Shown: positions 1 to 64,000, counted from the stretch's first letter. The stretch is DNA of 64,000 nucleotides from Candidatus Latescibacterota bacterium (GCA_965222605.1 OZ244960.1:96001-160000); one strand, 5' to 3'. Notes: generated by a model from the letters alone, not told the origin. A program made the numbers and translations.

Positions 1-2
1 AT

Positions 3-302
3 ATTCCCGATGACGTGATGGAAAGGCTCAACTACCTGGTCATGTATCTTTTTCCCGTACATACGGTTGCAAAGGTTCGTTTGAGCGATACAACGATGGA
101 TTTTGCGCTCATGGATCCGTTCAAACTCTACAGATTTCTCACACGGCAGGCCACAAGTGCGATACCCCATGTGAAGCCCGACGCGGGTTCTATCGCGATT
201 ACGGCATCGCGTTTGGAGAATTACAATTTCCTCAAGACCCATGCCCATCAAATCGAGGGTTTGTTCGATGAGGTCATTACGCTGGTGCGAAGAGAACCCT
301 GA
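3..302 (+). CDS. 3' end of an unidentified gene (frame open from window edge)
   Basis: Frame 3 is open from the window start (IPDDVMERLN...) to the stop at 302; no recognisable motif. Confidence 0.55.
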   Translation: MPDDVMERLNYLVMYLFPVHTVAKVRLSDTTMDFALMDPFKLYRFLTRQATSAIPHVKPDAGSIAITASRLENYNFLKTHAHQIEGLFDEVITLVRREP

Positions 303-381
303 ATGCGGTTTTCTCTTTTCTTTTTTAGCTCTGCCTTATTTTTTTAAACCACTTTTTACAGAGACCAACAGGAGGCAAGCG

Positions 382-951
382 ATGGACGTTTTGGAAGCTA
401 TTCACACGCGGCGCACAATTTTTAAATTCAAACCGGGCGGTGTGCCCAAAGATGTGGTTGAAAAAATTTTTGAAGCCGGTCTGTGGGCGCCCAATCACCA
501 TTTGACAGAACCGTGGCGATTTGTGGTGTTGGGAGAAGAGACCAAAGAAATACTGGCGCAACGCTACAGCGAAATTCAGGAGGAAAAAGCTGCAGAAAGT
601 GCAAGCGACGAGGCCAGGCGGATATTAAAAGAAGCCGGTTATGCCAAGTTCATGTCAAAGCCAACAATTATTGCGGTGGCGTGTTTGCAAGATGGTGACG
701 AAATAAAAAACAGAGAAGATTATGCGGCTACGTGTTGCGCCATGCAAAATGTACAGTTGGTTGCCTGGGCAGTAGGGGTTGGCATGCAGTGGAGCACGGG
801 GCCGATTACATTGGAAGAAAACACCTACAAATTATTGAGTGTAGATACTGAGAACGAATATATTATCGGATTTTTCTACACCGGATATCCCGATGAAATT
901 CCAGAACCGAGGCGAAAACCCCTCGAAGAGGTGATGAGCTGGACGGATTGA
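382..951 (+). CDS. Nitroreductase family protein
   Basis: MDVLEAIHTRRTI..F, APNHHLTEPWRFVV motifs; AGGAGG RBS before ATG 382. Confidence 0.92.
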   Translation: MDVLEAIHTRRTIFKFKPGGVPKDVVEKIFEAGLWAPNHHLTEPWRFVVLGEETKEILAQRYSEIQEEKAAESASDEARRILKEAGYAKFMSKPTIIAVACLQDGDEIKNREDYAATCCAMQNVQLVAWAVGVGMQWSTGPITLEENTYKLLSVDTENEYIIGFFYTGYPDEIPEPRRKPLEEVMSWTD

Positions 952-962
952 TTCCGCTAACC

Positions 963-1748
963 ATGGATGGTTTTGAATTTTTTGTTTTGTATCGCCTGCC
1001 CTACCTCACATGCCCTTTCTATCTTATCATGTTGGGCGTGCGAATATGGGTGTGGATGCGGTTTTACAACCCTGCGCTCAAGCTATTGCCATGGGCCAGA
1101 GGATCTGTATATGGCGTATGGAAGCGGCAGTACCGCCCAACCATTCACATTTTCCCAGGATCTCGCTCACAGGGAACGGAATGGAAGCGCGCAATAAAGG
1201 GCTTTGTTTTTTTTACCGGCCTATACAAACGCGACAAAGTGCTATGGCTGGGTTCCTGGTCGCTCCATTTGGGGCTATTTCTGGTAATCGTTGCTCATGT
1301 GCGCGTGATTTTGCCGCCTGACCAGGAGCTGATCTGTTTGCGCGTCGCATTGACCGGCAGTGGACTGATGACTGTATCGGGCACATATTTGTTGCTTCGT
1401 CGAATAATCGTACAGCGCGTACGAGAAATTACAGACTTTCGGGACTATCTGGCGGAGTTCATCCTCCTGTCCTTTTCTGCGACAGCATTTCTCGTAGTAT
1501 TAGATAGCGGCGTGTCATCCGAGGCCCTGCGCCACTATATGTCTGGCCTATTGACGGGCACAACGGCAGTTATTGAAGTCCAACGCATTTTTGTCTGGCA
1601 CATGCTCGCCGCACAGCTCTTGTTGATCGTGATCCCATTTTCCCATCTGTTGCATTTGGGTGGGATTTTTTTGAGCCGCGAATTTTTGGGCACATCCGAT
1701 ACATTTGCAGGGGATTTTGGACCGGAATTCAAGGATAGACAGGATTAA
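963..1748 (+). CDS. dsrM: DsrM/NarI-like membrane cytochrome b (nitrate reductase gamma subunit family)
   Basis: Multiple TM helices, heme-b His pairs (LHLG..AHVR; WHML..PFSHLLH), RVREIT..DY motif; adjacent to dsrK-like gene; alternative start at 948. Confidence 0.75.
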   Translation: MDGFEFFVLYRLPYLTCPFYLIMLGVRIWVWMRFYNPALKLLPWARGSVYGVWKRQYRPTIHIFPGSRSQGTEWKRAIKGFVFFTGLYKRDKVLWLGSWSLHLGLFLVIVAHVRVILPPDQELICLRVALTGSGLMTVSGTYLLLRRIIVQRVREITDFRDYLAEFILLSFSATAFLVVLDSGVSSEALRHYMSGLLTGTTAVIEVQRIFVWHMLAAQLLLIVIPFSHLLHLGGIFLSREFLGTSDTFAGDFGPEFKDRQD

Positions 1749-1768
1749 CATCCGCAGGGATTGAACGA

Positions 1769-3103
1769 ATGGAACGCGAAAAAAAATACATTCCATCAGG
1801 CATGGTTGGCACGTATATGCGGCGCATTGCCGAATCGGATCCGTTTGTCCGAGAGATTCAGGATGAACCGTCGGCGTTGCGTTTGTACATGGATACCTGT
1901 ACCAAATGTGGGGTTTGCGCGCAGGAATGCCCGGTGTATTACGGGCAGCCCGATAAGCGCATGCACCCTGTGGAACGCTCTCGACAAGTGATTCGTTTAT
2001 ATAAAAAGTACACGACATTTTGGGGGCGATTCTGGAACGCCATTTTCCCAAAACCAGATTTTGAAAATAACGATGCCGAATTGTTTTCCGAGCGCATGTA
2101 CGAGTGTTTGACCTGTCGGCGGTGTGCGGCATTTTGTCCTGTGGGAATCGATCATTCGGTGGTTTCCCGCGTTGGACGCTCGCTTGTCGATTTGATGGGG
2201 CTGACGCCACCATCCCTGGCACAGGGCACGCACAATTCGTTTGAAACGGGCAATTTGGAAGGTGCGTCGCCCGAGGCATTTTTGGATGCGATTCAATTTA
2301 TCGAAGAGGAACTCAGGGAAGAAACAGGACGAAATATTTCCATTCCCTTAGACCGCGAAGGCGCGGAAATTTTCTTTTTACCACCGTCGGGCGATGTGCT
2401 GGTTTATGCTGAAAACTTAATGGGCATGGCGAAAATTTTTCACGCCATCGGCGCCGATTGGACAATGAGTTCGCGGGCATTTGACGGATCGAATTTCGGA
2501 TTTACGACCGGCAACAACTTTTCGATGAAGTACGAGAACAAGCACTACATCGACGCGTGCGAAAAATTGGGATGTAAACTCATGGTGATGGGCGAATGCG
2601 GGCATGCGTATCGGGTGATGAAGTTTATGGCCTGCGAAGGGCACTGGTGGGGCACATTGCCTTTTGAGATTACCAGTGGATTTGAATATACGGCGCAACT
2701 TATTCGCGCGGGCAACCTGAAATTGGACCCGGATAAAAATCCCGATTCTGTGACCTATCACGACGCTTGCCAATTTGCTGCCGGGTGTGGAATTGTTGAG
2801 GAACCCCGAGAGATTTTGAAAGCGGCCTGTGCCGATTACCGCGAGATGCCCGATGGCGGGTACACGCAGTGGTGTTGTGGTGGTGGCGGCGGGTTGTCGG
2901 CACTGCGCTCGGTGCGCGCATTTCGGATGGAGGTCTCGGGAAAAAAGAAAGCAGAGCAAATGCGCCAGACCGATGCGAAGATCGTATCCACTTCGTGTTT
3001 GCAGTGCCGCACACAACTCAAAGAAATTGCGCGCTATCACAAAATGCCACTAAAAATTACGGGTGTACACGAGTTGGTAAACAATGCGATTCTACTGGAA
3101 TAG
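1769..3103 (+). CDS. dsrK: DsrK/HdrD-like Fe-S heterodisulfide reductase subunit
   Basis: Two CxxCxxCxxxCP motifs, ECGHAYR, YHDAC...WCCGGGGG...SCLQC CCG domain. Confidence 0.8.
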   Translation: MEREKKYIPSGMVGTYMRRIAESDPFVREIQDEPSALRLYMDTCTKCGVCAQECPVYYGQPDKRMHPVERSRQVIRLYKKYTTFWGRFWNAIFPKPDFENNDAELFSERMYECLTCRRCAAFCPVGIDHSVVSRVGRSLVDLMGLTPPSLAQGTHNSFETGNLEGASPEAFLDAIQFIEEELREETGRNISIPLDREGAEIFFLPPSGDVLVYAENLMGMAKIFHAIGADWTMSSRAFDGSNFGFTTGNNFSMKYENKHYIDACEKLGCKLMVMGECGHAYRVMKFMACEGHWWGTLPFEITSGFEYTAQLIRAGNLKLDPDKNPDSVTYHDACQFAAGCGIVEEPREILKAACADYREMPDGGYTQWCCGGGGGLSALRSVRAFRMEVSGKKKAEQMRQTDAKIVSTSCLQCRTQLKEIARYHKMPLKITGVHELVNNAILLE

Positions 3104-3113
3104 CCGATAGCTC

Positions 3114-4289
3114 ATGTCTCATTTAATTTACATGGACAATGCGGCAACGACGTTTCCAAAGCCCCCCAATGTGCTGGAAGACGCGCTGGCGTTTTATCGA
3201 AAATACGGGGTGAACCCCGGGCGCAGTGGCATGGATTTAGCGCGGGAGGCCGAGGCTATGGTTGCCGAGGCGCGTGCATCACTCGCATCGTTTTTGGGGG
3301 CTACGGGCAGTCCCGATCAGCTGGTGTTTACACACAATGCCTCAGATGCGTTGAATATTGCGATTCAGGGCACGTTGAAATCCGGCGATCACGTAATTAC
3401 AACGCTTCTGGATCACAACTCGGTTTTGCGCCCGATTTACCATCTCTCAAAATATGAAGGAATTGAGACGACTTATGTGGGCTTTGGGGCGGATGGCTTT
3501 GCCGACCCCGCCGATATTGCCAGAGCGATCAGACCAAATACAAAACTCGTGGTAATGACCCATGCATCCAATGTACTGGGCACTGTGCAGCCCGTAGCAG
3601 CAGTCGGCGCAATCTGTCGCGCACGCGGTGTAATTTTCTGCGTTGATGTGGCGCAAACAGCGGGTATGTTGCCCATTGATATGGAGGCGATGCAGGCCGA
3701 TATTTTGTGTTTTACCGGACACAAGTCACTCATGGGACCAACGGGTACTGGTGGGATGTACGTGCGCAAAGGCGTGGCGATTGCACCGTTGCGATACGGC
3801 GGGACGGGTGTGCGATCCGAGTATCCCGATCATCTGGACGAGTATCCCTGGCGATTGGAGTGTGGCACGGGCAATCTGATGGGCATTGCAGGGTTGTTGT
3901 ACGCGCAGAAATGGATGCGATGCGAAGGCGTAGAAAATATTCATGCACGCGAGATGGCTTTGTTCAAACAACTGGTCAATGGCCTGCGCGAAGTCGATGG
4001 AACCATTTTGTATTGCGCTGAAAATCTCGATCAACACGTACCTGTACTGTCGGTCAATATCGAAGGGATGACAGCGAACAATGTAGGTACATTACTGGAT
4101 GTAAAGTTCAATGTGGCAACGCGCACGGGATTGCAATGCGCGCCAAAGGTACATGAGATATTGGGCACGAAAGCGATGAAGGGCACCGTGCGCCTTTCGT
4201 TGGGTCCCTTCAATACCGAAGCACAGATTGAGACTGTGATCGAGGGCTTGAGCGATATTTCCAAAAGACACGGGCGAAGTAGTGTATGA
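3114..4289 (+). CDS. Cysteine desulfurase family protein (class V PLP aminotransferase)
   Basis: YMDNAATT, HNSV, HASNVLG, DVAQTAG, FTGHKSLMGP (PLP Lys), RTGLQCAP (catalytic Cys). Confidence 0.9.
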   Translation: MSHLIYMDNAATTFPKPPNVLEDALAFYRKYGVNPGRSGMDLAREAEAMVAEARASLASFLGATGSPDQLVFTHNASDALNIAIQGTLKSGDHVITTLLDHNSVLRPIYHLSKYEGIETTYVGFGADGFADPADIARAIRPNTKLVVMTHASNVLGTVQPVAAVGAICRARGVIFCVDVAQTAGMLPIDMEAMQADILCFTGHKSLMGPTGTGGMYVRKGVAIAPLRYGGTGVRSEYPDHLDEYPWRLECGTGNLMGIAGLLYAQKWMRCEGVENIHAREMALFKQLVNGLREVDGTILYCAENLDQHVPVLSVNIEGMTANNVGTLLDVKFNVATRTGLQCAPKVHEILGTKAMKGTVRLSLGPFNTEAQIETVIEGLSDISKRHGRSSV

Positions 4290-4341
4290 AGGCGAGTAAT
4301 TCGAGCATGACTGCACCAGCAGGTAAAAGGTCAGGTGAGGA

Positions 4342-4665
4342 ATGGCGTATGAAATTGTGACGCTGGGTGGCAAAGAAATTGAGGTGGATGAAGATGGATT
4401 TGTCCAACAGCCCGAGTTGTGGGATGAAGATGTGGCGCGCGATCTGGCCCAACAAGATGGCATTGAAGAGATGAGTGAGGATCACTGGCAAGTGGTGTAT
4501 TATATCCGCAATTATTGGTTGAAATTTGAGATCGCCCCATTGATCCGCCGCTTATGTAAGGAGACGGAGAAAGATATCGATACGATTTACGATCTGTTTT
4601 CCGCAGGCCCCGCCGATGGCGCGTGTAAAATCGCGGGCTTGCCAACTCCTACTGGCTGTACATGA
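4342..4665 (+). CDS. dsrC: DsrC/TusE family sulfur relay protein with both C-terminal cysteines
   Basis: VDEDGF...WDEDVA, HWQVVYYIR, LF.AGP..GACKIAGLPTPTGCT (C-X10-C). Confidence 0.88.
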   Translation: MAYEIVTLGGKEIEVDEDGFVQQPELWDEDVARDLAQQDGIEEMSEDHWQVVYYIRNYWLKFEIAPLIRRLCKETEKDIDTIYDLFSAGPADGACKIAGLPTPTGCT

Positions 4666-4703
4666 CCGCTAAACTAAAAATAAGACAACAAATGAGGCCA
4701 AAG

Positions 4704-4970
4704 ATGTCGTCTATAATGATTGAATGCCCTGCCAACATTCTGGATGCGCTAAAAGAAACCCCTGATGAATTTGCGCGAGAAGCACGGATACTTTTGGCAG
4801 CAAAGCTATATGAAATTGGTCGCTTATCTTCAGGGCGAGCTGCAGAACTCGCAGGCCTGGGTAGGGTGGCTTTTTTTGATATGTTGAAGTCGTACAAAGT
4901 ACCTGTCGCAAATTTAACCCGTGAAGAGTTGAAAAAGGACTTTGAGAGTGCCAGAAAGATGCGTGGTTGA
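4704..4970 (+). CDS. UPF0175 family antitoxin-like protein
   Basis: LAAKLYEIGRLSSGRAAELAGLGRVAF signature. Confidence 0.85.
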   Translation: MSSIMIECPANILDALKETPDEFAREARILLAAKLYEIGRLSSGRAAELAGLGRVAFFDMLKSYKVPVANLTREELKKDFESARKMRG

Positions 4971-5028
4971 TACATCTGCACTACAATATCTTTTTCGCAT
5001 TGATCAACTCTGCTCTGTACGCGCTTGA
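4948..5028 (+). pseudogene. N-terminal remnant of a DUF3368/PIN toxin
   Basis: GTG 4948 overlaps the antitoxin end and translates MPERCVVDTSALQYLFRIDQL (PIN beta1 DTS motif), then runs into the convergent garR end. Confidence 0.6.
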
Positions 5029-5906
5029 ATATTCGACATATCTTCAATAATCGTGAGCAAACCCGAGTGGTCAAGTTCGCCCCGACCTTTGACCATTGCG
5101 GTCTTGAAAAGCTCAAAAACCTCGCTGGTAACGGGCAAGGGCACGTCGAAATCATTGCTTGTCTTTTGGATGATATTGAGGTCTTTATAGTGCAGACGAA
5201 TGCGAAAGCCGGGATCAAAATCGCCGTTGACCATGCGTTCGCCCCTGTTTTCAAGGACGCCACAGCGAGCGAGGCCCCCGCTGAGCACCTGAACGATTTT
5301 AATCGGATCAACACCCGCTTTGGTGCCCATTGTGAGGGCTTCGGACACGCCAGCAATGGTGACAGCAACGAGGATTTGATTGCACGCTTTCACGGTTTGC
5401 CCCGCGCCGAGAGGGCCACACAAAATCGCACTTTGGCCCATGATATCAAAAAGCGGTTTGACCGTATTGAACGTATCTTCATCGCCGCCAACCATAATGG
5501 AAAGGGTGGCGTTTTGAGCGCCGATGTCGCCGCCGCTGACGGGTGCATCAAGGCTTTGGACGCCTTTTTTTGCGAGTGCCTCCCCTACCTGTGTGGTGAC
5601 ACTGGGCGCAATCGTGCTCATATCGACGAAAATCAGGCCCTCGTGCGCGCCTTCAATAATGCCGCCCTCGCCCAAAGCAACACTCTCAACATCGGGCGAA
5701 TCGGGCAACATAGTGATAAGGATATCGCTTTGCTCTGCCACCTCTTTGCCAGAGTGCGCTTCTGCTGCTCCTTTTCCCACGAGTTCATCGACCGCATCGC
5801 GATTGCGGTTGTGTACGACGAGTTCATATCCAGCATCTATCAAATGACTGGCCATCGGCTTCCCCATAATTCCAAGACCGATAAATCCAATTTTTGGTTT
5901 TGACAT
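5004..5906 (-). CDS. garR: 2-hydroxy-3-oxopropionate (tartronate semialdehyde) reductase
   Basis: IGFIGLGIMGKPMA, MLPDSPDV, DAPVSGG, GAGQTVKACNQI, PGFRIRLHYKDL. Confidence 0.88.
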   Translation of the reverse strand: MSKPKIGFIGLGIMGKPMASHLIDAGYELVVHNRNRDAVDELVGKGAAEAHSGKEVAEQSDILITMLPDSPDVESVALGEGGIIEGAHEGLIFVDMSTIAPSVTTQVGEALAKKGVQSLDAPVSGGDIGAQNATLSIMVGGDEDTFNTVKPLFDIMGQSAILCGPLGAGQTVKACNQILVAVTIAGVSEALTMGTKAGVDPIKIVQVLSGGLARCGVLENRGERMVNGDFDPGFRIRLHYKDLNIIQKTSNDFDVPLPVTSEVFELFKTAMVKGRGELDHSGLLTIIEDMSNIQARTEQS

Positions 5907-6041
5907 GTGTTAAATCCCTTTCAATAGATGGTTTCTCTTATCCTGCGGCCTGCGATAAATATAATCGCCTGCTCCCCATTCCTCAACTTCAATCGGCAAA
6001 AAACTATCGGCGGACACTCCTGGTTTGTTCATTTTTACTTC

Positions 6042-6968
6042 TCACAAGGACTTCTTCAACTCCGCAAGCGAGGGAAAGGCATGGCGCTCCCACACCCGCA
6101 CGACCACCCCATCCACAATATAGGCCAACCTCGGGTAGCCCTGTCCATGGGTCAATCGCTTAAAATCCGCGAGAGAAATTGCGGCGATGGTGAAGCGCGG
6201 TCGAAACTGCATTTTGAACTGCACGGTCGCGGGATGGTCTTTGGGATACTGGCTCAAAGCAATTAATTTGGGCACCTCTGGATCGGCCGCCCAGACATTG
6301 AGCTTGGGCACGGCGGCCTGGCAATAGTGGCAGGTTGGACTGAACAACTCGATCAGATAGGCTCCCTGAGTCAAATCGATATTCGCATCCAGCACGGATA
6401 CACCTTTCAGATAATTACCCACCTGCAGGTCTGAGTCAGCTATGCGATCGCGCTCGGGCAAATAGCGAAAACCCAGCACCGTTAGAGAAACCAATCCGCC
6501 GACCAGGACCACCCATCGCCCCCATGCCCATAGCGCAACAGACCGCCGACGCAGCCCCCACCATGAAAAGACCAACAGCCCCAACATGAGAAAATTTTCC
6601 ACCATTGCCTCAACCGGCGACCGATCGATTAGAGTGCCAAAACATCCACAACTCTCCCCCATTCCCCGATGCCATGCATGAGCGGTAATCGCGATAAAAA
6701 AAACCATCATCACCGCACCTATGGGCAAAACGAGACGCGGCTTCCAATCGACCAAAAGCGCGAGACCCACCAGACATTCCAGCGGGCCGAGCAACAGTGC
6801 CAAACTGGCGACCATCTCCACTGTCTCGCGCCCGACAAAAATCTGGGCAGGCATCGAAGCCTCCCAAAAAAAGAGCACGGGATCCCATATCTTAGTCAGA
6901 CCAGCCACCAAAAAAACCACCCCCATAATCCGCTGGCTTATCCACAGGCTCTTTTCTAATCCACTCAT
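6042..6968 (-). CDS. MauE/DoxX membrane protein fused to a thioredoxin-like domain
   Basis: TM helices with SCGCFG motif; C-terminal FSPTCHYC (CxxC). Confidence 0.8.
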   Translation of the reverse strand: MSGLEKSLWISQRIMGVVFLVAGLTKIWDPVLFFWEASMPAQIFVGRETVEMVASLALLLGPLECLVGLALLVDWKPRLVLPIGAVMMVFFIAITAHAWHRGMGESCGCFGTLIDRSPVEAMVENFLMLGLLVFSWWGLRRRSVALWAWGRWVVLVGGLVSLTVLGFRYLPERDRIADSDLQVGNYLKGVSVLDANIDLTQGAYLIELFSPTCHYCQAAVPKLNVWAADPEVPKLIALSQYPKDHPATVQFKMQFRPRFTIAAISLADFKRLTHGQGYPRLAYIVDGVVVRVWERHAFPSLAELKKSL

Positions 6969-7009
6969 AGATATTTTCCTCTCAAACTGATCGTCAATAA
7001 TTGCGTCAT

Positions 7010-7852
7010 TCAGTCAATAAATAACGGCTGATCGGATCGCGGTACAATACCCGCTTCTTCTGCCCGCGCAAAAAGATCGACTAGCGCAGCCTCGCCATCT
7101 GCACCGTAATCCAACGTGTATTCATTGACGTAGAGATCGATATGTTGCTGCATCACAGCTTCGTCCATCTCCTGTGCGTAATGGCGGATATAATTTTTAA
7201 CCGAATCGGGGTTGGTATGTGCATATTCTACACTGGCGCAAAGAGATACATCAATTTGTTGAATTTTTTCTTTGCCGAGATCGCGTCGGGCAAGAATACC
7301 GCCGAGCGGAATGGGATGCCCCGTAGTTACCTCCCACCATTCGCCCAGGTCAATAACCTTGTGCAAGCCATAATCGGGATAGGTAAATCGCGATTCGTGG
7401 ATGATCACGCCGGCATCAACATCGCCTTTTTGCGTGGCCTCCATAATCTCGTGAAAAGGCATTGCGACGAGGTTGTCAAGTGCAGGATTAAAGAGACGCA
7501 GCAAGAGCGCGGCTGTGGTGAGTTTGCCGGGAATGGCAATGCGTTTGCTCAACAGATCGCGCGGATCGAGGGCATCAGACGCGATAACAAGCGGTCCACA
7601 CCCACGCCCCAATGCCCCGCCTGAATGCAGCAGACAATACCGGTCGCGCATAAATGCAAAGGCATGGAATGATATCTTGGTCATATCCAATTTACCAGCC
7701 ATAGCCATGCGATTCAGGGTCTCGATATCTTCGAGAATCTCGCGGTATCTGGGTGCGCCATCAATTTTCCCGTGAACCAGACCGTAAAAAATATACGTGT
7801 CATTGGGACAAGGAGAATAACCGAGAGAAATGCGGGACATTGTGTACCTCAT
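7010..7852 (-). CDS. mqnD: 1,4-dihydroxy-6-naphthoate synthase
   Basis: GYSPCPNDTYIF, GGALGRGCGP, IIHESRFTY, HIDLYVN. Confidence 0.95.
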   Translation of the reverse strand: MRYTMSRISLGYSPCPNDTYIFYGLVHGKIDGAPRYREILEDIETLNRMAMAGKLDMTKISFHAFAFMRDRYCLLHSGGALGRGCGPLVIASDALDPRDLLSKRIAIPGKLTTAALLLRLFNPALDNLVAMPFHEIMEATQKGDVDAGVIIHESRFTYPDYGLHKVIDLGEWWEVTTGHPIPLGGILARRDLGKEKIQQIDVSLCASVEYAHTNPDSVKNYIRHYAQEMDEAVMQQHIDLYVNEYTLDYGADGEAALVDLFARAEEAGIVPRSDQPLFID

Positions 7853-7868
7853 GTCATGTGATTTATCC

Positions 7869-7894
7869 GGGACGGCACAGGGGCCGTCCCCTAC
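7869..7894 (-). repeat. GTAG-type REP-like palindrome
   Basis: Minus strand GTAG-GGGACGGC-CCCTGT-GCCGTCCC, intergenic. Confidence 0.65.
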
Positions 7895-7912
7895 CGTGTA
7901 GCGCGTAATCTC

Positions 7913-8635
7913 CTACCCCAATGCTTCAATGAATTTTCGCGCTGCGATTTGCACGCGCTGAACAGATCGGGGAATATCCCAGGCGTCTTTATTTCGGTCT
8001 TCCACGCGGTTGCTGATAGCACGCAGTTCGAGGAATGGAACCGCATAAAGGGTACAAATATGCGCCGCGGCCGCGCCCTCCATATTTTCGCATATCGCCT
8101 TGAAACGCGCTGCCAGTTCATTTCCAATATCCTCGCGTCCCGTACATTGTTGCACCGTGACAAAAGGACCTTGCACAACATGTTCGCCCGATTGTTCGAG
8201 TATGTGTTGCGCTTTGGCGACAAGCGTGGGATCGAGAGAATACGTATTGTAATAATCGCGGTTGGTCGATAGGACGGGAATGCCGATCTCATCGGCAGGA
8301 AACCAGCCAGCAGATGTGATAACGCCTAAATCGCCATAATTTTCTTCGGTCGCAAGTGCGAGATCGCCTTTGTCCAGGCCACTGTCGAGATAAGCACCGC
8401 CAATGCCGATTTGCAGGACGAGTTTGGGATCGATTTCTTGCAGTGCAACAGTCAGAGCCTGCGCCGTATTGACCGCGCCAATACCCGTTTCAACAAGAAC
8501 AACGGGCCTGATGCCAATCAGGCCGCGAACCCAGGCGCGATGTCCCATGCGTTGTGTCGTCACCTGTTGAAGGCTGTCGCGCAAACGCTGTTGCTCATAA
8601 GCCGTAGCTGTCAGGACGATCAAAAGATCGGGCAT
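7913..8635 (-). CDS. mqnB: Futalosine hydrolase
   Basis: PNP/UDP fold: TGIGAVNTA, GIGGAY, ENMEGAAAAH, ELRAISNRVEDR; next to mqnD. Confidence 0.92.
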   Translation of the reverse strand: MPDLLIVLTATAYEQQRLRDSLQQVTTQRMGHRAWVRGLIGIRPVVLVETGIGAVNTAQALTVALQEIDPKLVLQIGIGGAYLDSGLDKGDLALATEENYGDLGVITSAGWFPADEIGIPVLSTNRDYYNTYSLDPTLVAKAQHILEQSGEHVVQGPFVTVQQCTGREDIGNELAARFKAICENMEGAAAAHICTLYAVPFLELRAISNRVEDRNKDAWDIPRSVQRVQIAARKFIEALG

Positions 8636-8645
8636 GGTCGAGCAC

Positions 8646-9665
8646 CTAAAAAGAAAAGGGCATCTTCAGAGGCACGGTTCGCTGCGCAGGCTCGTACCAT
8701 CCCTGAGGGGCAAAATGATCGGAATGCAAATAGCATTTTACATCTACCCGATCACAACCCTCTGTAAAGGTCAAAACGCGACTCATCGGCACGTTCTTTT
8801 GCCCGTGAAATTTTGAAATCGCAGCGACGTTAATAAATGTCGCGCCCCACTTCTGTTCCACATGCGAACGCCCGCCAGTGGTATCTTCGGGATTTGTGTG
8901 CGTGTGCCCGCCCAGCCAGATATCACAAACACCGGGATTATCTGCCAGAACACCTTCAAACTGTCCGCTATCTGGTTTGCCCCCCACCCAGTAGAGATAC
9001 GAAGCTCCAATAGGCGCGCCATCGTCAAAACGACCGTGATAGCCTTCATCCACCCCCACCCAATCGAGCGAAGCAACCGTCGTCTCTTTTAACATGTGGT
9101 GATGTGCCGAAATGATAATTTTATCCCGATTGGAAAGCACCATATCGCGCCACCATTCAAATGTCTCCTGCGTGACTGCGCCTGCGGGATAACCGCCCCT
9201 TTCTCCTCGCCCTACAGGCGGCCCTCCATCATTGCGATCCCCCATACACAGGAACAGGATATTCCCCACCTCAAAAGAATACCGATCCCACTGCCCGGTT
9301 ACGGAATACGGTCGTTGGTCGGCATAAACACCCGAATATTCGGAGTTTTCCCCCATCGGATCCACCCACTTTTGAAACCACCACTGCGTCTCTTCATCAG
9401 GCCCACTCGCATCGTGATTGCCCACGATATTGTAAAAATGCGATCGCGGGTGTTTGGTCGATACACGGTATTGCCGAACCACCTCCTCGCCTTCTTCATC
9501 GTCGGGCGGTTCCTGCGCGCCGGATAGATCGCCAATATCGAGCATCACATCCCATTCAAAATCCCGCTCTGCCTGCAAAATAGCTGTTTCCAAACTCTTT
9601 CGTCCCTGCCGCAGATCCGTTCCCACATGTGCATCCCCACCAGCCCAGAGTGTAAATGCGTTCAT
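8646..9665 (-). CDS. Calcineurin-like metallophosphoesterase
   Basis: DAH, GD, GNHD, HH, GHTH motifs; ATGA overlap with the upstream gene. Confidence 0.85.
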   Translation of the reverse strand: MNAFTLWAGGDAHVGTDLRQGRKSLETAILQAERDFEWDVMLDIGDLSGAQEPPDDEEGEEVVRQYRVSTKHPRSHFYNIVGNHDASGPDEETQWWFQKWVDPMGENSEYSGVYADQRPYSVTGQWDRYSFEVGNILFLCMGDRNDGGPPVGRGERGGYPAGAVTQETFEWWRDMVLSNRDKIIISAHHHMLKETTVASLDWVGVDEGYHGRFDDGAPIGASYLYWVGGKPDSGQFEGVLADNPGVCDIWLGGHTHTNPEDTTGGRSHVEQKWGATFINVAAISKFHGQKNVPMSRVLTFTEGCDRVDVKCYLHSDHFAPQGWYEPAQRTVPLKMPFSF

Positions 9666-10537
9666 TGCGATCCCCGCCAACCGATATCAATACTCGTGTA
9701 CCCATCTGTATATCGCTTCAAATGATCCGGTATATTTTTCAAAAACCACCGGCCCGACTCCGGTATCTCCCACGGAATATCAATCCTGTGATTGCGATCT
9801 CTAAACCCAATCGCACACGAAAGGCGCGTCTCGTCCAACCGATTGTGAAATGCCCCGTGGTACGTACGGTGGGCAAACACAATCATATCTCCCCCATTTG
9901 TGAACAGAGGCACCAGCCCCGGAATATCAAATCCCGCGTAGCGGTGTTCTTCATTGCCTTCGGGATAAAATGAGCGTCGGTCCGCAGTCATCTTAAATCC
10001 CTCAGGGCCTTCCCAGCCCTCCACATGAGAATCTTCGATCACGCACAGACCACCGTGAACCGGACGCGACCCTGTCAGATAAAACCACTTGCCCGACGGC
10101 CAGAGTCCGCGATTCAACACATCGCCCGAGTTCAAGACTTTATTGGAAAAACCACACCAATCCGTGTGCCACCCCACGGGCTGAGACCCCGACATGCGAA
10201 TAATCGCAGCAGAGCGATGGACGGTCAGACCATCTGTACCGATCAAATACCGGTGAATATCCATAAATGGCTCGTATTCCAAAAGTTCCCAGGCACCCGG
10301 TCCAGATTCGATCCACGCATGTCGCGTGCGACTCTGCCCACGCTCTATCGTCCCGTCTGGATCGGTGCCGTCATACACTGCCTGTTTGAGTTTTTCGACA
10401 ATCTCATCTGGCAACACGTCTTTAATAATCGCAAACCCGTGTGCCTCCAGACATTCGGACATTGCATCGAGTTCATCTGTCGCAAACTCATAGCGATAGC
10501 CCAAATCGGGCTTTTTAATATGTGAGTAGTCTGCCAT
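9662..10537 (-). CDS. Phytanoyl-CoA dioxygenase (PhyH) family Fe(II)/2OG oxygenase
   Basis: WHTD, GGLCVIEDSH, GDMIVF....HG, R motifs. Confidence 0.82.
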   Translation of the reverse strand: MADYSHIKKPDLGYRYEFATDELDAMSECLEAHGFAIIKDVLPDEIVEKLKQAVYDGTDPDGTIERGQSRTRHAWIESGPGAWELLEYEPFMDIHRYLIGTDGLTVHRSAAIIRMSGSQPVGWHTDWCGFSNKVLNSGDVLNRGLWPSGKWFYLTGSRPVHGGLCVIEDSHVEGWEGPEGFKMTADRRSFYPEGNEEHRYAGFDIPGLVPLFTNGGDMIVFAHRTYHGAFHNRLDETRLSCAIGFRDRNHRIDIPWEIPESGRWFLKNIPDHLKRYTDGYTSIDIGWRGSQ

Positions 10538-10612
10538 CTTTTCCTCCATTGATCGCGGATGAAGCAGAAGCACCGCCCCTGTGTTCATACTGGACTGCTT
10601 CTCTCACCTTCT

Positions 10613-10642
10613 ATCTGCGTTCATCTGTGTTTATCGGTGGTT
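10613..10642. repeat. Short intergenic 10-bp-period repeat (ATCTGCGTTC-ATCTGTGTTT-ATCGGTGGTT)
   Basis: Three imperfect tandem decamers between genes. Confidence 0.5.
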
Positions 10643-10653
10643 GCTTTTGCACC

Positions 10654-11667
10654 TTACCCAGGTGGATCAGAAGACAGGGCATTTCCATCTGTCACCTGGC
10701 ACCCGGCTAACAACACTTCTTGCACGGTCAAATCGTGTGCCTGAGAATAATCCGGTTCTTTCTCGCCATTCATGCACGCCCTCACCTCCCTCAACAGCGT
10801 TGGAAAACTATCGGGAGGTTCAATCTCCAATTCTTGCCAGCCGCTCTGATACCCTTCGGCTTCCTCTTCCAAACACAAACTCAGATTATTGGAGCCAATA
10901 GGCGCGTGAATCGCTGTTCCCGCCGTCCCATGCACTTCAATCCGCCGCGCCATACCCACCTGCATGGCGGCCATGTCAATCGTGCCCAGGCCGCGTTCAA
11001 AATCGTGTACCACAACCGCATTGTCAACGACGACTCGCTTGCCGTAATGTTTTCGAAGAATGGGATGCACATCTGTCGGGAGACCCATCAGAGCCACCAT
11101 AATATCTATGAGATGACCCGCCATTTCAAAATAAATCCCTCCGTGATAAATGCCGTTCTCCTCTTCCAATTCAGTGCGCCAACTGTGGGGCTTTGGGATA
11201 TGCCCGCGGTAAGCGTAAATATCACCCAACACACCCAGCTTCGCCAATCGAATAATCTCGTGAACGCCCGGGTTATAACGCCACATATAAGCCAAATTGA
11301 GTACCAGTTGTTTGTCCGATGCCATTTTTTGGATGCGCTTAAACTGGTCCAGATTAACACCCGCGGGCTTTTCCAGCAATACGTGCTTGCCTGCGGTGAG
11401 TGCTCGTTCGGCATAATCCAAATTCTGATAGACATGCCCTTCTACAATAACAGCATCGACCTCACTGTTTAAAACAGCGTCAACCGAATCGAAAACGGGA
11501 ATATCCAGACCCTCTTCCTCGCTCTTTTCCTGCCGAATCGCAATCACTTCGGGATCGGGATCGTACATGCCAATGAACTGAACCTCATCGGGCGATCGCG
11601 CAGCTTCGCGCAAGTGCATACCCGTATGACTGTGCCAGCAACCTAAAAATGCAACTTTTAATGCCAT
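10654..11667 (-). CDS. Gfo/Idh/MocA family oxidoreductase
   Basis: Rossmann N-terminus, AGKHVLLEKP, GHLID. Confidence 0.92.
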   Translation of the reverse strand: MALKVAFLGCWHSHTGMHLREAARSPDEVQFIGMYDPDPEVIAIRQEKSEEEGLDIPVFDSVDAVLNSEVDAVIVEGHVYQNLDYAERALTAGKHVLLEKPAGVNLDQFKRIQKMASDKQLVLNLAYMWRYNPGVHEIIRLAKLGVLGDIYAYRGHIPKPHSWRTELEEENGIYHGGIYFEMAGHLIDIMVALMGLPTDVHPILRKHYGKRVVVDNAVVVHDFERGLGTIDMAAMQVGMARRIEVHGTAGTAIHAPIGSNNLSLCLEEEAEGYQSGWQELEIEPPDSFPTLLREVRACMNGEKEPDYSQAHDLTVQEVLLAGCQVTDGNALSSDPPG

Positions 11668-11681
11668 TGAAAACTCCTTTT

Positions 11682-14363
11682 CTATTTCACCTCAAAATCA
11701 CCCGGGCCAACCGCGTGTTGTTCCACACCCCCATCTCGAATGGTCACAAACGCCGATGTCCGAATCTGCAACTGTACTGTGCCCTCAATCTCTCGAAGCG
11801 GAAAAAAGCAATGCGCCATTCCCGTATTTGTAATGCGAAAACCGGGATCGTCTTCGAGAATGACCTTCTCTCCCTCCGCGTGTTGAACGCGCAACCCGCG
11901 CGTGGTGCCATCGCCAAATGTCACCACAGCAACAGCTCCATCTATCTCATCCATTTCGGTTGTGCCACTCACGACCAATGCATGGTACGGCGCACCATCC
12001 TGTATTCGCAATACATCTGTGACCTGCCCCATAAGGATTCCACCACCTGTTAATTGCGCGGTTTGCCATTGTATCTTCTCTCCGCCCCATAAACCCATAA
12101 CTCGCGCCTCCCCATTCTGTTCGCGCACAAAACCGACTTCGCCTTGAAATGTGAGATCGTCAGCACGAAAGACTTCTGTGCCGGGTTGCAGAACAATGTG
12201 GTCCGTAACCCCCCGGTGGCGCACTTTCAGGTACACGCCGCGCTCGCCAATATCCTCTACCTCAACGGAATCGATAAACGCCTTATCCCGAAACGGTTCG
12301 TGGATAGCCAGGAATCGACTGGGTGATTGACCTTTTTGTCGAACCATCAACATGGGCATGCGAAAGCGATCGAGTAGCGGTTCGTCTTCGTCTGCACGCC
12401 GCACAGAGGGCGCGTCCCCTACAAAAAGTTCGCTATCCGCCAGTCCCACAAGATGAATACGCACGGCAACGGCATCATCCCCATGAAATGTGACACGCGC
12501 ATTCTCTGCCCCCCTGTTCTGCAACACATTCTGGAAAAATGCAAGCGCGACATTCCGCCCTTCTGCGTCTCCATCGTCGCGTTCGTGTTCTGGAAATCGC
12601 ACCTTCACACCCGGCAAAAGATTTTCACCATAGTGTTGCAAAGGCACATTGGCCTCTACCCGCATATCGCCATCCGCACTTCCGTGCATAACCCAATCGC
12701 GCTGATCTCCGCCCCGAACGCGGAAGAGGTCAACCACATAGTGATCCTCTCCCCCCGCATTTACAAGCATGACCAGTCGCCGATATTCTTCGGCAAGTTC
12801 GGGATACACATCCTCCCCACTCGCTTCCACCCATTGCACCGCGTCATAAGCGGCTTCAAAAGCCAGTAGAGAACCGTCTGTTATGTCCCTTCTATCGGTG
12901 TGCTGCTCTTTTTCATCGATCAATACGGTATTGTGACACAAGGTACTCGCTGCCCAGCTTCGATATCGGGTATGGGTATAGCCCACGTCGGAGAGCAGTT
13001 CCTGCCCCCTGGCAAAAAGCATCAAGTTCAAATTGTCCGCATGGGCATGCCCATAAGCCCCCGAAAAGTGTAGATGCACCTGCACTTGATGTTCGCCCTT
13101 CCCCCTCCCCAACCACGCATGCCCAACACCCGGCAGCAGTGTCGCATGCGATTGTTCAAGCGGTTTCACATTTGGATCAACCCGCCGACTATCCAACCGC
13201 GCCCAGGCATCGTGTATTGGAATCCATCGTCCATCGGGATATCTGCAAATATCCAGAAGCCGATTTGCCTTTCTCACAATATCAATATCGCGCTCCAAAT
13301 CGAGATTATCGTATCGCACCCCATCATCCGACACATAACCCAATGGGTCGGAATACCCCTTTAGCGCATCAAAAACCCCCTGCATACCGGCCATTGTCAT
13401 CCGGTGGTACCCCAAACTGCCTTCATGCCAAAATCCATCCGCATAAAATTGACGCTCAAACAGCCCGAGACTGCGTCGAATGGCTTCGTGTACGAGTTCT
13501 GGATCATTTAGAACGCGACCAATTACCGCATACCCGACATAAATCCGAGGGCTTGCATTGCCATAAGTAATCTCTTGAAAACCTTCCTGGCGAATGGCTC
13601 CGCAAAAAAAATCGTCCTCAATCCGCTGCTTGACATCAACCCCAATCGCATCGGACAATCGCTCCAGTTCACCACTTGTATAAATCGCATCATAAGCCCT
13701 GGCCAGATTGGTCGGCATTTCATCTGCGCGCCACCGCCCCCACTTTCCCCCAAAATTTGGATAGGGTGGTTCAAACACAAATCCCTTTTGTTCGTGTGCC
13801 CGATCATAACTCACCAGAAAACCCGGATAATACCGCGCAAATGCATCCAGAATCAGTGCCGCGCGCCGCGCATACGCCACATCACCAGTCGCCTGGTACA
13901 ACTGCCCCAAATCTTCGGCGATCGCCGCAAAATACACACGCGCTTCCCGCCACGCCTTTGCCTGGAAATGATACCGATATCCCGTCTCATCTTCCCAAAA
14001 CGGATATGTCGCTGTCTCCCCCACCGGGTTGACGACCATCAGCACCTGATCATCGGGATACGTCTCATTGGGAAACACCGCCTCACAATAGCGACACTGC
14101 ACGTGATGTGGATCTTTAATTGACCATCGCAACTGTCCCTCTTGAGCTCCCGCATCGCAATCGGGACATCCCACAAATCGAAATCCCGTCTTATCGGGGA
14201 TCAGCGCCACCAACTCCGCTTCGGAAAGTGCCATTACTAACCGCACGCGCCGCTTCAAACGCGCGACTTCCTTCTCGGTTAAGCTCACCTGATAAACCGG
14301 ATGTTCACTGGCTTGCATAGCCGACACTCCTGTAAAAATTTGGATTGTAATCAGAATAAGCAT
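11682..14363 (-). CDS. Heparinase II/III family (polysaccharide lyase-like) secreted protein
   Basis: Signal-like N-terminus, DGFWHEGSLGYH, GHAHADNLNL, DVGY, HNTVLID; CPDC..CRYC insert; start uncertain. Confidence 0.82.
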   Translation of the reverse strand: MLILITIQIFTGVSAMQASEHPVYQVSLTEKEVARLKRRVRLVMALSEAELVALIPDKTGFRFVGCPDCDAGAQEGQLRWSIKDPHHVQCRYCEAVFPNETYPDDQVLMVVNPVGETATYPFWEDETGYRYHFQAKAWREARVYFAAIAEDLGQLYQATGDVAYARRAALILDAFARYYPGFLVSYDRAHEQKGFVFEPPYPNFGGKWGRWRADEMPTNLARAYDAIYTSGELERLSDAIGVDVKQRIEDDFFCGAIRQEGFQEITYGNASPRIYVGYAVIGRVLNDPELVHEAIRRSLGLFERQFYADGFWHEGSLGYHRMTMAGMQGVFDALKGYSDPLGYVSDDGVRYDNLDLERDIDIVRKANRLLDICRYPDGRWIPIHDAWARLDSRRVDPNVKPLEQSHATLLPGVGHAWLGRGKGEHQVQVHLHFSGAYGHAHADNLNLMLFARGQELLSDVGYTHTRYRSWAASTLCHNTVLIDEKEQHTDRRDITDGSLLAFEAAYDAVQWVEASGEDVYPELAEEYRRLVMLVNAGGEDHYVVDLFRVRGGDQRDWVMHGSADGDMRVEANVPLQHYGENLLPGVKVRFPEHERDDGDAEGRNVALAFFQNVLQNRGAENARVTFHGDDAVAVRIHLVGLADSELFVGDAPSVRRADEDEPLLDRFRMPMLMVRQKGQSPSRFLAIHEPFRDKAFIDSVEVEDIGERGVYLKVRHRGVTDHIVLQPGTEVFRADDLTFQGEVGFVREQNGEARVMGLWGGEKIQWQTAQLTGGGILMGQVTDVLRIQDGAPYHALVVSGTTEMDEIDGAVAVVTFGDGTTRGLRVQHAEGEKVILEDDPGFRITNTGMAHCFFPLREIEGTVQLQIRTSAFVTIRDGGVEQHAVGPGDFEVK

Positions 14364-14436
14364 GCGTATTGATATTGACAGCCATCCACCGGTATTCTGC
14401 CATTGCAATAGACATCGGAGCATTGAAAGTACCCAT

Positions 14437-14934
14437 TTAAAGAAGTTCGCTAATATTCTGAACAGGTGAAAAGTATCCTGCATCAACCATAGCTTGAAGA
14501 ACAGCATCAGCCGCTTGGGGTGTTAATATCTCATCACGGCAACACACTTTGAGAATACCAATTGTTCCCGTAAATTGCACATTCCGTTCTACACAACAGT
14601 CTCTGGCAGCCTTATCATCTGTAGCGACAATTCCACCACGGCTTTGCACACAGGCAATACAGGAAGCTTCGCCCGGTGACAAGATTCGCAATAAATCACG
14701 AAATATTTCTCTTTCCCGACCTTTCAAAATGTCCGCTTGAGCAAACACACCTGTCCTGACAGCATCTTCTATTTCTCGCAATGCATGATATCCTTCCATA
14801 ATACCATCGGTAATTTCATCCAAAACAGGAGATGTAATCTGAATCCTGGAACCATAACGCGCGATCAGCAAATCCAGATGGTTTGTCAGTGCAAAATTGC
14901 ATAATGTCACTGTGTCAAAGTAATAATGAGACAT
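14437..14934 (-). CDS. PIN-domain toxin (DUF3368-like)
   Basis: FDTVTL.NF, LSPGEASCIA, TDDKAAR, GTIGIL motifs. Confidence 0.82.
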   Translation of the reverse strand: MSHYYFDTVTLCNFALTNHLDLLIARYGSRIQITSPVLDEITDGIMEGYHALREIEDAVRTGVFAQADILKGREREIFRDLLRILSPGEASCIACVQSRGGIVATDDKAARDCCVERNVQFTGTIGILKVCCRDEILTPQAADAVLQAMVDAGYFSPVQNISELL

Positions 14935-14938
14935 ATCT

Positions 14939-15253
14939 TCAAGCATTGGCGGTATCCTCATCGGCATACGCACTATTCTGATCAATCCCATGTTCCTTGA
15001 GCCACTGCCTCAATTGTAAAATGTGCATTCCCATCACACGCGCCAGTTTACCAAGGCTAATGAATCCACCTTGATAAGCTACAAGTGCCTGGCTTTGATG
15101 CAGGGGCAGATCGACAAATGAAATTTGGTAACATGCCGAAAGCGCCTCGCGCACGAGTTGGTCTTTGCTTTTACGCCGAGATTTTGCCAACATCTTGAGT
15201 CTCTCATCCATCTCGCTGTCGAGTTTTACATGCAACGTCGTTTCTTGTGCCAT
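14939..15253 (-). CDS. RHH/UPF0175-type antitoxin
   Basis: N-terminal ribbon-helix-helix plus YQGGFISLGKLA; upstream of the PIN gene. Confidence 0.78.
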   Translation of the reverse strand: MAQETTLHVKLDSEMDERLKMLAKSRRKSKDQLVREALSACYQISFVDLPLHQSQALVAYQGGFISLGKLARVMGMHILQLRQWLKEHGIDQNSAYADEDTANA

Positions 15254-15278
15254 GTGTTACCTCCCCAAAATATGTGCA

Positions 15279-15307
15279 TTGACATGATATATACAGTTCT
15301 CTACATT
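15279..15307 (+). promoter_or_regulatory. Sigma70 promoter, probably producing a leaderless mRNA
   Basis: TTGACA-17bp-TACATT with ATG 7 nt downstream. Confidence 0.55.
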
Positions 15308-15314
15308 GTGCCAT

Positions 15315-15611
15315 ATGGAAATTGACAAACTGAAAAAGCGCCTGCGAAAAAACCGTCCTATGACCATCGTATCTATTCGGTTTCCCGAAGATGTTATCGA
15401 CGATTTAAAGCAAGTTGCACCAATGCTGGGCTTCTCCGGATACCAACCACTCATTCGAGCTTACGTCGGTCAGGGCTTGCGTGTGGATCTTGAACGCTTA
15501 GATCAGGAACTTCTACCCGCTTTGGTTAATAACTTAAAAAAACGCGGTATCAGTGAAGCAATAATCACCGAAGCTTTGGCAGAAGCAAGTCGGGAACCAA
15601 AACCGCAATAA
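15315..15611 (+). CDS. RHH-type antitoxin-like protein (BrnA-like)
   Basis: VSIRFPEDVIDDLK...GYQPLIRAYV resembles BrnA/CopG antitoxins. Confidence 0.6.
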   Translation: MEIDKLKKRLRKNRPMTIVSIRFPEDVIDDLKQVAPMLGFSGYQPLIRAYVGQGLRVDLERLDQELLPALVNNLKKRGISEAIITEALAEASREPKPQ

Positions 15612-15643
15612 TTATTACTGTACAAATCATCCCATTTTTGAGC

Positions 15644-15678
15644 AAGCCTCGCAGAATTCTCTGTGAGGCTTTTATTTT
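15644..15678. terminator. Intrinsic terminator between convergent genes
   Basis: AAGCCTCGCAGA-ATTC-TCTGTGAGGCTT followed by a T-run. Confidence 0.7.
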
Positions 15679-16961
15679 ATCTCATCCAAACGCGTTCGGA
15701 ACCCGGGTAAAAAGGCTGTTACCAGGGCGGTTGCAACCATGGCGACACTGGTGTGTAAGCCGAGGGCGGTAGGCGCGCCATAGACTTCGGTGAGTTTGCC
15801 AATTTGCAGGCTGCCAAGCGGTCCTGCGCCAATCGCGAGGACAAGTGTACCCATAGCGCGATCTCTCATGTCATCGCGGGCAGCGATGAGCATAATTGAG
15901 CTTTGCATCACGCTAAAAAACGCATGCCCCAGGCCGGCAAGTATGAGGAGAAAGATGGCGAGTGGAAAGGCAACCGACGTGCCGAATAGGGTAAGCGCAC
16001 CAACCCAGGACGTGCTAAAGGCAAAGACAAACAGCGCGAGGGACTGAAAAACCGATCCAATGGAAAATATCCAGCCACGGCTGAGGCGCGAGCGCAACAC
16101 ACTGACCGCGTAAAGGCCGAAAAATGCACCAATACCATTGCACGCGCCCAGCACGCCGTATTCAAGTGGCCCTTTGTGGAGAATATCGTGTGTAAAAACG
16201 GGCAGGATGGTCTGGTAGGGAAACGCCAAAAAATTCATGATCACAGTAATGAGTAACGTCCCCATAATCGGCTGGCTGGTGCGTATGTATTGCAAGCCTT
16301 CGCGCATCAGCGTCCACGGAGAGGTTTTGAGAATCGCGGGATGACGCGGTACTTTGACGCGAAGCATGATCAGGAATGAGACGAGGGAGATGCAAAAAAT
16401 AGCGAGATAACAGTCCTGTACGCCAAATAAAGCATAAATATATCCACTTAAAAAGGGACCGACCACGCGAGCTATATTTTGGGTAAAGCTTTCGAGCATC
16501 ATCGCTTCAACCGTGCGCTGCTTACCAACAAGATCGGGTACCAGAGCGCGGCGAGCAGTCCAGTTGAGAGACCACGAGAGACCAAATAGCACTGCGCCAA
16601 TCGCAAGATGCCAGAATGCCAGTTGGTTGGTCCAGATCAGCATGCCAATTGTTGCGAGGACCAATACGCTGAGCCACTGCGAGAAAATCACGATGCGAAC
16701 GCGTCCAATGCGATTGATCAATGGCCCGGCGATAAAACCGATGAGCACCAGAGGAATAGATCGGTAAAATCCAATCAGCGCGACATCAAACGCAGAGTGG
16801 GTAATCTCAAAAACGAGCCATCCCACAACAATCATTTCCATCCACATAGCCTGCCACCAGAGCATATTGCTCAGAAGCAGATAGCGAAAGCCGCGATTGT
16901 CCAGGGGGGCAAGGGACCCTCGAAAGGTGATGACAAATTTTCCCATTCTTCTGATGTGCAT
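15672..16961 (-). CDS. MFS transporter
   Basis: About 12 TM helices, G.LINRIGR motif A, ARRALVPDLVG, MRDRAMG. Confidence 0.9.
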   Translation of the reverse strand: MHIRRMGKFVITFRGSLAPLDNRGFRYLLLSNMLWWQAMWMEMIVVGWLVFEITHSAFDVALIGFYRSIPLVLIGFIAGPLINRIGRVRIVIFSQWLSVLVLATIGMLIWTNQLAFWHLAIGAVLFGLSWSLNWTARRALVPDLVGKQRTVEAMMLESFTQNIARVVGPFLSGYIYALFGVQDCYLAIFCISLVSFLIMLRVKVPRHPAILKTSPWTLMREGLQYIRTSQPIMGTLLITVIMNFLAFPYQTILPVFTHDILHKGPLEYGVLGACNGIGAFFGLYAVSVLRSRLSRGWIFSIGSVFQSLALFVFAFSTSWVGALTLFGTSVAFPLAIFLLILAGLGHAFFSVMQSSIMLIAARDDMRDRAMGTLVLAIGAGPLGSLQIGKLTEVYGAPTALGLHTSVAMVATALVTAFLPGFRTRLDEIK

Positions 16962-17037
16962 GGCCGAGTTTCAAACCCAAAATAATCCAATATTCAGAGC
17001 GCGGAGGATATCATCTATCGCGACAGCCTCTGCTCTT

Positions 17038-17610
17038 TTACCGCCCAATTTCAAAATCACGCGCCACCGCCCGTGCCATAGTCACGAGCACATCGCCATC
17101 GATACGCACGCGATAATTGGGATTGATATATTGAAATTGGATCTTGCGATCGGGGGCGATAACAAAGACCGATGGCACGGGTAAAGCGCGTTTTCTATTA
17201 TTCATAAACGCAACGCCATAAGCCTTTGCTGCCTCAAATTCCACATCCGATAATAGCGTAAACTCGAGACCCACGCGATCGCGCACCTCAGCCAATTTTT
17301 CAGGCCGATCGGGCGCAATAGCAATAATTTCAAACCCCAAACTGTCCAACTGTGACTTCAGTTCCTGCAGTCGTCCCAACTGCCGTCGGCAATGCGGTCA
17401 CCAGTATCCGCGATAAAAAATCAAAATCGTCGGCTTTTTGTGCGCGCCCAGGTCAAGCTCTCGTCCATTCGCATCAGCGAGCGTCAGCGCGGGAACTTCA
17501 TCTCCAACCATCAGGGGCTGCACTTTATTGGGTGCATCGGGCAATTGCGCGTGCCCCCACCCAAAAGTACCAAACACCACCAGCAACGCGATCCAGATTA
17601 TTTTTTTCAT
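17038..17610 (-). CDS. Secreted peroxiredoxin-like (AhpC/TSA) selenoprotein, UxxC
   Basis: ORFs 17398-17610 and 17038-17379 are in frame: ...FYRGYW-TGA-PHCRRQLGRLQE...; TGA lies at the first Cys of the FYRGxWCPxC motif; downstream SECIS-like hairpin. Confidence 0.85.
17367..17383 (-). promoter_or_regulatory. Putative bacterial SECIS hairpin
   Basis: GCAGUUG-GGA-CGACUGC, G-containing loop about 21 nt after the in-frame UGA. Confidence 0.6.
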
Positions 17611-17639
17611 AAAGCCTCCTCTATATTACATAATAAACA

Positions 17640-19115
17640 TTACAATGAGAGAATCTTACTTATCTTTCCCGGCTGCGCCCAGTTGCATTTTCCCTCTCCG
17701 TTGAGTTGTCTCAACAAAATGGGAATACCTGGATGTTGCAGTGCAGAGCAAATCCGCTTCGCATCGGCCCTGTTCCAACAAGGGACAAACGCCTGCATAG
17801 CTTGATTCGCCTGCCACACCTGCCCCTCCGCGCTATTTAAGATCACCGGATGGAAATGGCTCTTGCCATAAGCCTCCCAAATAACCTTGTAAGGTGCAAA
17901 AGAATACGGGCCAACGCCGAGCAGCGACCACCAGACACCTTTGGCAATGGCAGATCGGATCAAGGTACCTCTCCGACCTTCAAGTTTGTCTCTAACCTCG
18001 GTGAGATAGTGTCTGAGTTCGGCATATTGCTCAATGCTAGCCCACGAAAGCGGTCGTCCTGTATTTCTATTATACGGAAGTAAAACCCATTTATGCGAGA
18101 CCATGTCTCCATTTTTCCATATCTCCTTTGTTGCAAGCGGAAAGAGAAATTCCCCAGGCAGATGCTTTGGCTTATCCTCGAACATGAAAATCGCATTTGC
18201 ACCACACGTATTCACGCCCTGGCGCGGTTTCTGGTCTGGAGACAGTTTGACTTTAATGGGGCTATCGAGATCCGCAGTATCTCCGTGTTGAAGAATCCGC
18301 CACTGATCGTCAGGTGACTTGAGAGGAACCGCACGGTGCTCGATCCAGTTCCCACTGCGCTCTCTGAAATACCTGACGGGGAATTTATGCGGCACATCCA
18401 TGCAAAACCTGACACAGCAATAAGATGTACCTACCCCTTCGAACACCTTTGTCGCGGTAAACTCACAGACCTCATCCACTGCAAATCTCCGACTGCTGGC
18501 AATGTAATCCCTGAATCCCCTGTGAGCATCACCAAAAAAAAGAGAAAGCGGCAGGTAAAAACATCCGACCCCGTCCTTCCGCAACAACTTGCCCAGAACG
18601 ACCTTCAACACCAGAGCCGCTATATCGGTGCGCGAGGAACCGAGAAGAACCTGTTTTTTATCGGGAACCAGGCCCTCTGAAGCAAAATAAGGTTTGAGTC
18701 TTCCTTTGTATGAATCGGACAAATTCGTGAAATTTGCCCACGGCGGATTGCCAAACAGGATATCGTACTCGGCATTCGGGGGATCTGTAATTACATCTAA
18801 AGCGAGAAGCTGCGATGAGGGGAAATCAATCTCAAATTTCTGACGCGCTTTAAGCTGAAACGCCTGAAGATGTGACGCATGGACCTCGATCAAACTCAAC
18901 CGGGAAAGAAGATCTGGCGACACCCGCACACCTCTCGCTCTGGCGAGACGGAACAGCGCGAACGCGAAAGCACCCTGTCCCGCAGTCGGGTCACAAATAG
19001 ACGCCCCCTCAATCCACGCATCGAAAATACCCCACCGCTCGATAAGCCATTCTGCCCATTTAAGCGGAGTAAAAATCTGTCCGACCTCAATACCGTGCAA
19101 ATTGCATACAGACAT
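17640..19115 (-). CDS. N6-adenine DNA methyltransferase (gamma class)
   Basis: GQIFTP, CDPTAGQGAF (motif I), GNPPW (motif IV), C-terminal TRD-like region. Confidence 0.88.
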   Translation of the reverse strand: MSVCNLHGIEVGQIFTPLKWAEWLIERWGIFDAWIEGASICDPTAGQGAFAFALFRLARARGVRVSPDLLSRLSLIEVHASHLQAFQLKARQKFEIDFPSSQLLALDVITDPPNAEYDILFGNPPWANFTNLSDSYKGRLKPYFASEGLVPDKKQVLLGSSRTDIAALVLKVVLGKLLRKDGVGCFYLPLSLFFGDAHRGFRDYIASSRRFAVDEVCEFTATKVFEGVGTSYCCVRFCMDVPHKFPVRYFRERSGNWIEHRAVPLKSPDDQWRILQHGDTADLDSPIKVKLSPDQKPRQGVNTCGANAIFMFEDKPKHLPGEFLFPLATKEIWKNGDMVSHKWVLLPYNRNTGRPLSWASIEQYAELRHYLTEVRDKLEGRRGTLIRSAIAKGVWWSLLGVGPYSFAPYKVIWEAYGKSHFHPVILNSAEGQVWQANQAMQAFVPCWNRADAKRICSALQHPGIPILLRQLNGEGKCNWAQPGKISKILSL

Positions 19116-19260
19116 CCTTCTCAACCCATTCCAGTGCAGCGAGTTATGTCAAATATCTGACAACTGACCTTCAACTTAACCAAATACTGTCTTTGGATCC
19201 ATTTTTCCTTTGAAATCACATATCGCATTTATACACACCTGTTTGTCAAGATTCAATCCG

Positions 19261-19289
19261 ATTATACCCGCCTGACAAACACCTGTCAA
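19261..19289 (-). promoter_or_regulatory. Consensus sigma70 promoter facing the methyltransferase
   Basis: Minus strand TTGACA-17bp-TATAAT. Confidence 0.75.
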
Positions 19290-19353
19290 CCGATTTGTGT
19301 CAATGAAACGCGTAAATATCTCATGCCATCGGTTATTCTCAACCTGTCCAGTT

Positions 19354-19396
19354 AAAAAAAGACGGCACTGGCAATATCCTTCACCAGTGCCGCCTT
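19354..19396 (-). terminator. Intrinsic terminator
   Basis: AAGGCGGCACTGG-loop-CCAGTGCCGTC-TTTTTTT. Confidence 0.8.
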
Positions 19397-19499
19397 CGCA
19401 CGATTGGCACCCGGGGGTGGTACCAATCATGACAGAGAACCACTATTACTGACTATTAGTGACCTCTGTAACGGCTATGTTGTACGCACCGAGGTCCGT
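19354..19499 (-). ncRNA. Putative sigma54-dependent small RNA (~145 nt)
   Basis: Sigma54 promoter immediately upstream, consecutive hairpins with G-U pairs on the minus strand, ending in an intrinsic terminator with U7. Confidence 0.65.
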
Positions 19500-19508
19500 T
19501 TCATCTAT

Positions 19509-19524
19509 TGCAACATGTGTGCCA
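19509..19524 (-). promoter_or_regulatory. Sigma54 -24/-12 promoter
   Basis: Minus strand TGGCACA-CATG-TTGCA matches TGGCACR-N4-TTGCW. Confidence 0.8.
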
Positions 19525-19620
19525 ATATGATTTGCTTCAAATAATTATATTTATAAGATATTATTTTTAATTGGGATAGAAGAAAAAATAAAAAAACTGA
19601 ATTTTATATAGTGCCTTTTT

Positions 19621-19675
19621 AGACGATACCTCGTCTTTTTTTCCCATACCTCGCCTTTTAGACGATACCTCGTCT
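19621..19675. promoter_or_regulatory. Repeated palindromes, probable bEBP upstream activating sites
   Basis: AGACGA-TACC-TCGTCT at 19621 and 19660, with a degenerate middle copy at 19641; about -120 to -180 from the sigma54 start, AT-rich spacer. Confidence 0.65.
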
Positions 19676-19915
19676 TTAATGTTGAAGCTATGTTGGGAAT
19701 AGCCGGAACTGGAAGGTCGGCAAGTCGTCCTAAAGGGTAGCTAATCTTTCATAAAAGGAGAATTTCATGCATATACCTTTATTGCTTTAATCCACCCCGC
19801 TACCCCTGAGATGGACAGGATCAGGATACAGGTACCCGTGGTATTGTTCTCACTGCCCTCAATTTAGCGGATTACCGCAGCGCCCAGCCATTTAAAAAGA
19901 AAAGGGAATATTGGG

Positions 19916-20383
19916 ATGCAACAGAAATTCATGGGCAGAGCCATAGAGCTCTCGCGAGTTTATATGAGGGCGGGAGAAGGCGGCCCATTCGGTGCGGTTA
20001 TCGTCAAGGATGGAAGAATTATTTCGGAGGGGTATAATGAGGTGGTCTCCAGCAAAGACCCCACAGCCCATGCGGAGATCATGGCCATCAGAAAGGCGGC
20101 ATTCAAGCTCGACACCTTCCACCTCGTGGGATGCGAAATCTACACCAGTTGCGAACCCTGTCCCATGTGTCTCGCCGCCATCTACTGGGCCAGGATCGAG
20201 AAAATTTATTTCGCCAATACTGCTAAAGACGCCAGAAATATTGGCTTTGACGACAAAGCCTTTTACCGGGAATTGCAACTGCCGTGGGCCAAACGCCAAA
20301 TCCCCTCCCAGCAATTGCTACGCGACCAGGCGTTAGCGGTCTTCATGGAATGGCAGGAAAAGGTAGATCGCATTGAGTACTAG
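19916..20383 (+). CDS. guaD: Guanine deaminase (CDA-fold nucleoside deaminase)
   Basis: GGPFGAVIV, DPTAHAEI, SCEPCPMC, GFDD, C-terminal Y. Confidence 0.88.
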   Translation: MQQKFMGRAIELSRVYMRAGEGGPFGAVIVKDGRIISEGYNEVVSSKDPTAHAEIMAIRKAAFKLDTFHLVGCEIYTSCEPCPMCLAAIYWARIEKIYFANTAKDARNIGFDDKAFYRELQLPWAKRQIPSQQLLRDQALAVFMEWQEKVDRIEY

Positions 20384-20488
20384 AGCAACTTGAGAACTTT
20401 ACACTTTGCACATTCCCTCAAAAGCGATACTTTAAGCGAGAAACAGATGGGTTGAGCAGACTGACCACTGACCACTACTACTCACCGC

Positions 20489-21586
20489 ATGAATGATATT
20501 GTAATCTATTCTGCCACAAGCCTTTGCGCTGTGTACTTCATGTTGATCGCCATTTTTTTATTCGGCCTTTTTCGCAGATCGCGGCCATTAGATGCCCGGC
20601 GTCTATCTGTTTCCGTTGTTGTGCCTGCTCGCAATGAAGCCGCCAACATCGATGCGTGTTTGCAGGCATTGGCCACACAGACCTATCCTGACAACCTTCT
20701 GGAAATTATCGTCGTAGATGACCGCTCCACCGATGATACCGCCGCACGAATCGATCAATGGACGCGCCGTTTGCCCAACCTGAGTCGCGTATCTGTCACA
20801 CGGCAGAACTACGCTTGTCCCAAAAAAAATGCCCTGTGGCAGGGCATCAAACACGCGCGTGGAGATATTATTTTTACAACAGACGCCGATTGTCAGCCCG
20901 GGCCCAATTGGATAGCCTCAACCCTCGCTTACTTTGCGCCCGATGTCGGCATGGTCATCGGCTACGCCCCCCTCTTGAAAAGCGAAAAAGTCCTATCAGG
21001 CCTGCTATCTCTCCAGGCACTCATCGTCTCAACTCTCGCAGCAGGCAGCGCTGGCATTGGATTTTCGCTCACCTGTTCGGGGCGCAACATGGCCTACCGC
21101 AGAAAAGCTTTTGATGAGGTCAACGGCTTTAACGACATCGGCCATATCATCGGCGGCGACGATGTGTTGCTCATGCGGCAGGTCGCACAAAAAAGCGCGT
21201 GGAAAATTCGATTCAACTCAGACGCCGATGCATTTGTCCCCTCGGCATCTCATCCCGACAATCTCATCAATCGACAGGTGCGCTATCAATCTAAAACCAT
21301 CCACTACGGCATTCCCACCTTGATTCTGGCTCTTGCGGTGTATATATTCCATGTCATTCTGGCGACGCTGCCCATTCTGTTCTGGCTCAACGCAGAATTA
21401 TTTTATGCGGTCGGCTTTTGCCTGGCGATGAAAATAATCGCTGACGCCGCTTTTTTGCTCTTCGGCAGTATCCGGTTCAAAAGCCTGAAATTGCTCCTGT
21501 GGTTTCCTGTTCTCGAAATCCTGATCATTCCCTATATTGTCATCATCTGTGCGCTCGGCACATTTTCACCATTCAAATGGAAATAA
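20489..21586 (+). CDS. Membrane glycosyltransferase family 2
   Basis: VVVPARNE, VDDRSTDDT, TDADC, GGDDVLL; C-terminal TMs. Confidence 0.9.
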   Translation: MNDIVIYSATSLCAVYFMLIAIFLFGLFRRSRPLDARRLSVSVVVPARNEAANIDACLQALATQTYPDNLLEIIVVDDRSTDDTAARIDQWTRRLPNLSRVSVTRQNYACPKKNALWQGIKHARGDIIFTTDADCQPGPNWIASTLAYFAPDVGMVIGYAPLLKSEKVLSGLLSLQALIVSTLAAGSAGIGFSLTCSGRNMAYRRKAFDEVNGFNDIGHIIGGDDVLLMRQVAQKSAWKIRFNSDADAFVPSASHPDNLINRQVRYQSKTIHYGIPTLILALAVYIFHVILATLPILFWLNAELFYAVGFCLAMKIIADAAFLLFGSIRFKSLKLLLWFPVLEILIIPYIVIICALGTFSPFKWK

Positions 21587-21587
21587 T

Positions 21588-22646
21588 ATGTTATCAATCA
21601 AACTGCTGCCCGAAATCTTCGTGCGATACCATCGTGCAATCACACCCCGGCGGATATGGAATGCCTCAAAAGTAGTCGCGTCCTACGTCCTCTCCAATCT
21701 GTTTCGGCGGGATATTCGCATGGGCAAACCCTTTGTACTCATGGTCGAACCCACCAATTTCTGCAACCTCAAATGTCCGCTCTGTCCCTCTGGCAATGGC
21801 GACATGACCCGCGAGCGCGGTATTATGCCGTTTGAACACTTCAAGCATATCTTTGAGCAACAGGCCGATCACCTTCTGCTCCTCATGTTGTGGAATCAGG
21901 GCGAACCCTTTATCAACAAGCATCTCACCGACATGATCCGATTGGCCTCCGCGCACAATGTCCCCACACTGACCAGCACCAATGTCCACTACATCAAAAA
22001 CCGGGAAACTGCCCGAGATATCGTCGATTCCGGCCTGTCCGAACTCGTGGTTTCTCTGGATGGCGTCACACCCGAAAGCTATGTCAAATATCGCGTGGGA
22101 GGTAATTTTGATCGCGTGCTCAACGGCATCCGTCTGCTCGTTCAGGCCAAACGCGATCTGCAAAGCAACTATCCCCTGATCCACCTGCAATTCATCATCA
22201 TGAAACACAACGAGCACGAAATTGAAGCTGCGCGCAAACTCGCTCGGGATCTCTGCGTGGATCGCCTCTCGCTCAAAACAGCCCAGGTATATACCGAATC
22301 TGATGTAGAGACCTTCTTGCCTTCTGACGAAAAATTCAGCCGCTACGATTACGATGCAGACCATCTCGCGACCAAAAGCAAAATCAGCAACACCTGTCGG
22401 CATCTTTGGTACAGCACAGTCATCAATTGGGACGGCGCAGTATCGCCTTGTTGCTTTGACAAAGATGTTCACTACGGCCTCGGCGATGCCCTCAATGAAT
22501 CGGACTTCGACCAGATTTGGACCGGTCAAAAATACACGGACTTCCGCAATGCCATCCTCAAAGACCGCAAATCTGTCCCAATATGCAACAACTGTTCAGA
22601 AGGCGTAAAAGGCATGTTTTACGATATAGAAAAGGTCGAGCACTGA
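21588..22646 (+). CDS. Radical SAM protein with SPASM/Twitch domain
   Basis: CNLKCPLC, NQGEP, C.HLW...WDG.VSPCCFD, CNNC. Confidence 0.92.
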   Translation: MLSIKLLPEIFVRYHRAITPRRIWNASKVVASYVLSNLFRRDIRMGKPFVLMVEPTNFCNLKCPLCPSGNGDMTRERGIMPFEHFKHIFEQQADHLLLLMLWNQGEPFINKHLTDMIRLASAHNVPTLTSTNVHYIKNRETARDIVDSGLSELVVSLDGVTPESYVKYRVGGNFDRVLNGIRLLVQAKRDLQSNYPLIHLQFIIMKHNEHEIEAARKLARDLCVDRLSLKTAQVYTESDVETFLPSDEKFSRYDYDADHLATKSKISNTCRHLWYSTVINWDGAVSPCCFDKDVHYGLGDALNESDFDQIWTGQKYTDFRNAILKDRKSVPICNNCSEGVKGMFYDIEKVEH

Positions 22647-22653
22647 TAAAACT

Positions 22654-23775
22654 ATGGATATCGTCCTTCCCTTATTGCTGCTCTTTACAGTTCTCTACAC
22701 CCTCGTCGCGCTGTGTTTTTTTTTCGGATTATTCCGCCTGAACAACCAGCCACGCACTGCTAAAACGCCATTTATATCTATCGTTATTGCCGCGCGCAAT
22801 GAAGCGGATTATATCGGCAAATGCCTCGATTCCCTAAAACAACAGACCTATCCATCCGACCGATTTGAAATCCTCGTCGTTGACGACGACTCGACAGATA
22901 ATACATCCCAAATTGTCGCCTCCACGCACCTGGACAATCTCCGCCTTTTGTCAGTCGATAATAGCTTTCCAAAAATGGCGGCAAAAAAACGTCCGATGTC
23001 CGTTGGCATTCACCGCGCGCGGGGCGAATGGATCCTCACCACCGATGCCGACTGCACAGTGCCACCTACCTGGGTCGCCAGCATGGCGTCTTATATGGCG
23101 GCTGATATCGGCGTTGTCATAGGATTTTCGCAACTTAAAATGACTTCACGCTCATTTTTCAACCGCTTGCAGGCTTATGATTTTCTCACTCTCATGGCGG
23201 CGGCGGCTGGTGCTGCCGGATTGGGCATGCCTCTTGCTGCTTCGGGACAAAATTTCGCTTATCGTAAATGTCTCTTTGAAAAAGTGGGCGGTTTCCGCGA
23301 CATCGCACACCGCCCGTCTGGCGATGATGTGCTATTGCTCCAGTTGCTGCGCCAGGCATGGGATGGGCGCATCGCTTTTGCCGCTGATCCCGGCGCTTAT
23401 GCAACCACCCATCGCCCAGAAACACCGTCATCGCTGTGGCAGCAACGCAAACGGTGGGCATCTAACGCCGCGTATCAACTGCGTCTCAACCCCATTTTTT
23501 TTTCTTATATTGCGGTGGTCTTTTTCATCAACGTGCTCATCCCCGCTGCTTTTGTCATCTCAATAACAGATGGCACATATACACTACCTCTGATCTGCTG
23601 GGGCGCGAAAATACTGGTAGATCTACTCGTGGTGGGAAAAGGCATCCATACCTTCAAGCGCATTGACCTGCTCATCATGTTTCCATTCTGGGAGATCGTG
23701 CAAATCCCCTACACCATTCTCATCGGCCTCGCGGGAACCCTGCGTGGATTCGCGTGGAAAGGCCGAGAACATTGA
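22654..23775 (+). CDS. Membrane glycosyltransferase family 2
   Basis: IAARNE, TDADC, SGDDVLL, QRKRW. Confidence 0.92.
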   Translation: MDIVLPLLLLFTVLYTLVALCFFFGLFRLNNQPRTAKTPFISIVIAARNEADYIGKCLDSLKQQTYPSDRFEILVVDDDSTDNTSQIVASTHLDNLRLLSVDNSFPKMAAKKRPMSVGIHRARGEWILTTDADCTVPPTWVASMASYMAADIGVVIGFSQLKMTSRSFFNRLQAYDFLTLMAAAAGAAGLGMPLAASGQNFAYRKCLFEKVGGFRDIAHRPSGDDVLLLQLLRQAWDGRIAFAADPGAYATTHRPETPSSLWQQRKRWASNAAYQLRLNPIFFSYIAVVFFINVLIPAAFVISITDGTYTLPLICWGAKILVDLLVVGKGIHTFKRIDLLIMFPFWEIVQIPYTILIGLAGTLRGFAWKGREH

Positions 23776-23789
23776 TATAGAGGTACCTT

Positions 23790-24911
23790 ATGACCGCCAA
23801 AATCCTTTTCTGTCTCCTCAGCCTGCTGCTCGCCCTGCCGTCCCATGCACAACGCCCGCGTGCCCGGGATCTGGGCATTGAAATTGGCACATTGCCCACG
23901 GGACAATACAACGCCATCACCGATGTCAAAGGCGTTCTTGTGGGTCACATTACCTTAATCGAAGGCAGCGGCAAACTCGTCGTGGGCAAAGGTCCCGTGC
24001 GAACGGGTGTCACAGCCATCGTTCCGCACGACGAGGACATCTATCGAAATAACGTATTCGCCGCAGCCGAAGCCCTCAATGGTAACGGTGAAATGACGGG
24101 CATGGCCTGGATTAACGAACGCGGACAACTCGAAGTGCCCGTTGTACTTACGAATACGCTCTCTGTGGGCGAAGGCTACAGCGGCGTAGTCGCATACATG
24201 CTCAAACAGAGTGCGGGACGGGTCCCCCTGCCCGTGGTCGCCGAATGTTACGACGGCGGCCTCAATGATATTGCCGGGCGACACGTCACGGTTGATCACG
24301 TTGTCGAAGCGATTGAAACCGCAAAAAGCGGCGCAGTGCCCGAAGGCTCGGTCGGTGCAGGCACGGGAATGCGCGCATATCAGTTCAAAGCAGGCATCGG
24401 CACGGCCTCGCGCGTTGTCCCAGATGGACATACCGTAGGCGTGCTCGTCAATGCCAACTGTGGACGCAGACCGAAACTTACCATTGCCGGCGTTCCCGTA
24501 GGACGCGAATTACCCGTTCAGGCCTCCCCCACGCGCGATGGATCAATCATTGTGGTCATAGCCACGGATGCCCCTCTGGTGCCACATCAATTGCGCCGCC
24601 TGTGCAAACGCGCTGCCCTGGGCATTGGTCGCACGGGCACTGTTTCCCGCACCAGCAGTGGTGATTTTGCCATTGCCTTTTCAACCGCCTATCGCCTATC
24701 TCGCTCCCGTGCCGACCGCGATACAATTACCACACTACGCGATGGCCGGCTAAACGCTATTTTCCAGGCCACCATTGAAGCCACCGAAGAAGCCATTGTC
24801 AACGCCATGTGCGTGGCAGAACCCATGACGGGCCGAGACAACCGCACAATGCCCGCTTTGCCGCATGACAAATTGATCGAAGTGCTTCAAAAATACGGTC
24901 GCATAAAATAA
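23790..24911 (+). CDS. DmpA-like P1/S58 aminopeptidase with signal peptide
   Basis: RPRARDLG, NAITDV.GV.VGH, EGSVGAGTGM, DG/SII autocleavage site, SGDFAIAFST. Confidence 0.9.
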   Translation: MTAKILFCLLSLLLALPSHAQRPRARDLGIEIGTLPTGQYNAITDVKGVLVGHITLIEGSGKLVVGKGPVRTGVTAIVPHDEDIYRNNVFAAAEALNGNGEMTGMAWINERGQLEVPVVLTNTLSVGEGYSGVVAYMLKQSAGRVPLPVVAECYDGGLNDIAGRHVTVDHVVEAIETAKSGAVPEGSVGAGTGMRAYQFKAGIGTASRVVPDGHTVGVLVNANCGRRPKLTIAGVPVGRELPVQASPTRDGSIIVVIATDAPLVPHQLRRLCKRAALGIGRTGTVSRTSSGDFAIAFSTAYRLSRSRADRDTITTLRDGRLNAIFQATIEATEEAIVNAMCVAEPMTGRDNRTMPALPHDKLIEVLQKYGRIK

Positions 24912-24923
24912 ACGAGGTGATCT

Positions 24924-26399
24924 ATGTCTCAAACCCCCATCATCATTGGCCTTTGCGCCTATGTTCTGGTCACCCTATTGGTCGGCGTCTATGCCGGCAG
25001 GCGCGTCAAAGATTCCGCCGATTTTGTCGTTGCGGGTCGGCGGCTGGGCATCTGGCTGGCCACAGGCACGCTTTCTGCTACCTGGTTTGGCACGGGCACA
25101 GTGCTCGGCGCGGCAGGTGCGGCTTACAAAGGGGGCTTTTTAGCCGTCATTGCCGATCCTTTTGGCGCCGCCCTGTGTCTATTTCTCGCGGGTCTGTTTT
25201 ACGTGCGGATGATGCGGCGCATGGGCGTTTCAACCATTGCCGAATTTTTTGAACGGAGATTTGGCAAAACAGCCGGTGTGATCGCTGCTGCATGTACGAT
25301 TCCGGCTTATATCGGCTGGGTTGCATCGCTGATGGTGGGATTTGGAAAAATTATCCACGCGGTCACGGGATTAGATGCGGTATTGGGTACCTGCCTCGGT
25401 GCTGCGATTGTGCTGATCTATACAACCGTAGGCGGCATGTGGGCGGTGACGCTGACAGACTTTATCCAGGTGACTGTCTTAACCCTGGGGCTGATCTTCA
25501 TGACACCTATTCTCTTAAGCGACATGGGGGGATGGGCCGCCATTCGAGCGCAACTGCCCGATGATCAATTTTATCTCTATCCCCGCGATGCGGATATGAC
25601 CACCTGGTTTAACTATGCGCGTGCCTGGTTGGTAATTGGCCTGGGCAATCTCGCCGGACAGGACCTTTTGCAACGCAGCCTATCCAGCCGAAACGAGTCC
25701 GTCGCCCAACACAGTGCGTATCTCTCTGGTATTATTTATCTGACCGTAGGCCTCTTGCCCGTTTTTCTGGGCATTGCAGCCACCCTCACATTTCCCAATC
25801 TGGCTGACCCCGAGCAGGTGATGATGAAACTTGCCGAAACTTATCTTCCCCCACTCGGCATGGCTGTTTTTATCGGTGCTTTGATCTCTGCATTGATGAG
25901 CAGTGCCGACAGCGCCTTGCTCGCCCCCGCCAGCGTGATCGGCAACGATCTGATCCGCTACCTGCGCCCCGATATTGACGCCCGAACCCAACTTCGCCTG
26001 TGCCGCCTGAGTGTCCCCATCCTCGGCGTCATCGCGCTTTATCTCGCCCTTTCCCACGACACGGTTTATACGCTGATGGTCGATTCCTGGTCCATCTTAT
26101 TGGCGACCCTTTTTGTGCCCCTCACTGCGGGTATCTGGTGGCCTAAAGCCAATCGCTCTGGCGCGCTCTGGTCGATGATTTCAGGAGCTATCGCCTATCT
26201 CATCCTGCTTCAAATCGCGCCAGATCACCCCGCCGACCTCCTCGCAGTACCCATCGGCCTTCTCGCACTTGTCATCATAACCAAAGCGACCACAAAAACA
26301 GATCCACCCTTGCCCTTGAGCGATACGTCAGGAACACCTCTCCCTTATGACAATCGCCTGGGTGCGCTAAATCCGCTTCGACCTGCATCTGACAAGTAA
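24924..26399 (+). CDS. Sodium:solute symporter family protein
   Basis: DFVVAGRRL, YTTVGGMWAVTLTDFIQ, SALMSSADS. Confidence 0.92.
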   Translation: MSQTPIIIGLCAYVLVTLLVGVYAGRRVKDSADFVVAGRRLGIWLATGTLSATWFGTGTVLGAAGAAYKGGFLAVIADPFGAALCLFLAGLFYVRMMRRMGVSTIAEFFERRFGKTAGVIAAACTIPAYIGWVASLMVGFGKIIHAVTGLDAVLGTCLGAAIVLIYTTVGGMWAVTLTDFIQVTVLTLGLIFMTPILLSDMGGWAAIRAQLPDDQFYLYPRDADMTTWFNYARAWLVIGLGNLAGQDLLQRSLSSRNESVAQHSAYLSGIIYLTVGLLPVFLGIAATLTFPNLADPEQVMMKLAETYLPPLGMAVFIGALISALMSSADSALLAPASVIGNDLIRYLRPDIDARTQLRLCRLSVPILGVIALYLALSHDTVYTLMVDSWSILLATLFVPLTAGIWWPKANRSGALWSMISGAIAYLILLQIAPDHPADLLAVPIGLLALVIITKATTKTDPPLPLSDTSGTPLPYDNRLGALNPLRPASDK

Positions 26400-26624
26400 A
26401 TTCACGGTTGCAAAAACGAAGTTACCTTCTAAAATAGACGCACTGGCTGAAGATTATGGGCGTAAGAGATGGGAGATTGAAGAAACGATCCGGTATGAAT
26501 CGGCCAGAAGTAGAAAAGCCGCTTGACCTTCCACCCGTTTTTGTAGAAATATACCTCAATTAGTAAACTGCGAGAAGTCATTGGAGGCGACTTCAATTGA
26601 TGTGCGAATAAGGAGGTTTTGACG

Positions 26625-26876
26625 ATGAAACATCCACACTGGACACAAGCTGATTCACACAAGGCCAAACAAATCTGGGAAGAATACAAAAAGCAGCATA
26701 ATCTCTCGGACCGAATTGGACAAACAGCGGGAATTGATCCGAAAAGTAGGCGCATTTGGTTTGGCTCTTCGATTAGAGATATTGTTCTCCAAAGAAACAC
26801 TAAAGGATTGAATTCTCCTCTTTTCTTTCAACGAGTTGGATCTGAAACCTATTTTCGTAAAGGAGTTCGTCGGTGA
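26625..26876 (+). CDS. Small hypothetical protein (DUF5678-like)
   Basis: AGGAGG RBS; 83 aa; GIDP...IWFG...RVG pattern; translationally coupled to the next remnant. Confidence 0.6.
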   Translation: MKHPHWTQADSHKAKQIWEEYKKQHNLSDRIGQTAGIDPKSRRIWFGSSIRDIVLQRNTKGLNSPLFFQRVGSETYFRKGVRR

Positions 26877-26965
26877 TTCACGGAATGGTTTCGGCTGATG
26901 GGGTACCGAAAATCACACTTTGGCAAAATCCTTGTCCTAAAAAAAACAAAGGCGCAGTTCCATAA
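26873..26965 (+). pseudogene. Truncated start of a probable retropepsin-like aspartic protease gene
   Basis: GTGA overlap; MIHGMVSADGVPKITL then runs into a terminator before any DTG motif. Confidence 0.4.
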
Positions 26966-26992
26966 TAAATGAACTCCGCCTTTTCTATTTTT
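26949..26992. terminator. Probable bidirectional terminator
   Basis: AAGGCGCAGTTC...GAACTCCGCCTT flanked by A- and T-runs between convergent genes. Confidence 0.55.
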
Positions 26993-27006
26993 ATGTGAGC
27001 AAAACA

Positions 27007-27765
27007 TCACCCCGCCCGAATCCGGTTGATCTTGCTCGCTGCGACACCCGCGCCAAATCCGTTGTCGATATTGACTACGGTCACACCCGACGCGCAACTG
27101 TTCAACATGCCCAGCAATGCTGCTAAACCGTTGAAACTCGCCCCGTATCCCACACTGGTTGGCACAGCAATAAGCGGCACATTGACCAGGCCACCAACCA
27201 CGCTGGGCAGTGCCCCTTCCATTCCGGCCACCACGATAATTACACTCGCATCCGATAGGCGTTCTCGGCACGCCAGCAAACGGTGAATCCCGGCAACCCC
27301 CACATCGTAAAGCGTTTCGACCTTATTGCCCATCACCCGCGCGGTTTCCACGGCTTCTTCTGCCACGGGCAAATCGGATGTCCCTGCGGACACAACCAGA
27401 ATTTTTCCCACAGTTTCCGCAGCGGGAATCTCTCCTGCGACCACCAACGTACGAGCGAGCGCGTTGACATTTGCCTCGGGATATCTTGCGACCAGAGCAT
27501 CTCGCATCTCTGCATTTGTCCGCGTCGCCAGCAGTGCCGCGCCCGATGACACGATGCGGTCTGCTATGGCAATCACTTGCTCAACCGTCTTTCCCTCGCA
27601 AAAAATAACTTCGGGAAACCCCTGTCTGAGCGTGCGGTGATGGTCAATGCGCGCAAAACCAAGCTCTTCAAATGGCAAATGCGCGAGGTGTGCAAACGCC
27701 TCATCCACATCTGTTTGCCCCTGTGCAACAGCCTCTAACAACGCGCGTATGCGTTCAGGTGTCAC
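27007..27765 (-). CDS. larB: Nickel pincer cofactor biosynthesis protein LarB
   Basis: [60 protein letters not shown]. Confidence 0.93.
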
Positions 27766-28742
27766 GCCGCCACCTCCGCTTTGATCTGCGCCAGCAAATC
27801 CATGAGATGATTTGGATCGTCTTCTGTCATCAACGTGCGGCGATAACGCGCTGCGCCGGGCACCCCCTTGATATATGCCGCGAGATGGCGACGCATTTCC
27901 AGAACGCCATAACGCAAGCCCTTAAACGCGATAGACGCCTTGAGATGATGCACAGCCATTTCGAGGCGATCTCCATCCGTCGGTTCGGGCAATAATTCTC
28001 CCCTATTCAGAAAGACTTCCATGCGCTTGAATAGCCATGGATTGCCAATAGCCCATCGCCCCACCATCACCAGATCACAACCCGTTTTCTGCATCATCTC
28101 CTTTGCGGCCTCTGGCCCGCGCACATCGCCATTGCCAATTACGGGAATCGAAACCGCGTTTTTGACTTCCGCGATAATATCCCAGTCCGCGCGGCCCGCA
28201 AATTTTGCCTCGCGCGTGCGCCCATGCACGGCAATTGCCGCTGCACCAGAATCTTCAGCAATTCGCGCAACTTCCACTGCCTGATTGGCTTGCGCCCATC
28301 CACTTCTAATTTTTAGCGTCACGGGAATATCCACGGCTCGCACCATTGCGGCAATGATCTGTCCCAATCTTTCAGGTGTATTGAGCAGAGCAGCACCCGC
28401 ATTTCGCGTCACAATTTTTTTTACCGGGCACCCGCAGTTGATGTCGATAATATCCGGATTTCGCTCTGCCACAACCCGAGCACCTTCGGCCATGACCTCG
28501 GGTTCTGAACCGAACAACTGCGCGGAAATCGGAAACTCATCGGCCTCAAAATCGAGATATTGATTCGACCGTTCACTGCCGTCGGCCAGCCCCTTGGCAC
28601 TGACCATCTCTGTAACCGCAAAGCTCGCACCCTGTTGCCGGCACAGCATGCGAAACGACCGGTCTGTAATACCAGCCAATGGCGCCAGTGCTGTACGCCC
28701 GGGAATATTTACCCCACCGATTTGTACGCCCATATCATTCAT
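27762..28742 (-). CDS. dusB: tRNA-dihydrouridine synthase B
   Basis: [38 protein letters not shown]. Confidence 0.93.
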
Positions 28743-29589
28743 TCTGATAATCTTCTCGCGCCTCTAACAACACTTTCGACAATTGCTCGGCAAATTTCAC
28801 CTGACTATTGTCTTCGGGTTCATAGCCGATTTTCTTTCGCGCATTGGAGATCGTCCAGAAATTGTGCGAATTGCCGCTGATACCGTAAAAAATTTGAAAT
28901 GGGATGCCATGCTCATTTTCGATATTTTCAGCCTCAATGCTTTTCACAATCAACTGCACCTGATCCCGAATGCTCAAATACGCGCCCAAACCCCGATGCA
29001 TGCTTTTCAAATTCGTGGATTTCGCGCGATCCATATCGGTCTCGCGCGGGCCACCTATTCGAATCTGCACATTTTCCAGCTTCTTGCCGCCATTCATCAA
29101 TCCCGTTGCAAAGGTAAAGCCCAACAACTCGTATTGCGCCTTTGCCCAGCCATAATAATTATCGGAAAGCGGGTACATCTCTGGCGTCACAAATTCCTGC
29201 TTGCCCGCCCAGATCAGATTTTCGTAATAATCTGCCGCGTGATTTGAACTGATGATCACAGCGCGCCGAACATTCTCCTCCACGCACGTCTGATACACAT
29301 TGTGTGCCATATCGATGTTCGTCATCTCTGCCCAAAAGCGATCCGCCTGGTCTTTTGTCCGCACAAATCCGCAGTGGATAATCGCATCCTGCCCCCTGAA
29401 ATATTCCCGATACGCATCCCGATCCCGATTCGTCAAATCCGCAATTACCACATCGCTTACTTCCTCGCCTTCGCGATTGGTCGTCTTCACATCTAAAATC
29501 GTCAGGTCATATCGCTCGCGCAATACAGGCAACATCCGCCCGGCCACATAACCCGTACCTCCCGTAATGAGCACTTTTCTCTTTGACAT
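28735..29589 (-). CDS. NAD-dependent epimerase/dehydratase (uronate dehydrogenase-like)
   Basis: ITGGTGYV, SSNHA, YGWAK, YGISGN. Confidence 0.85.
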   Translation of the reverse strand: MSKRKVLITGGTGYVAGRMLPVLRERYDLTILDVKTTNREGEEVSDVVIADLTNRDRDAYREYFRGQDAIIHCGFVRTKDQADRFWAEMTNIDMAHNVYQTCVEENVRRAVIISSNHAADYYENLIWAGKQEFVTPEMYPLSDNYYGWAKAQYELLGFTFATGLMNGGKKLENVQIRIGGPRETDMDRAKSTNLKSMHRGLGAYLSIRDQVQLIVKSIEAENIENEHGIPFQIFYGISGNSHNFWTISNARKKIGYEPEDNSQVKFAEQLSKVLLEAREDYQNE

Positions 29590-29615
29590 ATCAGTTCCTC
29601 AAATCAATAGTTGAA

Positions 29616-30143
29616 TCACGTGCCTAACATACGATGCGCTTCAGCCCTCGCGCCATTCTGCAACCACTCAATCGGCTTTTCATTATCACACGTCGGATTT
29701 ACCCACACGATTTGCTTTAATTCCACTACCCCATCCGATGCATCCTTAAATACGCCGCGTGCGCTTCCATCCTTAGAAGTAACCAACTGATCCGTCGCAA
29801 TCGCCGCTTCGATAAGATGGACATCTTTGTCAATAATCGCCTTTTGATCCCTATGCACAGCCGCATCAATTCTATTTCGCAAATTGTTATCGCGTTCCTT
29901 AGCCTGATCAATGCGATAAACCCGCCTACGACCATACATTTGCCTACGCCACCTTCTCGAATATCTGGACAGGTGGTGATGCCATTCTGCCAGTATCGCA
30001 TCTATTATCACAACCTGGTGTCCAACATCCAACACCGTCTCTAAAAATCTCCGACACGCGCTTGAAACCGGATGCTCCGTTTCACCCGCAGAATGCACCA
30101 CATCGGCATCAATCACCAATCGCCGAGAACCCTGATTTGTCAT
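29616..30143 (-). CDS. PIN-like hypothetical protein
   Basis: LVIDADV, KDVHLIEAA, VTSKD acidic pattern; coupled to the AAA gene. Confidence 0.65.
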   Translation of the reverse strand: MTNQGSRRLVIDADVVHSAGETEHPVSSACRRFLETVLDVGHQVVIIDAILAEWHHHLSRYSRRWRRQMYGRRRVYRIDQAKERDNNLRNRIDAAVHRDQKAIIDKDVHLIEAAIATDQLVTSKDGSARGVFKDASDGVVELKQIVWVNPTCDNEKPIEWLQNGARAEAHRMLGT

Positions 30144-31486
30144 TATTTGCTCCGCCCTTCCACCGCATCCAGATACGCACCCTCAGCCTTCCATTCAACA
30201 TCGCCAAAGTCCTCTGGCCAATCCCCAAAAGCACCATCTTCATCCAAATCAGCACTCTGAATTGACGTCATTCCATCTTCATCACTACGCGAAAACCAGT
30301 GTAGCTTCACCAAATCGGGGTCGAGATTACGCTTCGCTACCAACGTCTGCACCTGTAATAACAACAACGCACTGTGTGTCTCCACGACCAACTTCACGCC
30401 GCGCTTCGCTGTCTCTGCCAAAATTTTTGCCAGTGCATATTGCGCTCGCGGGTGCAGGTGCAACTCTGGCTGTTCGAGATAAACTAGCTGCCCAGACTCT
30501 GCAACCAAAAGTGCGACAAGCACTGGCAATACTTGTGAAACGCCAAATCCAACGTCTGCGATACTTACGAGGTCGTCTGCCGACGTTGCTTGGGAGAGCC
30601 GTCCGACTTGTAATTCAATTTGCGCATCATTAACGACTTTGGCAAAAATTTTCCATGTTAGACCAAGGGCTATAAGCATATTTTCAAGACGTTTTACACG
30701 GTCATCTTCTTTTTGCTGCCAGTCTGCAATAATCGTGGCGACATAATTCTCAAATGTGCCTGGGAACTCAGGCCCTGTGGCAGTCCTGGGATAATCACGC
30801 TGAGGATTGCCGCGTAATCCAGGGACATGAATCAGGCCGCGCAGTGTTTCACTGATAATAAAAGAAGGTCCATCCAACCCGTAAAGTTCAGGAACAGAAG
30901 GTAAGACAAAATTACCCTTATCATCAAGAGGATCAAAATCAAGTAGGAGAAAACACCGGTTGCTAACAACCTTCAATCCTCCAGGCCATTCTATTCTTGC
31001 AGAAAGAAATTTTGAGATAGCGTTTTTTAAATGGTCCAAACTTTGGTTTGATTCCAAATGAAGAGAACGTTTATTTGTTTTAAAAATCATCTCTCGAATT
31101 TCAAGTGTTTGATTCTTTTTGAGAGAAAATACATTTTTAAGTATGAAGCTAGCTTTTACATTCTCTATTTCGACACTAAACTCCTGGCAATCAGAATTTT
31201 TTTGCATACGAGAGATGAGTTGGTCAAAAGAAGTGAAACTTACATTTGGGCCATTCAACAAAAGTGGTCCGGGGTCATAACTCGCTTCAAGGGTCTGCTT
31301 CATCAGCAACAGGGGTTGCATAGTACTCGATTTGCCAGAACTGTTTGCACCTGATAGGATCGTCAGCGGACGAATTTCAATCCGGCTCTCATTGGCAAGC
31401 GACTTGAACCCCTGCACGGAAATTGCAGTGATACCTTTATCTTGATCTTTTTTCGGATCATTTTTTGATATTCGCTGCTTTGCCAT
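30143..31486 (-). CDS. ABC/AAA_21-type ATPase (DUF3696-like C-terminus)
   Basis: GANSSGKSS, DVGFGVSQVLP, LEQPELHLHP, VETHS, WPEDF. Confidence 0.88.
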   Translation of the reverse strand: MAKQRISKNDPKKDQDKGITAISVQGFKSLANESRIEIRPLTILSGANSSGKSSTMQPLLLMKQTLEASYDPGPLLLNGPNVSFTSFDQLISRMQKNSDCQEFSVEIENVKASFILKNVFSLKKNQTLEIREMIFKTNKRSLHLESNQSLDHLKNAISKFLSARIEWPGGLKVVSNRCFLLLDFDPLDDKGNFVLPSVPELYGLDGPSFIISETLRGLIHVPGLRGNPQRDYPRTATGPEFPGTFENYVATIIADWQQKEDDRVKRLENMLIALGLTWKIFAKVVNDAQIELQVGRLSQATSADDLVSIADVGFGVSQVLPVLVALLVAESGQLVYLEQPELHLHPRAQYALAKILAETAKRGVKLVVETHSALLLLQVQTLVAKRNLDPDLVKLHWFSRSDEDGMTSIQSADLDEDGAFGDWPEDFGDVEWKAEGAYLDAVEGRSK

Positions 31487-31528
31487 CTTCAAACTCTTTA
31501 TCGGTGTTCATACTCGCTTCGCTACGTT

Positions 31529-31552
31529 GTAGGCTACCGCCTGTGCGGTGGT
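31529..31552 (+). repeat. GTAG-type REP-like palindrome
   Basis: GTAG-GCTACCGC-CTGT-GCGGTGGT, intergenic. Confidence 0.45.
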
Positions 31553-31569
31553 TGCTTTGAAGTCACACA

Positions 31570-32328
31570 TCACGACACTGGAAACGGCATCCCGACCTTT
31601 GCGAAATGCCCAAATTGATCTTTGCCGCGCAACACAACCGGCTGCCACGCCTGCTTGTGTGAATTGAGCGTGGCCTGTTTAACATGCGGGGGAATAAATC
31701 GCACAGTCAGCCCACATCGCCGTCGGTTTGACCGATTGGGATTGCTCGCGTGAAACAATTGTCCGTCGTGAACCGACATCTGCCCGGCCTTCAACACAAT
31801 ATCGACCGCCGCGCTATCATCGACATGTTCATCCGGGATCTCCTGGTTAATACTCAGCAAATTGCCTTCGCGCGCAGATTTGTCGTGTACTGCAATCCCT
31901 TTTTTATGCGATCTCGGAATAAAACGCATACACCCATTCTCCACATCCGCGTCATCAATGGCGATCCATGCCGTGTGAGCAATGGGTGGTTTAAGCCCCC
32001 AGTACGTAATATCCTGATGCCACGCCACAAATATCTTTGCCTCTGGATCGGGATATTTGCAAAAGAAATGGGTGGATAACAGCATCACATTGTCGCCCAT
32101 CACAGCCTGCATCACGTCTAAGATGCGCTTATCCGTTGCCAGTTGCCAGATAAATGCCTCGTCAAAATGCCGCCCCTGCAAACCGATCTGACATTTTTCC
32201 TTGCCTTCTCGCGCTTCCAATTCGTTGAATAACGCGCGAAAATGCCCTATCTCGCGTTCTGAGAACACATCGACTTTTGTCAAAAAACCCTGTCTTTTGT
32301 ATGTTTTGATCATAGAATCCAAAGGCAT
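31570..32328 (-). CDS. Phytanoyl-CoA dioxygenase (PhyH) family protein
   Basis: WHQD.TYW, ENGCMRFIPRSH, LKAGQMSVH...FHASNPN. Confidence 0.9.
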   Translation of the reverse strand: MPLDSMIKTYKRQGFLTKVDVFSEREIGHFRALFNELEAREGKEKCQIGLQGRHFDEAFIWQLATDKRILDVMQAVMGDNVMLLSTHFFCKYPDPEAKIFVAWHQDITYWGLKPPIAHTAWIAIDDADVENGCMRFIPRSHKKGIAVHDKSAREGNLLSINQEIPDEHVDDSAAVDIVLKAGQMSVHDGQLFHASNPNRSNRRRCGLTVRFIPPHVKQATLNSHKQAWQPVVLRGKDQFGHFAKVGMPFPVS

Positions 32329-32541
32329 GGTGCATTCCTTTCGTGAGCAATGGTGAATTGCATATAAACTATGAGGAATATCCCACACGCGCAACCCGTT
32401 TTCCAAACTCGCCTCATCTCTTGCCCCAGCACTTCTACAAAAAAGAACCGGTTCAAAAGCGACGCCACGCGGAATTTAGCCAATATATTACCCACGCAGT
32501 ATTCGCATATCAAACCGGCTTTTAACCGTTTTATCACCTGT

Positions 32542-33414
32542 TCAGACGCCGAGCTCGCGCAAAAAGGATGGACTCAGCGTACCGCGTGCCACCTCCGCCA
32601 CAGGTCCTGCCATTGTCAGATTAAACTCTTCATCTACATCGATCATCAACGTCCCTCCTGGTGCTTCTACCGTCACAGGGGATGTGACCAGTCCCAAACG
32701 CACCGCAGCACTTGCAGCAGCACATGACGAAGACCCCGACGCCTGCGTTTCACCTGCGCCGCGTTCCCAGATCAGAATGAAAATTTTCTGGTCACCTGTG
32801 GGCACGACCAACTGCACATTGGTTCGCCTCGGAAAAATCTCGTGGTTCTCCAACTCGGGTCCCAGACGCAACAAATCATCGCGCGACCATGCCTGCCCCC
32901 TGGGCTTAAACACCACACAATGGGGATTGCCCACGCTCACACCTGTAAATACCATATCTTCACCAGCAGCGGTAATCGGCTGTTCGATCAGTTCTTCCAC
33001 CTCGAACGAACAGGGCAATGCCGCTGGCTCAAACGTCGCCTGCCCCATATCCACAGTCGCCGCACTCGCATCGCCCCATTCGTCGATATGCAAATCAATA
33101 TGAACCAGTCCCCCCGGTGTATCGACTGAAAATGACGTTTTTGTCGTTTTTCCAATAGCATACAAATACCGCGCAAAAATCCTCAGCCCATTGCCCGATT
33201 TCTCCGCCTCACTACCATCTGGATTCCATATCCGCAACCCAAAATCCGCGCGGTCAGACGCTTCCAATGTCAATATGCCATCACTCCCCACCCCCCAATT
33301 GCGATCACAAATTTTCTCAATGCGCTCTGGCGTCAATTCAAACGTCAGATCTTTTGGATCCATCACCAGATAATCATTGCCCAACCCATGTCCCTTAAAA
33401 AATCCGTTCTCCAT
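32542..33414 (-). CDS. dapF: Diaminopimelate epimerase
   Basis: KGHGLGNDY, NPDGSEAEKSGNGLR, VGNPHCV, WERGAGETQASGSS. Confidence 0.92.
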   Translation of the reverse strand: MENGFFKGHGLGNDYLVMDPKDLTFELTPERIEKICDRNWGVGSDGILTLEASDRADFGLRIWNPDGSEAEKSGNGLRIFARYLYAIGKTTKTSFSVDTPGGLVHIDLHIDEWGDASAATVDMGQATFEPAALPCSFEVEELIEQPITAAGEDMVFTGVSVGNPHCVVFKPRGQAWSRDDLLRLGPELENHEIFPRRTNVQLVVPTGDQKIFILIWERGAGETQASGSSSCAAASAAVRLGLVTSPVTVEAPGGTLMIDVDEEFNLTMAGPVAEVARGTLSPSFLRELGV

Positions 33415-33443
33415 AATTGCTCCTGTTTTTTCATCTAAAAATC

Positions 33444-34742
33444 CTAACTAACGATCACCGCGATCCGATGCACCGAATTATTGAGATACCCCTTCGAATT
33501 CCATACAATGGCGTGTGGCTGACTGACGCCTTGCGAATCGGTCGCCCTTGCCCAGATCTCGTAATATCCCGCTTTGGGAAACGCGATCTTCGCCCGCCAG
33601 TTCTGCCATGCATACTCATTCACCGGCTCATCGAGCTTTGTATCAATCCATGTTGCACCAAAGTCGATTGACAGACGAACAGAATCAACCTTCCTATCAT
33701 CTCCCGCCCAGGCATGCCCGCGCACTTCCAGAGTCCTCCCAGCCATCCTGTGACCAGTAGCCGGATTGGTAATTAACGACTTGACTCGCATAGCGTGGAT
33801 GATTTCGAAGTCCTTCTCTTCTACCTTTTCCCCAGGCGCAACCATCCGATTGGGTACTCGATAATCCATTCCCGTCATCTTCGGACCATCGTGAACCTGA
33901 TCTCGGAGCCAGATGCGGGTCAGCCATTTCTGCGAGCATGATCCCGACCAACCGGGAATGATCAGACGCAACGGCGCACCGTTCATGGGATGGATCGGTT
34001 TGCCATTCTGGGCAAAAGCGATGAGGTTATGCTCGTCCATCGCCTTCTCAATCGGCACCCCACGCGAGATGGGAACCCGGTCTTCCTCACCAGAAACATG
34101 GGTATCGACACCCACATGCGCGGTATAGATCACATTGTCTTTCACCCCAGCAGCCTTGAGAACATCTGCTAAGCGAACGCCGGTCCACTCGGAGCACGCC
34201 ACAGCGCCATAGGTCCACTGACTACCGTCCGCAGGAGGATGAAAAAAGGCGCGACCATTGCCGCCACACTCCACTGCCAGTGCCCTATTAACGACTTCAA
34301 ATCGCTGTTTGAGATCGTCAATGCTAAGTGCCATGGGAGTATCCACCAGGCCATCAATCGTCAACATCCAGCCCACAGCATCCGTATTCTCTGGCGGAAT
34401 GCCATTGTTGCGAATAAAATGCCTCTCTGTCGGAGTAATAGCGTCATCGAGCAAGTGAGGTGGCGTTTCGGCATTCAATGGCCGCTCATTGAGCACGGTC
34501 AAGCCATCTTTACCCTGAATAATATCCTCCGCCGCAAGCGCGACAGGGATAAAATGAGCCGGAATATTTCGATGAAACGGGATCGCTGCCCCAACCATTG
34601 CCCCCATCACCGCCAACCCGGCCTTCTTCAAAAATCCCCGCCTGTCGGAATACGTCTCGCGACCAAACAATAAGTAATCAGCCTTATCGGGATCGCTCTG
34701 ATACAGTTCGAACAATCCCCGTTCTGTCGTGTTCTTGTGCAT
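33444..34742 (-). CDS. Sulfite oxidase family molybdoenzyme (SoxC/SorA-like), Tat motif
   Basis: RRGFLKK, PLNAETP, ECGGNGR (Mo-Cys), WTGVRL, G.PLRL, dimerisation domain. Confidence 0.9.
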   Translation of the reverse strand: MHKNTTERGLFELYQSDPDKADYLLFGRETYSDRRGFLKKAGLAVMGAMVGAAIPFHRNIPAHFIPVALAAEDIIQGKDGLTVLNERPLNAETPPHLLDDAITPTERHFIRNNGIPPENTDAVGWMLTIDGLVDTPMALSIDDLKQRFEVVNRALAVECGGNGRAFFHPPADGSQWTYGAVACSEWTGVRLADVLKAAGVKDNVIYTAHVGVDTHVSGEEDRVPISRGVPIEKAMDEHNLIAFAQNGKPIHPMNGAPLRLIIPGWSGSCSQKWLTRIWLRDQVHDGPKMTGMDYRVPNRMVAPGEKVEEKDFEIIHAMRVKSLITNPATGHRMAGRTLEVRGHAWAGDDRKVDSVRLSIDFGATWIDTKLDEPVNEYAWQNWRAKIAFPKAGYYEIWARATDSQGVSQPHAIVWNSKGYLNNSVHRIAVIVS

Positions 34743-34808
34743 TTTTTCTACCTATTCATCTATTCATCACGCACGAGAGGTCAATCAACCCATCCTCGCC
34801 GACACCCG

Positions 34809-35021
34809 TCACACCAGCATCAACCGCTCGCCTTTGGGTTCCGGTATTGGATCACCAAACTCTTTTGCGGTATCAATCCAGAGGGCTATCGCTTGATTGA
34901 CGTTCTTGAGAGCGGCTACTTGCGTATCACCATGAGCCATGCATCCGGGAAGCTCGGGTACTTCAGCCACAAAAGCATCATCCGCATTGCTCCAATAGAG
35001 AATAATTTCGTACTTGTACAC
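34809..35021 (-). CDS. HicB family antitoxin (orphan)
   Basis: AEVPELPGCMAHGDT..AL...AIALWI...GDPIPEP. Confidence 0.88.
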   Translation of the reverse strand: MYKYEIILYWSNADDAFVAEVPELPGCMAHGDTQVAALKNVNQAIALWIDTAKEFGDPIPEPKGERLMLV

Positions 35022-35130
35022 AATTCATCCTCCTCCATTCAGATCACGCGATACACCTGAATCACCCTAATAGAGTTGCGCGTATCCACTATCATTTGCA
35101 TCAATCGAGTTCAATATTCACTACAGCGGT

Positions 35131-35775
35131 TCAATCTTTATTCTCCAACGACTCCAAGCGCGTCACCCATTTGCTAAATCGAGGGCATGCAGCGCGAATT
35201 GTGTCCAAACCTATCTCTATTGCTATAAGGGAACCATTAACGACCTTCTCGTACTGAGGTATAATCTTCACAATCCGTTTGCTCGGCGCCGTTTCACTGT
35301 TATCATTAATATCCTCAGGAGTCGGAAACTTTGCACAGATACTCTGCAATTCTTTAATAGACTTTTTCGACGCATCAATCGCATTTGCAAAAGCATCTAC
35401 ATTCGAGAATAACAGGCCTTCGAACTCATATTGTTGGACATAGGGAAGCACCTTTTCTGGATGCCAACGGGTACCGAGTTTCTTGCGAATTTGTTGAGTC
35501 ATATCTTTTTCTAAATCATTGACCGTCTTATCGCCTTTGCCACTAAACCCGTAGAAATCGACAAGCGACGTCACAGCATCGAAGGAGCGGAGTAAATAGG
35601 CCATTTCTGACACGAGTCGATCCATCGAAACATTTCCGCCGATAGCCCTCCCACGAGCGCGGCCAAGCAGAATTGGTGTCGATACTACTTCACTTTTCCG
35701 CAGATGGTCTGCAAGCACATTTTTGACGAATTCCTCTTCGGTTCGGCCCTCCACTGATATGGCGAGTCGTATCAC
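35131..35775 (-). CDS. DUF4276 family protein
   Basis: ISVEGRTEEEF, DFYG, YEFEGLLFS, PEDIND..TAPSKR, CPRF; start probably GTG overlapping the ATPase stop. Confidence 0.85.
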   Translation of the reverse strand: MIRLAISVEGRTEEEFVKNVLADHLRKSEVVSTPILLGRARGRAIGGNVSMDRLVSEMAYLLRSFDAVTSLVDFYGFSGKGDKTVNDLEKDMTQQIRKKLGTRWHPEKVLPYVQQYEFEGLLFSNVDAFANAIDASKKSIKELQSICAKFPTPEDINDNSETAPSKRIVKIIPQYEKVVNGSLIAIEIGLDTIRAACPRFSKWVTRLESLENKD

Positions 35776-36923
35776 GGGCGTCCTCCGAGCAGGTTCTTCT
35801 GCCAAAGTTCACCTGAGGTGAAGCTTTCGTCGAGCCATACGCGATAGGCCTCCTGTGTCAGTCTTTTGCGAAACTCAGTGCGCCCATCCTCCATATCCAA
35901 CACAAAGATCTCATTAAGATCGAACGCATCAACAAGCAAGGGCGATTGCGTAGCTACAATGACCTGTCTTTCCCTGGCAAGGGCCTTTATCATACCTCCA
36001 ATCAAGGCGATGGCTGCCGGATGCAGGCCCAGTTCTGGCTCATCTAACAGAAGGACATCGGGTAACATCTCCGATGGAAGATTGAGCAGGGTTACCAGAG
36101 CGAAGAACCGCAGCGAACCGTCGGACGTGAGGTGCGCGCCAAAGGTCTTGTCTGTTTTCTCAGACTTCCATCTCAGCAATACTTTTCCATAGTTCTCCTC
36201 AATCACAAAACGATCAAAGCCCGGCAGAATCCGGCTAATGTGCTGACATATCCGATCATATCGCTTGATGTCTTCCCGCTCCAACCGGTGCAGCACGGCC
36301 GCCAGATTGCCCCCGTGGCTGAGGAGATGATTGTTGTCCTCCACATCCCAGCTCGTTTTGAAGTTTGAACCATCGGAAGTATCGTGAAACTGATATACCG
36401 AACAACTCCGCAACAGGCTAACGATGAACTGGGTGGTAAAGCGATAATTCGCCAAAGGCGCGTGGGGTGGTATCTCCTCAACTATCTTTGCTTCTGTGTG
36501 ACCGCTTCCGAGATGTTGCCAGTCTTCGTTCGTGGGGCCACGAAATGCCTCTTCCGTGAATATAAGACGGTCAGGCTGAGCCCAAGCAAGCGAAATCCGA
36601 TAATCGTACCGGACTGATGAGGTTCGCATAGTTATCGGCTCGATAGCTGTGGTTCGCATAGTTACCGTGGCACTCATTTCCGGACTACGCCTTCTGCCAC
36701 CAAACAACTGATCGTCGGCTCCTCCTTGCATCGCGACGAACTCACCGAGTCTGCGAGGCCCAAGCATCCAACTCAGCATTTCGAAAAAGCGAATAAAATT
36801 GGACTTGCCTGAACCATTGGCACCAATTAAGACCGCCGCTTTGGGAATTCCCAAAAGCTCGACATCTGCTAATGACCGGAACCCCTGAATACGGATCTGA
36901 TCTATGAAGGTTGCTTTATTCAT
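35772..36923 (-). CDS. ABC/AAA_21-type (SMC-like) ATPase
   Basis: GANGSGKSN, SDGSLRF, LDEPELGLHP, ATQS, GELWQKNLLGGRP. Confidence 0.9.
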   Translation of the reverse strand: MNKATFIDQIRIQGFRSLADVELLGIPKAAVLIGANGSGKSNFIRFFEMLSWMLGPRRLGEFVAMQGGADDQLFGGRRRSPEMSATVTMRTTAIEPITMRTSSVRYDYRISLAWAQPDRLIFTEEAFRGPTNEDWQHLGSGHTEAKIVEEIPPHAPLANYRFTTQFIVSLLRSCSVYQFHDTSDGSNFKTSWDVEDNNHLLSHGGNLAAVLHRLEREDIKRYDRICQHISRILPGFDRFVIEENYGKVLLRWKSEKTDKTFGAHLTSDGSLRFFALVTLLNLPSEMLPDVLLLDEPELGLHPAAIALIGGMIKALARERQVIVATQSPLLVDAFDLNEIFVLDMEDGRTEFRKRLTQEAYRVWLDESFTSGELWQKNLLGGRP

Positions 36924-36995
36924 CGCATATTCTCCCTATACGGAAGCTTCCAGTAGCACATCAGTCAAAGAGAAGTCTCATTGCTTATCACATCA

Positions 36996-37292
36996 TCAAA
37001 CCGTCGGCTGTAGCTCATAACGCTTGACCTTAATCTGGTCTTCTCTCTTACGCGCTTGCACCAGATTATAAGCTGTCTGACGACGCAGCCAGAATTCAGC
37101 ATTAGACCATCCGGCCTTCTCAAGCCGAATAGCCATCTCCGGAGAAATAGCCGCATGACCATTCAGTACGCGAGAAAGCGTATGACGGGCTACACCCAAC
37201 ACCTTTGCTGCTTCGGTAATATTCAGACCGAGGGGTTCCAGACAGTTTTCTTTAATACTGAGACCGGGATGAGGTGGATTCTTCAGAGCCAT
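36996..37292 (-). CDS. higA: HigA family antitoxin
   Basis: [23 protein letters not shown]. Confidence 0.9.
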
Positions 37293-37306
37293 GGCGTCAC
37301 CTCTTA

Positions 37307-37378
37307 TTAGTGATAATCAACCAAATTGACATCGTACACATCTTCTTCAAAGCGAAAGATGATCCGCCAGTTGGCGAA
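37307..37378 (-). pseudogene. higB: C-terminal remnant of HigB toxin
   Basis: [21 protein letters not shown] directly upstream of higA; sequence further upstream is not HigB-like. Confidence 0.75.
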
Positions 37379-37523
37379 AAACGTACCGTATATCGGTACG
37401 CGTGTCAATAGCGAAATCAATACATGCATACTCCCTACTTCAAGACCTCGCTCACCATTAAAACATATCATATTGGCAAAAATATAATAAATGATTATTT
37501 TTCTAAGTGCCAAAGGAGAAACA

Positions 37524-38657
37524 ATGTCTGGTAAAAATTACATTGCCGCGAATATCGCCCGGCTGCGGCTGGATCGGCAGTTGACCCAAGAGGAACTCGC
37601 CCGAAAGGCGGGCCTCTCGCGGATGGCACTCGGAAATATCGAGCGCGGCACTGTCGTCCCACGCGCCCGGACCCTCACCGCTCTTGGGAAAGCACTACGG
37701 GTTCCGGTCAGCGGTCTCGTGATGCCTGTGCGGCCTCTCGAGACCGTGCGATTTCGATCCCAGGCACGGGTTCATGCTCGGGCACAGATCCTGGCCGAAG
37801 TCGCAAAGTGGCTCGACGCCTACACCCAGATCGAAGCCGACCTCAATGCGTTGTGCCCCTTCCAGTTTGAGACCGTTAGCACTCAGTCCAGAAGCCCGAT
37901 AGAAACCGCACAGGCCGCGCGCAAAGCCATTGGATTCGGCCGAGAAGAGCCAGTGCGCGACATCTGTGGACTGCTTGAAAATAATGGCGTGAAGCTTTTG
38001 CTTCTCGAAAGAAAAAGTGATTCTTTCTTCGGGTTGAGCGTCGGCGGGGGGGATGGCGGCCCCGCCGTAGTGGTCAATACCTGGGATCGCATCTCAGTAG
38101 AGCGCTGGATATTCACCGCAGCACATGAACTCGGGCATCTATTGCTCCACCCCACCCAATATCAGCGCGACGTTACCGAACTCCCCGTGCAGGCAGAGCG
38201 CGAGGCCGATGCCTTTGCGAGTCACTTTCTAATGCCAGAAGCGGGTTTTGCGCCAGAATGGGAAGAAACCCGAGGACACCCGCTCCTCGTCCGCGTCCTC
38301 AAAGTCAAACGCATCTTTCGGGTGAGTTACAAAACCGTGCTCTATCGGCTGGTCGAATCGGGTCGTGAAACCTCAGGCATTTGGCGTACATTCCAGCGCC
38401 AGCATCGCCACTATTTCGGTAAGACCCTGCGAAAAACCGAGGAGCCTATGGCACTCGATAAGAGCGAATTTGCCTGGAACTGGAGCCGCTCTGGTGAGCC
38501 TGAGGGTCTCTCGCGACATGATTTCGTAGAAGATCGCCTCTTGCGGCTCGTGCGACAGGCGCTCGAGCAGGAGCACATCTCACTCGGACGTGCCGCCGAG
38601 ATTCTGGAGCTAAGTCGTGAAGAAATGAGAAGGTATGCGCGCGAGTGGGTGGGGTAA
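37524..38657 (+). CDS. XRE HTH fused to ImmA/IrrE metallopeptidase
   Basis: LTQEELA...IERG HTH; FTAAHELGHL, EREADAFASHFLMP. Confidence 0.92.
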   Translation: MSGKNYIAANIARLRLDRQLTQEELARKAGLSRMALGNIERGTVVPRARTLTALGKALRVPVSGLVMPVRPLETVRFRSQARVHARAQILAEVAKWLDAYTQIEADLNALCPFQFETVSTQSRSPIETAQAARKAIGFGREEPVRDICGLLENNGVKLLLLERKSDSFFGLSVGGGDGGPAVVVNTWDRISVERWIFTAAHELGHLLLHPTQYQRDVTELPVQAEREADAFASHFLMPEAGFAPEWEETRGHPLLVRVLKVKRIFRVSYKTVLYRLVESGRETSGIWRTFQRQHRHYFGKTLRKTEEPMALDKSEFAWNWSRSGEPEGLSRHDFVEDRLLRLVRQALEQEHISLGRAAEILELSREEMRRYAREWVG

Positions 38658-38676
38658 ATAGCGATGGTTCAGACCG

Positions 38677-39579
38677 TTATTTCATCACACCAAACAGCGC
38701 GAAGGAGAAATTTGGTGCTGGATCGACCAGGTCGCTTCTGTCCTTTAGATAACGGCGTTTTTGCTCCTCGGACAGAATGGTCTCTATCTCCACAAAGCCA
38801 AATTGCGACATCTCGTCATTCAATTCCTCGGGCGCAAACACAGACAACATCGGCTCCCCGCGACGAGCCACGAATCGGTCCAACTTGTCGGCGAAAGGCA
38901 AGCTCTCTGCGGGAATAAGATGCCTGGCGAGCTTATAATCAAAAACAATGCGACTGCCCGGCGCGGCAACATCTGCAACGCGACCAAGTGTCTCCCGTAT
39001 CGCGTCCTTCGTAAGATAATAAGTCGTTCCCAACCATGAAAAAAAGGCAGGCTTCTGCGGATCGAAACCAGCCAGAATAAGTGCCTCATTTAGCTGGTCG
39101 GTCTCAAAATCAATAGGGACAAATACCAGATTGGGCGGAACATCGCCGTTGACCGCGCGCATCTGTTTCTCTTTCGTCGCCTGGGTCGCGGGGTGATCCA
39201 ACTCGAATATCCGCACGCTATCTGCAAGTTCCTTGTGGCGCATGGAAAACGTATCGAGACCAGCACCGAGGATCACATACTGTCCAACGCCCGCCGATAT
39301 CGCCTCCATGAGACGGTCTTCGGCATATCTGGCTCTCACAATCACCTCGGTGTGTATGGGACGGAACAAGTGGAACACCTTGTGAACAACGAACCAGCCA
39401 AGCAGTCTGTTCTTAGCGATCACACGCCAGACAAACGGCACCATGTCAACCGCATAATCATCGGCAAAAACCGGGGATTTGCTCTGCTGCTGATGATACG
39501 CACGTACAGCAGCCGCGAGAATCGCCGTCTTGCTCGACCTGTGCTTGTGTGCGGATATTCCAGATTGAAGTGAAGACAT
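38677..39579 (-). CDS. SAM-dependent methyltransferase (LCM family)
   Basis: QYVILGAGLDTF, FELDHPATQ, WLGTTYYL. Confidence 0.9.
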   Translation of the reverse strand: MSSLQSGISAHKHRSSKTAILAAAVRAYHQQQSKSPVFADDYAVDMVPFVWRVIAKNRLLGWFVVHKVFHLFRPIHTEVIVRARYAEDRLMEAISAGVGQYVILGAGLDTFSMRHKELADSVRIFELDHPATQATKEKQMRAVNGDVPPNLVFVPIDFETDQLNEALILAGFDPQKPAFFSWLGTTYYLTKDAIRETLGRVADVAAPGSRIVFDYKLARHLIPAESLPFADKLDRFVARRGEPMLSVFAPEELNDEMSQFGFVEIETILSEEQKRRYLKDRSDLVDPAPNFSFALFGVMK

Positions 39580-39613
39580 GAAATTGGACTCCTTCGTTCA
39601 CTCTCAGCCCTGC

Positions 39614-40006
39614 TCACAGCCGCTCTTCCGCCCAGCGGACGACGGTTTCTGCGATCTCTACTGCGTCCAGGTATTCCCGTTCTTCAACCGGGCTGGACAA
39701 TCCTGGATAGCGTGTATCCACTGCATACGGAGTGAGTCTTGCAGCGCGGCGGACCGGATTCGGAATCGTCTCCCCACCATCTTCAAGTATGGACAATAAC
39801 AGGGCCAAGTTGTGTACATAAGGGAAATCGATGTCACGCGAAATCATCACGGCCTTGATAGCTTTCTCAGCAGCCTGCTGAGCTTCAAAGCACAAATCCT
39901 CCAGGTAGGCATCGGGCACGCGGTTCCTCGCCATAGCGAGATTGCTTCTGGCGCGATTCAACCACTCTCGCGGATCATCGGGTGAAAAACGCTCAGGTGG
40001 CTTCAT
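39614..40006 (-). CDS. HEPN domain protein
   Basis: CFEAQQAAEKAIKA, YVHNL, YAVDTRYP. Confidence 0.9.
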   Translation of the reverse strand: MKPPERFSPDDPREWLNRARSNLAMARNRVPDAYLEDLCFEAQQAAEKAIKAVMISRDIDFPYVHNLALLLSILEDGGETIPNPVRRAARLTPYAVDTRYPGLSSPVEEREYLDAVEIAETVVRWAEERL

Positions 40007-40316
40007 ACACTACCCGTCCTTCCTGCAGGGCAGGCTTGATGACCAAAGCATGGCTATTCTTGTAACGTTCTACATCTGCTGGCGAGACTAAAATCGCATC
40101 AACCGCGACGCGCACGCCATATAGATTTTCATAAATACGGGCCCTGAGATCTGCGTCTCCCCCCTCTTTAACGATAAGTAGATCAACGTCACTGTGCCGC
40201 GTGATTGTACCTCTCGCAGCGGATCCGAAGAGTATAATCCGCTGCGGCTGTGCCACCTCTACGACGCGCTGAATGATGTCGTCCAACGTATTTTGGTCAA
40301 GTCTCTGTTTCTCCAT
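39993..40316 (-). CDS. MNT nucleotidyltransferase (HEPN-MNT pair)
   Basis: ILFGSAARG...SDVDLL. Confidence 0.9.
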   Translation of the reverse strand: MEKQRLDQNTLDDIIQRVVEVAQPQRIILFGSAARGTITRHSDVDLLIVKEGGDADLRARIYENLYGVRVAVDAILVSPADVERYKNSHALVIKPALQEGRVVYEAT

Positions 40317-40471
40317 GGCGTTTCCTGTCTTATCAAACCAACATTGCCCATTTGCTCCGTTCCTCTGTAGTCCTGCTACGTAGCGATGCAAGCCGGGTCA
40401 GGTACTCGACAAGGCGAATAACTTTGTCTTTGTGGTTATCTTCCAAGGAATCCCCTCCCTGACTGATTACG

Positions 40472-41443
40472 TCAATCCTTCCAGACCATCACCACGGCCA
40501 TTGCCTCATCAAGGCGCGTGTACAACAAATCAAATGCGTCTGCGGCATCCTCAAAATCAAAACGATGCGTCACCATCGCCTCAGTTTGAATTTTATCTTC
40601 CATCAACAATTGAATCGCCATATCCGATCCCTGTGGGCGGCGCGTGCCATCCAGATATCCCCCAATCAGGCGTTTGCCCTGAATTTTTGACGAATCCAGA
40701 GGCAAGGGTTCATCCTCATACAATCCCACAACCTGCAACAATCCACCCCGCCGCACCATATCTTGCGCCTGTGCAAATGCCTGCGCGCCGGCTCGTCCCC
40801 CCACAGCCTCAACCACAACATCTGCGCGCAGACCACCAGTTAACTCCTTCACCGCTGCAATTGGATCTGTCTTACCCGCATTCACCACAGCATCAGCACC
40901 CAACTGTTCAGCCAAATCACAACGCAGGGACAACGCATCAATCGCGATCACGCGACAATTTTGCAAATGCCGCGCGACCTGCATACAGCAACTCCCCACC
41001 AACCCCTGTCCCAAAATTACCATGGTATCGTTTGGCCCAGCCCCAGTTTCTCGCATCCACAGCACCGAACTCGTAGTCAGAGGCCAAAAAGTCGCGGCCT
41101 CGGATGTAACCGCATCGGGCAGCGAAACCACAGACGGTTTGTTGCCCGCATTGACAACCTCAACAGCCACGTACTCGGCATGCGGCGCCAGAGCCGCCAC
41201 CCGTTCCCCCATCGACAAATCATCGACCTGCGCCCCCACCTGCACAATCGTTCCAGCGAGCGAATATCCCATCCTTTGGTGATCAATCGCTTCTTCTCGC
41301 ACATACCGCCGCCATATCTCAGATCCTCTGCTAATCAGCGTGCGTTCCGTTCTGATAAGCACCTCTGTTTGCCGAATCTCTGGCAACGGCACATCTTCAA
41401 TCTCGACATGGTACGCGCCTTCGGGTTTAATCACACGCTTCAT
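40472..41443 (-). CDS. MDR/zinc-binding dehydrogenase family protein
   Basis: ISRGSE, GYS..G, GQGLVG, DVVVEAVG. Confidence 0.88.
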   Translation of the reverse strand: MKRVIKPEGAYHVEIEDVPLPEIRQTEVLIRTERTLISRGSEIWRRYVREEAIDHQRMGYSLAGTIVQVGAQVDDLSMGERVAALAPHAEYVAVEVVNAGNKPSVVSLPDAVTSEAATFWPLTTSSVLWMRETGAGPNDTMVILGQGLVGSCCMQVARHLQNCRVIAIDALSLRCDLAEQLGADAVVNAGKTDPIAAVKELTGGLRADVVVEAVGGRAGAQAFAQAQDMVRRGGLLQVVGLYEDEPLPLDSSKIQGKRLIGGYLDGTRRPQGSDMAIQLLMEDKIQTEAMVTHRFDFEDAADAFDLLYTRLDEAMAVVMVWKD

Positions 41444-41484
41444 GGAACACCTCCCGATGGTAGTGGTTTATAGCAAACTCCTCC

Positions 41485-43395
41485 CTACTCCAGCATCACC
41501 CAATCATACATCGCCCCGGCACGCTCCACAGCGCGATCCACATCCTCGCGCAACATCAATCGCTCCCCCACTAATTTTCGAGCAGCTTGTGCCACACAGT
41601 CCAAATACGCTTCGCGGCTGCCATAGCGCTGAACAATCGATAGTCGAGAATCCCCTTCGCGCTCATCCTCATCGCGTGCAAACGGCACCCACATCCCATC
41701 AAGACCAACAAGCGCATCGGTCGCGCCGTGTTGTCGATACCGCCATCCCGTAAACGTCCCCAAAGGCGCGACCACCTCTGGCATGCGAATACCCGCGACC
41801 TCATTGCCATCTTCATCGACCTGGGGCACGCGCACGCCAAAAGAACGTCCTTTTTCAGGCGGCTCGCAATCGATAATACCCACATCCCATCTACTCCCCC
41901 AGTTCAATCGCAAAGGTCGCCGCATGCGAACAGGACTTCGCAAATCTGGAATAGTGGGAAATTCCAAATCGTCAGCATCGACCAGAGAGCCATCTGAAAC
42001 ACGACCATACCGGCTCTCAGGAGGGGCAACGCCCTCGCGCACCCAACAATCTAACGCAATGAGAAGAGCGCGCTCGGCATAGCGGAAATTCACGGGATTT
42101 GGGGGTATTATTCGACGCGGATTTTTGGGCACATCACCCGGACCGTGTTTTGTACTTGCAAAGTGATAAACGCGAACCGAAGAATGAATCTCGACATCCT
42201 CATGCCCACTCACATCCGTGTGAACCAAAGACGCACTGCGGTTCCAGTATTCGGTTGAAGTATTGGTATAAAAAATGCGAGGGGTCATCCCCGCGGCGTC
42301 ACAGCGATCCAACAACCCACCCTTTTCCTGGGTTTCGGGATCTGTTTGCGGCAAATCTGTAAACGGAAACCACTCCGTGGGATATAACGCATCAAAATGC
42401 GCGCTGGCATGCCGCGAAGGCTGTGCAAACCGATGGTTAAACGATCCCCGTGCGCCGCCTGCAACATTGGCAAACACCCCATCAAAAACCTTTCGACCAG
42501 CCTCATCCCCATTAAAGCCCTCATACAACATGTGTCGCAAAAAACGCCCACTTTGCGACGATCCAAAAGCATAAGCCCGCTCAATCGCATTGCCCAGTGG
42601 ATTGCCATCTGTTCCGTACTTCAAAAACGACACAAAATCCCGGGTTGCGGCAAAACCCGTTCCCATCACAGTTGGATTTTTGCCCGTATAAACCAGATTG
42701 TAAATGCGCCCCGGTTCAAATCCCTGCGAAAAACGGATCGCGGCGCGCCCATCTTCCAACCGATCAAACGCCCATTGATCGCGCCCAATTTCCTCGGCTT
42801 CATCATACGGATACGCCCGCACAGTGAGCACAGCATCGCCCGTTTCCACGGGTTCGTAGGGATCGTGATAGCGACTCCCCAGCGAATGCAAATCCGTCTT
42901 ATCATTCACAATAATCTCACACGACACGGGACCAGTAACATCGACCACTGGCGCGTCCAAAGTCATCAAGTGGCGATCACCCTCCGCCTCAGACGGCACA
43001 TCTGCCTGCCAACCACAGGCGGCAATCGTATAACCTTGCCGCATCAAAAAGCCATCGCCAAAATGTGCGGTAGTCTCTGGCATATTCGATCCCGTTGCCA
43101 GATTAAACATGGGCAAGATATTTTTTCGCCCACGATTGACCACATTGTAAAACACAGTACCATTGCCCCGAGCGACATCAACCGGCTTGAGCACATACAC
43201 ATCGGCTCGAAAAATCACCTGTCCGCTCTCGTCAACGGGCGCGAGATTTAAATCGACAATCGCCGCATTTTGTTTGTGAGTAGGATCAAGCGCGAACCAC
43301 GCACTCCCACACAGCGCTTCATAAGCGCCCACAGCACCGTATAACTTGCCATCCAGTACAGTTTTCCGAGAAGTAATTTCCAATTGCGTGAGCAT
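41485..43395 (-). CDS. Alpha/beta hydrolase domain protein
   Basis: VNRG, GWQAD, GSSQSGRFLR, NTSTEYW, DEDGNEVAGIR. Confidence 0.85.
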   Translation of the reverse strand: MLTQLEITSRKTVLDGKLYGAVGAYEALCGSAWFALDPTHKQNAAIVDLNLAPVDESGQVIFRADVYVLKPVDVARGNGTVFYNVVNRGRKNILPMFNLATGSNMPETTAHFGDGFLMRQGYTIAACGWQADVPSEAEGDRHLMTLDAPVVDVTGPVSCEIIVNDKTDLHSLGSRYHDPYEPVETGDAVLTVRAYPYDEAEEIGRDQWAFDRLEDGRAAIRFSQGFEPGRIYNLVYTGKNPTVMGTGFAATRDFVSFLKYGTDGNPLGNAIERAYAFGSSQSGRFLRHMLYEGFNGDEAGRKVFDGVFANVAGGARGSFNHRFAQPSRHASAHFDALYPTEWFPFTDLPQTDPETQEKGGLLDRCDAAGMTPRIFYTNTSTEYWNRSASLVHTDVSGHEDVEIHSSVRVYHFASTKHGPGDVPKNPRRIIPPNPVNFRYAERALLIALDCWVREGVAPPESRYGRVSDGSLVDADDLEFPTIPDLRSPVRMRRPLRLNWGSRWDVGIIDCEPPEKGRSFGVRVPQVDEDGNEVAGIRMPEVVAPLGTFTGWRYRQHGATDALVGLDGMWVPFARDEDEREGDSRLSIVQRYGSREAYLDCVAQAARKLVGERLMLREDVDRAVERAGAMYDWVMLE

Positions 43396-43451
43396 AACCC
43401 GTCCAATTCTCAAAAGTTCTCTACCAACACGGTCTGATAAACTCCCACTAC

Positions 43452-44387
43452 CTAAAGCGCGGTGAGATCAAAGGGATTCGACCACGCCTTGTCGCCATTT
43501 GGTGCAATAATCTCAAAGCGCACGTGTTTTGAGCCGGGGCGCAGCTTGAAAGTGGCGGTCTCAAACAGCTTGCCGCCCTCGTGGTATTCGGTTCCCCGCG
43601 AATCTAATACCGCAGCAATGCGCTGTGCAGGTGAGCATTTTACCGTGGCCTCAACCGTGCGACCTTCCCCACTATGCAACTGAATGTCAAAAATTTGTGG
43701 ACCCGTTGACGAATAACTCGCGCCAGATTCCAGTGCTTCAACAATGGCTTCGAGCGACCGTTCTTTCACGCGCACCAGAGTCCAGCCTTGATACGTATCG
43801 CGCGCTTCTGAATCAGCCGCGTGAGAATCGTCATTGCCCAGTGCCGGGAGCAATTGTCCGGACAAATCCATCCAATCGTCCCAGTGCACAGAAGATTCAC
43901 CTCGCCCGGCGCAGCGGCAGGTCGTATTAAAAACTTCTATCCCGGCCAAACCCGTCAGCGGCATTGTATCCCGCAAAATATTAATCCCACTCCAGTGCGG
44001 ATGTGCGAGCCAGATCGAGCCGCCCTGTTTTTTTACTGTATCAATCACATGTTGCGGAGGCATAGCCCGCGCATCCATATCCTCTGAAATATTGAGTGCC
44101 ACAAAATGGTGACGGTCGCCACCAAAGGGATTATCGGGATGCAATTCAGCACCCTGAATAAGCGTAAAATCTTCAGGACAGGTCAGTGTTTCAACAAATG
44201 TGATATTGTTGTGATCGGATACACATAAATAATCATAGCCCTGATTGACATATCCATCTACGCGTTCTTGCGGTGAGACCCGCCCATCCGAATTTGTCGA
44301 GTGGCTGTGCAAATTGCCCTTCAGCCACATATAACCATCATCACCAGACAGAACAAACGGATTTACCAACCCATTTTTCTCAAGCAT
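43452..44387 (-). CDS. PHP-family (CehA/McbA) metallohydrolase
   Basis: KGNLHSHS..SDG, SDHN, AHP.W, GNDDSH. Confidence 0.88.
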   Translation of the reverse strand: MLEKNGLVNPFVLSGDDGYMWLKGNLHSHSTNSDGRVSPQERVDGYVNQGYDYLCVSDHNNITFVETLTCPEDFTLIQGAELHPDNPFGGDRHHFVALNISEDMDARAMPPQHVIDTVKKQGGSIWLAHPHWSGINILRDTMPLTGLAGIEVFNTTCRCAGRGESSVHWDDWMDLSGQLLPALGNDDSHAADSEARDTYQGWTLVRVKERSLEAIVEALESGASYSSTGPQIFDIQLHSGEGRTVEATVKCSPAQRIAAVLDSRGTEYHEGGKLFETATFKLRPGSKHVRFEIIAPNGDKAWSNPFDLTAL

Positions 44388-44411
44388 AACAAACTCCTTT
44401 GAATTAATACC

Positions 44412-45545
44412 TCAATCCCGCCACCAGACCTTCCCATTTCGAACAGACGCGCGGCAAACCAATCGCTGCTCGCCCATCAACACCTGCTGCATCGAATCAG
44501 TCAACTCAAATGTCCCCTTTTCCAATTCAAATACGGCAACATCGCCCGCAGCACCAATACCCAGGTGCCCAAGATCATCCTTTCGATCAATCACCTGTGC
44601 CGGTTCAGTGGTTGCGCGTCGAACCACTTCCTCAAGCGACATGCCCAAATTCAGAAACTTGGACATCGTCGTCGGCAAATCGTAAACGGGACCATCGATA
44701 TTGTACGAATGGATATCGCTACTGATGGTATCGGGCGGAAAACCATCTTCCATAGCCGCGCGCCCCACGTCGTAACTAAAACTGCCCAACCCGTGACCAA
44801 TATCAAAAATCACCCCGCGATCGCGGGCATCCCAGGCTTCAGAAATCACCTTTCCCGAGTTGTCGATAATCGACGCCGGCTGTGTACCGTGAAAACAATG
44901 GGTCACAATATCACCGGGGCGCAAAGGCTGAATCAGGTCACGCAAAGGCACATCGGCATTGCTGATATGAACCATCAGGGGTTTTTCGCACCGATTGGCG
45001 GCCTCCAGGGCAATTTGCAACAAATCGCGCACATCCGCATCGCCGCCCACGCCTTTGTACAAACGCACCTTAACGCCCAGTGCTGTTTTCGGATGACTCA
45101 AAACCGCCTGCGCGCATTCGCTGGCCGACACATAGCCTTCATACACCATCTCACCGCGCCGCCAGGGCAACCCGACACCCGACAGATTGACATAGGCCAA
45201 AATACGCGTTGAAGATGGCTCAATCACATAGCGCTCTAATCCGCGATAATTGATCCATCCCGCCGTCCCTGTATCCACGCTTGTTGTCACGCCTGTGCGC
45301 GGGCATAAGTCATCGGCCTCTATGCCAAAACTCGACACATCTTTATACACATGGGTATGTAAGTCAATTAATCCCGGCGTCACGAGACATCCGCTTGCAT
45401 CAATCACTGAATCGGCTTCACCCAAATCCCGCCCCATAGCTGCTACCACGCCATCCTTTAATGCCACATCCAATGTGCCATGCACGCCATTGGTCGGGTC
45501 TATCACCGTGCCACCTGTTATCAACACATCGTATTGATCAGCCAT
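44412..45545 (-). CDS. Amidohydrolase/deacetylase (dihydroorotase-like)
   Basis: PGLIDLHTH, GVKVR, MVHI, THCFHG, DIGHG, SSDIH. Confidence 0.9.
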   Translation of the reverse strand: MADQYDVLITGGTVIDPTNGVHGTLDVALKDGVVAAMGRDLGEADSVIDASGCLVTPGLIDLHTHVYKDVSSFGIEADDLCPRTGVTTSVDTGTAGWINYRGLERYVIEPSSTRILAYVNLSGVGLPWRRGEMVYEGYVSASECAQAVLSHPKTALGVKVRLYKGVGGDADVRDLLQIALEAANRCEKPLMVHISNADVPLRDLIQPLRPGDIVTHCFHGTQPASIIDNSGKVISEAWDARDRGVIFDIGHGLGSFSYDVGRAAMEDGFPPDTISSDIHSYNIDGPVYDLPTTMSKFLNLGMSLEEVVRRATTEPAQVIDRKDDLGHLGIGAAGDVAVFELEKGTFELTDSMQQVLMGEQRLVCRASVRNGKVWWRD

Positions 45546-45553
45546 ATCTATCC

Positions 45554-46552
45554 TCACGATCGCTCTGCAATATAAGCTTCTGCATCGATTTTACCCACGG
45601 CAATCAAGTCGCGGAACAATGCCACAGTTTTAGCCACACCTTCTGCCAGCGGCTTGTGCCCCACTGTGCCAATCGCAGCCTCTAATCCACTCCCATCGAC
45701 CTCCTGGGGGAATGGTAATTGGATATCTTCAAACGTGATCTTATCCGCCGCCTCGGGTGCTGCCCGATCAATCGCATCCTTCACATCCTGCATATCGGGT
45801 GCAAATCCCCCCAAATTAAACGCCCCTGCACCAGCGTAATCGGCCCGTGCAGCCTGAATAAACGCACGTGCCGTATCATCGGCATATTGAAAAACCGTGC
45901 GCCCACCATAAGAAATGTGATAGGGCAAGTTCGCCGCCGCTGCGAGCATAGCCGTCGTTGGCGTTGAAGTAATACCCTGATCGCGCCCCACCCCATAGAC
46001 CACATAGGGCCGAAAACCGATAGAAGACACCCCCTCGTCGAGCCAATATACATGCGCGGTTCCCTCATTCGCCTGTTTGTACACGCCGTAATGCGTATGG
46101 GGCATTAGCGTGGAATCATCTCGCATCACAGCACCCGGCTCGTAATCTTCGGGCGCGCCAAATACAGCGACAGAGCTTGCATAAACCACTTTGTCAATGT
46201 GCCCTTGCCGGCGTTTCACAGCTTCGAAAACATTCGCGGTACCCACCACATTGACGCGCGCGCCGAGCGGTGGGTCGGCCTTGCAAAACGGCACTTGAAG
46301 CCCAGCAAGATGAATGACATGCGTAATCCCGTTCTCGTCCAACGCCCGTTCAAAAGCGGACAAATCCGCAATATCGCCTGCGATAAAATTTACCTGCGCC
46401 AATTCGTCATTTGACAGCAACAATTGCAACCGCCGAGGCTCTGTCGCCAAATCGAATACCGTGACCGGCACCTTTTCGCGTACGAGATTGTGCACAGTCC
46501 ACGCGCCAATACACCCCAATGCACCCGTAATTAAAAAATGCTCGTCAGCCAT
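45554..46552 (-). CDS. NAD-dependent epimerase/dehydratase
   Basis: ITGALGCIG, HLAGLQVP, YGVYK. Confidence 0.9.
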   Translation of the reverse strand: MADEHFLITGALGCIGAWTVHNLVREKVPVTVFDLATEPRRLQLLLSNDELAQVNFIAGDIADLSAFERALDENGITHVIHLAGLQVPFCKADPPLGARVNVVGTANVFEAVKRRQGHIDKVVYASSVAVFGAPEDYEPGAVMRDDSTLMPHTHYGVYKQANEGTAHVYWLDEGVSSIGFRPYVVYGVGRDQGITSTPTTAMLAAAANLPYHISYGGRTVFQYADDTARAFIQAARADYAGAGAFNLGGFAPDMQDVKDAIDRAAPEAADKITFEDIQLPFPQEVDGSGLEAAIGTVGHKPLAEGVAKTVALFRDLIAVGKIDAEAYIAERS

Positions 46553-46562
46553 AATTCCCTCT

Positions 46563-46601
46563 AAAAAAATCCGTTGGCATACACAATCACCAACGGATTT
46601 T
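46563..46601 (-). terminator. Intrinsic terminator
   Basis: AAAATCCGTTGG...CCAACGGATTTT, U-run on the minus strand. Confidence 0.7.
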
Positions 46602-46626
46602 CGTTATCAAAATAAACCCTTTGCGA

Positions 46627-49071
46627 TTAGAACAACAAGACCGATACCGACTTCTGGATCATAGCAATGGACACAGACGCCATCCCCACGAGGGCCATGC
46701 CCACGGAAAAGCCCACCGCCAGTACTGTTGCGTAAAGGCGCCATTGTTTTTTGCCAAAACGATTCCAGAAATAGTAGCGGGCAATTAACGCGCCAATGAT
46801 CTGGGTAATCATTGTATGTGGAATACTGGTCAAACTTTGCACATAACCAAAGATGAGCAAAATGGGCAACCCAAACACGGACAAAATAAAAAAGAATACA
46901 AGTCCAACGGCAAATCCGGTGGTAATAACCCAGGGTTTCAGAGCCTCAAACAAAATGGGCTGATCATCTGAAGACTGCAAAAATGCCCCGTCAAAAGAAG
47001 GCACCTGATCGATCTCATATTGATAGAACAACTCACGGTCCTGAGAATCCATTGCTCTGGAAATGAGCATTTCTGGATTCGGCGTATTCATGTGCGCGCC
47101 ACTGTCCGCACTGCGGATCTCTGGCGCAGAAGGCAGCCCTTGTGCTAAAGCATCGGAAATATCGGGCGGTGCGCGACTCAGAGTTGCGGGCGGATAGGGC
47201 GGAGGCTGCGACGCATCAAAATTGGTATAAAAATAAGCAGTACTCGACCACGGCCCATACCTGCGCTCTTCAGCGGGCACACCATCTGGATCATCAGGCG
47301 TTGCCCGCACCCGCCAGTACCACCACGAATTATTCGACAAATTGGCCGGCGTCCACGTCACAGTGCTCTCTTGCGAATAGTCAACTTCGCCGCGCATAGT
47401 GCTGGTAATCCACACACACCGCTGAAGGGCGCGCAACGGCCAGAACAATTGCACGTAAGGATACGCATCGGACGGAATGGGCGCGAGTTTCCAAATATAG
47501 GACCAGTACATAAAACTGGTCACAAAAACCAGCGGTACCATAAAAACTTCAGCTCTCAGAACGCTTCTGAAGCTGGTGCCCGTCAACTCAATCTCCCGGA
47601 AGCGCTGCGCCGATGCCCCGTAGTTATCCAGGCCAAAATCCACAAACCAGATATGAATGCCCCTGAAACCACTCAGGAAAATGGTAGCTTCTTTAATATA
47701 CGGAATGCTCACATTTTGCCCTACCATACCATCTAAGCGAGCATTCACAAATGAAATGAGTGGCGTGTACACAAATGCAAAAACAAAGAAAAACACCAAC
47801 AAAGTGGTCGTCACCAACTGCGGAAATAAAATTTTTGACAAAACGATAGTGTACAAACTCGCCAGACAAAATAACACCACGCAGAACCAGATCTTAAAAT
47901 CGCCTCGTCCGGGCGGCGTTTCCCACGATCCCGTCTCGGTCTTTTCAATCCGCGCGGTTCGCACCCCGCGCCACACCTGATAAAACCCGATGACGGTAAT
48001 GGCAAATGTAATACCGATGCCAAAGCTCATCCAGAAATCAATACCTGTCACAAAATGTGTCTGAATGGTGTCCATCCCCATAAACCAGTGGGGCATATAT
48101 CCATACTTGTGTAAAAGTGGGCTTGCAATTGTATGGATAACCACCCCTACAAAGGACCCTATCACTGCCCAGAAGGGAGCGAGAAAACCCGTAAAAATGG
48201 GTCCCAGATGCAGGGTAAAGCCCAGAGGTGTCGCGGGTAAAAAATATCCCGTATATTGCGTGAAATCGACCCAGGGAATTGGAATAAGCTGCACGGGTTG
48301 TTCCATAAACGCACCCGTAATGGCGGGCACAGCTACATAAACCATCCCCCACACCACGCCGATCACCGCGCCAATAGAAAACATGCGCCAGCGCCACGTA
48401 ATATCCCCACTGCTTTCTTCTGCCAATGCCATGGCCCCATGCGCGTTGATGGGTGCAAATGGAAATGGCAGATTCTCGTAATCGGACGTAATGCGGAACA
48501 ACACATAACTGGCGGTAAACCAGGCAATACGCCCCATAATCGTGCCTAAAACCAGAAAAGCAATAGGCCAAAACCAATCGGCGTGTAAAAACGTTCGCTC
48601 AATCAGTGCTTCGGAATTTGCAGGCGGAGCCCACCACCACAGTTCGCTCAATGACTTTTGTATGCCAAATTGCACGGCTGCGGGTGACTGCACAAAGTAT
48701 TGATGCCACAACAGACCTTCAAACGCATTGGACTCCCGATTGACCAGTGAACTCGTCACATAATACAGCAGATAGACTTCCTGTCGCTTGAGTATGGTAA
48801 ACGAACGCTTTGCCAGTTCGATAAACAAAATAATCGTGACCCACTGCGCCGCTGCGCCAATTGATCCGCCAATCATCAGATCCAGATAAATATTGCCGGG
48901 CACCATCACAATCGACACAAATAACGCACCTACAATGGTCTTTGCATTAAAACCATCGACAAATTCGTCAGGCTCGTCGAGCAGATCGCGATACTCTTCA
49001 ATCTCTTCAAACTGCGTATTTTTCTTTTTTGGTTTGTCTTTGTTGCGTCTTAAAAGATTGCCTAAAAGCAT
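46627..49071 (-). CDS. OPT-like polytopic membrane protein (putative peptide transporter) with soluble insert
   Basis: Many TMs; AAQWVTIILF.E, E.LPFPFAP, IPYIKEA, PIPS..YP motifs. Confidence 0.75.
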   Translation of the reverse strand: MLLGNLLRRNKDKPKKKNTQFEEIEEYRDLLDEPDEFVDGFNAKTIVGALFVSIVMVPGNIYLDLMIGGSIGAAAQWVTIILFIELAKRSFTILKRQEVYLLYYVTSSLVNRESNAFEGLLWHQYFVQSPAAVQFGIQKSLSELWWWAPPANSEALIERTFLHADWFWPIAFLVLGTIMGRIAWFTASYVLFRITSDYENLPFPFAPINAHGAMALAEESSGDITWRWRMFSIGAVIGVVWGMVYVAVPAITGAFMEQPVQLIPIPWVDFTQYTGYFLPATPLGFTLHLGPIFTGFLAPFWAVIGSFVGVVIHTIASPLLHKYGYMPHWFMGMDTIQTHFVTGIDFWMSFGIGITFAITVIGFYQVWRGVRTARIEKTETGSWETPPGRGDFKIWFCVVLFCLASLYTIVLSKILFPQLVTTTLLVFFFVFAFVYTPLISFVNARLDGMVGQNVSIPYIKEATIFLSGFRGIHIWFVDFGLDNYGASAQRFREIELTGTSFRSVLRAEVFMVPLVFVTSFMYWSYIWKLAPIPSDAYPYVQLFWPLRALQRCVWITSTMRGEVDYSQESTVTWTPANLSNNSWWYWRVRATPDDPDGVPAEERRYGPWSSTAYFYTNFDASQPPPYPPATLSRAPPDISDALAQGLPSAPEIRSADSGAHMNTPNPEMLISRAMDSQDRELFYQYEIDQVPSFDGAFLQSSDDQPILFEALKPWVITTGFAVGLVFFFILSVFGLPILLIFGYVQSLTSIPHTMITQIIGALIARYYFWNRFGKKQWRLYATVLAVGFSVGMALVGMASVSIAMIQKSVSVLLF

Positions 49072-49095
49072 AGATTGTCCCGTGTCATAATACTA

Positions 49096-52000
49096 CTATG
49101 CGTTAACCACTGCTTTGGGGGCAGAGAGCAATACCCTCCCTTTTTCCGTGTATTGGGCGCGATTGGCTGGGTCAACTGTTCGCCAGATCAAAAACTGTTT
49201 TCGCAACGCGTTCATAAAGCCCTGATTGACCCGCCGCCACGATGCCGCATCACCCGAAAGCCGATCTATCGTCAATGTCATCGAAAAAATATTGTGCTCA
49301 CCCATGGGCACGGCTTCAAAATGCACCTGTTGACTCACACCCAAATCATAAGGTGCCAACCAGATCTTCGTATCAATCGTATAGCCCGCGCCCGTTGCTG
49401 CTTCAACCGAACCAAACCGCGCGCCATCTGTATAAAATGCGCCCATGGACTCTCCCATGTGCGACTCGAAATAATCGACCAGAAACACCGACAAACCAAA
49501 TACATCTTTGCCACCCACAGTAAATGGAAACTCAAAATGCCAGTGATCGCCGTCAGGATCGGGCAATTTCCACCGACGCGTCACATCGGGCACGGCCATA
49601 AGTGACGCCTGGCGCGCGGGATAGAGCGACGACACCAAAACCACTACCATCACCAGCACCGAAGAAATCACCGTTGACAAAGCCGAATAATTCACATTAA
49701 GCCCTTGCAACAACCCCTGCCACAATAAAATTTTGATTACACCCTGACCGAGTAAATACCCCGATACAGTACCCAATACAGCATAAACACACGCCTCGGC
49801 AATAAACAAAAAGGAAATGTGTACAGGCGCCAATCCCACAGCAGAATAAATGCCAATCTCGCGGAAGCGCTCGTACACCGATCCCATCATCGTATTCAGC
49901 ACAATCAACGCAGCCACCAGAATGGGAACGAACAAATTAGCCAGGCCAGGCAATGGTCCCCACCCCATCGAACTGTAAATTGACACCTGGATTTTGCCAT
50001 CTGCCATTGGAATGCCCGCGTACACCACCACCGACAACCGCGATACATATTCTTTGACCTGTTCTTCGACATCTACGCCTTCGTGCAAACGAATCGCCAC
50101 AGATTGCAGCGGACTGCCCACTTCCCGCAATATATTATAGGGAATAATGATAATATCGTCGGGATCTATATGCTCGAATGGCATGTTCTCGAGTTGGGGT
50201 TGTTCCAAACCCTGTTTTTCGCGAGTCTCTTGCTGGGTCAGCCGGGAGACGATCTCATCATCCGTCAGCTTAAAATCCGCCGGACTCAACATCTCGCCAT
50301 CCAGATCCGGGTGATTGCGCATTTTTTCTGCATCGATCACCCCAACGACCTTCAACTGTTTGCCAAATAAGCGCACGCTCTTTTTGCCGACATCCTCGGG
50401 ACCCACCTCGAGCAACCCGGCCATCTTGCCGGGCAAAATACACGCGAGTTCCCCCTCTTCAAACCAGCGCCCATGACTCAACAAGGTATCGATTCTCGTG
50501 ACCGCGGGTTCATTGACCGCCAGTCCCAATATCCCCAACACTTTGGTCCTTTTTTCCGGCGTTTCAATCGGTGTCTTTTTCAAGTCTCGCGTAACATACC
50601 AACTGCGCGGCGCAATCTCACCCTGATCGAAAAAATTGATGCGGGCATAATCATAAGCCGTATCCTCCAGCGGTCCCCAGAACTGGCTGCGGATCAACAG
50701 CCCCGGATACTTACCTCCGGTATCCAGCGGAATTTGATAAAAATCGAGCGTCGTCTTAATCGACGTAAAGGACAATACGGTAAACGTCAACAAGACCAGC
50801 GTGGCAAATGTCAGGCCGGTGCGCATTTTGCGCTTTTTCATGTTCGCAATGCCCAACTGAAATGCCGCCACCGAAGCACTTATCCGCCCCACATCGGTAT
50901 CGTGTAACAACACCTCTTCTGTGCGCAGCTGCCGGATATTGTCGTGAAACCGCCCCGACACAATGGCAATCACAAAAATCGCCAGTGCTAAAATCACAAA
51001 AGCCAGCAAAATCACAAAGGGATTGGAAAGATCAAATGCGGGATGCACCTGCGAAAGCACGATCCAGATCACCATAAAAACCACACCAAAACCGCCGATT
51101 TGCAGGCGGATATCGGAAAAGGTAAAAAGCAATCGCTCGACAAAAAACGCACACGGAATGACCAGTATCATAAAGAAAATCACGCCGCGAATCACATCGT
51201 TTTGCGTTGCTTTCACATCTGGATATGCCCGCGATTCGAGGCCCATGCCCGCGCGCGTGTGTTTGACAAACAAATCCCATTTCTTGTCTTGCATCGACTC
51301 TTCAGCCAGATCCAGATGGTATTTGGCCTGTGCGTGCAAATTGGTCATCCGCTGGTTTTCAATCGAATACTTCGCCAATTCGCGCATTCGCGCCTCATTC
51401 AGCGTCCACATATCTTTTGCAGCCTGGAATGAAGAGTAAATAAAAGACCCGTGTTGCAAAGTCTGAAATCCATCGCCGCGCGCGACTTCCACGCTTTCCG
51501 CGCTTTTTGAGTTCAACAACATATAGCGTACGCCTATATCCAGTGACCTGCCCCCCAACCGCATCACAATTTTGACCCGTTCACCCGGTGTTGTAAAAAT
51601 GGTTCCCACCGGTTCTTCTGGACCAAAGCCAATGGCATAGCCGTATTCCTGCGGTGCTGTATTGCCTGGACCGAGCACGCTGATACTCGACAATTTGGTG
51701 AGATAACGGGGATCGACTGTATCGTAAAAATCCGTTGCAATACACGGGAACAAAATCCTCGTGCGCTTGGATATCCACCAGTCCATGTTAAACTCGCCCC
51801 GATAGATACGCGCCTGGCGACCGTGATTGGGCGCGTATGTAATTTCGCCGCTTTCTGGATCCATATAAAAAGCCTTCACATCCACGCGACGCTCGGCAAT
51901 CCCCGGCATGTAAAATTCGCCATCTTCGTCGGCAATATCGTAGTAGATGCGGCGCACGCCTTTGATCGATTTGTCAACACCCATGCGCAGAGAAGCCACA

Positions 52001-53643
52001 GCGCCGGGACGGGGGCGATCAGGAATAATGCTTCGCCGGGGAAATGTGCGCACAAAACCCTGTAACCCGCGCATGCGATCGTCGGGGTCCAGCTTGTAAT
52101 CGGGCAAAAAATCTTCGGAATGTAACCCGAGGTCAAGCACGCTGGCAAGCATGCGTATCTGCCCGGTGAGATTTTTGAAATTCACATGTTCGGGCTTATC
52201 CAGTGGGGTATCTACTCTGAAACGCGCGTCGTTGACCGTAATGAGCGACAGCGCTGGCGTGCCCGCTTCCAAAACGACCTCGCCGTCTGTTTTCAAGATT
52301 TTCCCCGGAATATACATATCCCAGTTCATGCCGCCTTTTGGATTGATCCCATCGATGAGGGCATCGGCGGGATCCAGGTCAAAACGCTCGGCTATCGCCT
52401 CTGAATAATGCACAAGCGATTTGCCAAATGGCGTGAAGAAACGCTTGTAATAATAATTGCGCGTGCTGTTCCAAACTCCGATTTCATCTGTCTGACTCGT
52501 CAAATCGAGAGAAATCAACAGTGGAAGCTCGAGAGGTTCGGTCATCAGTGCGGCAAAATGCTTTTCCTTGCGCGAATGCCTGCTCAAAAAATCGCAAATG
52601 CCCCTGAAGCCGAGATGGTGCGCGGAAGATGCGAGAAACAAAAGCGTGTGTTTGGGCGGGTACTTGCTAAAATATTCAGCCAACTTCATCATGCCCACAA
52701 TCCCACACGCCATCTCTGCGCCCGGCGCGCGTGCAGGCACTACGGACATCGCATCGTAATACGTATTGATCACCACGGTTTTTTCGCTCAATACGGGATC
52801 GGTTCCGCGAATCCAGCCCAAAATATTCCGCGTCTCTTTCTTTTCCCAATCCATTCGCGCTTTCAACGCAACATTGACCTGATCCTTTTGCGCGAGCAGT
52901 GCTTTGAGTTTTTCGCCGCTTTTCTTATCGATCCAGAAACGCTCAACACTGTTGGGCACCTGCAAAAATTTGGTTTCTGCCTGTGCGGTAAACGTGGAAT
53001 CGGGTTCGATAAACACAATCTGCTGCGCGCCGAGCATGGCGGCATTGAGCCAGTGGTTCCACGAATTAAATTCCATCAACACCACGGCACCATCTAACTC
53101 GCGCCCATTAAACGCCGCGAAATCGCCAGTGCCGCCCCACAAGAGATGCCCCTGTACGCCACCTGTGGGCAAAGTGGTCGTCTTGACCAGATTGGGCCAC
53201 AAGCCGTGAATGGCAAAAATCTCGCCTGTGTCTTCCACCGTCAGGGTTCCACCATAGTCTATGGGCACGGCCACGTCATACGTTTCGGCTTCTACGTCTT
53301 CCATGCCAAAACGCCGAAACTCAGAAATGATAAAATCCGCGGTTTTTTCATGGCCCGCATAACCCACCACGCGCGATTCGTGTTGCGTGAACTGATCCAT
53401 CAACGTGCGAATCCCATCTTCGCGCACAGCATCCAAAACCCGTGTGCCCACTTCTTCTGCACGCGGAACGGGCACGGGAGGAACTGCGCCGGGCATTTCC
53501 AATCCCAACAAAGCAGCTATATGGGGATTTACGCGATAGGGGCCGGCAATCAGGAGTGCCGTAACAAAAATCCCCAAACCGATGAGGCTCCATGCGATGA
53601 GCTTGTAATTTTTATCATCCATAGCGATGTACCCAATGTCCAC
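49096..53643 (-). CDS. M28 peptidase-like / FtsX-like permease fusion protein
   Basis: N-terminal PA+M28-like fold, central TMs, NMKKRKMRT.LT, VYERFREIGIYSAVGL.P FtsX motif; start could be 53622. Confidence 0.8.
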   Translation of the reverse strand: MDIGYIAMDDKNYKLIAWSLIGLGIFVTALLIAGPYRVNPHIAALLGLEMPGAVPPVPVPRAEEVGTRVLDAVREDGIRTLMDQFTQHESRVVGYAGHEKTADFIISEFRRFGMEDVEAETYDVAVPIDYGGTLTVEDTGEIFAIHGLWPNLVKTTTLPTGGVQGHLLWGGTGDFAAFNGRELDGAVVLMEFNSWNHWLNAAMLGAQQIVFIEPDSTFTAQAETKFLQVPNSVERFWIDKKSGEKLKALLAQKDQVNVALKARMDWEKKETRNILGWIRGTDPVLSEKTVVINTYYDAMSVVPARAPGAEMACGIVGMMKLAEYFSKYPPKHTLLFLASSAHHLGFRGICDFLSRHSRKEKHFAALMTEPLELPLLISLDLTSQTDEIGVWNSTRNYYYKRFFTPFGKSLVHYSEAIAERFDLDPADALIDGINPKGGMNWDMYIPGKILKTDGEVVLEAGTPALSLITVNDARFRVDTPLDKPEHVNFKNLTGQIRMLASVLDLGLHSEDFLPDYKLDPDDRMRGLQGFVRTFPRRSIIPDRPRPGAVASLRMGVDKSIKGVRRIYYDIADEDGEFYMPGIAERRVDVKAFYMDPESGEITYAPNHGRQARIYRGEFNMDWWISKRTRILFPCIATDFYDTVDPRYLTKLSSISVLGPGNTAPQEYGYAIGFGPEEPVGTIFTTPGERVKIVMRLGGRSLDIGVRYMLLNSKSAESVEVARGDGFQTLQHGSFIYSSFQAAKDMWTLNEARMRELAKYSIENQRMTNLHAQAKYHLDLAEESMQDKKWDLFVKHTRAGMGLESRAYPDVKATQNDVIRGVIFFMILVIPCAFFVERLLFTFSDIRLQIGGFGVVFMVIWIVLSQVHPAFDLSNPFVILLAFVILALAIFVIAIVSGRFHDNIRQLRTEEVLLHDTDVGRISASVAAFQLGIANMKKRKMRTGLTFATLVLLTFTVLSFTSIKTTLDFYQIPLDTGGKYPGLLIRSQFWGPLEDTAYDYARINFFDQGEIAPRSWYVTRDLKKTPIETPEKRTKVLGILGLAVNEPAVTRIDTLLSHGRWFEEGELACILPGKMAGLLEVGPEDVGKKSVRLFGKQLKVVGVIDAEKMRNHPDLDGEMLSPADFKLTDDEIVSRLTQQETREKQGLEQPQLENMPFEHIDPDDIIIIPYNILREVGSPLQSVAIRLHEGVDVEEQVKEYVSRLSVVVYAGIPMADGKIQVSIYSSMGWGPLPGLANLFVPILVAALIVLNTMMGSVYERFREIGIYSAVGLAPVHISFLFIAEACVYAVLGTVSGYLLGQGVIKILLWQGLLQGLNVNYSALSTVISSVLVMVVVLVSSLYPARQASLMAVPDVTRRWKLPDPDGDHWHFEFPFTVGGKDVFGLSVFLVDYFESHMGESMGAFYTDGARFGSVEAATGAGYTIDTKIWLAPYDLGVSQQVHFEAVPMGEHNIFSMTLTIDRLSGDAASWRRVNQGFMNALRKQFLIWRTVDPANRAQYTEKGRVLLSAPKAVVNA

Positions 53644-55606
53644 GTTCTGAGAACCAAATCATGTCAATACCCACTGACAAAGCCACACCGAGAATATATC
53701 CGACCAGCAAACCGATGAACAGGGGCCTGGATTTGCGATAAATCGTTGGGCCCCCCACTTTTATGATGACAAACTTAATCAACCACGCCAGAAAAGTTGT
53801 AAAACTGGTGCGACGGACCAGATAAGAACCCGAAATCGCCAGCCCCACGGGATGCAGAGGCCACCACGCAAAGCGATAGCGCATATAGATCAACCCAGCC
53901 ATCAGCAGACCGCCAATGCCAAAAAATGCCGCTTGTTCGGGATGTTCCTCATAAAATGGTGGCTTGTCGGGGTCTTTAATCACGTTAACCGTCCCCTGGA
54001 AGTGGCGTTCGGCTGCTCGCGTAATCTCCCAACTGTTGAAATTATAAGCCCCCTGATCGTACCCCAACCACACGGTGAACAGCATATTGAACAGCAAACT
54101 GACCATAAACACCAGCCCAATAGCACCCATCAGCCGCCGCCGCTGATTGCCGGGAACGCCCTCGGAGACGCGCCCTGCATGGGCAAGCGCGGGCAAAAAC
54201 AACCCCTTAAAATGCCCGGTAATCAAACCCGAATAGCGGTAAGCGACATGGGTGGCAAGCGGGATATTGCGCCGTCCAAAAAACGGTGCAACCATACTCC
54301 AGGCACCTATGGGCGTATTGGTAAATGGCATGCCAGTATCGGCGAGGATCTTCGCCATACCCGTATAGACAAAAACCACGGAGAGAAGGAGTAAAAATCC
54401 TTGCAATGGATCGAAATTCATCTGCGTCAGCCAGATAAACAAATACGCCATACTGCACAGCAAACCGATGCAAGCAGCGCGATAAGACATCAATTCCTCG
54501 GAGTCATCCACCGTTGGATCTCTTCCAAGTGCCTTCATCAACACATCGCGCAAATGTCTTCTCGCTACCCAGAATGTCGAACCCACAAAAACAATAAATG
54601 CCCCTGCAATCTGCCAGTAATAAACCCCCGTGCGATAATAAGGCGTGGTGGCTCTATAGCCCCACTTGCTGAGCTGACCGCCCTCAAAGATGAACAACAA
54701 ATCAAAAAACCAGATTGAAAACAGAACATCCAGGCTGGCAAAATAAGAAAAAAGAATGGTAAAAATGCCAAAGTATCCCCTGATAGGCGGCATTTGCCAA
54801 TCAATCCAGTACCAGCGCGACCGGTAAATGGGAAAACGCGGAAAGCCCGGCACAAAGTAATTGATACAATTCCAGGCCAGCACACCAAAAGCAATGGCAA
54901 ATCCGATCCAGAATAAGCGATTGCGCGTAAACTCGGGCAACCAACCCTCGCCATCGCCCGGTTCAGAAACAATATCGATCAACGGCGCCATCGCGGGAAA
55001 AACCAGGCGTTCGTTTTGCACCCACTGTTTTCTCAAAACCGTAGCGACACAGGCCAGCATCAAAAAAGCCGCCGCCACAACCGTCGTCCACCAGAACAAG
55101 GGCAATATCCACACGTCCCATGGAATCTCTGCACCGCTCGGCAAGCCTTCGTAAAACCACGCAACGGCATTGCCCTCGTGGCTCGGCAAGAGCCAATTGG
55201 GCAAAAGCGGATGCAAATGCTCAGCCCACTGATTTTCTTCCGTAGCAAAATAATAAGGTGCCGTGATATAGCCGATCAAATAACCCGTCAGTCCAAAACA
55301 CGGCAGTGCCGCGCCCACAAGGCCCATCGCCAGAATCGCATGCCATTCACCTGGTGAGAGCGCCCAGCCGGTCGCCCTGGCAATAATGGCGAGTCCGATC
55401 ATCAAAATCATCAACACGATCAGCATGGCCATTGGGATATGGCTATACGTCATCAGCGGAGCGTGCAAGACGTAGCGCACAAAAATAGCCAGCAGATCGA
55501 GGGCGACGACGAGAAATAGCCCCAATCCCACAGCGCGCAATGTTACCGCGGGTTGTGAACTCGCATCATCTGCTTCTGTCTGAATATTTTGTGTATCAAG
55601 GGCCAT
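53615..55606 (-). CDS. DUF6785/DUF6784-type membrane protein (putative transporter)
   Basis: LRKQWVQNERLVFP, FSIWFF, WWPLHPVG, PLFIGL motifs. Confidence 0.8.
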   Translation of the reverse strand: MALDTQNIQTEADDASSQPAVTLRAVGLGLFLVVALDLLAIFVRYVLHAPLMTYSHIPMAMLIVLMILMIGLAIIARATGWALSPGEWHAILAMGLVGAALPCFGLTGYLIGYITAPYYFATEENQWAEHLHPLLPNWLLPSHEGNAVAWFYEGLPSGAEIPWDVWILPLFWWTTVVAAAFLMLACVATVLRKQWVQNERLVFPAMAPLIDIVSEPGDGEGWLPEFTRNRLFWIGFAIAFGVLAWNCINYFVPGFPRFPIYRSRWYWIDWQMPPIRGYFGIFTILFSYFASLDVLFSIWFFDLLFIFEGGQLSKWGYRATTPYYRTGVYYWQIAGAFIVFVGSTFWVARRHLRDVLMKALGRDPTVDDSEELMSYRAACIGLLCSMAYLFIWLTQMNFDPLQGFLLLLSVVFVYTGMAKILADTGMPFTNTPIGAWSMVAPFFGRRNIPLATHVAYRYSGLITGHFKGLFLPALAHAGRVSEGVPGNQRRRLMGAIGLVFMVSLLFNMLFTVWLGYDQGAYNFNSWEITRAAERHFQGTVNVIKDPDKPPFYEEHPEQAAFFGIGGLLMAGLIYMRYRFAWWPLHPVGLAISGSYLVRRTSFTTFLAWLIKFVIIKVGGPTIYRKSRPLFIGLLVGYILGVALSVGIDMIWFSERGHWVHRYG

Positions 55607-55731
55607 GGGCGTGATTTTCGTGATACAAGATCAAATCCCTTAGAAAATGTGCGGGAATAATTAACCCTTGCCCTCTGCATTTGTCAAATGGTTTATCTGA
55701 TTCATGGAGGGAAAAAACATGTGCAAGAACC

Positions 55732-55760
55732 TTGACACCAATCATCTGTTTTGTTAGATT
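55732..55760 (+). promoter_or_regulatory. Sigma70 promoter of tRNA-Phe
   Basis: TTGACA-17bp-TAGATT. Confidence 0.6.
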
Positions 55761-55785
55761 TTCTGACCTTATCGGAAAATATGAT

Positions 55786-55861
<76 letters not shown>

Positions 55862-55915
55862 TTTTTTTCGTTGACCATACACAGACGTAGATTTGCTTGC
55901 AAAGTTCCCAAATAT

Positions 55916-55958
55916 AAAAGAGGGTGTGAACACTGAAAGTTCACGCCCTCTTTGTTTT
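55916..55958. terminator. Bidirectional intrinsic terminator
   Basis: AAAAGAGGGTGTGAAC-loop-GTTCACGCCCTCTTTGTTTT between tRNA and convergent gene. Confidence 0.8.
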
Positions 55959-55983
55959 ATAGTTATTAAAAAAATCGAAAAAG

Positions 55984-56772
55984 CTATAAACTTTGAGCAA
56001 CCCGAAACCCCACATAAAGGCTCCCGGCAAAGGTCCTGTGTTGGTCGCGAACAGCCGAGCGCTGGAAAAATCCTTCCAGGTACCATGCACCGCCGCGCAC
56101 CACGCGCGCAGTAGAGTCGCCGACCTCCCACGCAGATCCGTCATTGGGTGCGCCCACATATCTATTATTATAGCAATCCTGAGTCCATTCCCACACGTTG
56201 CCGTGCATATCGTAAAGCCCCCAACCATTGGCCTCGAACGATCCCACAGGTGCTGACATCTCATTATCCCACTGACTGCCGCACCCATTGCAATTGGCGC
56301 GGTTGCGACCAAGATTATTTCCCCAGCTATACCTCGTCACTGTTCCCGCGCGCGCCGCATACTCCCACTCTGCCTCGCTCGGCAAACGATAGTTTTTCCC
56401 TGTCTGCTCCGATAGCCATTCCGTGTACGCCACCGCATCATCCCATGTGATATTAATCACGGGACGCCGCCCCCGGCCAAAACCTCTGTCGTCTGCTCGC
56501 TCGCGCCCCGTCGCATCCGTGAAGAGATCGTACTCCTCAAACATCACTTCATATTTCGACAGCGCGAACGACTCAATCGTCACCTCGTGTACTGGTCTCT
56601 CGGCGTTAGTGCAACCTCTCCCCGACACACAGCCCATCTTAAAACGCCCCGCAGGAATCACCACCATCTCTGGCGGCTTAAAAGAAGCCACACTCTCCTG
56701 TGAAACTTGAGCGGATGTACCCGTAAATCCCAATAAGATTACAACGAAAACACTCCTGATAACTCTCCTCAT
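55984..56772 (-). CDS. Secreted FGE-sulfatase (SUMF1) domain protein
   Basis: Signal peptide, F.MG, RLPSEAEWEYAARAG, GLYDMHGNVWEW, GFRV. Confidence 0.92.
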   Translation of the reverse strand: MRRVIRSVFVVILLGFTGTSAQVSQESVASFKPPEMVVIPAGRFKMGCVSGRGCTNAERPVHEVTIESFALSKYEVMFEEYDLFTDATGRERADDRGFGRGRRPVINITWDDAVAYTEWLSEQTGKNYRLPSEAEWEYAARAGTVTRYSWGNNLGRNRANCNGCGSQWDNEMSAPVGSFEANGWGLYDMHGNVWEWTQDCYNNRYVGAPNDGSAWEVGDSTARVVRGGAWYLEGFFQRSAVRDQHRTFAGSLYVGFRVAQSL

Positions 56773-56856
56773 GATATATCTCCTGTCATTAAAGGCTCAT
56801 CACAATTAAGACATTAAAAAAATAAGACAACTTCTTATGGATGAGAAACATATTTT

Positions 56857-57585
56857 TCACCTTCCAATGGTCACATTGACCAGGGCACCGGGTCTGACAT
56901 GCTTTCCCGCATTCAAAAAAAGACCTGTTACTTTGCACGTCCCATTTTCTGGATCAATAACAGGACTGATCCCGACAATGCGCCCGGGCAGCGCGCGCTT
57001 TCCGCCGGCGGTTGGCACGGCAGACAGCGGCATATTCTTATGGATCGCGTTCAGCCTGTCCTCGGGCACAAACAGATGCACCTGAAGATTCATGGGGTCG
57101 ATGACCCGCGCGACCGCGGTGTAAGCCAGTACCCAGTCGCCAGGCTTTACATTGACCTCGACCACCATCCCGTCCTGGGGTGCAATGATTGCGGTTCTGT
57201 CCAGTTCCATGCGCGCGGTGACCCAGTTGCAGTGCGCGACCTCGGCATCGAAGCGGACATTTTCAAGCTGCTGGTCACTGATCAGCTTCTTATCGTGCAA
57301 CATTTCCAATCGCGCTTGCAGGGTCTGAGCCTTCTTCAGTGCAATTCGGGCCGCAGCTTCCTTCACACGCAGATCTCGGCGGGTTAATACCATGAGGGTA
57401 TCCCCTTTGACCACCCGGTCTCCCACCTGGAAGTTGACCTGCTGCATCCGCGCGTTCATCCCGGCATAGACAGTCGCCGATCGCGCAGATACTAAAGGTG
57501 CCCTCAATATCAGTTCTTGTGCATTGACCCTTGCGGCAATGAGCATGAAGAACAGACCGCATAGAAACATCGCGTTGTATATCAT
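56857..57585 (-). CDS. Membrane fusion protein (RND periplasmic adaptor/HlyD-like)
   Basis: Signal-like N-terminus, VGDRVVKGD, coiled coil, IIAPQDGMV, ISPVID, RPGA. Confidence 0.85.
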   Translation of the reverse strand: MIYNAMFLCGLFFMLIAARVNAQELILRAPLVSARSATVYAGMNARMQQVNFQVGDRVVKGDTLMVLTRRDLRVKEAAARIALKKAQTLQARLEMLHDKKLISDQQLENVRFDAEVAHCNWVTARMELDRTAIIAPQDGMVVEVNVKPGDWVLAYTAVARVIDPMNLQVHLFVPEDRLNAIHKNMPLSAVPTAGGKRALPGRIVGISPVIDPENGTCKVTGLFLNAGKHVRPGALVNVTIGR

Positions 57586-58775
57586 AGTTGGTCTCCTATT
57601 AGACGGATACGTAACACACCCCTGAATCGCACGTTTTTGCGTTTCAGGGCCTCGATCTCTTTCTGCTTTTCCGCCAGTTCTCTCTCTATTTGCCTCAGTT
57701 TCAGGTAATGAACGGGCGGATGCGCCATTTTTAAGTCCTCTATTTTTTCATAAAGCCCTTGCTCTACCCCTGATAAATCTTTTATGCGTTGTGAGAGGCC
57801 TCTAAAAATGGGCTGGAACCGCAAAATCTCCTCTTTCTGGGCAAATTTGAATTCAAACGCCCGGGTGGTGAAACTGACAGCACCGCCCTGGCGGTCTTCT
57901 TCCTCAACTTCAAAAGAAGCATCTGCCTCGAGCAGTCCAGATACAAAACTGTTTTTCGGGATCCGCTTTATCAGTTCCCGATAGGTCTCGTCTTTCAACC
58001 GGATCGTCTGTATTCTCACGGGGCGATCAGTTTCCTCCACGCGCACCTTATCCGGCAAAATGGCACCGTGTTCTCCGCAAGTCAGAACCCGCCCATCGAA
58101 AAAGATCCAGAACCAGGCGGGCCTGGCATCGAGGATCAGAGCTTTTCCACGCACCCTTTCGCGCGTGTGTCGCCATTGTCCTTCAAAATTCAAATAGGTT
58201 TCTGTATTGGCTCCCCGATAATCTGAGTATGCGGCCGAAGGCGTAGCCATCAGGTATCTAAATGATCGCCAGATACCGCCCATGTTCGATATGGGCATGA
58301 ACGCCAGGAGCAGTATTACAACCACGGCCAATACAGTACCCTCCCCCATGAGGGATCCGGTTTTGACCCTGTACCTCGCACTGCCGGGGAAAACGCAAAC
58401 CGCGGGATGGGGATAAAACAAGGGCACGCCGCTTTTGGTCGCACAATCGGCGATTAGATGGCTCATATAGCCTAATAGTATGGCTGCATAACACGCAGAT
58501 TGATAGGCGAGTAAAGGCAGAGTGACAACCGATAGGGCGAGCATACAGAGCAGCGAATGGGTAATTGAGCGGTGCCCCCATCGCCGCTCGATCGGGATGG
58601 AAGCAAGGGGCATCATCCGACCAATAGAACTTCTCGGCGAATCCACATCTGGAAGCAGGCTCCCTATGATCGCGCATGCGACCGCGGGAAGATTGCGGTG
58701 AATGGACATGGAAAAGAGCGAGAAGGAACTCGCCACAGTGAGCAGCCCAAATGCAATGTGTGTCGGTGCAGTCAT
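57582..58775 (-). CDS. YdjM-like membrane metal-dependent hydrolase with long C-terminal extension
   Basis: TH, GSLLPDVD, GHRSITHS, GYMSHLIAD..TKSGVPL; ATGA overlaps on both sides. Confidence 0.85.
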   Translation of the reverse strand: MTAPTHIAFGLLTVASSFSLFSMSIHRNLPAVACAIIGSLLPDVDSPRSSIGRMMPLASIPIERRWGHRSITHSLLCMLALSVVTLPLLAYQSACYAAILLGYMSHLIADCATKSGVPLFYPHPAVCVFPGSARYRVKTGSLMGEGTVLAVVVILLLAFMPISNMGGIWRSFRYLMATPSAAYSDYRGANTETYLNFEGQWRHTRERVRGKALILDARPAWFWIFFDGRVLTCGEHGAILPDKVRVEETDRPVRIQTIRLKDETYRELIKRIPKNSFVSGLLEADASFEVEEEDRQGGAVSFTTRAFEFKFAQKEEILRFQPIFRGLSQRIKDLSGVEQGLYEKIEDLKMAHPPVHYLKLRQIERELAEKQKEIEALKRKNVRFRGVLRIRLIGDQL

Positions 58776-60304
58776 CGTTTGAACCTGTACATAAAGAATC
58801 GAATGCCTACCAGAAGCGCGCTGCCGATACCAGCCAGCACATAGCCTTCCATACTCCCGATGCCGCGCATGAAGAAGCGCGCTGCGACCACGGCCAGCAG
58901 AAGCAGCACCACGGCGAACGTAAGATCGATCTGGTTTCGCGCGCCCGTGTGCAACACATCTCGCACCACGGATCGCGTCACGGCCGGTTCTTTGCGAAGC
59001 CGTTCCACAATCTCAATGATGGCGCGCGGATTCCCAGCACTCTGTTGCAAGATGTTCGTCTCCGTCATTCGGTAGTCTTCTATATTGGCGCCAGTAGTAC
59101 ACTGGCGGATGAGTTTTTTCGCGTCCGCGGTAGATAGGTACTCTATTTCTACGCGGTCGAACTTCCAGAAGTGTTTCTCGTGTGGCTTCCTGACTTCTGG
59201 CAGGGCCGCGATAATGGTAAACTTGCGGTTGAGTTTATCGATCAATCGCCCGACGGAGGCGGTCATATCCGCCAGATCATCAACGATTAACACGAACTCG
59301 TTTTCCTCCACTGAGCCGAGCACCATATCTGTCCAGCCCTGAATGGTCGTGCGGGTGTGTTGCTTTTTGATCCTTTCAAATTTGTCCGGACCAGCCGGAC
59401 ATAGCCTTCCTATTTTATGAAGCTCCTTCGCAATATTTATCAGGGCCTCTTTCGCCGGCGTCAGCGTCTTCACCTTGAGCACATTTTCTGCGTTGAGCAA
59501 CGCGAGCAAATGACTTTTGCCCACGCCGATCGGGCCGATCAATAGTGTGTCAATGCCCTTGCTCAAGTTGTCTTTGAGCTGGCGCAATTCCTCATCGCGG
59601 CCTACGGTCTGCTGCATCCCGATGCGTGTGTGCTTTCTCGGCCACGCGAAGAATCTGTAATTGCGATTCTTCTGGCGCGACCACCACCGCGACCACCGCG
59701 ACCTGCGATCGATGCGATCAACAGAACGCCGCTTTTGCTCGGCACTTACAGAAATGTAGATGGACGACGTCTCAAGGGACGCATGCCCCATCAGGTCTTT
59801 GATGCGCTCGACCGGCACATCCCGATCTGCCAGGTCAGTGCCGAAGGTGTGCCTGAGCATGTGTGGATGGACGTGGCGGATCCCCGCGCGCTGGGCGTAG
59901 GTCTTCATGGACGCCCACACGGTCTTGCGGCTGAGACGCTGCCCATTGCGGAGGTTGCAAAAGACATATTCGGAATCTGAAAAATGACGGGACTCCAGCC
60001 ACTCGCGGAGGACGTCCTGCACCTCGAGGTTCATCGGTACAACCCGCTCTTTGCCGCGCTTATCCGTAAAGCGAAGGCTCGGTGTGCCCGTTGACCAGTC
60101 AATGTTGTCAATCGTGAGCGAACACGCTTCGGATACGCGCAGACCACACATCGAGAGAACGGCAATCAGCGCGCGATCGCGCGGGTTCATGCGTACGGAT
60201 TTGAGCGCTTCAAGCTCGTCTTGCGCGAGAGCTTTAGGGAGCTTCTGTGATGGGACTTTACGGGATGGTACTGCTGGACGGGTTGTGGGTGACTGGTGAA
60301 CCAT
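58772..60304 (-). CDS. Tyrosine recombinase catalytic domain fused to P-loop ATPase and two C-terminal TM helices
   Basis: GLRVSE, K, HMLRH, LMGH, IY catalytic set; VGRDEE, GPIGVGKS, LIVDD, GNPR; hydrophobic C-terminus. Confidence 0.9.
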   Translation of the reverse strand: MVHQSPTTRPAVPSRKVPSQKLPKALAQDELEALKSVRMNPRDRALIAVLSMCGLRVSEACSLTIDNIDWSTGTPSLRFTDKRGKERVVPMNLEVQDVLREWLESRHFSDSEYVFCNLRNGQRLSRKTVWASMKTYAQRAGIRHVHPHMLRHTFGTDLADRDVPVERIKDLMGHASLETSSIYISVSAEQKRRSVDRIDRRSRWSRWWSRQKNRNYRFFAWPRKHTRIGMQQTVGRDEELRQLKDNLSKGIDTLLIGPIGVGKSHLLALLNAENVLKVKTLTPAKEALINIAKELHKIGRLCPAGPDKFERIKKQHTRTTIQGWTDMVLGSVEENEFVLIVDDLADMTASVGRLIDKLNRKFTIIAALPEVRKPHEKHFWKFDRVEIEYLSTADAKKLIRQCTTGANIEDYRMTETNILQQSAGNPRAIIEIVERLRKEPAVTRSVVRDVLHTGARNQIDLTFAVVLLLLAVVAARFFMRGIGSMEGYVLAGIGSALLVGIRFFMYRFKR

Positions 60305-60363
60305 GAGAAACGCCTCCTGTATGGGTTGGAATTGAAAATTTTGATCTCGTGCCCTTCATATAG

Positions 60364-60379
60364 TGCAAGAACCGTGCCA
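60364..60379 (-). promoter_or_regulatory. Sigma54 -24/-12 promoter of the recombinase operon
   Basis: Minus strand TGGCACG-GTTC-TTGCA, full consensus; AGGAGG RBS downstream. Confidence 0.85.
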
Positions 60380-60454
60380 AAATTTTCAAAAATGCCGTAA
60401 CTGCTTGCAGGAGAGCGTGTTTTTAAAAAATGCCGGAAAAATGGCCTGTGGGGA

Positions 60455-60537
60455 ACTGTGTCAAATGACACAGTAGGTGTTTCAAATGAAACAGTAAGTG
60501 TGTCATATGACACAGTTGGGACTATAATGAAACAGGG
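60455..60537. promoter_or_regulatory. Four 21-bp-phased palindromic sites (probable bEBP enhancer)
   Basis: ACTGTGTCAAATGACACAGT, GGTGTTTCAAATGAAACAGT, AGTGTGTCATATGACACAGT, GGGACTATAATGAAACAGGG starting at 60455, 60476, 60497, 60518. Confidence 0.75.
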
Positions 60538-60559
60538 GGATTACAGAGGGAAATCACAC

Positions 60560-60590
60560 AAAAAATGCCCTGAAGAATACAGGGCATTTT
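60560..60590 (-). terminator. Intrinsic terminator insulating the recombinase promoter
   Basis: AAAATGCCCTG-loop-CAGGGCATTTT with U-run on the minus strand. Confidence 0.75.
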
Positions 60591-60663
60591 GAAAGGTATT
60601 TGGAGCATACCATACAACGGGCTGTCATCATCGGTCCTGCGGACATTGTTTGCGTTTTGCCAT

Positions 60664-63171
60664 TCAATTTCCCCTCCCGATCTGTGCTCTGGTCGCCACG
60701 GCTTTTACGGCTTCTATGCCCAGGCGGTCTTCGAGTTGTTTCAAGTACAAACTGCGCGGAGAGACCTTCAGCCCGTGTGATTCCCAATATCCATCTTCGC
60801 GCCTGTACCAGCCGTCTCGTTTCTCGCCGATGCAGCCAATGGCGTAATTCTGAGATGTTGGGGGTTTTTGCACGATAAAGCTCTCTGCTTCGCAGTTCCA
60901 CAATACTTTTTGCGCGCCCGCCCAACCGTGGCCAGTGCCCGAACCTTGCCGATCCTGAACATTGATGGCATTACCGTTCACGGTCACATTGTCAAATAGG
61001 GTGCAAACAGACCACCGGTGATGGGGGCCTGAATCATTATGCGCGATATCCGCCGTGCAATCCAAAAACACATTTGGCCCCGGTACGCGTGCGTGTAGCA
61101 CATAATCGTGACGCCCTCGCCGGGTATAACACCGTTGCACGAGGGACAATTGCCCGTGGATGGGAAATGAATATCGCCGTCCCCCGGTGATCTCTGATAC
61201 GGGGTCGAGACACTGGCTATCCTGCACGGTCATCCATTTCGCGTAACGGCCAATGGTCACACATGCATATCCAAAGTGTACCGAGGTGATATCGCGCGCC
61301 CACGCATTCTGCACGCGTGAAAATACGACAAAGTTCCAGGCGTGATCTTCATCGATAAACTCATCCTCCCTACTTTCATCTTTTTCGCTGACATCAAACT
61401 CCGATACGCCGTGCAAGTTCTCAATGCCGACCTGTTCAATGCGCCCGAGATATTCGTATTTGTAAACCCACCCACCGCCGTATTCTCGTTCAAATGCATT
61501 GCCCATGGGCGCGTCGATTGTTATTCGATTACCATCTATGGCAGTTATGGTGCGGTCAAAGCGAAAGTCGTAAGTGCCCGGTTCCCACTGCCGAACGTCG
61601 GGATGTGACATCTCAATGCGATCCATCCCTATTGCCGCAATCCACTGTGCCGTACTGGGTCGATGCACGATGATGTCATCGCCAACTGCAAAACCCGAAG
61701 CATCTGCGATGGCGAATGTTCTTGTGCCTACGGGGACATAATCATCTACAATGGCCTGTCGCGTTCCCCCTACCTCTCGGGGGCTATCTTCGCCTTCAAA
61801 CTCAATTAATGTGCGCTGTTCTGTTCCCGTTGCAATCAATACCGTGCCGTTTTCACCTTCGCCTTCACCGCGCAGTACAACGCCACTTGCCCGAATCTGC
61901 AGGGTTCCGCCAATGCGATATTTTCCGCGCTTGAGTAACAAGGTCCCCCGAAATCCATTGGCGTCCAGTGCGCGTGCAGATACGTCGTCGATTGCCGCTT
62001 GTAATCGCGCTGTGTCGTCTCCTTCGGCCTGTGGCTGTACCGTCATTGCCACTGGCACATCTGGCAGAGCCACACCACCACCCATATAGCCACAGTGTGA
62101 AAAGTCTGGAATGATATTGCCCTTTTCGTCTGGTACATAGACCAGTCGCCCGTCAGGTCCCGGATATACCAGTTTACTGTTCTGAGGTACGTAAGATATC
62201 GAACTGCTCCGCGTTTGGATAAAATCTGCAACTTGCGCCCAAATTGGGATGGGATATATGGAGGGGTCGCGTGAGGCGATAATATCCCGAGGAATTGGCA
62301 CGCGAATCCGGGTTGTTCCCGCCTCAATCGTCTGTGTCAATAAAATCTGCGTTTCGGTTCCCACCACAATGTTTAATGGTTGTGTGGTGGCGTTTTCCAA
62401 TGTGATGGGTATGTACCACTGCGTGCCGCCAGATCCGAATCCAGCAGCGAAGGTGAGAAAATCACCAAAACCGATTTGTCCGTCAGAATCGAGGTCGCAG
62501 AGGGGATCATATCCCGCATCGGCCTGTGTTGCACCGAATTTCTGAACAAAGAGGATAAAATCACTAAAACCAACGGCTCCGTTGCCATCAAAATCGAGAT
62601 GGTCAATGGAATTTATTTCCTGTACTGGCGCGTCAACTTGCCAGAAAAAGGTCTGATCGACGGTTGCGATATGATCGATGAACAGGCGCGCGTTTGAATT
62701 TTGACTGGTTTCTGTTCTAAATGTGATGTATCGCCTGTTGTAATCGGGTTCTCTGCCCCAGATATCGTGGGGTTTTGCCAGTTCTACAACGGCAAGTTGC
62801 CAGCCCTGAGGCGGTGTTTGTCCCTCCCAGATTGTATATATGGCTTCCCTACCACCGCCCAGAGGGTGGTTGCGAACCTTGATTTTGAGGTCCCTCAGGC
62901 CATTGCCCTCTACTTTCCACCAGAAGCTCAAGCTGTGTCTTTGGGAGATGTCCTGCCCCGTGCTGAAAAAATCGTAGGTAAAGAATCCCGTTTGACCTGC
63001 TGGCAGAGAAGCCGCGATGGCAAAGCGACCCTCCTGGGCATCTTTGGATAACTGGACATTGTTGGACCAACCGGAGAGATTATCGCAATAGGTCAGCGTT
63101 TGCACCGGATCGCTAGCAGAGCAAGGACAGGCCCACAAAAATAGAATTGTGCAGGTGATAATTGGTCGCAT
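60664..63171 (-). CDS. Secreted modular protein: CBM-like domain, dockerin/EF-hand-like repeat, pectin-lyase-fold beta-helix
   Basis: Signal peptide; DFDGNGAVGFSDF / DLDSDGQIGFGDF; IPDFSHCGY.GG, DDTARLQAAID, SGVVLRGEG, PRSLY..QL. Confidence 0.8.
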   Translation of the reverse strand: MRPIITCTILFLWACPCSASDPVQTLTYCDNLSGWSNNVQLSKDAQEGRFAIAASLPAGQTGFFTYDFFSTGQDISQRHSLSFWWKVEGNGLRDLKIKVRNHPLGGGREAIYTIWEGQTPPQGWQLAVVELAKPHDIWGREPDYNRRYITFRTETSQNSNARLFIDHIATVDQTFFWQVDAPVQEINSIDHLDFDGNGAVGFSDFILFVQKFGATQADAGYDPLCDLDSDGQIGFGDFLTFAAGFGSGGTQWYIPITLENATTQPLNIVVGTETQILLTQTIEAGTTRIRVPIPRDIIASRDPSIYPIPIWAQVADFIQTRSSSISYVPQNSKLVYPGPDGRLVYVPDEKGNIIPDFSHCGYMGGGVALPDVPVAMTVQPQAEGDDTARLQAAIDDVSARALDANGFRGTLLLKRGKYRIGGTLQIRASGVVLRGEGEGENGTVLIATGTEQRTLIEFEGEDSPREVGGTRQAIVDDYVPVGTRTFAIADASGFAVGDDIIVHRPSTAQWIAAIGMDRIEMSHPDVRQWEPGTYDFRFDRTITAIDGNRITIDAPMGNAFEREYGGGWVYKYEYLGRIEQVGIENLHGVSEFDVSEKDESREDEFIDEDHAWNFVVFSRVQNAWARDITSVHFGYACVTIGRYAKWMTVQDSQCLDPVSEITGGRRYSFPIHGQLSLVQRCYTRRGRHDYVLHARVPGPNVFLDCTADIAHNDSGPHHRWSVCTLFDNVTVNGNAINVQDRQGSGTGHGWAGAQKVLWNCEAESFIVQKPPTSQNYAIGCIGEKRDGWYRREDGYWESHGLKVSPRSLYLKQLEDRLGIEAVKAVATRAQIGRGN

Positions 63172-63209
63172 TGTAATTTTTCCTGACCGCTGACCGCTTG
63201 TTTCTATTC

Positions 63210-64000
63210 TCACGCACAGACAACCTCAAAGGCCGTTATATTGCGGGTATCCTTGCTGAACTCTACCCCGATCAAATATATCGGCTGATCCAGACCCCGA
63301 TATTTGTCCGCGTATCCCTTTTCCTGCAACTGCGCCATCGCCGCGCCTTCAGACGCCAGTTCCACCACCTTGAACTCGAACAGGTAGATGTTATCGTTGA
63401 AGTACACAGCCATATCCACACGCCCATGGCTGCTGTCCTCTACGGTGATGTCAAGCCCCAGTGCTGCGAAATAGGAATAGAACACACTGGCATAGTAGCC
63501 TTCAAAACTGGCGATGTCGTTGTTGGTGTACCATTCGTAGGGGATACTGGCAAAAAAGGCGTGGAATAAGGTCTCGAGACCGGCAAAGTCATTGGCTTTT
63601 AGCAGGCGGTAGAGTTGGAGGCTGTTCGCTATCTGGCCGGACGGGTCTTTCACTAGGTAGCGCAATAGGCTCTCGTTGAGACTTTGACGCACTTCCCGAT
63701 TGGGATAACTTAGACGGTACAGGGACTTGCCGCCGAGGTTCTCCTCACCGGTAATGGTCAGATACCCGGTTTGAAACAACAGAGCCTCGGTCGCAATTTC
63801 ATCCACATCGAAAGTCGATAGCAAATCGCTACTGCCGATCATCTCATCGAGTTTCAAGGAACTGACACGGCGTTGAAACAGGGTCTCAATGAGGAAGGTG
63901 GGGGTACCCGTCTCGAACCAATAGGCTTCGAAGCTATGCCTTCGGAACAGCAGGAGGATATCGAAGGGGTTATAGACCTTCTCCTCGCCCCGCCAGCTAT
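63210..64000 (-). CDS. AAA-ATPase-like / PD-(D/E)XK nuclease protein (5'-truncated by window edge)
   Basis: YNPFDIL, YWFETGTP, LLFQTGYLTI, EGYY, GRVD...FEFK, Q..EKGYA. Confidence 0.88.
   Translation of the reverse strand, partial: SWRGEEKVYNPFDILLLFRRHSFEAYWFETGTPTFLIETLFQRRVSSLKLDEMIGSSDLLSTFDVDEIATEALLFQTGYLTITGEENLGGKSLYRLSYPNREVRQSLNESLLRYLVKDPSGQIANSLQLYRLLKANDFAGLETLFHAFFASIPYEWYTNNDIASFEGYYASVFYSYFAALGLDITVEDSSHGRVDMAVYFNDNIYLFEFKVVELASEGAAMAQLQEKGYADKYRGLDQPIYLIGVEFSKDTRNITAFEVVCA

What the first reader, a model, noticed from the sequence alone, without database searches (positions are those of the whole stretch)
56857..60537. Sigma54-controlled operon led by a membrane-anchored recombinase-ATPase fusion, beside tRNA-Phe
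Seen: a 510-aa ORF joins an intact tyrosine recombinase catalytic domain (R-K-HxxR-H-Y) to a Walker A/B NTPase with a GNP motif and two C-terminal hydrophobic helices. It starts almost directly at the catalytic domain, with no arm- or core-binding domain. It is translationally coupled (ATGA overlaps) to a YdjM-like membrane hydrolase and an orphan membrane-fusion protein. Known: integrases are normally soluble, and catalytic-domain-only architecture recalls FimB/FimE invertases. Inference: a signal-activated, membrane-tethered DNA rearrangement or DNA-transfer system, or the relic of an unusual integrative element. I do not recognise this architecture from any described system.
Basis: partly seen in the sequence, partly recalled or inferred. 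Interest (0 to 1): 0.85.

Follow-up and report, generated by a model that had tools for sequence, protein, structure and literature searches.

The report
Membrane-anchored recombinase-ATPase with YdjM partner
A real and widely conserved but undescribed gene set couples a membrane-anchored DNA recombinase-ATPase fusion to a membrane hydrolase and an envelope adaptor, rides on plasmids in several phyla, and is not an ordinary integrase of a mobile island.

Summary
Gene A (58772-60304, minus) joins an Xer-type tyrosine-recombinase catalytic domain, an AAA+/STAND-like ATPase and a C-terminal two-helix membrane anchor. It overlaps by ATGA a YdjM-type membrane hydrolase (B), which overlaps an MFP-like adaptor (C). 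A consensus sigma54 promoter with three palindromes lies upstream.

The fusion is no artefact. Full-length relatives run from 90% to 26% identity, and the recombinase active site is kept in 30 of 30 fused forms. Within the genus dN/dS is 0.14, as low as for the ATPase.

The invariant core is the ATPase-YdjM pair. It occurs with or without the recombinase domain in chromosomes of this phylum and on plasmids of Bacteroidota, Gammaproteobacteria and Thermus. The third partner is always an envelope adaptor type (MFP-like, TolC-like or coiled-coil). The recombinase domain was lost repeatedly by in-frame deletion.

I found no att repeat and no flanking inverted repeats. The promoter cassette, with A's first 18 codons, is shared with CPBP protease genes.

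Function is unknown. My best guess is a mobile-element-borne membrane complex in which an ATP switch controls a phospholipase/nuclease-like enzyme and, in one clade, DNA cleavage. I found no description of it in print.

The parts
58772..60304 (-). Gene A, 510 aa: CPBP-derived leader (codons 1-18), Xer-type catalytic domain, basic linker, AAA+/STAND-like ATPase, two C-terminal membrane helices
60251..60304 (-). First 18 codons of A (MVHQSPTTRPAVPSRKVP), shared with the 5' end of CPBP protease genes. Disordered in the model; dN/dS 0.76 over codons 1-24
   Evidence: (604 extra letters at 60248/60251 in contigs of X10 and X5)
59741..60229 (-). Tyrosine recombinase catalytic domain (aa 26-188) with R56, K82, H148, R151, H174, Y183
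   Evidence: dN/dS 0.14
58955..59608 (-). P-loop ATPase (aa 233-450): Walker A GPIGVGKS, Walker B DD342-343, GNP424-426 followed by a helical/winged-helix part
   Evidence: dN/dS 0.13
58787..58942 (-). C-terminal hydrophobic hairpin (aa 455-506), the membrane anchor
   Evidence: dN/dS 0.10 for codons 451-510
57582..58775 (-). Gene B, 397 aa: YdjM domain with invariant H6, D43, D45, H68, H73, H106, D110; then a beta-rich domain (190-325), a coiled-coil hairpin (327-379) and a last strand
56857..57585 (-). Gene C, 242 aa: signal-anchored MFP-like periplasmic adaptor (HlyD_3, HlyD_D23, TIGR01730)
60365..60379 (-). Sigma54-type -24/-12 element TGGCACGGTTCTTGC
60457..60514 (-). Three 16-nt palindromes TGTNTCAWWTGANACA at 21-nt spacing, probably enhancer-binding-protein sites
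60230..60640 (-). Promoter cassette present three times in the genome. It holds a terminator-like hairpin, the palindromes, a conserved spacer, the sigma54 element, the RBS and the first codons
55984..56772 (-). FGE-sulfatase domain gene downstream of C. It may be co-transcribed, but it is kept in a relative that lacks A-B-C
55786..55861 (+). tRNA-Phe(GAA), bordering a variable region. No repeat of it marks an island end

Best explanation
SHOWN. The locus is a conserved three-gene inner-membrane module, not the integrase of an island.
- A places two cytoplasmic enzyme domains on a C-terminal membrane hairpin: an Xer-type DNA cleavage/rejoining domain and an AAA+/STAND-like ATPase.
- B is a YdjM-type metal-dependent membrane enzyme of the zinc phospholipase C / P1-nuclease-like superfamily, with a beta-rich domain and a long coiled coil.
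- C is an MFP-like periplasmic adaptor.
- The invariant core is the ATPase-YdjM pair. It occurs on plasmids and in variable chromosomal regions of at least four phyla.
- The recombinase domain sits on one large clade. It has been lost several times by in-frame deletion, yet it is intact and under purifying selection where kept.

INFERRED.
- A and B form one membrane complex in which ATP binding or hydrolysis by A switches B.
- The third partner (MFP-like here; TolC-like or coiled-coil elsewhere) ties the complex to the outer envelope.
- The recombinase domain cuts or rejoins DNA that meets this complex at the membrane.

MOST LIKELY ROLE (a guess). A conflict or maintenance function carried by mobile elements: exclusion of or defence against incoming DNA, or killing. 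In this genus it is switched on through a sigma54 enhancer cassette shared with CPBP intramembrane proteases.
For: Fusion real and old:
- 234 relatives at E<=0.001 among 8000 scored candidates, with full-length matches from 90% to 26% identity.
- R56/H148/R151/H174/Y183 are kept in 30 of 30 fused rows. The Walker A lysine is kept in 45 of 46 rows.
- Among 9 genus sequences, dN/dS is 0.14 for the recombinase domain, 0.13 for the ATPase and 0.10 for the membrane anchor, against 0.76 for the leader.
- Contigs of 4 runs from 4 studies cover the ORF.
- Folds: XerH/XerA catalytic domain, then an AAA+ domain resembling NB-ARC, RFC and MuB.

Core pair:
- ATPase plus YdjM occurs with or without the recombinase domain and with or without C in 15 genus loci.
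- The A-B-C order holds in 8 of 10 loci from other families at 36-58% identity.
- In 8 of 8 plasmid records examined, out of 12 hits, a YdjM hydrolase lies beside the ATPase.
- YdjM metal ligands are kept in 8 of 8.
- One natural B-C fusion exists, P0142.

Envelope partner:
- MFP-like here.
- An OEP/TolC-like 225-aa protein in the Thermus plasmid (46.5 bits).
- A weak OEP match in Flavobacterium (20.3 bits, cut-off 22).
- A conserved coiled-coil protein in two gammaproteobacterial plasmids (47% identity).

Repeated loss of the recombinase domain: at least 7 changes on the ATPase tree, 3 of them forced by starred branches. Three deletions have different borders.

Not an island integrase: no att repeat and no core-binding domain.

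Mobile, patchy pattern:
- Found in 22 of 168 genomes and 5 of 49 genera of the phylum, with several matches per genome in G150 and G152.
- Toxin-antitoxin or restriction-modification genes lie within the regions shown around the module for 4 of the 8 plasmids (Spirosoma, Methylobacter, Nitrosococcus, Thermus).

YdjM is described as phospholipase C-like, as a toxin tip of RHS proteins, and as usually coupled to a beta-sandwich domain (PMC8557891, passages read).
Against: - No direct evidence of A-B binding. The complex predictor was unavailable.
- No PADLOC defence family matches, apart from a weak 16.5-bit hit.
- The only N-terminal variation seen is recombinase domain or nothing. No other effector domains appeared in the 157-501 aa range.
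- There is no C-terminal sensor repeat domain, as typical STAND proteins have.
- Tight sigma54 control is unusual for defence genes.
- Toxin-antitoxin and restriction-modification neighbours are common on plasmids anyway.
- The topology of B's C-terminal domain is undetermined, and it shows no profile similarity to C.
- The tree root is unknown, so gain of the recombinase domain cannot be told from loss at the deep nodes.
- Some recombinase-less metagenomic rows may be truncated gene calls.
Confidence: 0.4

Rival explanations
1. DNA transfer or secretion machine. The recombinase domain acts like the tyrosine-recombinase-type relaxases. The membrane ATPase acts as a coupling or energising factor. 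The YdjM protein with its MFP-like or TolC-like partner forms the route through the envelope. This would give otherwise 'non-mobilizable' plasmids a transfer route of their own.
For: - All 12 plasmid hits are typed non-mobilizable, that is, without a known relaxase.
- The module takes a large share of small plasmids of 14.4 kb and 19.7 kb.
- The partner proteins are of envelope-spanning types.
- Tyrosine-recombinase-like relaxases exist: TcpM, MobK and MpsA (PMC9299015 passages; PMC8152469 listing only).
Against: - The gammaproteobacterial and Thermus plasmid forms, and many chromosomal forms, lack the recombinase domain altogether.
- AAA+/STAND-like ATPases are switches rather than DNA pumps (general knowledge).
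- No pilus, T4SS or oriT-like feature was seen.
- Similarity to TcpM, MobK or MpsA was not tested.
Confidence: 0.15
2. Classical site-specific recombination under membrane or ATP control. A resolves plasmid multimers, or inverts or excises a DNA segment. The ATPase and anchor serve as a regulatory module, by analogy with FtsK activating XerD.
For: - The catalytic set is complete and under purifying selection.
- The closest solved relatives are XerA (E 9e-33) and XerD (E 2e-21).
- In the regions I viewed of the Bacteroidota plasmids it is the only gene annotated as a recombinase. For the 14.4-kb Flavobacterium plasmid that region is the whole record.
- It lies near Rep or ParA genes in several plasmids.
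Against: - No core-binding domain.
- No inverted or direct repeat pair with a 6-8 nt spacer near the gene. The 7-2-7 palindromes also precede CPBP genes that have no recombinase.
- No att site.
- This reading explains neither the obligate YdjM partner nor the repeated loss of the recombinase domain with the rest retained.
Confidence: 0.15
3. Envelope-stress or export system with no DNA role. A sigma54-induced ATPase, YdjM lipid hydrolase and adaptor remodel or export membrane material together with CPBP proteases. The recombinase domain is a passenger.
For: - The sigma54 cassette is shared with two CPBP protease genes.
- In one relative a full CPBP gene heads the operon.
- All three products are membrane or periplasmic proteins.
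- The module works without the recombinase domain in many lineages.
Against: - The recombinase domain has dN/dS 0.14 and an invariant active site across phyla. That is not expected of a passenger.
- The CPBP link was seen only within this genus.
- Carriage on plasmids is not explained.
Confidence: 0.1
4. Assembly or annotation artefact: a chimera, or a lost stop codon joining two genes.
For: None found.
Against: - The same fusion is present at 84-90% identity in 6 other genomes of the genus, in other families and in cultured Bacteroidota plasmids.
- Contigs of 4 independent studies cover it.
Confidence: 0.01

Closest known systems
Xer-type simple tyrosine recombinases (XerA, XerD, XerH)
   Same: Catalytic-domain sequence and fold. 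PDB sequence hits are XerA 4a8e (E 9e-33) and XerD 1a0p (E 2e-21). Foldseek matches XerH/XerA at about 1e-11. The R-K-H-R-H-Y set is complete.
   Different: No N-terminal core-binding domain. Scores lie far below the NCBIfam cut-offs (157 against 220 for XerA; 136 against 335 for XerC). It is fused to an ATPase and a membrane anchor. No dif-like site was seen.
FimB/FimE-type invertases
   Same: Essentially a catalytic domain only. The match runs over nearly the whole 200-aa profile.
   Different: Score 62 against a cut-off of 221. No invertible segment with flanking inverted repeats. About 320 extra residues.
FtsK-XerCD (a membrane-anchored ATPase controlling a tyrosine recombinase)
   Same: The same logic: a membrane anchor, an ATPase and a tyrosine recombinase acting together. 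This is a resemblance from general knowledge only.
   Different: Here all parts sit in one polypeptide, in the opposite order. The ATPase is AAA+/STAND-like, not FtsK/HerA-like. No homology is claimed.
Tyrosine-recombinase-like relaxases TcpM, MobK, MpsA
   Same: A tyrosine-recombinase catalytic domain used in a plasmid or island context other than integration (PMC9299015, passages read).
   Different: Sequence relationship not tested. Those proteins have no ATPase or membrane anchor according to the passages read.
STAND/AAA_16 NTPase conflict systems (NLR-like, Avs, nSTAND families)
   Same: The ATPase class: weak AAA_16, NB-ARC, nSTAND1/5/6 and ATPase_2 hits in this protein and its homologues, and Foldseek matches to NRC NB-ARC domains. 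A GxP motif. An N-terminal enzymatic domain. A patchy, plasmid-borne distribution.
   Different: No C-terminal repeat sensor; a membrane hairpin stands in its place. No PADLOC match. No swapping of effector domains was seen.
YdjM (PF04307) proteins, including YdjM toxin tips of RHS proteins
   Same: B matches YdjM at 95 bits with all metal ligands and carries the beta-rich domain said to accompany YdjM (PMC8557891).
   Different: B has an added coiled-coil hairpin and an obligate ATPase neighbour. No activity of any YdjM protein was found described in the passages I read.
Tripartite efflux and type I secretion systems (inner-membrane ATPase or pump + MFP + TolC)
   Same: An MFP-like gene sits in the operon (TIGR01730, 126 bits). 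A TolC/OEP-like gene sits in the Thermus version.
   Different: No RND, ABC or MFS pump gene in the operon. C is short (242 aa). The ATPase is not of ABC type.

Membership tests
Tyrosine recombinase (PF00589) | Catalytic residues R-K-H-x-x-R-H/W-Y | tested here: met
   R56, K82, H148, R151, H174, Y183. R, H, R, H and Y are kept in 30 of 30 fused relatives; K in 26 of 30
Tyrosine recombinase (PF00589) | Catalytic-domain fold | tested here: met
   AF2 model with pLDDT 80-94 over aa 30-180. Foldseek XerH 5jjv E 2.8e-11 and XerA 5hxy E 3.8e-11
Tyrosine recombinase (PF00589) | N-terminal core-binding (SAM-like) domain | tested here: not met
   No PF02899 or PF13495 hit. The match begins at aa 26 after a disordered leader. 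The same holds in all 32 aligned relatives
Tyrosine recombinase (PF00589) | Paired recombination sites near the gene | tested here: inconclusive
   Only short, imperfect repeats within 55500-64000. Sites could lie elsewhere
XerC/XerD/XerA equivalogs (NCBIfam) | Score above the curated cut-off | tested here: not met
   157 against 220 (XerA), 136 against 335 (XerC), 132 against 330 (XerD)
FimB/FimE invertases | Curated score, and an invertible element flanked by inverted repeats | tested here: not met
   62 against 221. No flanking inverted-repeat pair. No inversion joint in contigs of 4 runs, though contigs drop rare forms
tRNA-integrated island or prophage integrase | Direct repeat of the tRNA 3' end marking the far boundary | tested here: not met
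   No second copy of 14 nt or more from the tRNA-Phe 3' part lies near the locus. The other short matches are scattered genome-wide
tRNA-integrated island or prophage integrase | Variable presence at the same locus among relatives | tested here: met
   G008 has DUF6785, tRNA-Phe and FGE but no A-B-C. In 4 other genomes without the module the orthologous DUF6785 locus carries neither A-B-C nor the FGE gene
AAA_16 / STAND-like P-loop NTPase | Walker A and B motifs, a GxP motif, and a family score | tested here: inconclusive
   The motifs are present and conserved. AAA_16 scores 25 bits against a cut-off of 32.6 for this protein. The Thermus homologue passes AAA_16 (39.1) and nSTAND1 (28.0 against 27.1)
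YdjM (PF04307) | Family score and His/Asp metal ligands | tested here: met
   95.2 bits against a cut-off of 29. H6, D43, D45, H68, H73, H106 and D110 are invariant in 24 of 24 and in 8 of 8 rows
RND/MFP periplasmic adaptor (TIGR01730) | Family score | tested here: met
   126 bits against 94.9
RND/MFP periplasmic adaptor (TIGR01730) | Adjacent RND, ABC or MFS pump gene | tested here: not met
   The neighbours are the YdjM gene and an FGE-sulfatase gene. No pump family is present in the operon
Sigma54-dependent promoter | GG-N10-GC with the TGGCAC/TTGC consensus at a plausible distance; rpoN and activators in the genome | tested here: met
   TGGCACGGTTCTTGC lies 61-75 nt before the ATG and is conserved in relatives. 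There is one rpoN match and 18 matches covering nearly the whole Sigma54_activat profile
Sigma54-dependent promoter | Transcription that depends on RpoN and an activator | not testable with these tools
   No RNA run was listed
Known anti-phage defence systems (PADLOC-DB 2.0) | A match of any component to a system model | tested here: not met
   Only mad8 at 16.5 bits (E 0.0011) for A. Nothing for B or C
Tyrosine-recombinase-type relaxases (TcpM/MobK/MpsA) | Sequence relationship; an oriT next to the gene | not tested
   No such sequences were fetched. The idea rests on papers only

The most novel reading that the evidence does not exclude
The ATPase-YdjM pair with its envelope adaptor is a previously unrecognised kind of envelope-spanning machine carried by plasmids. 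In the large clade with the fused Xer-type domain, it processes DNA at the inner membrane. It would either move plasmid DNA out of or into cells without a known relaxase or type IV secretion system, or intercept incoming DNA. That would make it the first membrane-anchored tyrosine recombinase with a role outside integration, inversion or resolution.
Probability: 0.25. Interest if true: 0.85.

Novelty: new variant of a known kind. Interest (0 to 1): 0.65.

Why it matters
Tyrosine recombinases are textbook soluble enzymes that act on paired DNA sites. A family that ties an intact active site to an ATPase and to the membrane, and that always travels with a phospholipase/nuclease-like membrane enzyme, points to an unstudied way of coupling DNA chemistry to the cell envelope.

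It also gives the large, function-less YdjM family its first conserved partner. Because the same module sits on small plasmids of cultured, harmless Flavobacterium, Spirosoma, Haliscomenobacter, Allochromatium and Thermus strains, it can be tested directly.

The shared sigma54 cassette is a tidy example of a promoter, together with its first codons, being spread among unrelated membrane genes.

Tried and rejected
Searches that gave nothing useful:
- The genome-contig scan with the full-length alignment was swamped by ordinary Xer genes. Its patterns came from the recombinase motifs, and none of the 80 loci returned was used.
- The metagenome-contig scan with the ATPase alignment was swamped by Walker A matches and gave 1 irrelevant locus.
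- Viral contigs: 597 pattern matches, none confirmed.
- Phage records by tblastn: no match.
- No RNA holder was listed for the locus.

Leads dropped:
- A paper with 77 'DUF457' occurrences turned out to be about DUF4579. This was a word-start match and is irrelevant.
- Searches for pA5BP1 and ANT_P5B found nothing relevant.
- Foldseek of the B model found nothing significant in the PDB; the best E-value was 0.044.
- hhalign of the B profile against C gave no similarity. I therefore dropped the idea that B's C-terminal part is MFP-like, except as an impression of its topology.
- hhalign of the A profile against the 239-aa Allochromatium upstream protein gave no similarity. It is not a split-off recombinase.
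- The idea that the palindromes are recombination sites was rejected. They have a 7-2-7 layout, and the same cassette precedes CPBP genes.
- The idea of variable N-terminal effectors found no support in the length range searched. Longer forms were not searched with the ATPase part.
- A 756-nt joint inside A, seen in one X3 contig with only 30 letters on one side, was not relied on.

Novelty in print rests on these full-text searches:
- 'tyrosine recombinase' + YdjM: 2 irrelevant papers.
- 'tyrosine recombinase' + ATPase + transmembrane + 'metal-dependent hydrolase': 0 papers.
- 'STAND NTPase' / 'tyrosine recombinase' / 'conflict systems': no listed paper held both of the first two terms.
- PMC8138268 holds no occurrence of ATPase, transmembrane or fused in its main text.

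- The search of earlier findings
- The protein-atlas search
- Complex prediction
- The search of protein representatives

Full report
WHAT IS THERE.

On the minus strand lie three genes that overlap by ATGA:
- A, 58772-60304, 510 aa
- B, 57582-58775, 397 aa
- C, 56857-57585, 242 aa

Gene A:
- It matches Phage_integrase over aa 26-188 (E 1.5e-40). It also matches AAA_16 weakly over aa 234-349 (25 bits, cut-off 32.6).
- NCBIfam places the first part nearest XerA, XerC and XerD, but far below their cut-offs.
- Hydropathy gives two hydrophobic stretches, 455-485 and 487-506.
- An AlphaFold2 model built on 32 relatives has mean pLDDT 80. It shows a disordered leader (aa 1-21), the recombinase domain, a low-confidence basic linker, an alpha/beta ATPase with helical domains, and two terminal helices.
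- Foldseek matches the first domain to XerH and XerA at about 1e-11. It matches the second to AAA+ proteins such as the NB-ARC domains of NRC receptors, RFC subunits and MuB.
- By sequence, the closest solved relatives of the first domain are XerA 4a8e (E 9e-33) and XerD 1a0p (E 2e-21). The ATPase profile has only marginal PDB hits.

Gene B:
- It is a YdjM protein (95 bits). Beyond the YdjM part it has a beta-rich domain, a long helical hairpin and a final strand. The model has pLDDT 86 and no significant PDB fold match.

Gene C:
- It is a short, signal-anchored membrane-fusion-type adaptor (TIGR01730, 126 bits against 94.9).

Promoter region:
- Upstream of A lies TTGGCACGGTTCTTGCA. Further upstream lie three 16-nt palindromes at 21-nt spacing.
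- The genome has one rpoN match and 18 matches covering nearly the whole Sigma54_activat profile.

IS THE FUSION REAL?

Yes.
- A search of the 5.8-billion-protein collection gave 234 relatives at E<=0.001 among 8000 scored candidates. Full-length matches run from 90% down to 26% identity. Their sources label them as proteins of Gemmatimonadetes, Latescibacteria, Proteobacteria and Bacteroidetes metagenome-assembled genomes.
- In an alignment of 32 relatives, R56, H148, R151, H174, Y183, the Walker A glycines and lysine, and P426 are invariant.
- In a wider set, the five recombinase residues are kept in 30 of 30 fused rows and the Walker A lysine in 45 of 46 rows.
- Among 9 sequences of the genus, median dN/dS is 0.14 for the recombinase domain, 0.13 for the ATPase and 0.10 for the anchor. 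It is 0.76 for the leader and 0.63 for the linker.
- Contigs of four runs from four studies cover the ORF. The likely source run matches without a difference.

WHAT IS THE UNIT?

Within the genus:
- 15 of the 20 other genomes have a match at E<=1e-30.
- Fetching 15 loci showed several states:
  - the full A-B-C set at the same DUF6785/tRNA-Phe/FGE locus;
  - the same locus with the recombinase domain cleanly deleted in frame (G012, G013);
  - a copy with C mostly deleted (G007);
  - a decayed copy (G014);
  - a paralogous locus with an ATPase-only gene (about 75% identity) followed by a YdjM paralogue (about 65%), mostly without C.

Other families of the phylum:
- A, B and C lie in that order in 8 of 10 loci at 36-58% identity. 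One further locus is cut by its contig end, and one has the ATPase alone.
- The ATPase part is found in 22 of 168 genomes and 5 of 49 genera of the phylum, with several matches per genome in G150 and G152.

Plasmids:
- A tblastn search of plasmid records with the ATPase-anchor part found 12 records, all typed non-mobilizable.
- I examined 8 of the 12. All 8 have a YdjM-type 'metal-dependent hydrolase' on the same strand beside the gene.
- The Bacteroidota plasmids (Flavobacterium pA5BP1, Spirosoma pTS, Flammeovirga, Haliscomenobacter) carry the fused recombinase form.
- The Allochromatium, Methylobacter, Nitrosococcus and Thermus plasmids carry an ATPase-only form.
- The seven YdjM metal ligands are kept in 8 of 8.
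- A third component recurs, and it is always of an envelope-adaptor type:
  - MFP-like in this phylum;
  - an OEP/TolC-like 225-aa protein in Thermus (46.5 bits);
  - a sub-threshold OEP match in Flavobacterium;
  - a conserved coiled-coil protein directly upstream in two gammaproteobacterial plasmids (47% identity, no Pfam family).
- One natural B-C fusion protein exists (P0142).

Tree of the ATPase-anchor part (46 rows chosen by me):
- Presence of the recombinase domain needs at least 7 changes, 3 of them forced by well-supported branches.
- Recombinase-less forms are nested among fused ones. The gammaproteobacterial and Thermus forms lie outside the fused clade.
- The root is not known.
- Three deletions have different borders, which shows independent losses.

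NOT AN ISLAND INTEGRASE.

- No second copy of the tRNA-Phe 3' end exists near the locus.
- There is no core- or arm-binding domain.
- No convincing inverted or direct repeat pair lies within 55500-64000.
- The region beside tRNA-Phe does vary among relatives. One genome has DUF6785, tRNA-Phe and FGE and then a PD-(D/E)XK gene fragment, without A-B-C.
- No match was found in phage records, and none was confirmed in viral contigs.

THE PROMOTER IS A REPEATED CASSETTE.

- The palindrome occurs at only three places in the 6.34-Mb genome.
- A stretch of roughly 230-350 nt is repeated at those three places. It holds the palindromes, a conserved spacer, the sigma54 element, the RBS and the first codons; the terminator-like hairpin is also matched, in one piece at the first locus and as a separate 55-nt piece at the second.
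- The other two copies drive 212-aa Rce1-like/CPBP intramembrane protease genes that begin MVHQSLVTRPAVPSR, just as A begins MVHQSPTTRPAVPSR.
- In one relative a complete CPBP gene lies between the cassette and A. In a second copy of that genome it is truncated, and A has its own start, MTSRSS.
- Contigs of two other studies carry 604 extra letters exactly between A's codon 18 and the recombinase domain.
- So the window's arrangement arose by a deletion of about 600 nt. That deletion fused the CPBP leader to A.
- The same cassette precedes the ATPase-only paralogues in relatives.
- Good sigma54-like elements also precede more distant copies (L031, L127). An activator gene lies 2.3 kb upstream in L125. 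None was seen on the Bacteroidota plasmids.
- The 7-2-7 palindromes are therefore best read as activator sites, not recombination sites.

HOW IT MAY WORK.

Shown:
- Three enzyme-type domains have conserved active-site residues.
- The domains of A are anchored at the membrane.
- The A-B linkage is tight across phyla.
- An envelope-adaptor partner recurs.

From the literature (passages read in PMC8557891):
- YdjM is related by profile comparison to clostridial alpha-toxin phospholipase C, HET-C and S1/P1 nucleases.
- It serves as a toxin tip of some RHS proteins.
- It is usually followed by a beta-sandwich domain, as in B.
- My own scan gives weak Zn_dep_PLPC hits for B and its Thermus homologue.

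Inferred:
- A is an ATP-driven switch that works with B in the membrane.
- C or its analogues connect the complex outward.
- The recombinase domain adds DNA cleavage or rejoining at that site.

Role:
- The patchy, plasmid-borne, multi-copy distribution favours a mobile-element conflict or maintenance role. So does the neighbourhood of toxin-antitoxin, restriction-modification and PD-(D/E)XK genes.
- Against this reading: no PADLOC model matches, no alternative N-terminal domains were found, there is no sensor repeat domain, and control by sigma54 is unusual.

Rivals:
- A DNA-transfer machine, with precedents in the tyrosine-recombinase-type relaxases TcpM, MobK and MpsA (PMC9299015 passages).
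- Membrane-regulated site-specific recombination.
- A DNA-independent envelope system.

None is excluded. Each is weakened by a named observation given in the Rival explanations section.

NOVELTY.

My searches found no paper that describes this architecture or gene pair. The main text of the tyrosine-recombinase classification paper does not mention ATPase, transmembrane or fused forms. Supplements could not be read. The parts are known families. The combination, its conservation and its plasmid carriage appear to be undescribed.

LIMITS.

- Only contigs, not raw reads, were available. Rare rearrangements and expression are therefore untested.
- The topology of B is unresolved.

Noticed in passing
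L033:6344-6982 (-) = G000:C1 about 164.3-165.0 kb, and L034:7441-8079 (+) = G000:C1 about 5.470 Mb: Two nearly identical 212-aa Rce1-like/CPBP intramembrane protease genes are driven by the same sigma54 cassette as gene A and share its first ~15 residues. In relative G017 (L020) a full CPBP gene heads a CPBP-A-B-C operon.
   Followed up: partly
L033:2817-3392 (-), about 0.8 kb beyond the window end; window 63210-64000: A 191-aa catalytic-domain-only Phage_integrase ORF lies directly upstream of a 517-aa AAA-ATPase_like + PDDEXK_9 gene, the gene cut by the window end. This is another recombinase-next-to-ATPase pairing. The AAA-ATPase_like/PDDEXK_9 gene is multi-copy around these loci.
   Followed up: no
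window 53615-55606 (-): The DUF6785/DUF6784 membrane protein family is strongly expanded. There are 24-33 matches per genome in five relatives of the genus.
   Followed up: no
protein P0142: A 638-aa natural fusion of the YdjM protein with the MFP-like protein. It argues that B and C act together.
   Followed up: no
L125 (G150:C48) 3-2126 and 4488-6005: In a distant copy the recombinase domain lacks the H-x-x-R segment. A sigma54 activator gene with a propeller-type sensor lies 2.3 kb upstream, with a HigBA-like pair between them.
   Followed up: partly
gene A near aa 303-308 (window about 59380-59398): Many homologues carry an acidic, low-complexity insert of about 50-140 residues inside the ATPase (for example P0010 and P0073). 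One contig of run X3 shows 194 extra letters at this spot.
   Followed up: partly
window 60664-63213 (-): The 849-aa secreted protein upstream has only weak EF-hand/dockerin-like hits. In relatives it is replaced by other secreted proteins, so the flank is a variable region.
   Followed up: partly
window 55917-55953: A 15-pair bidirectional hairpin lies between tRNA-Phe and the end of the FGE-sulfatase gene. It is the likely end of transcription coming from both sides.
   Followed up: no
L134:5255-5974 and L136:4334-4987: A conserved 217-239-aa coiled-coil protein with no Pfam family lies directly upstream of the ATPase-only gene in two gammaproteobacterial plasmids (47% identity). It may be a third component of the module there.
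   Followed up: partly
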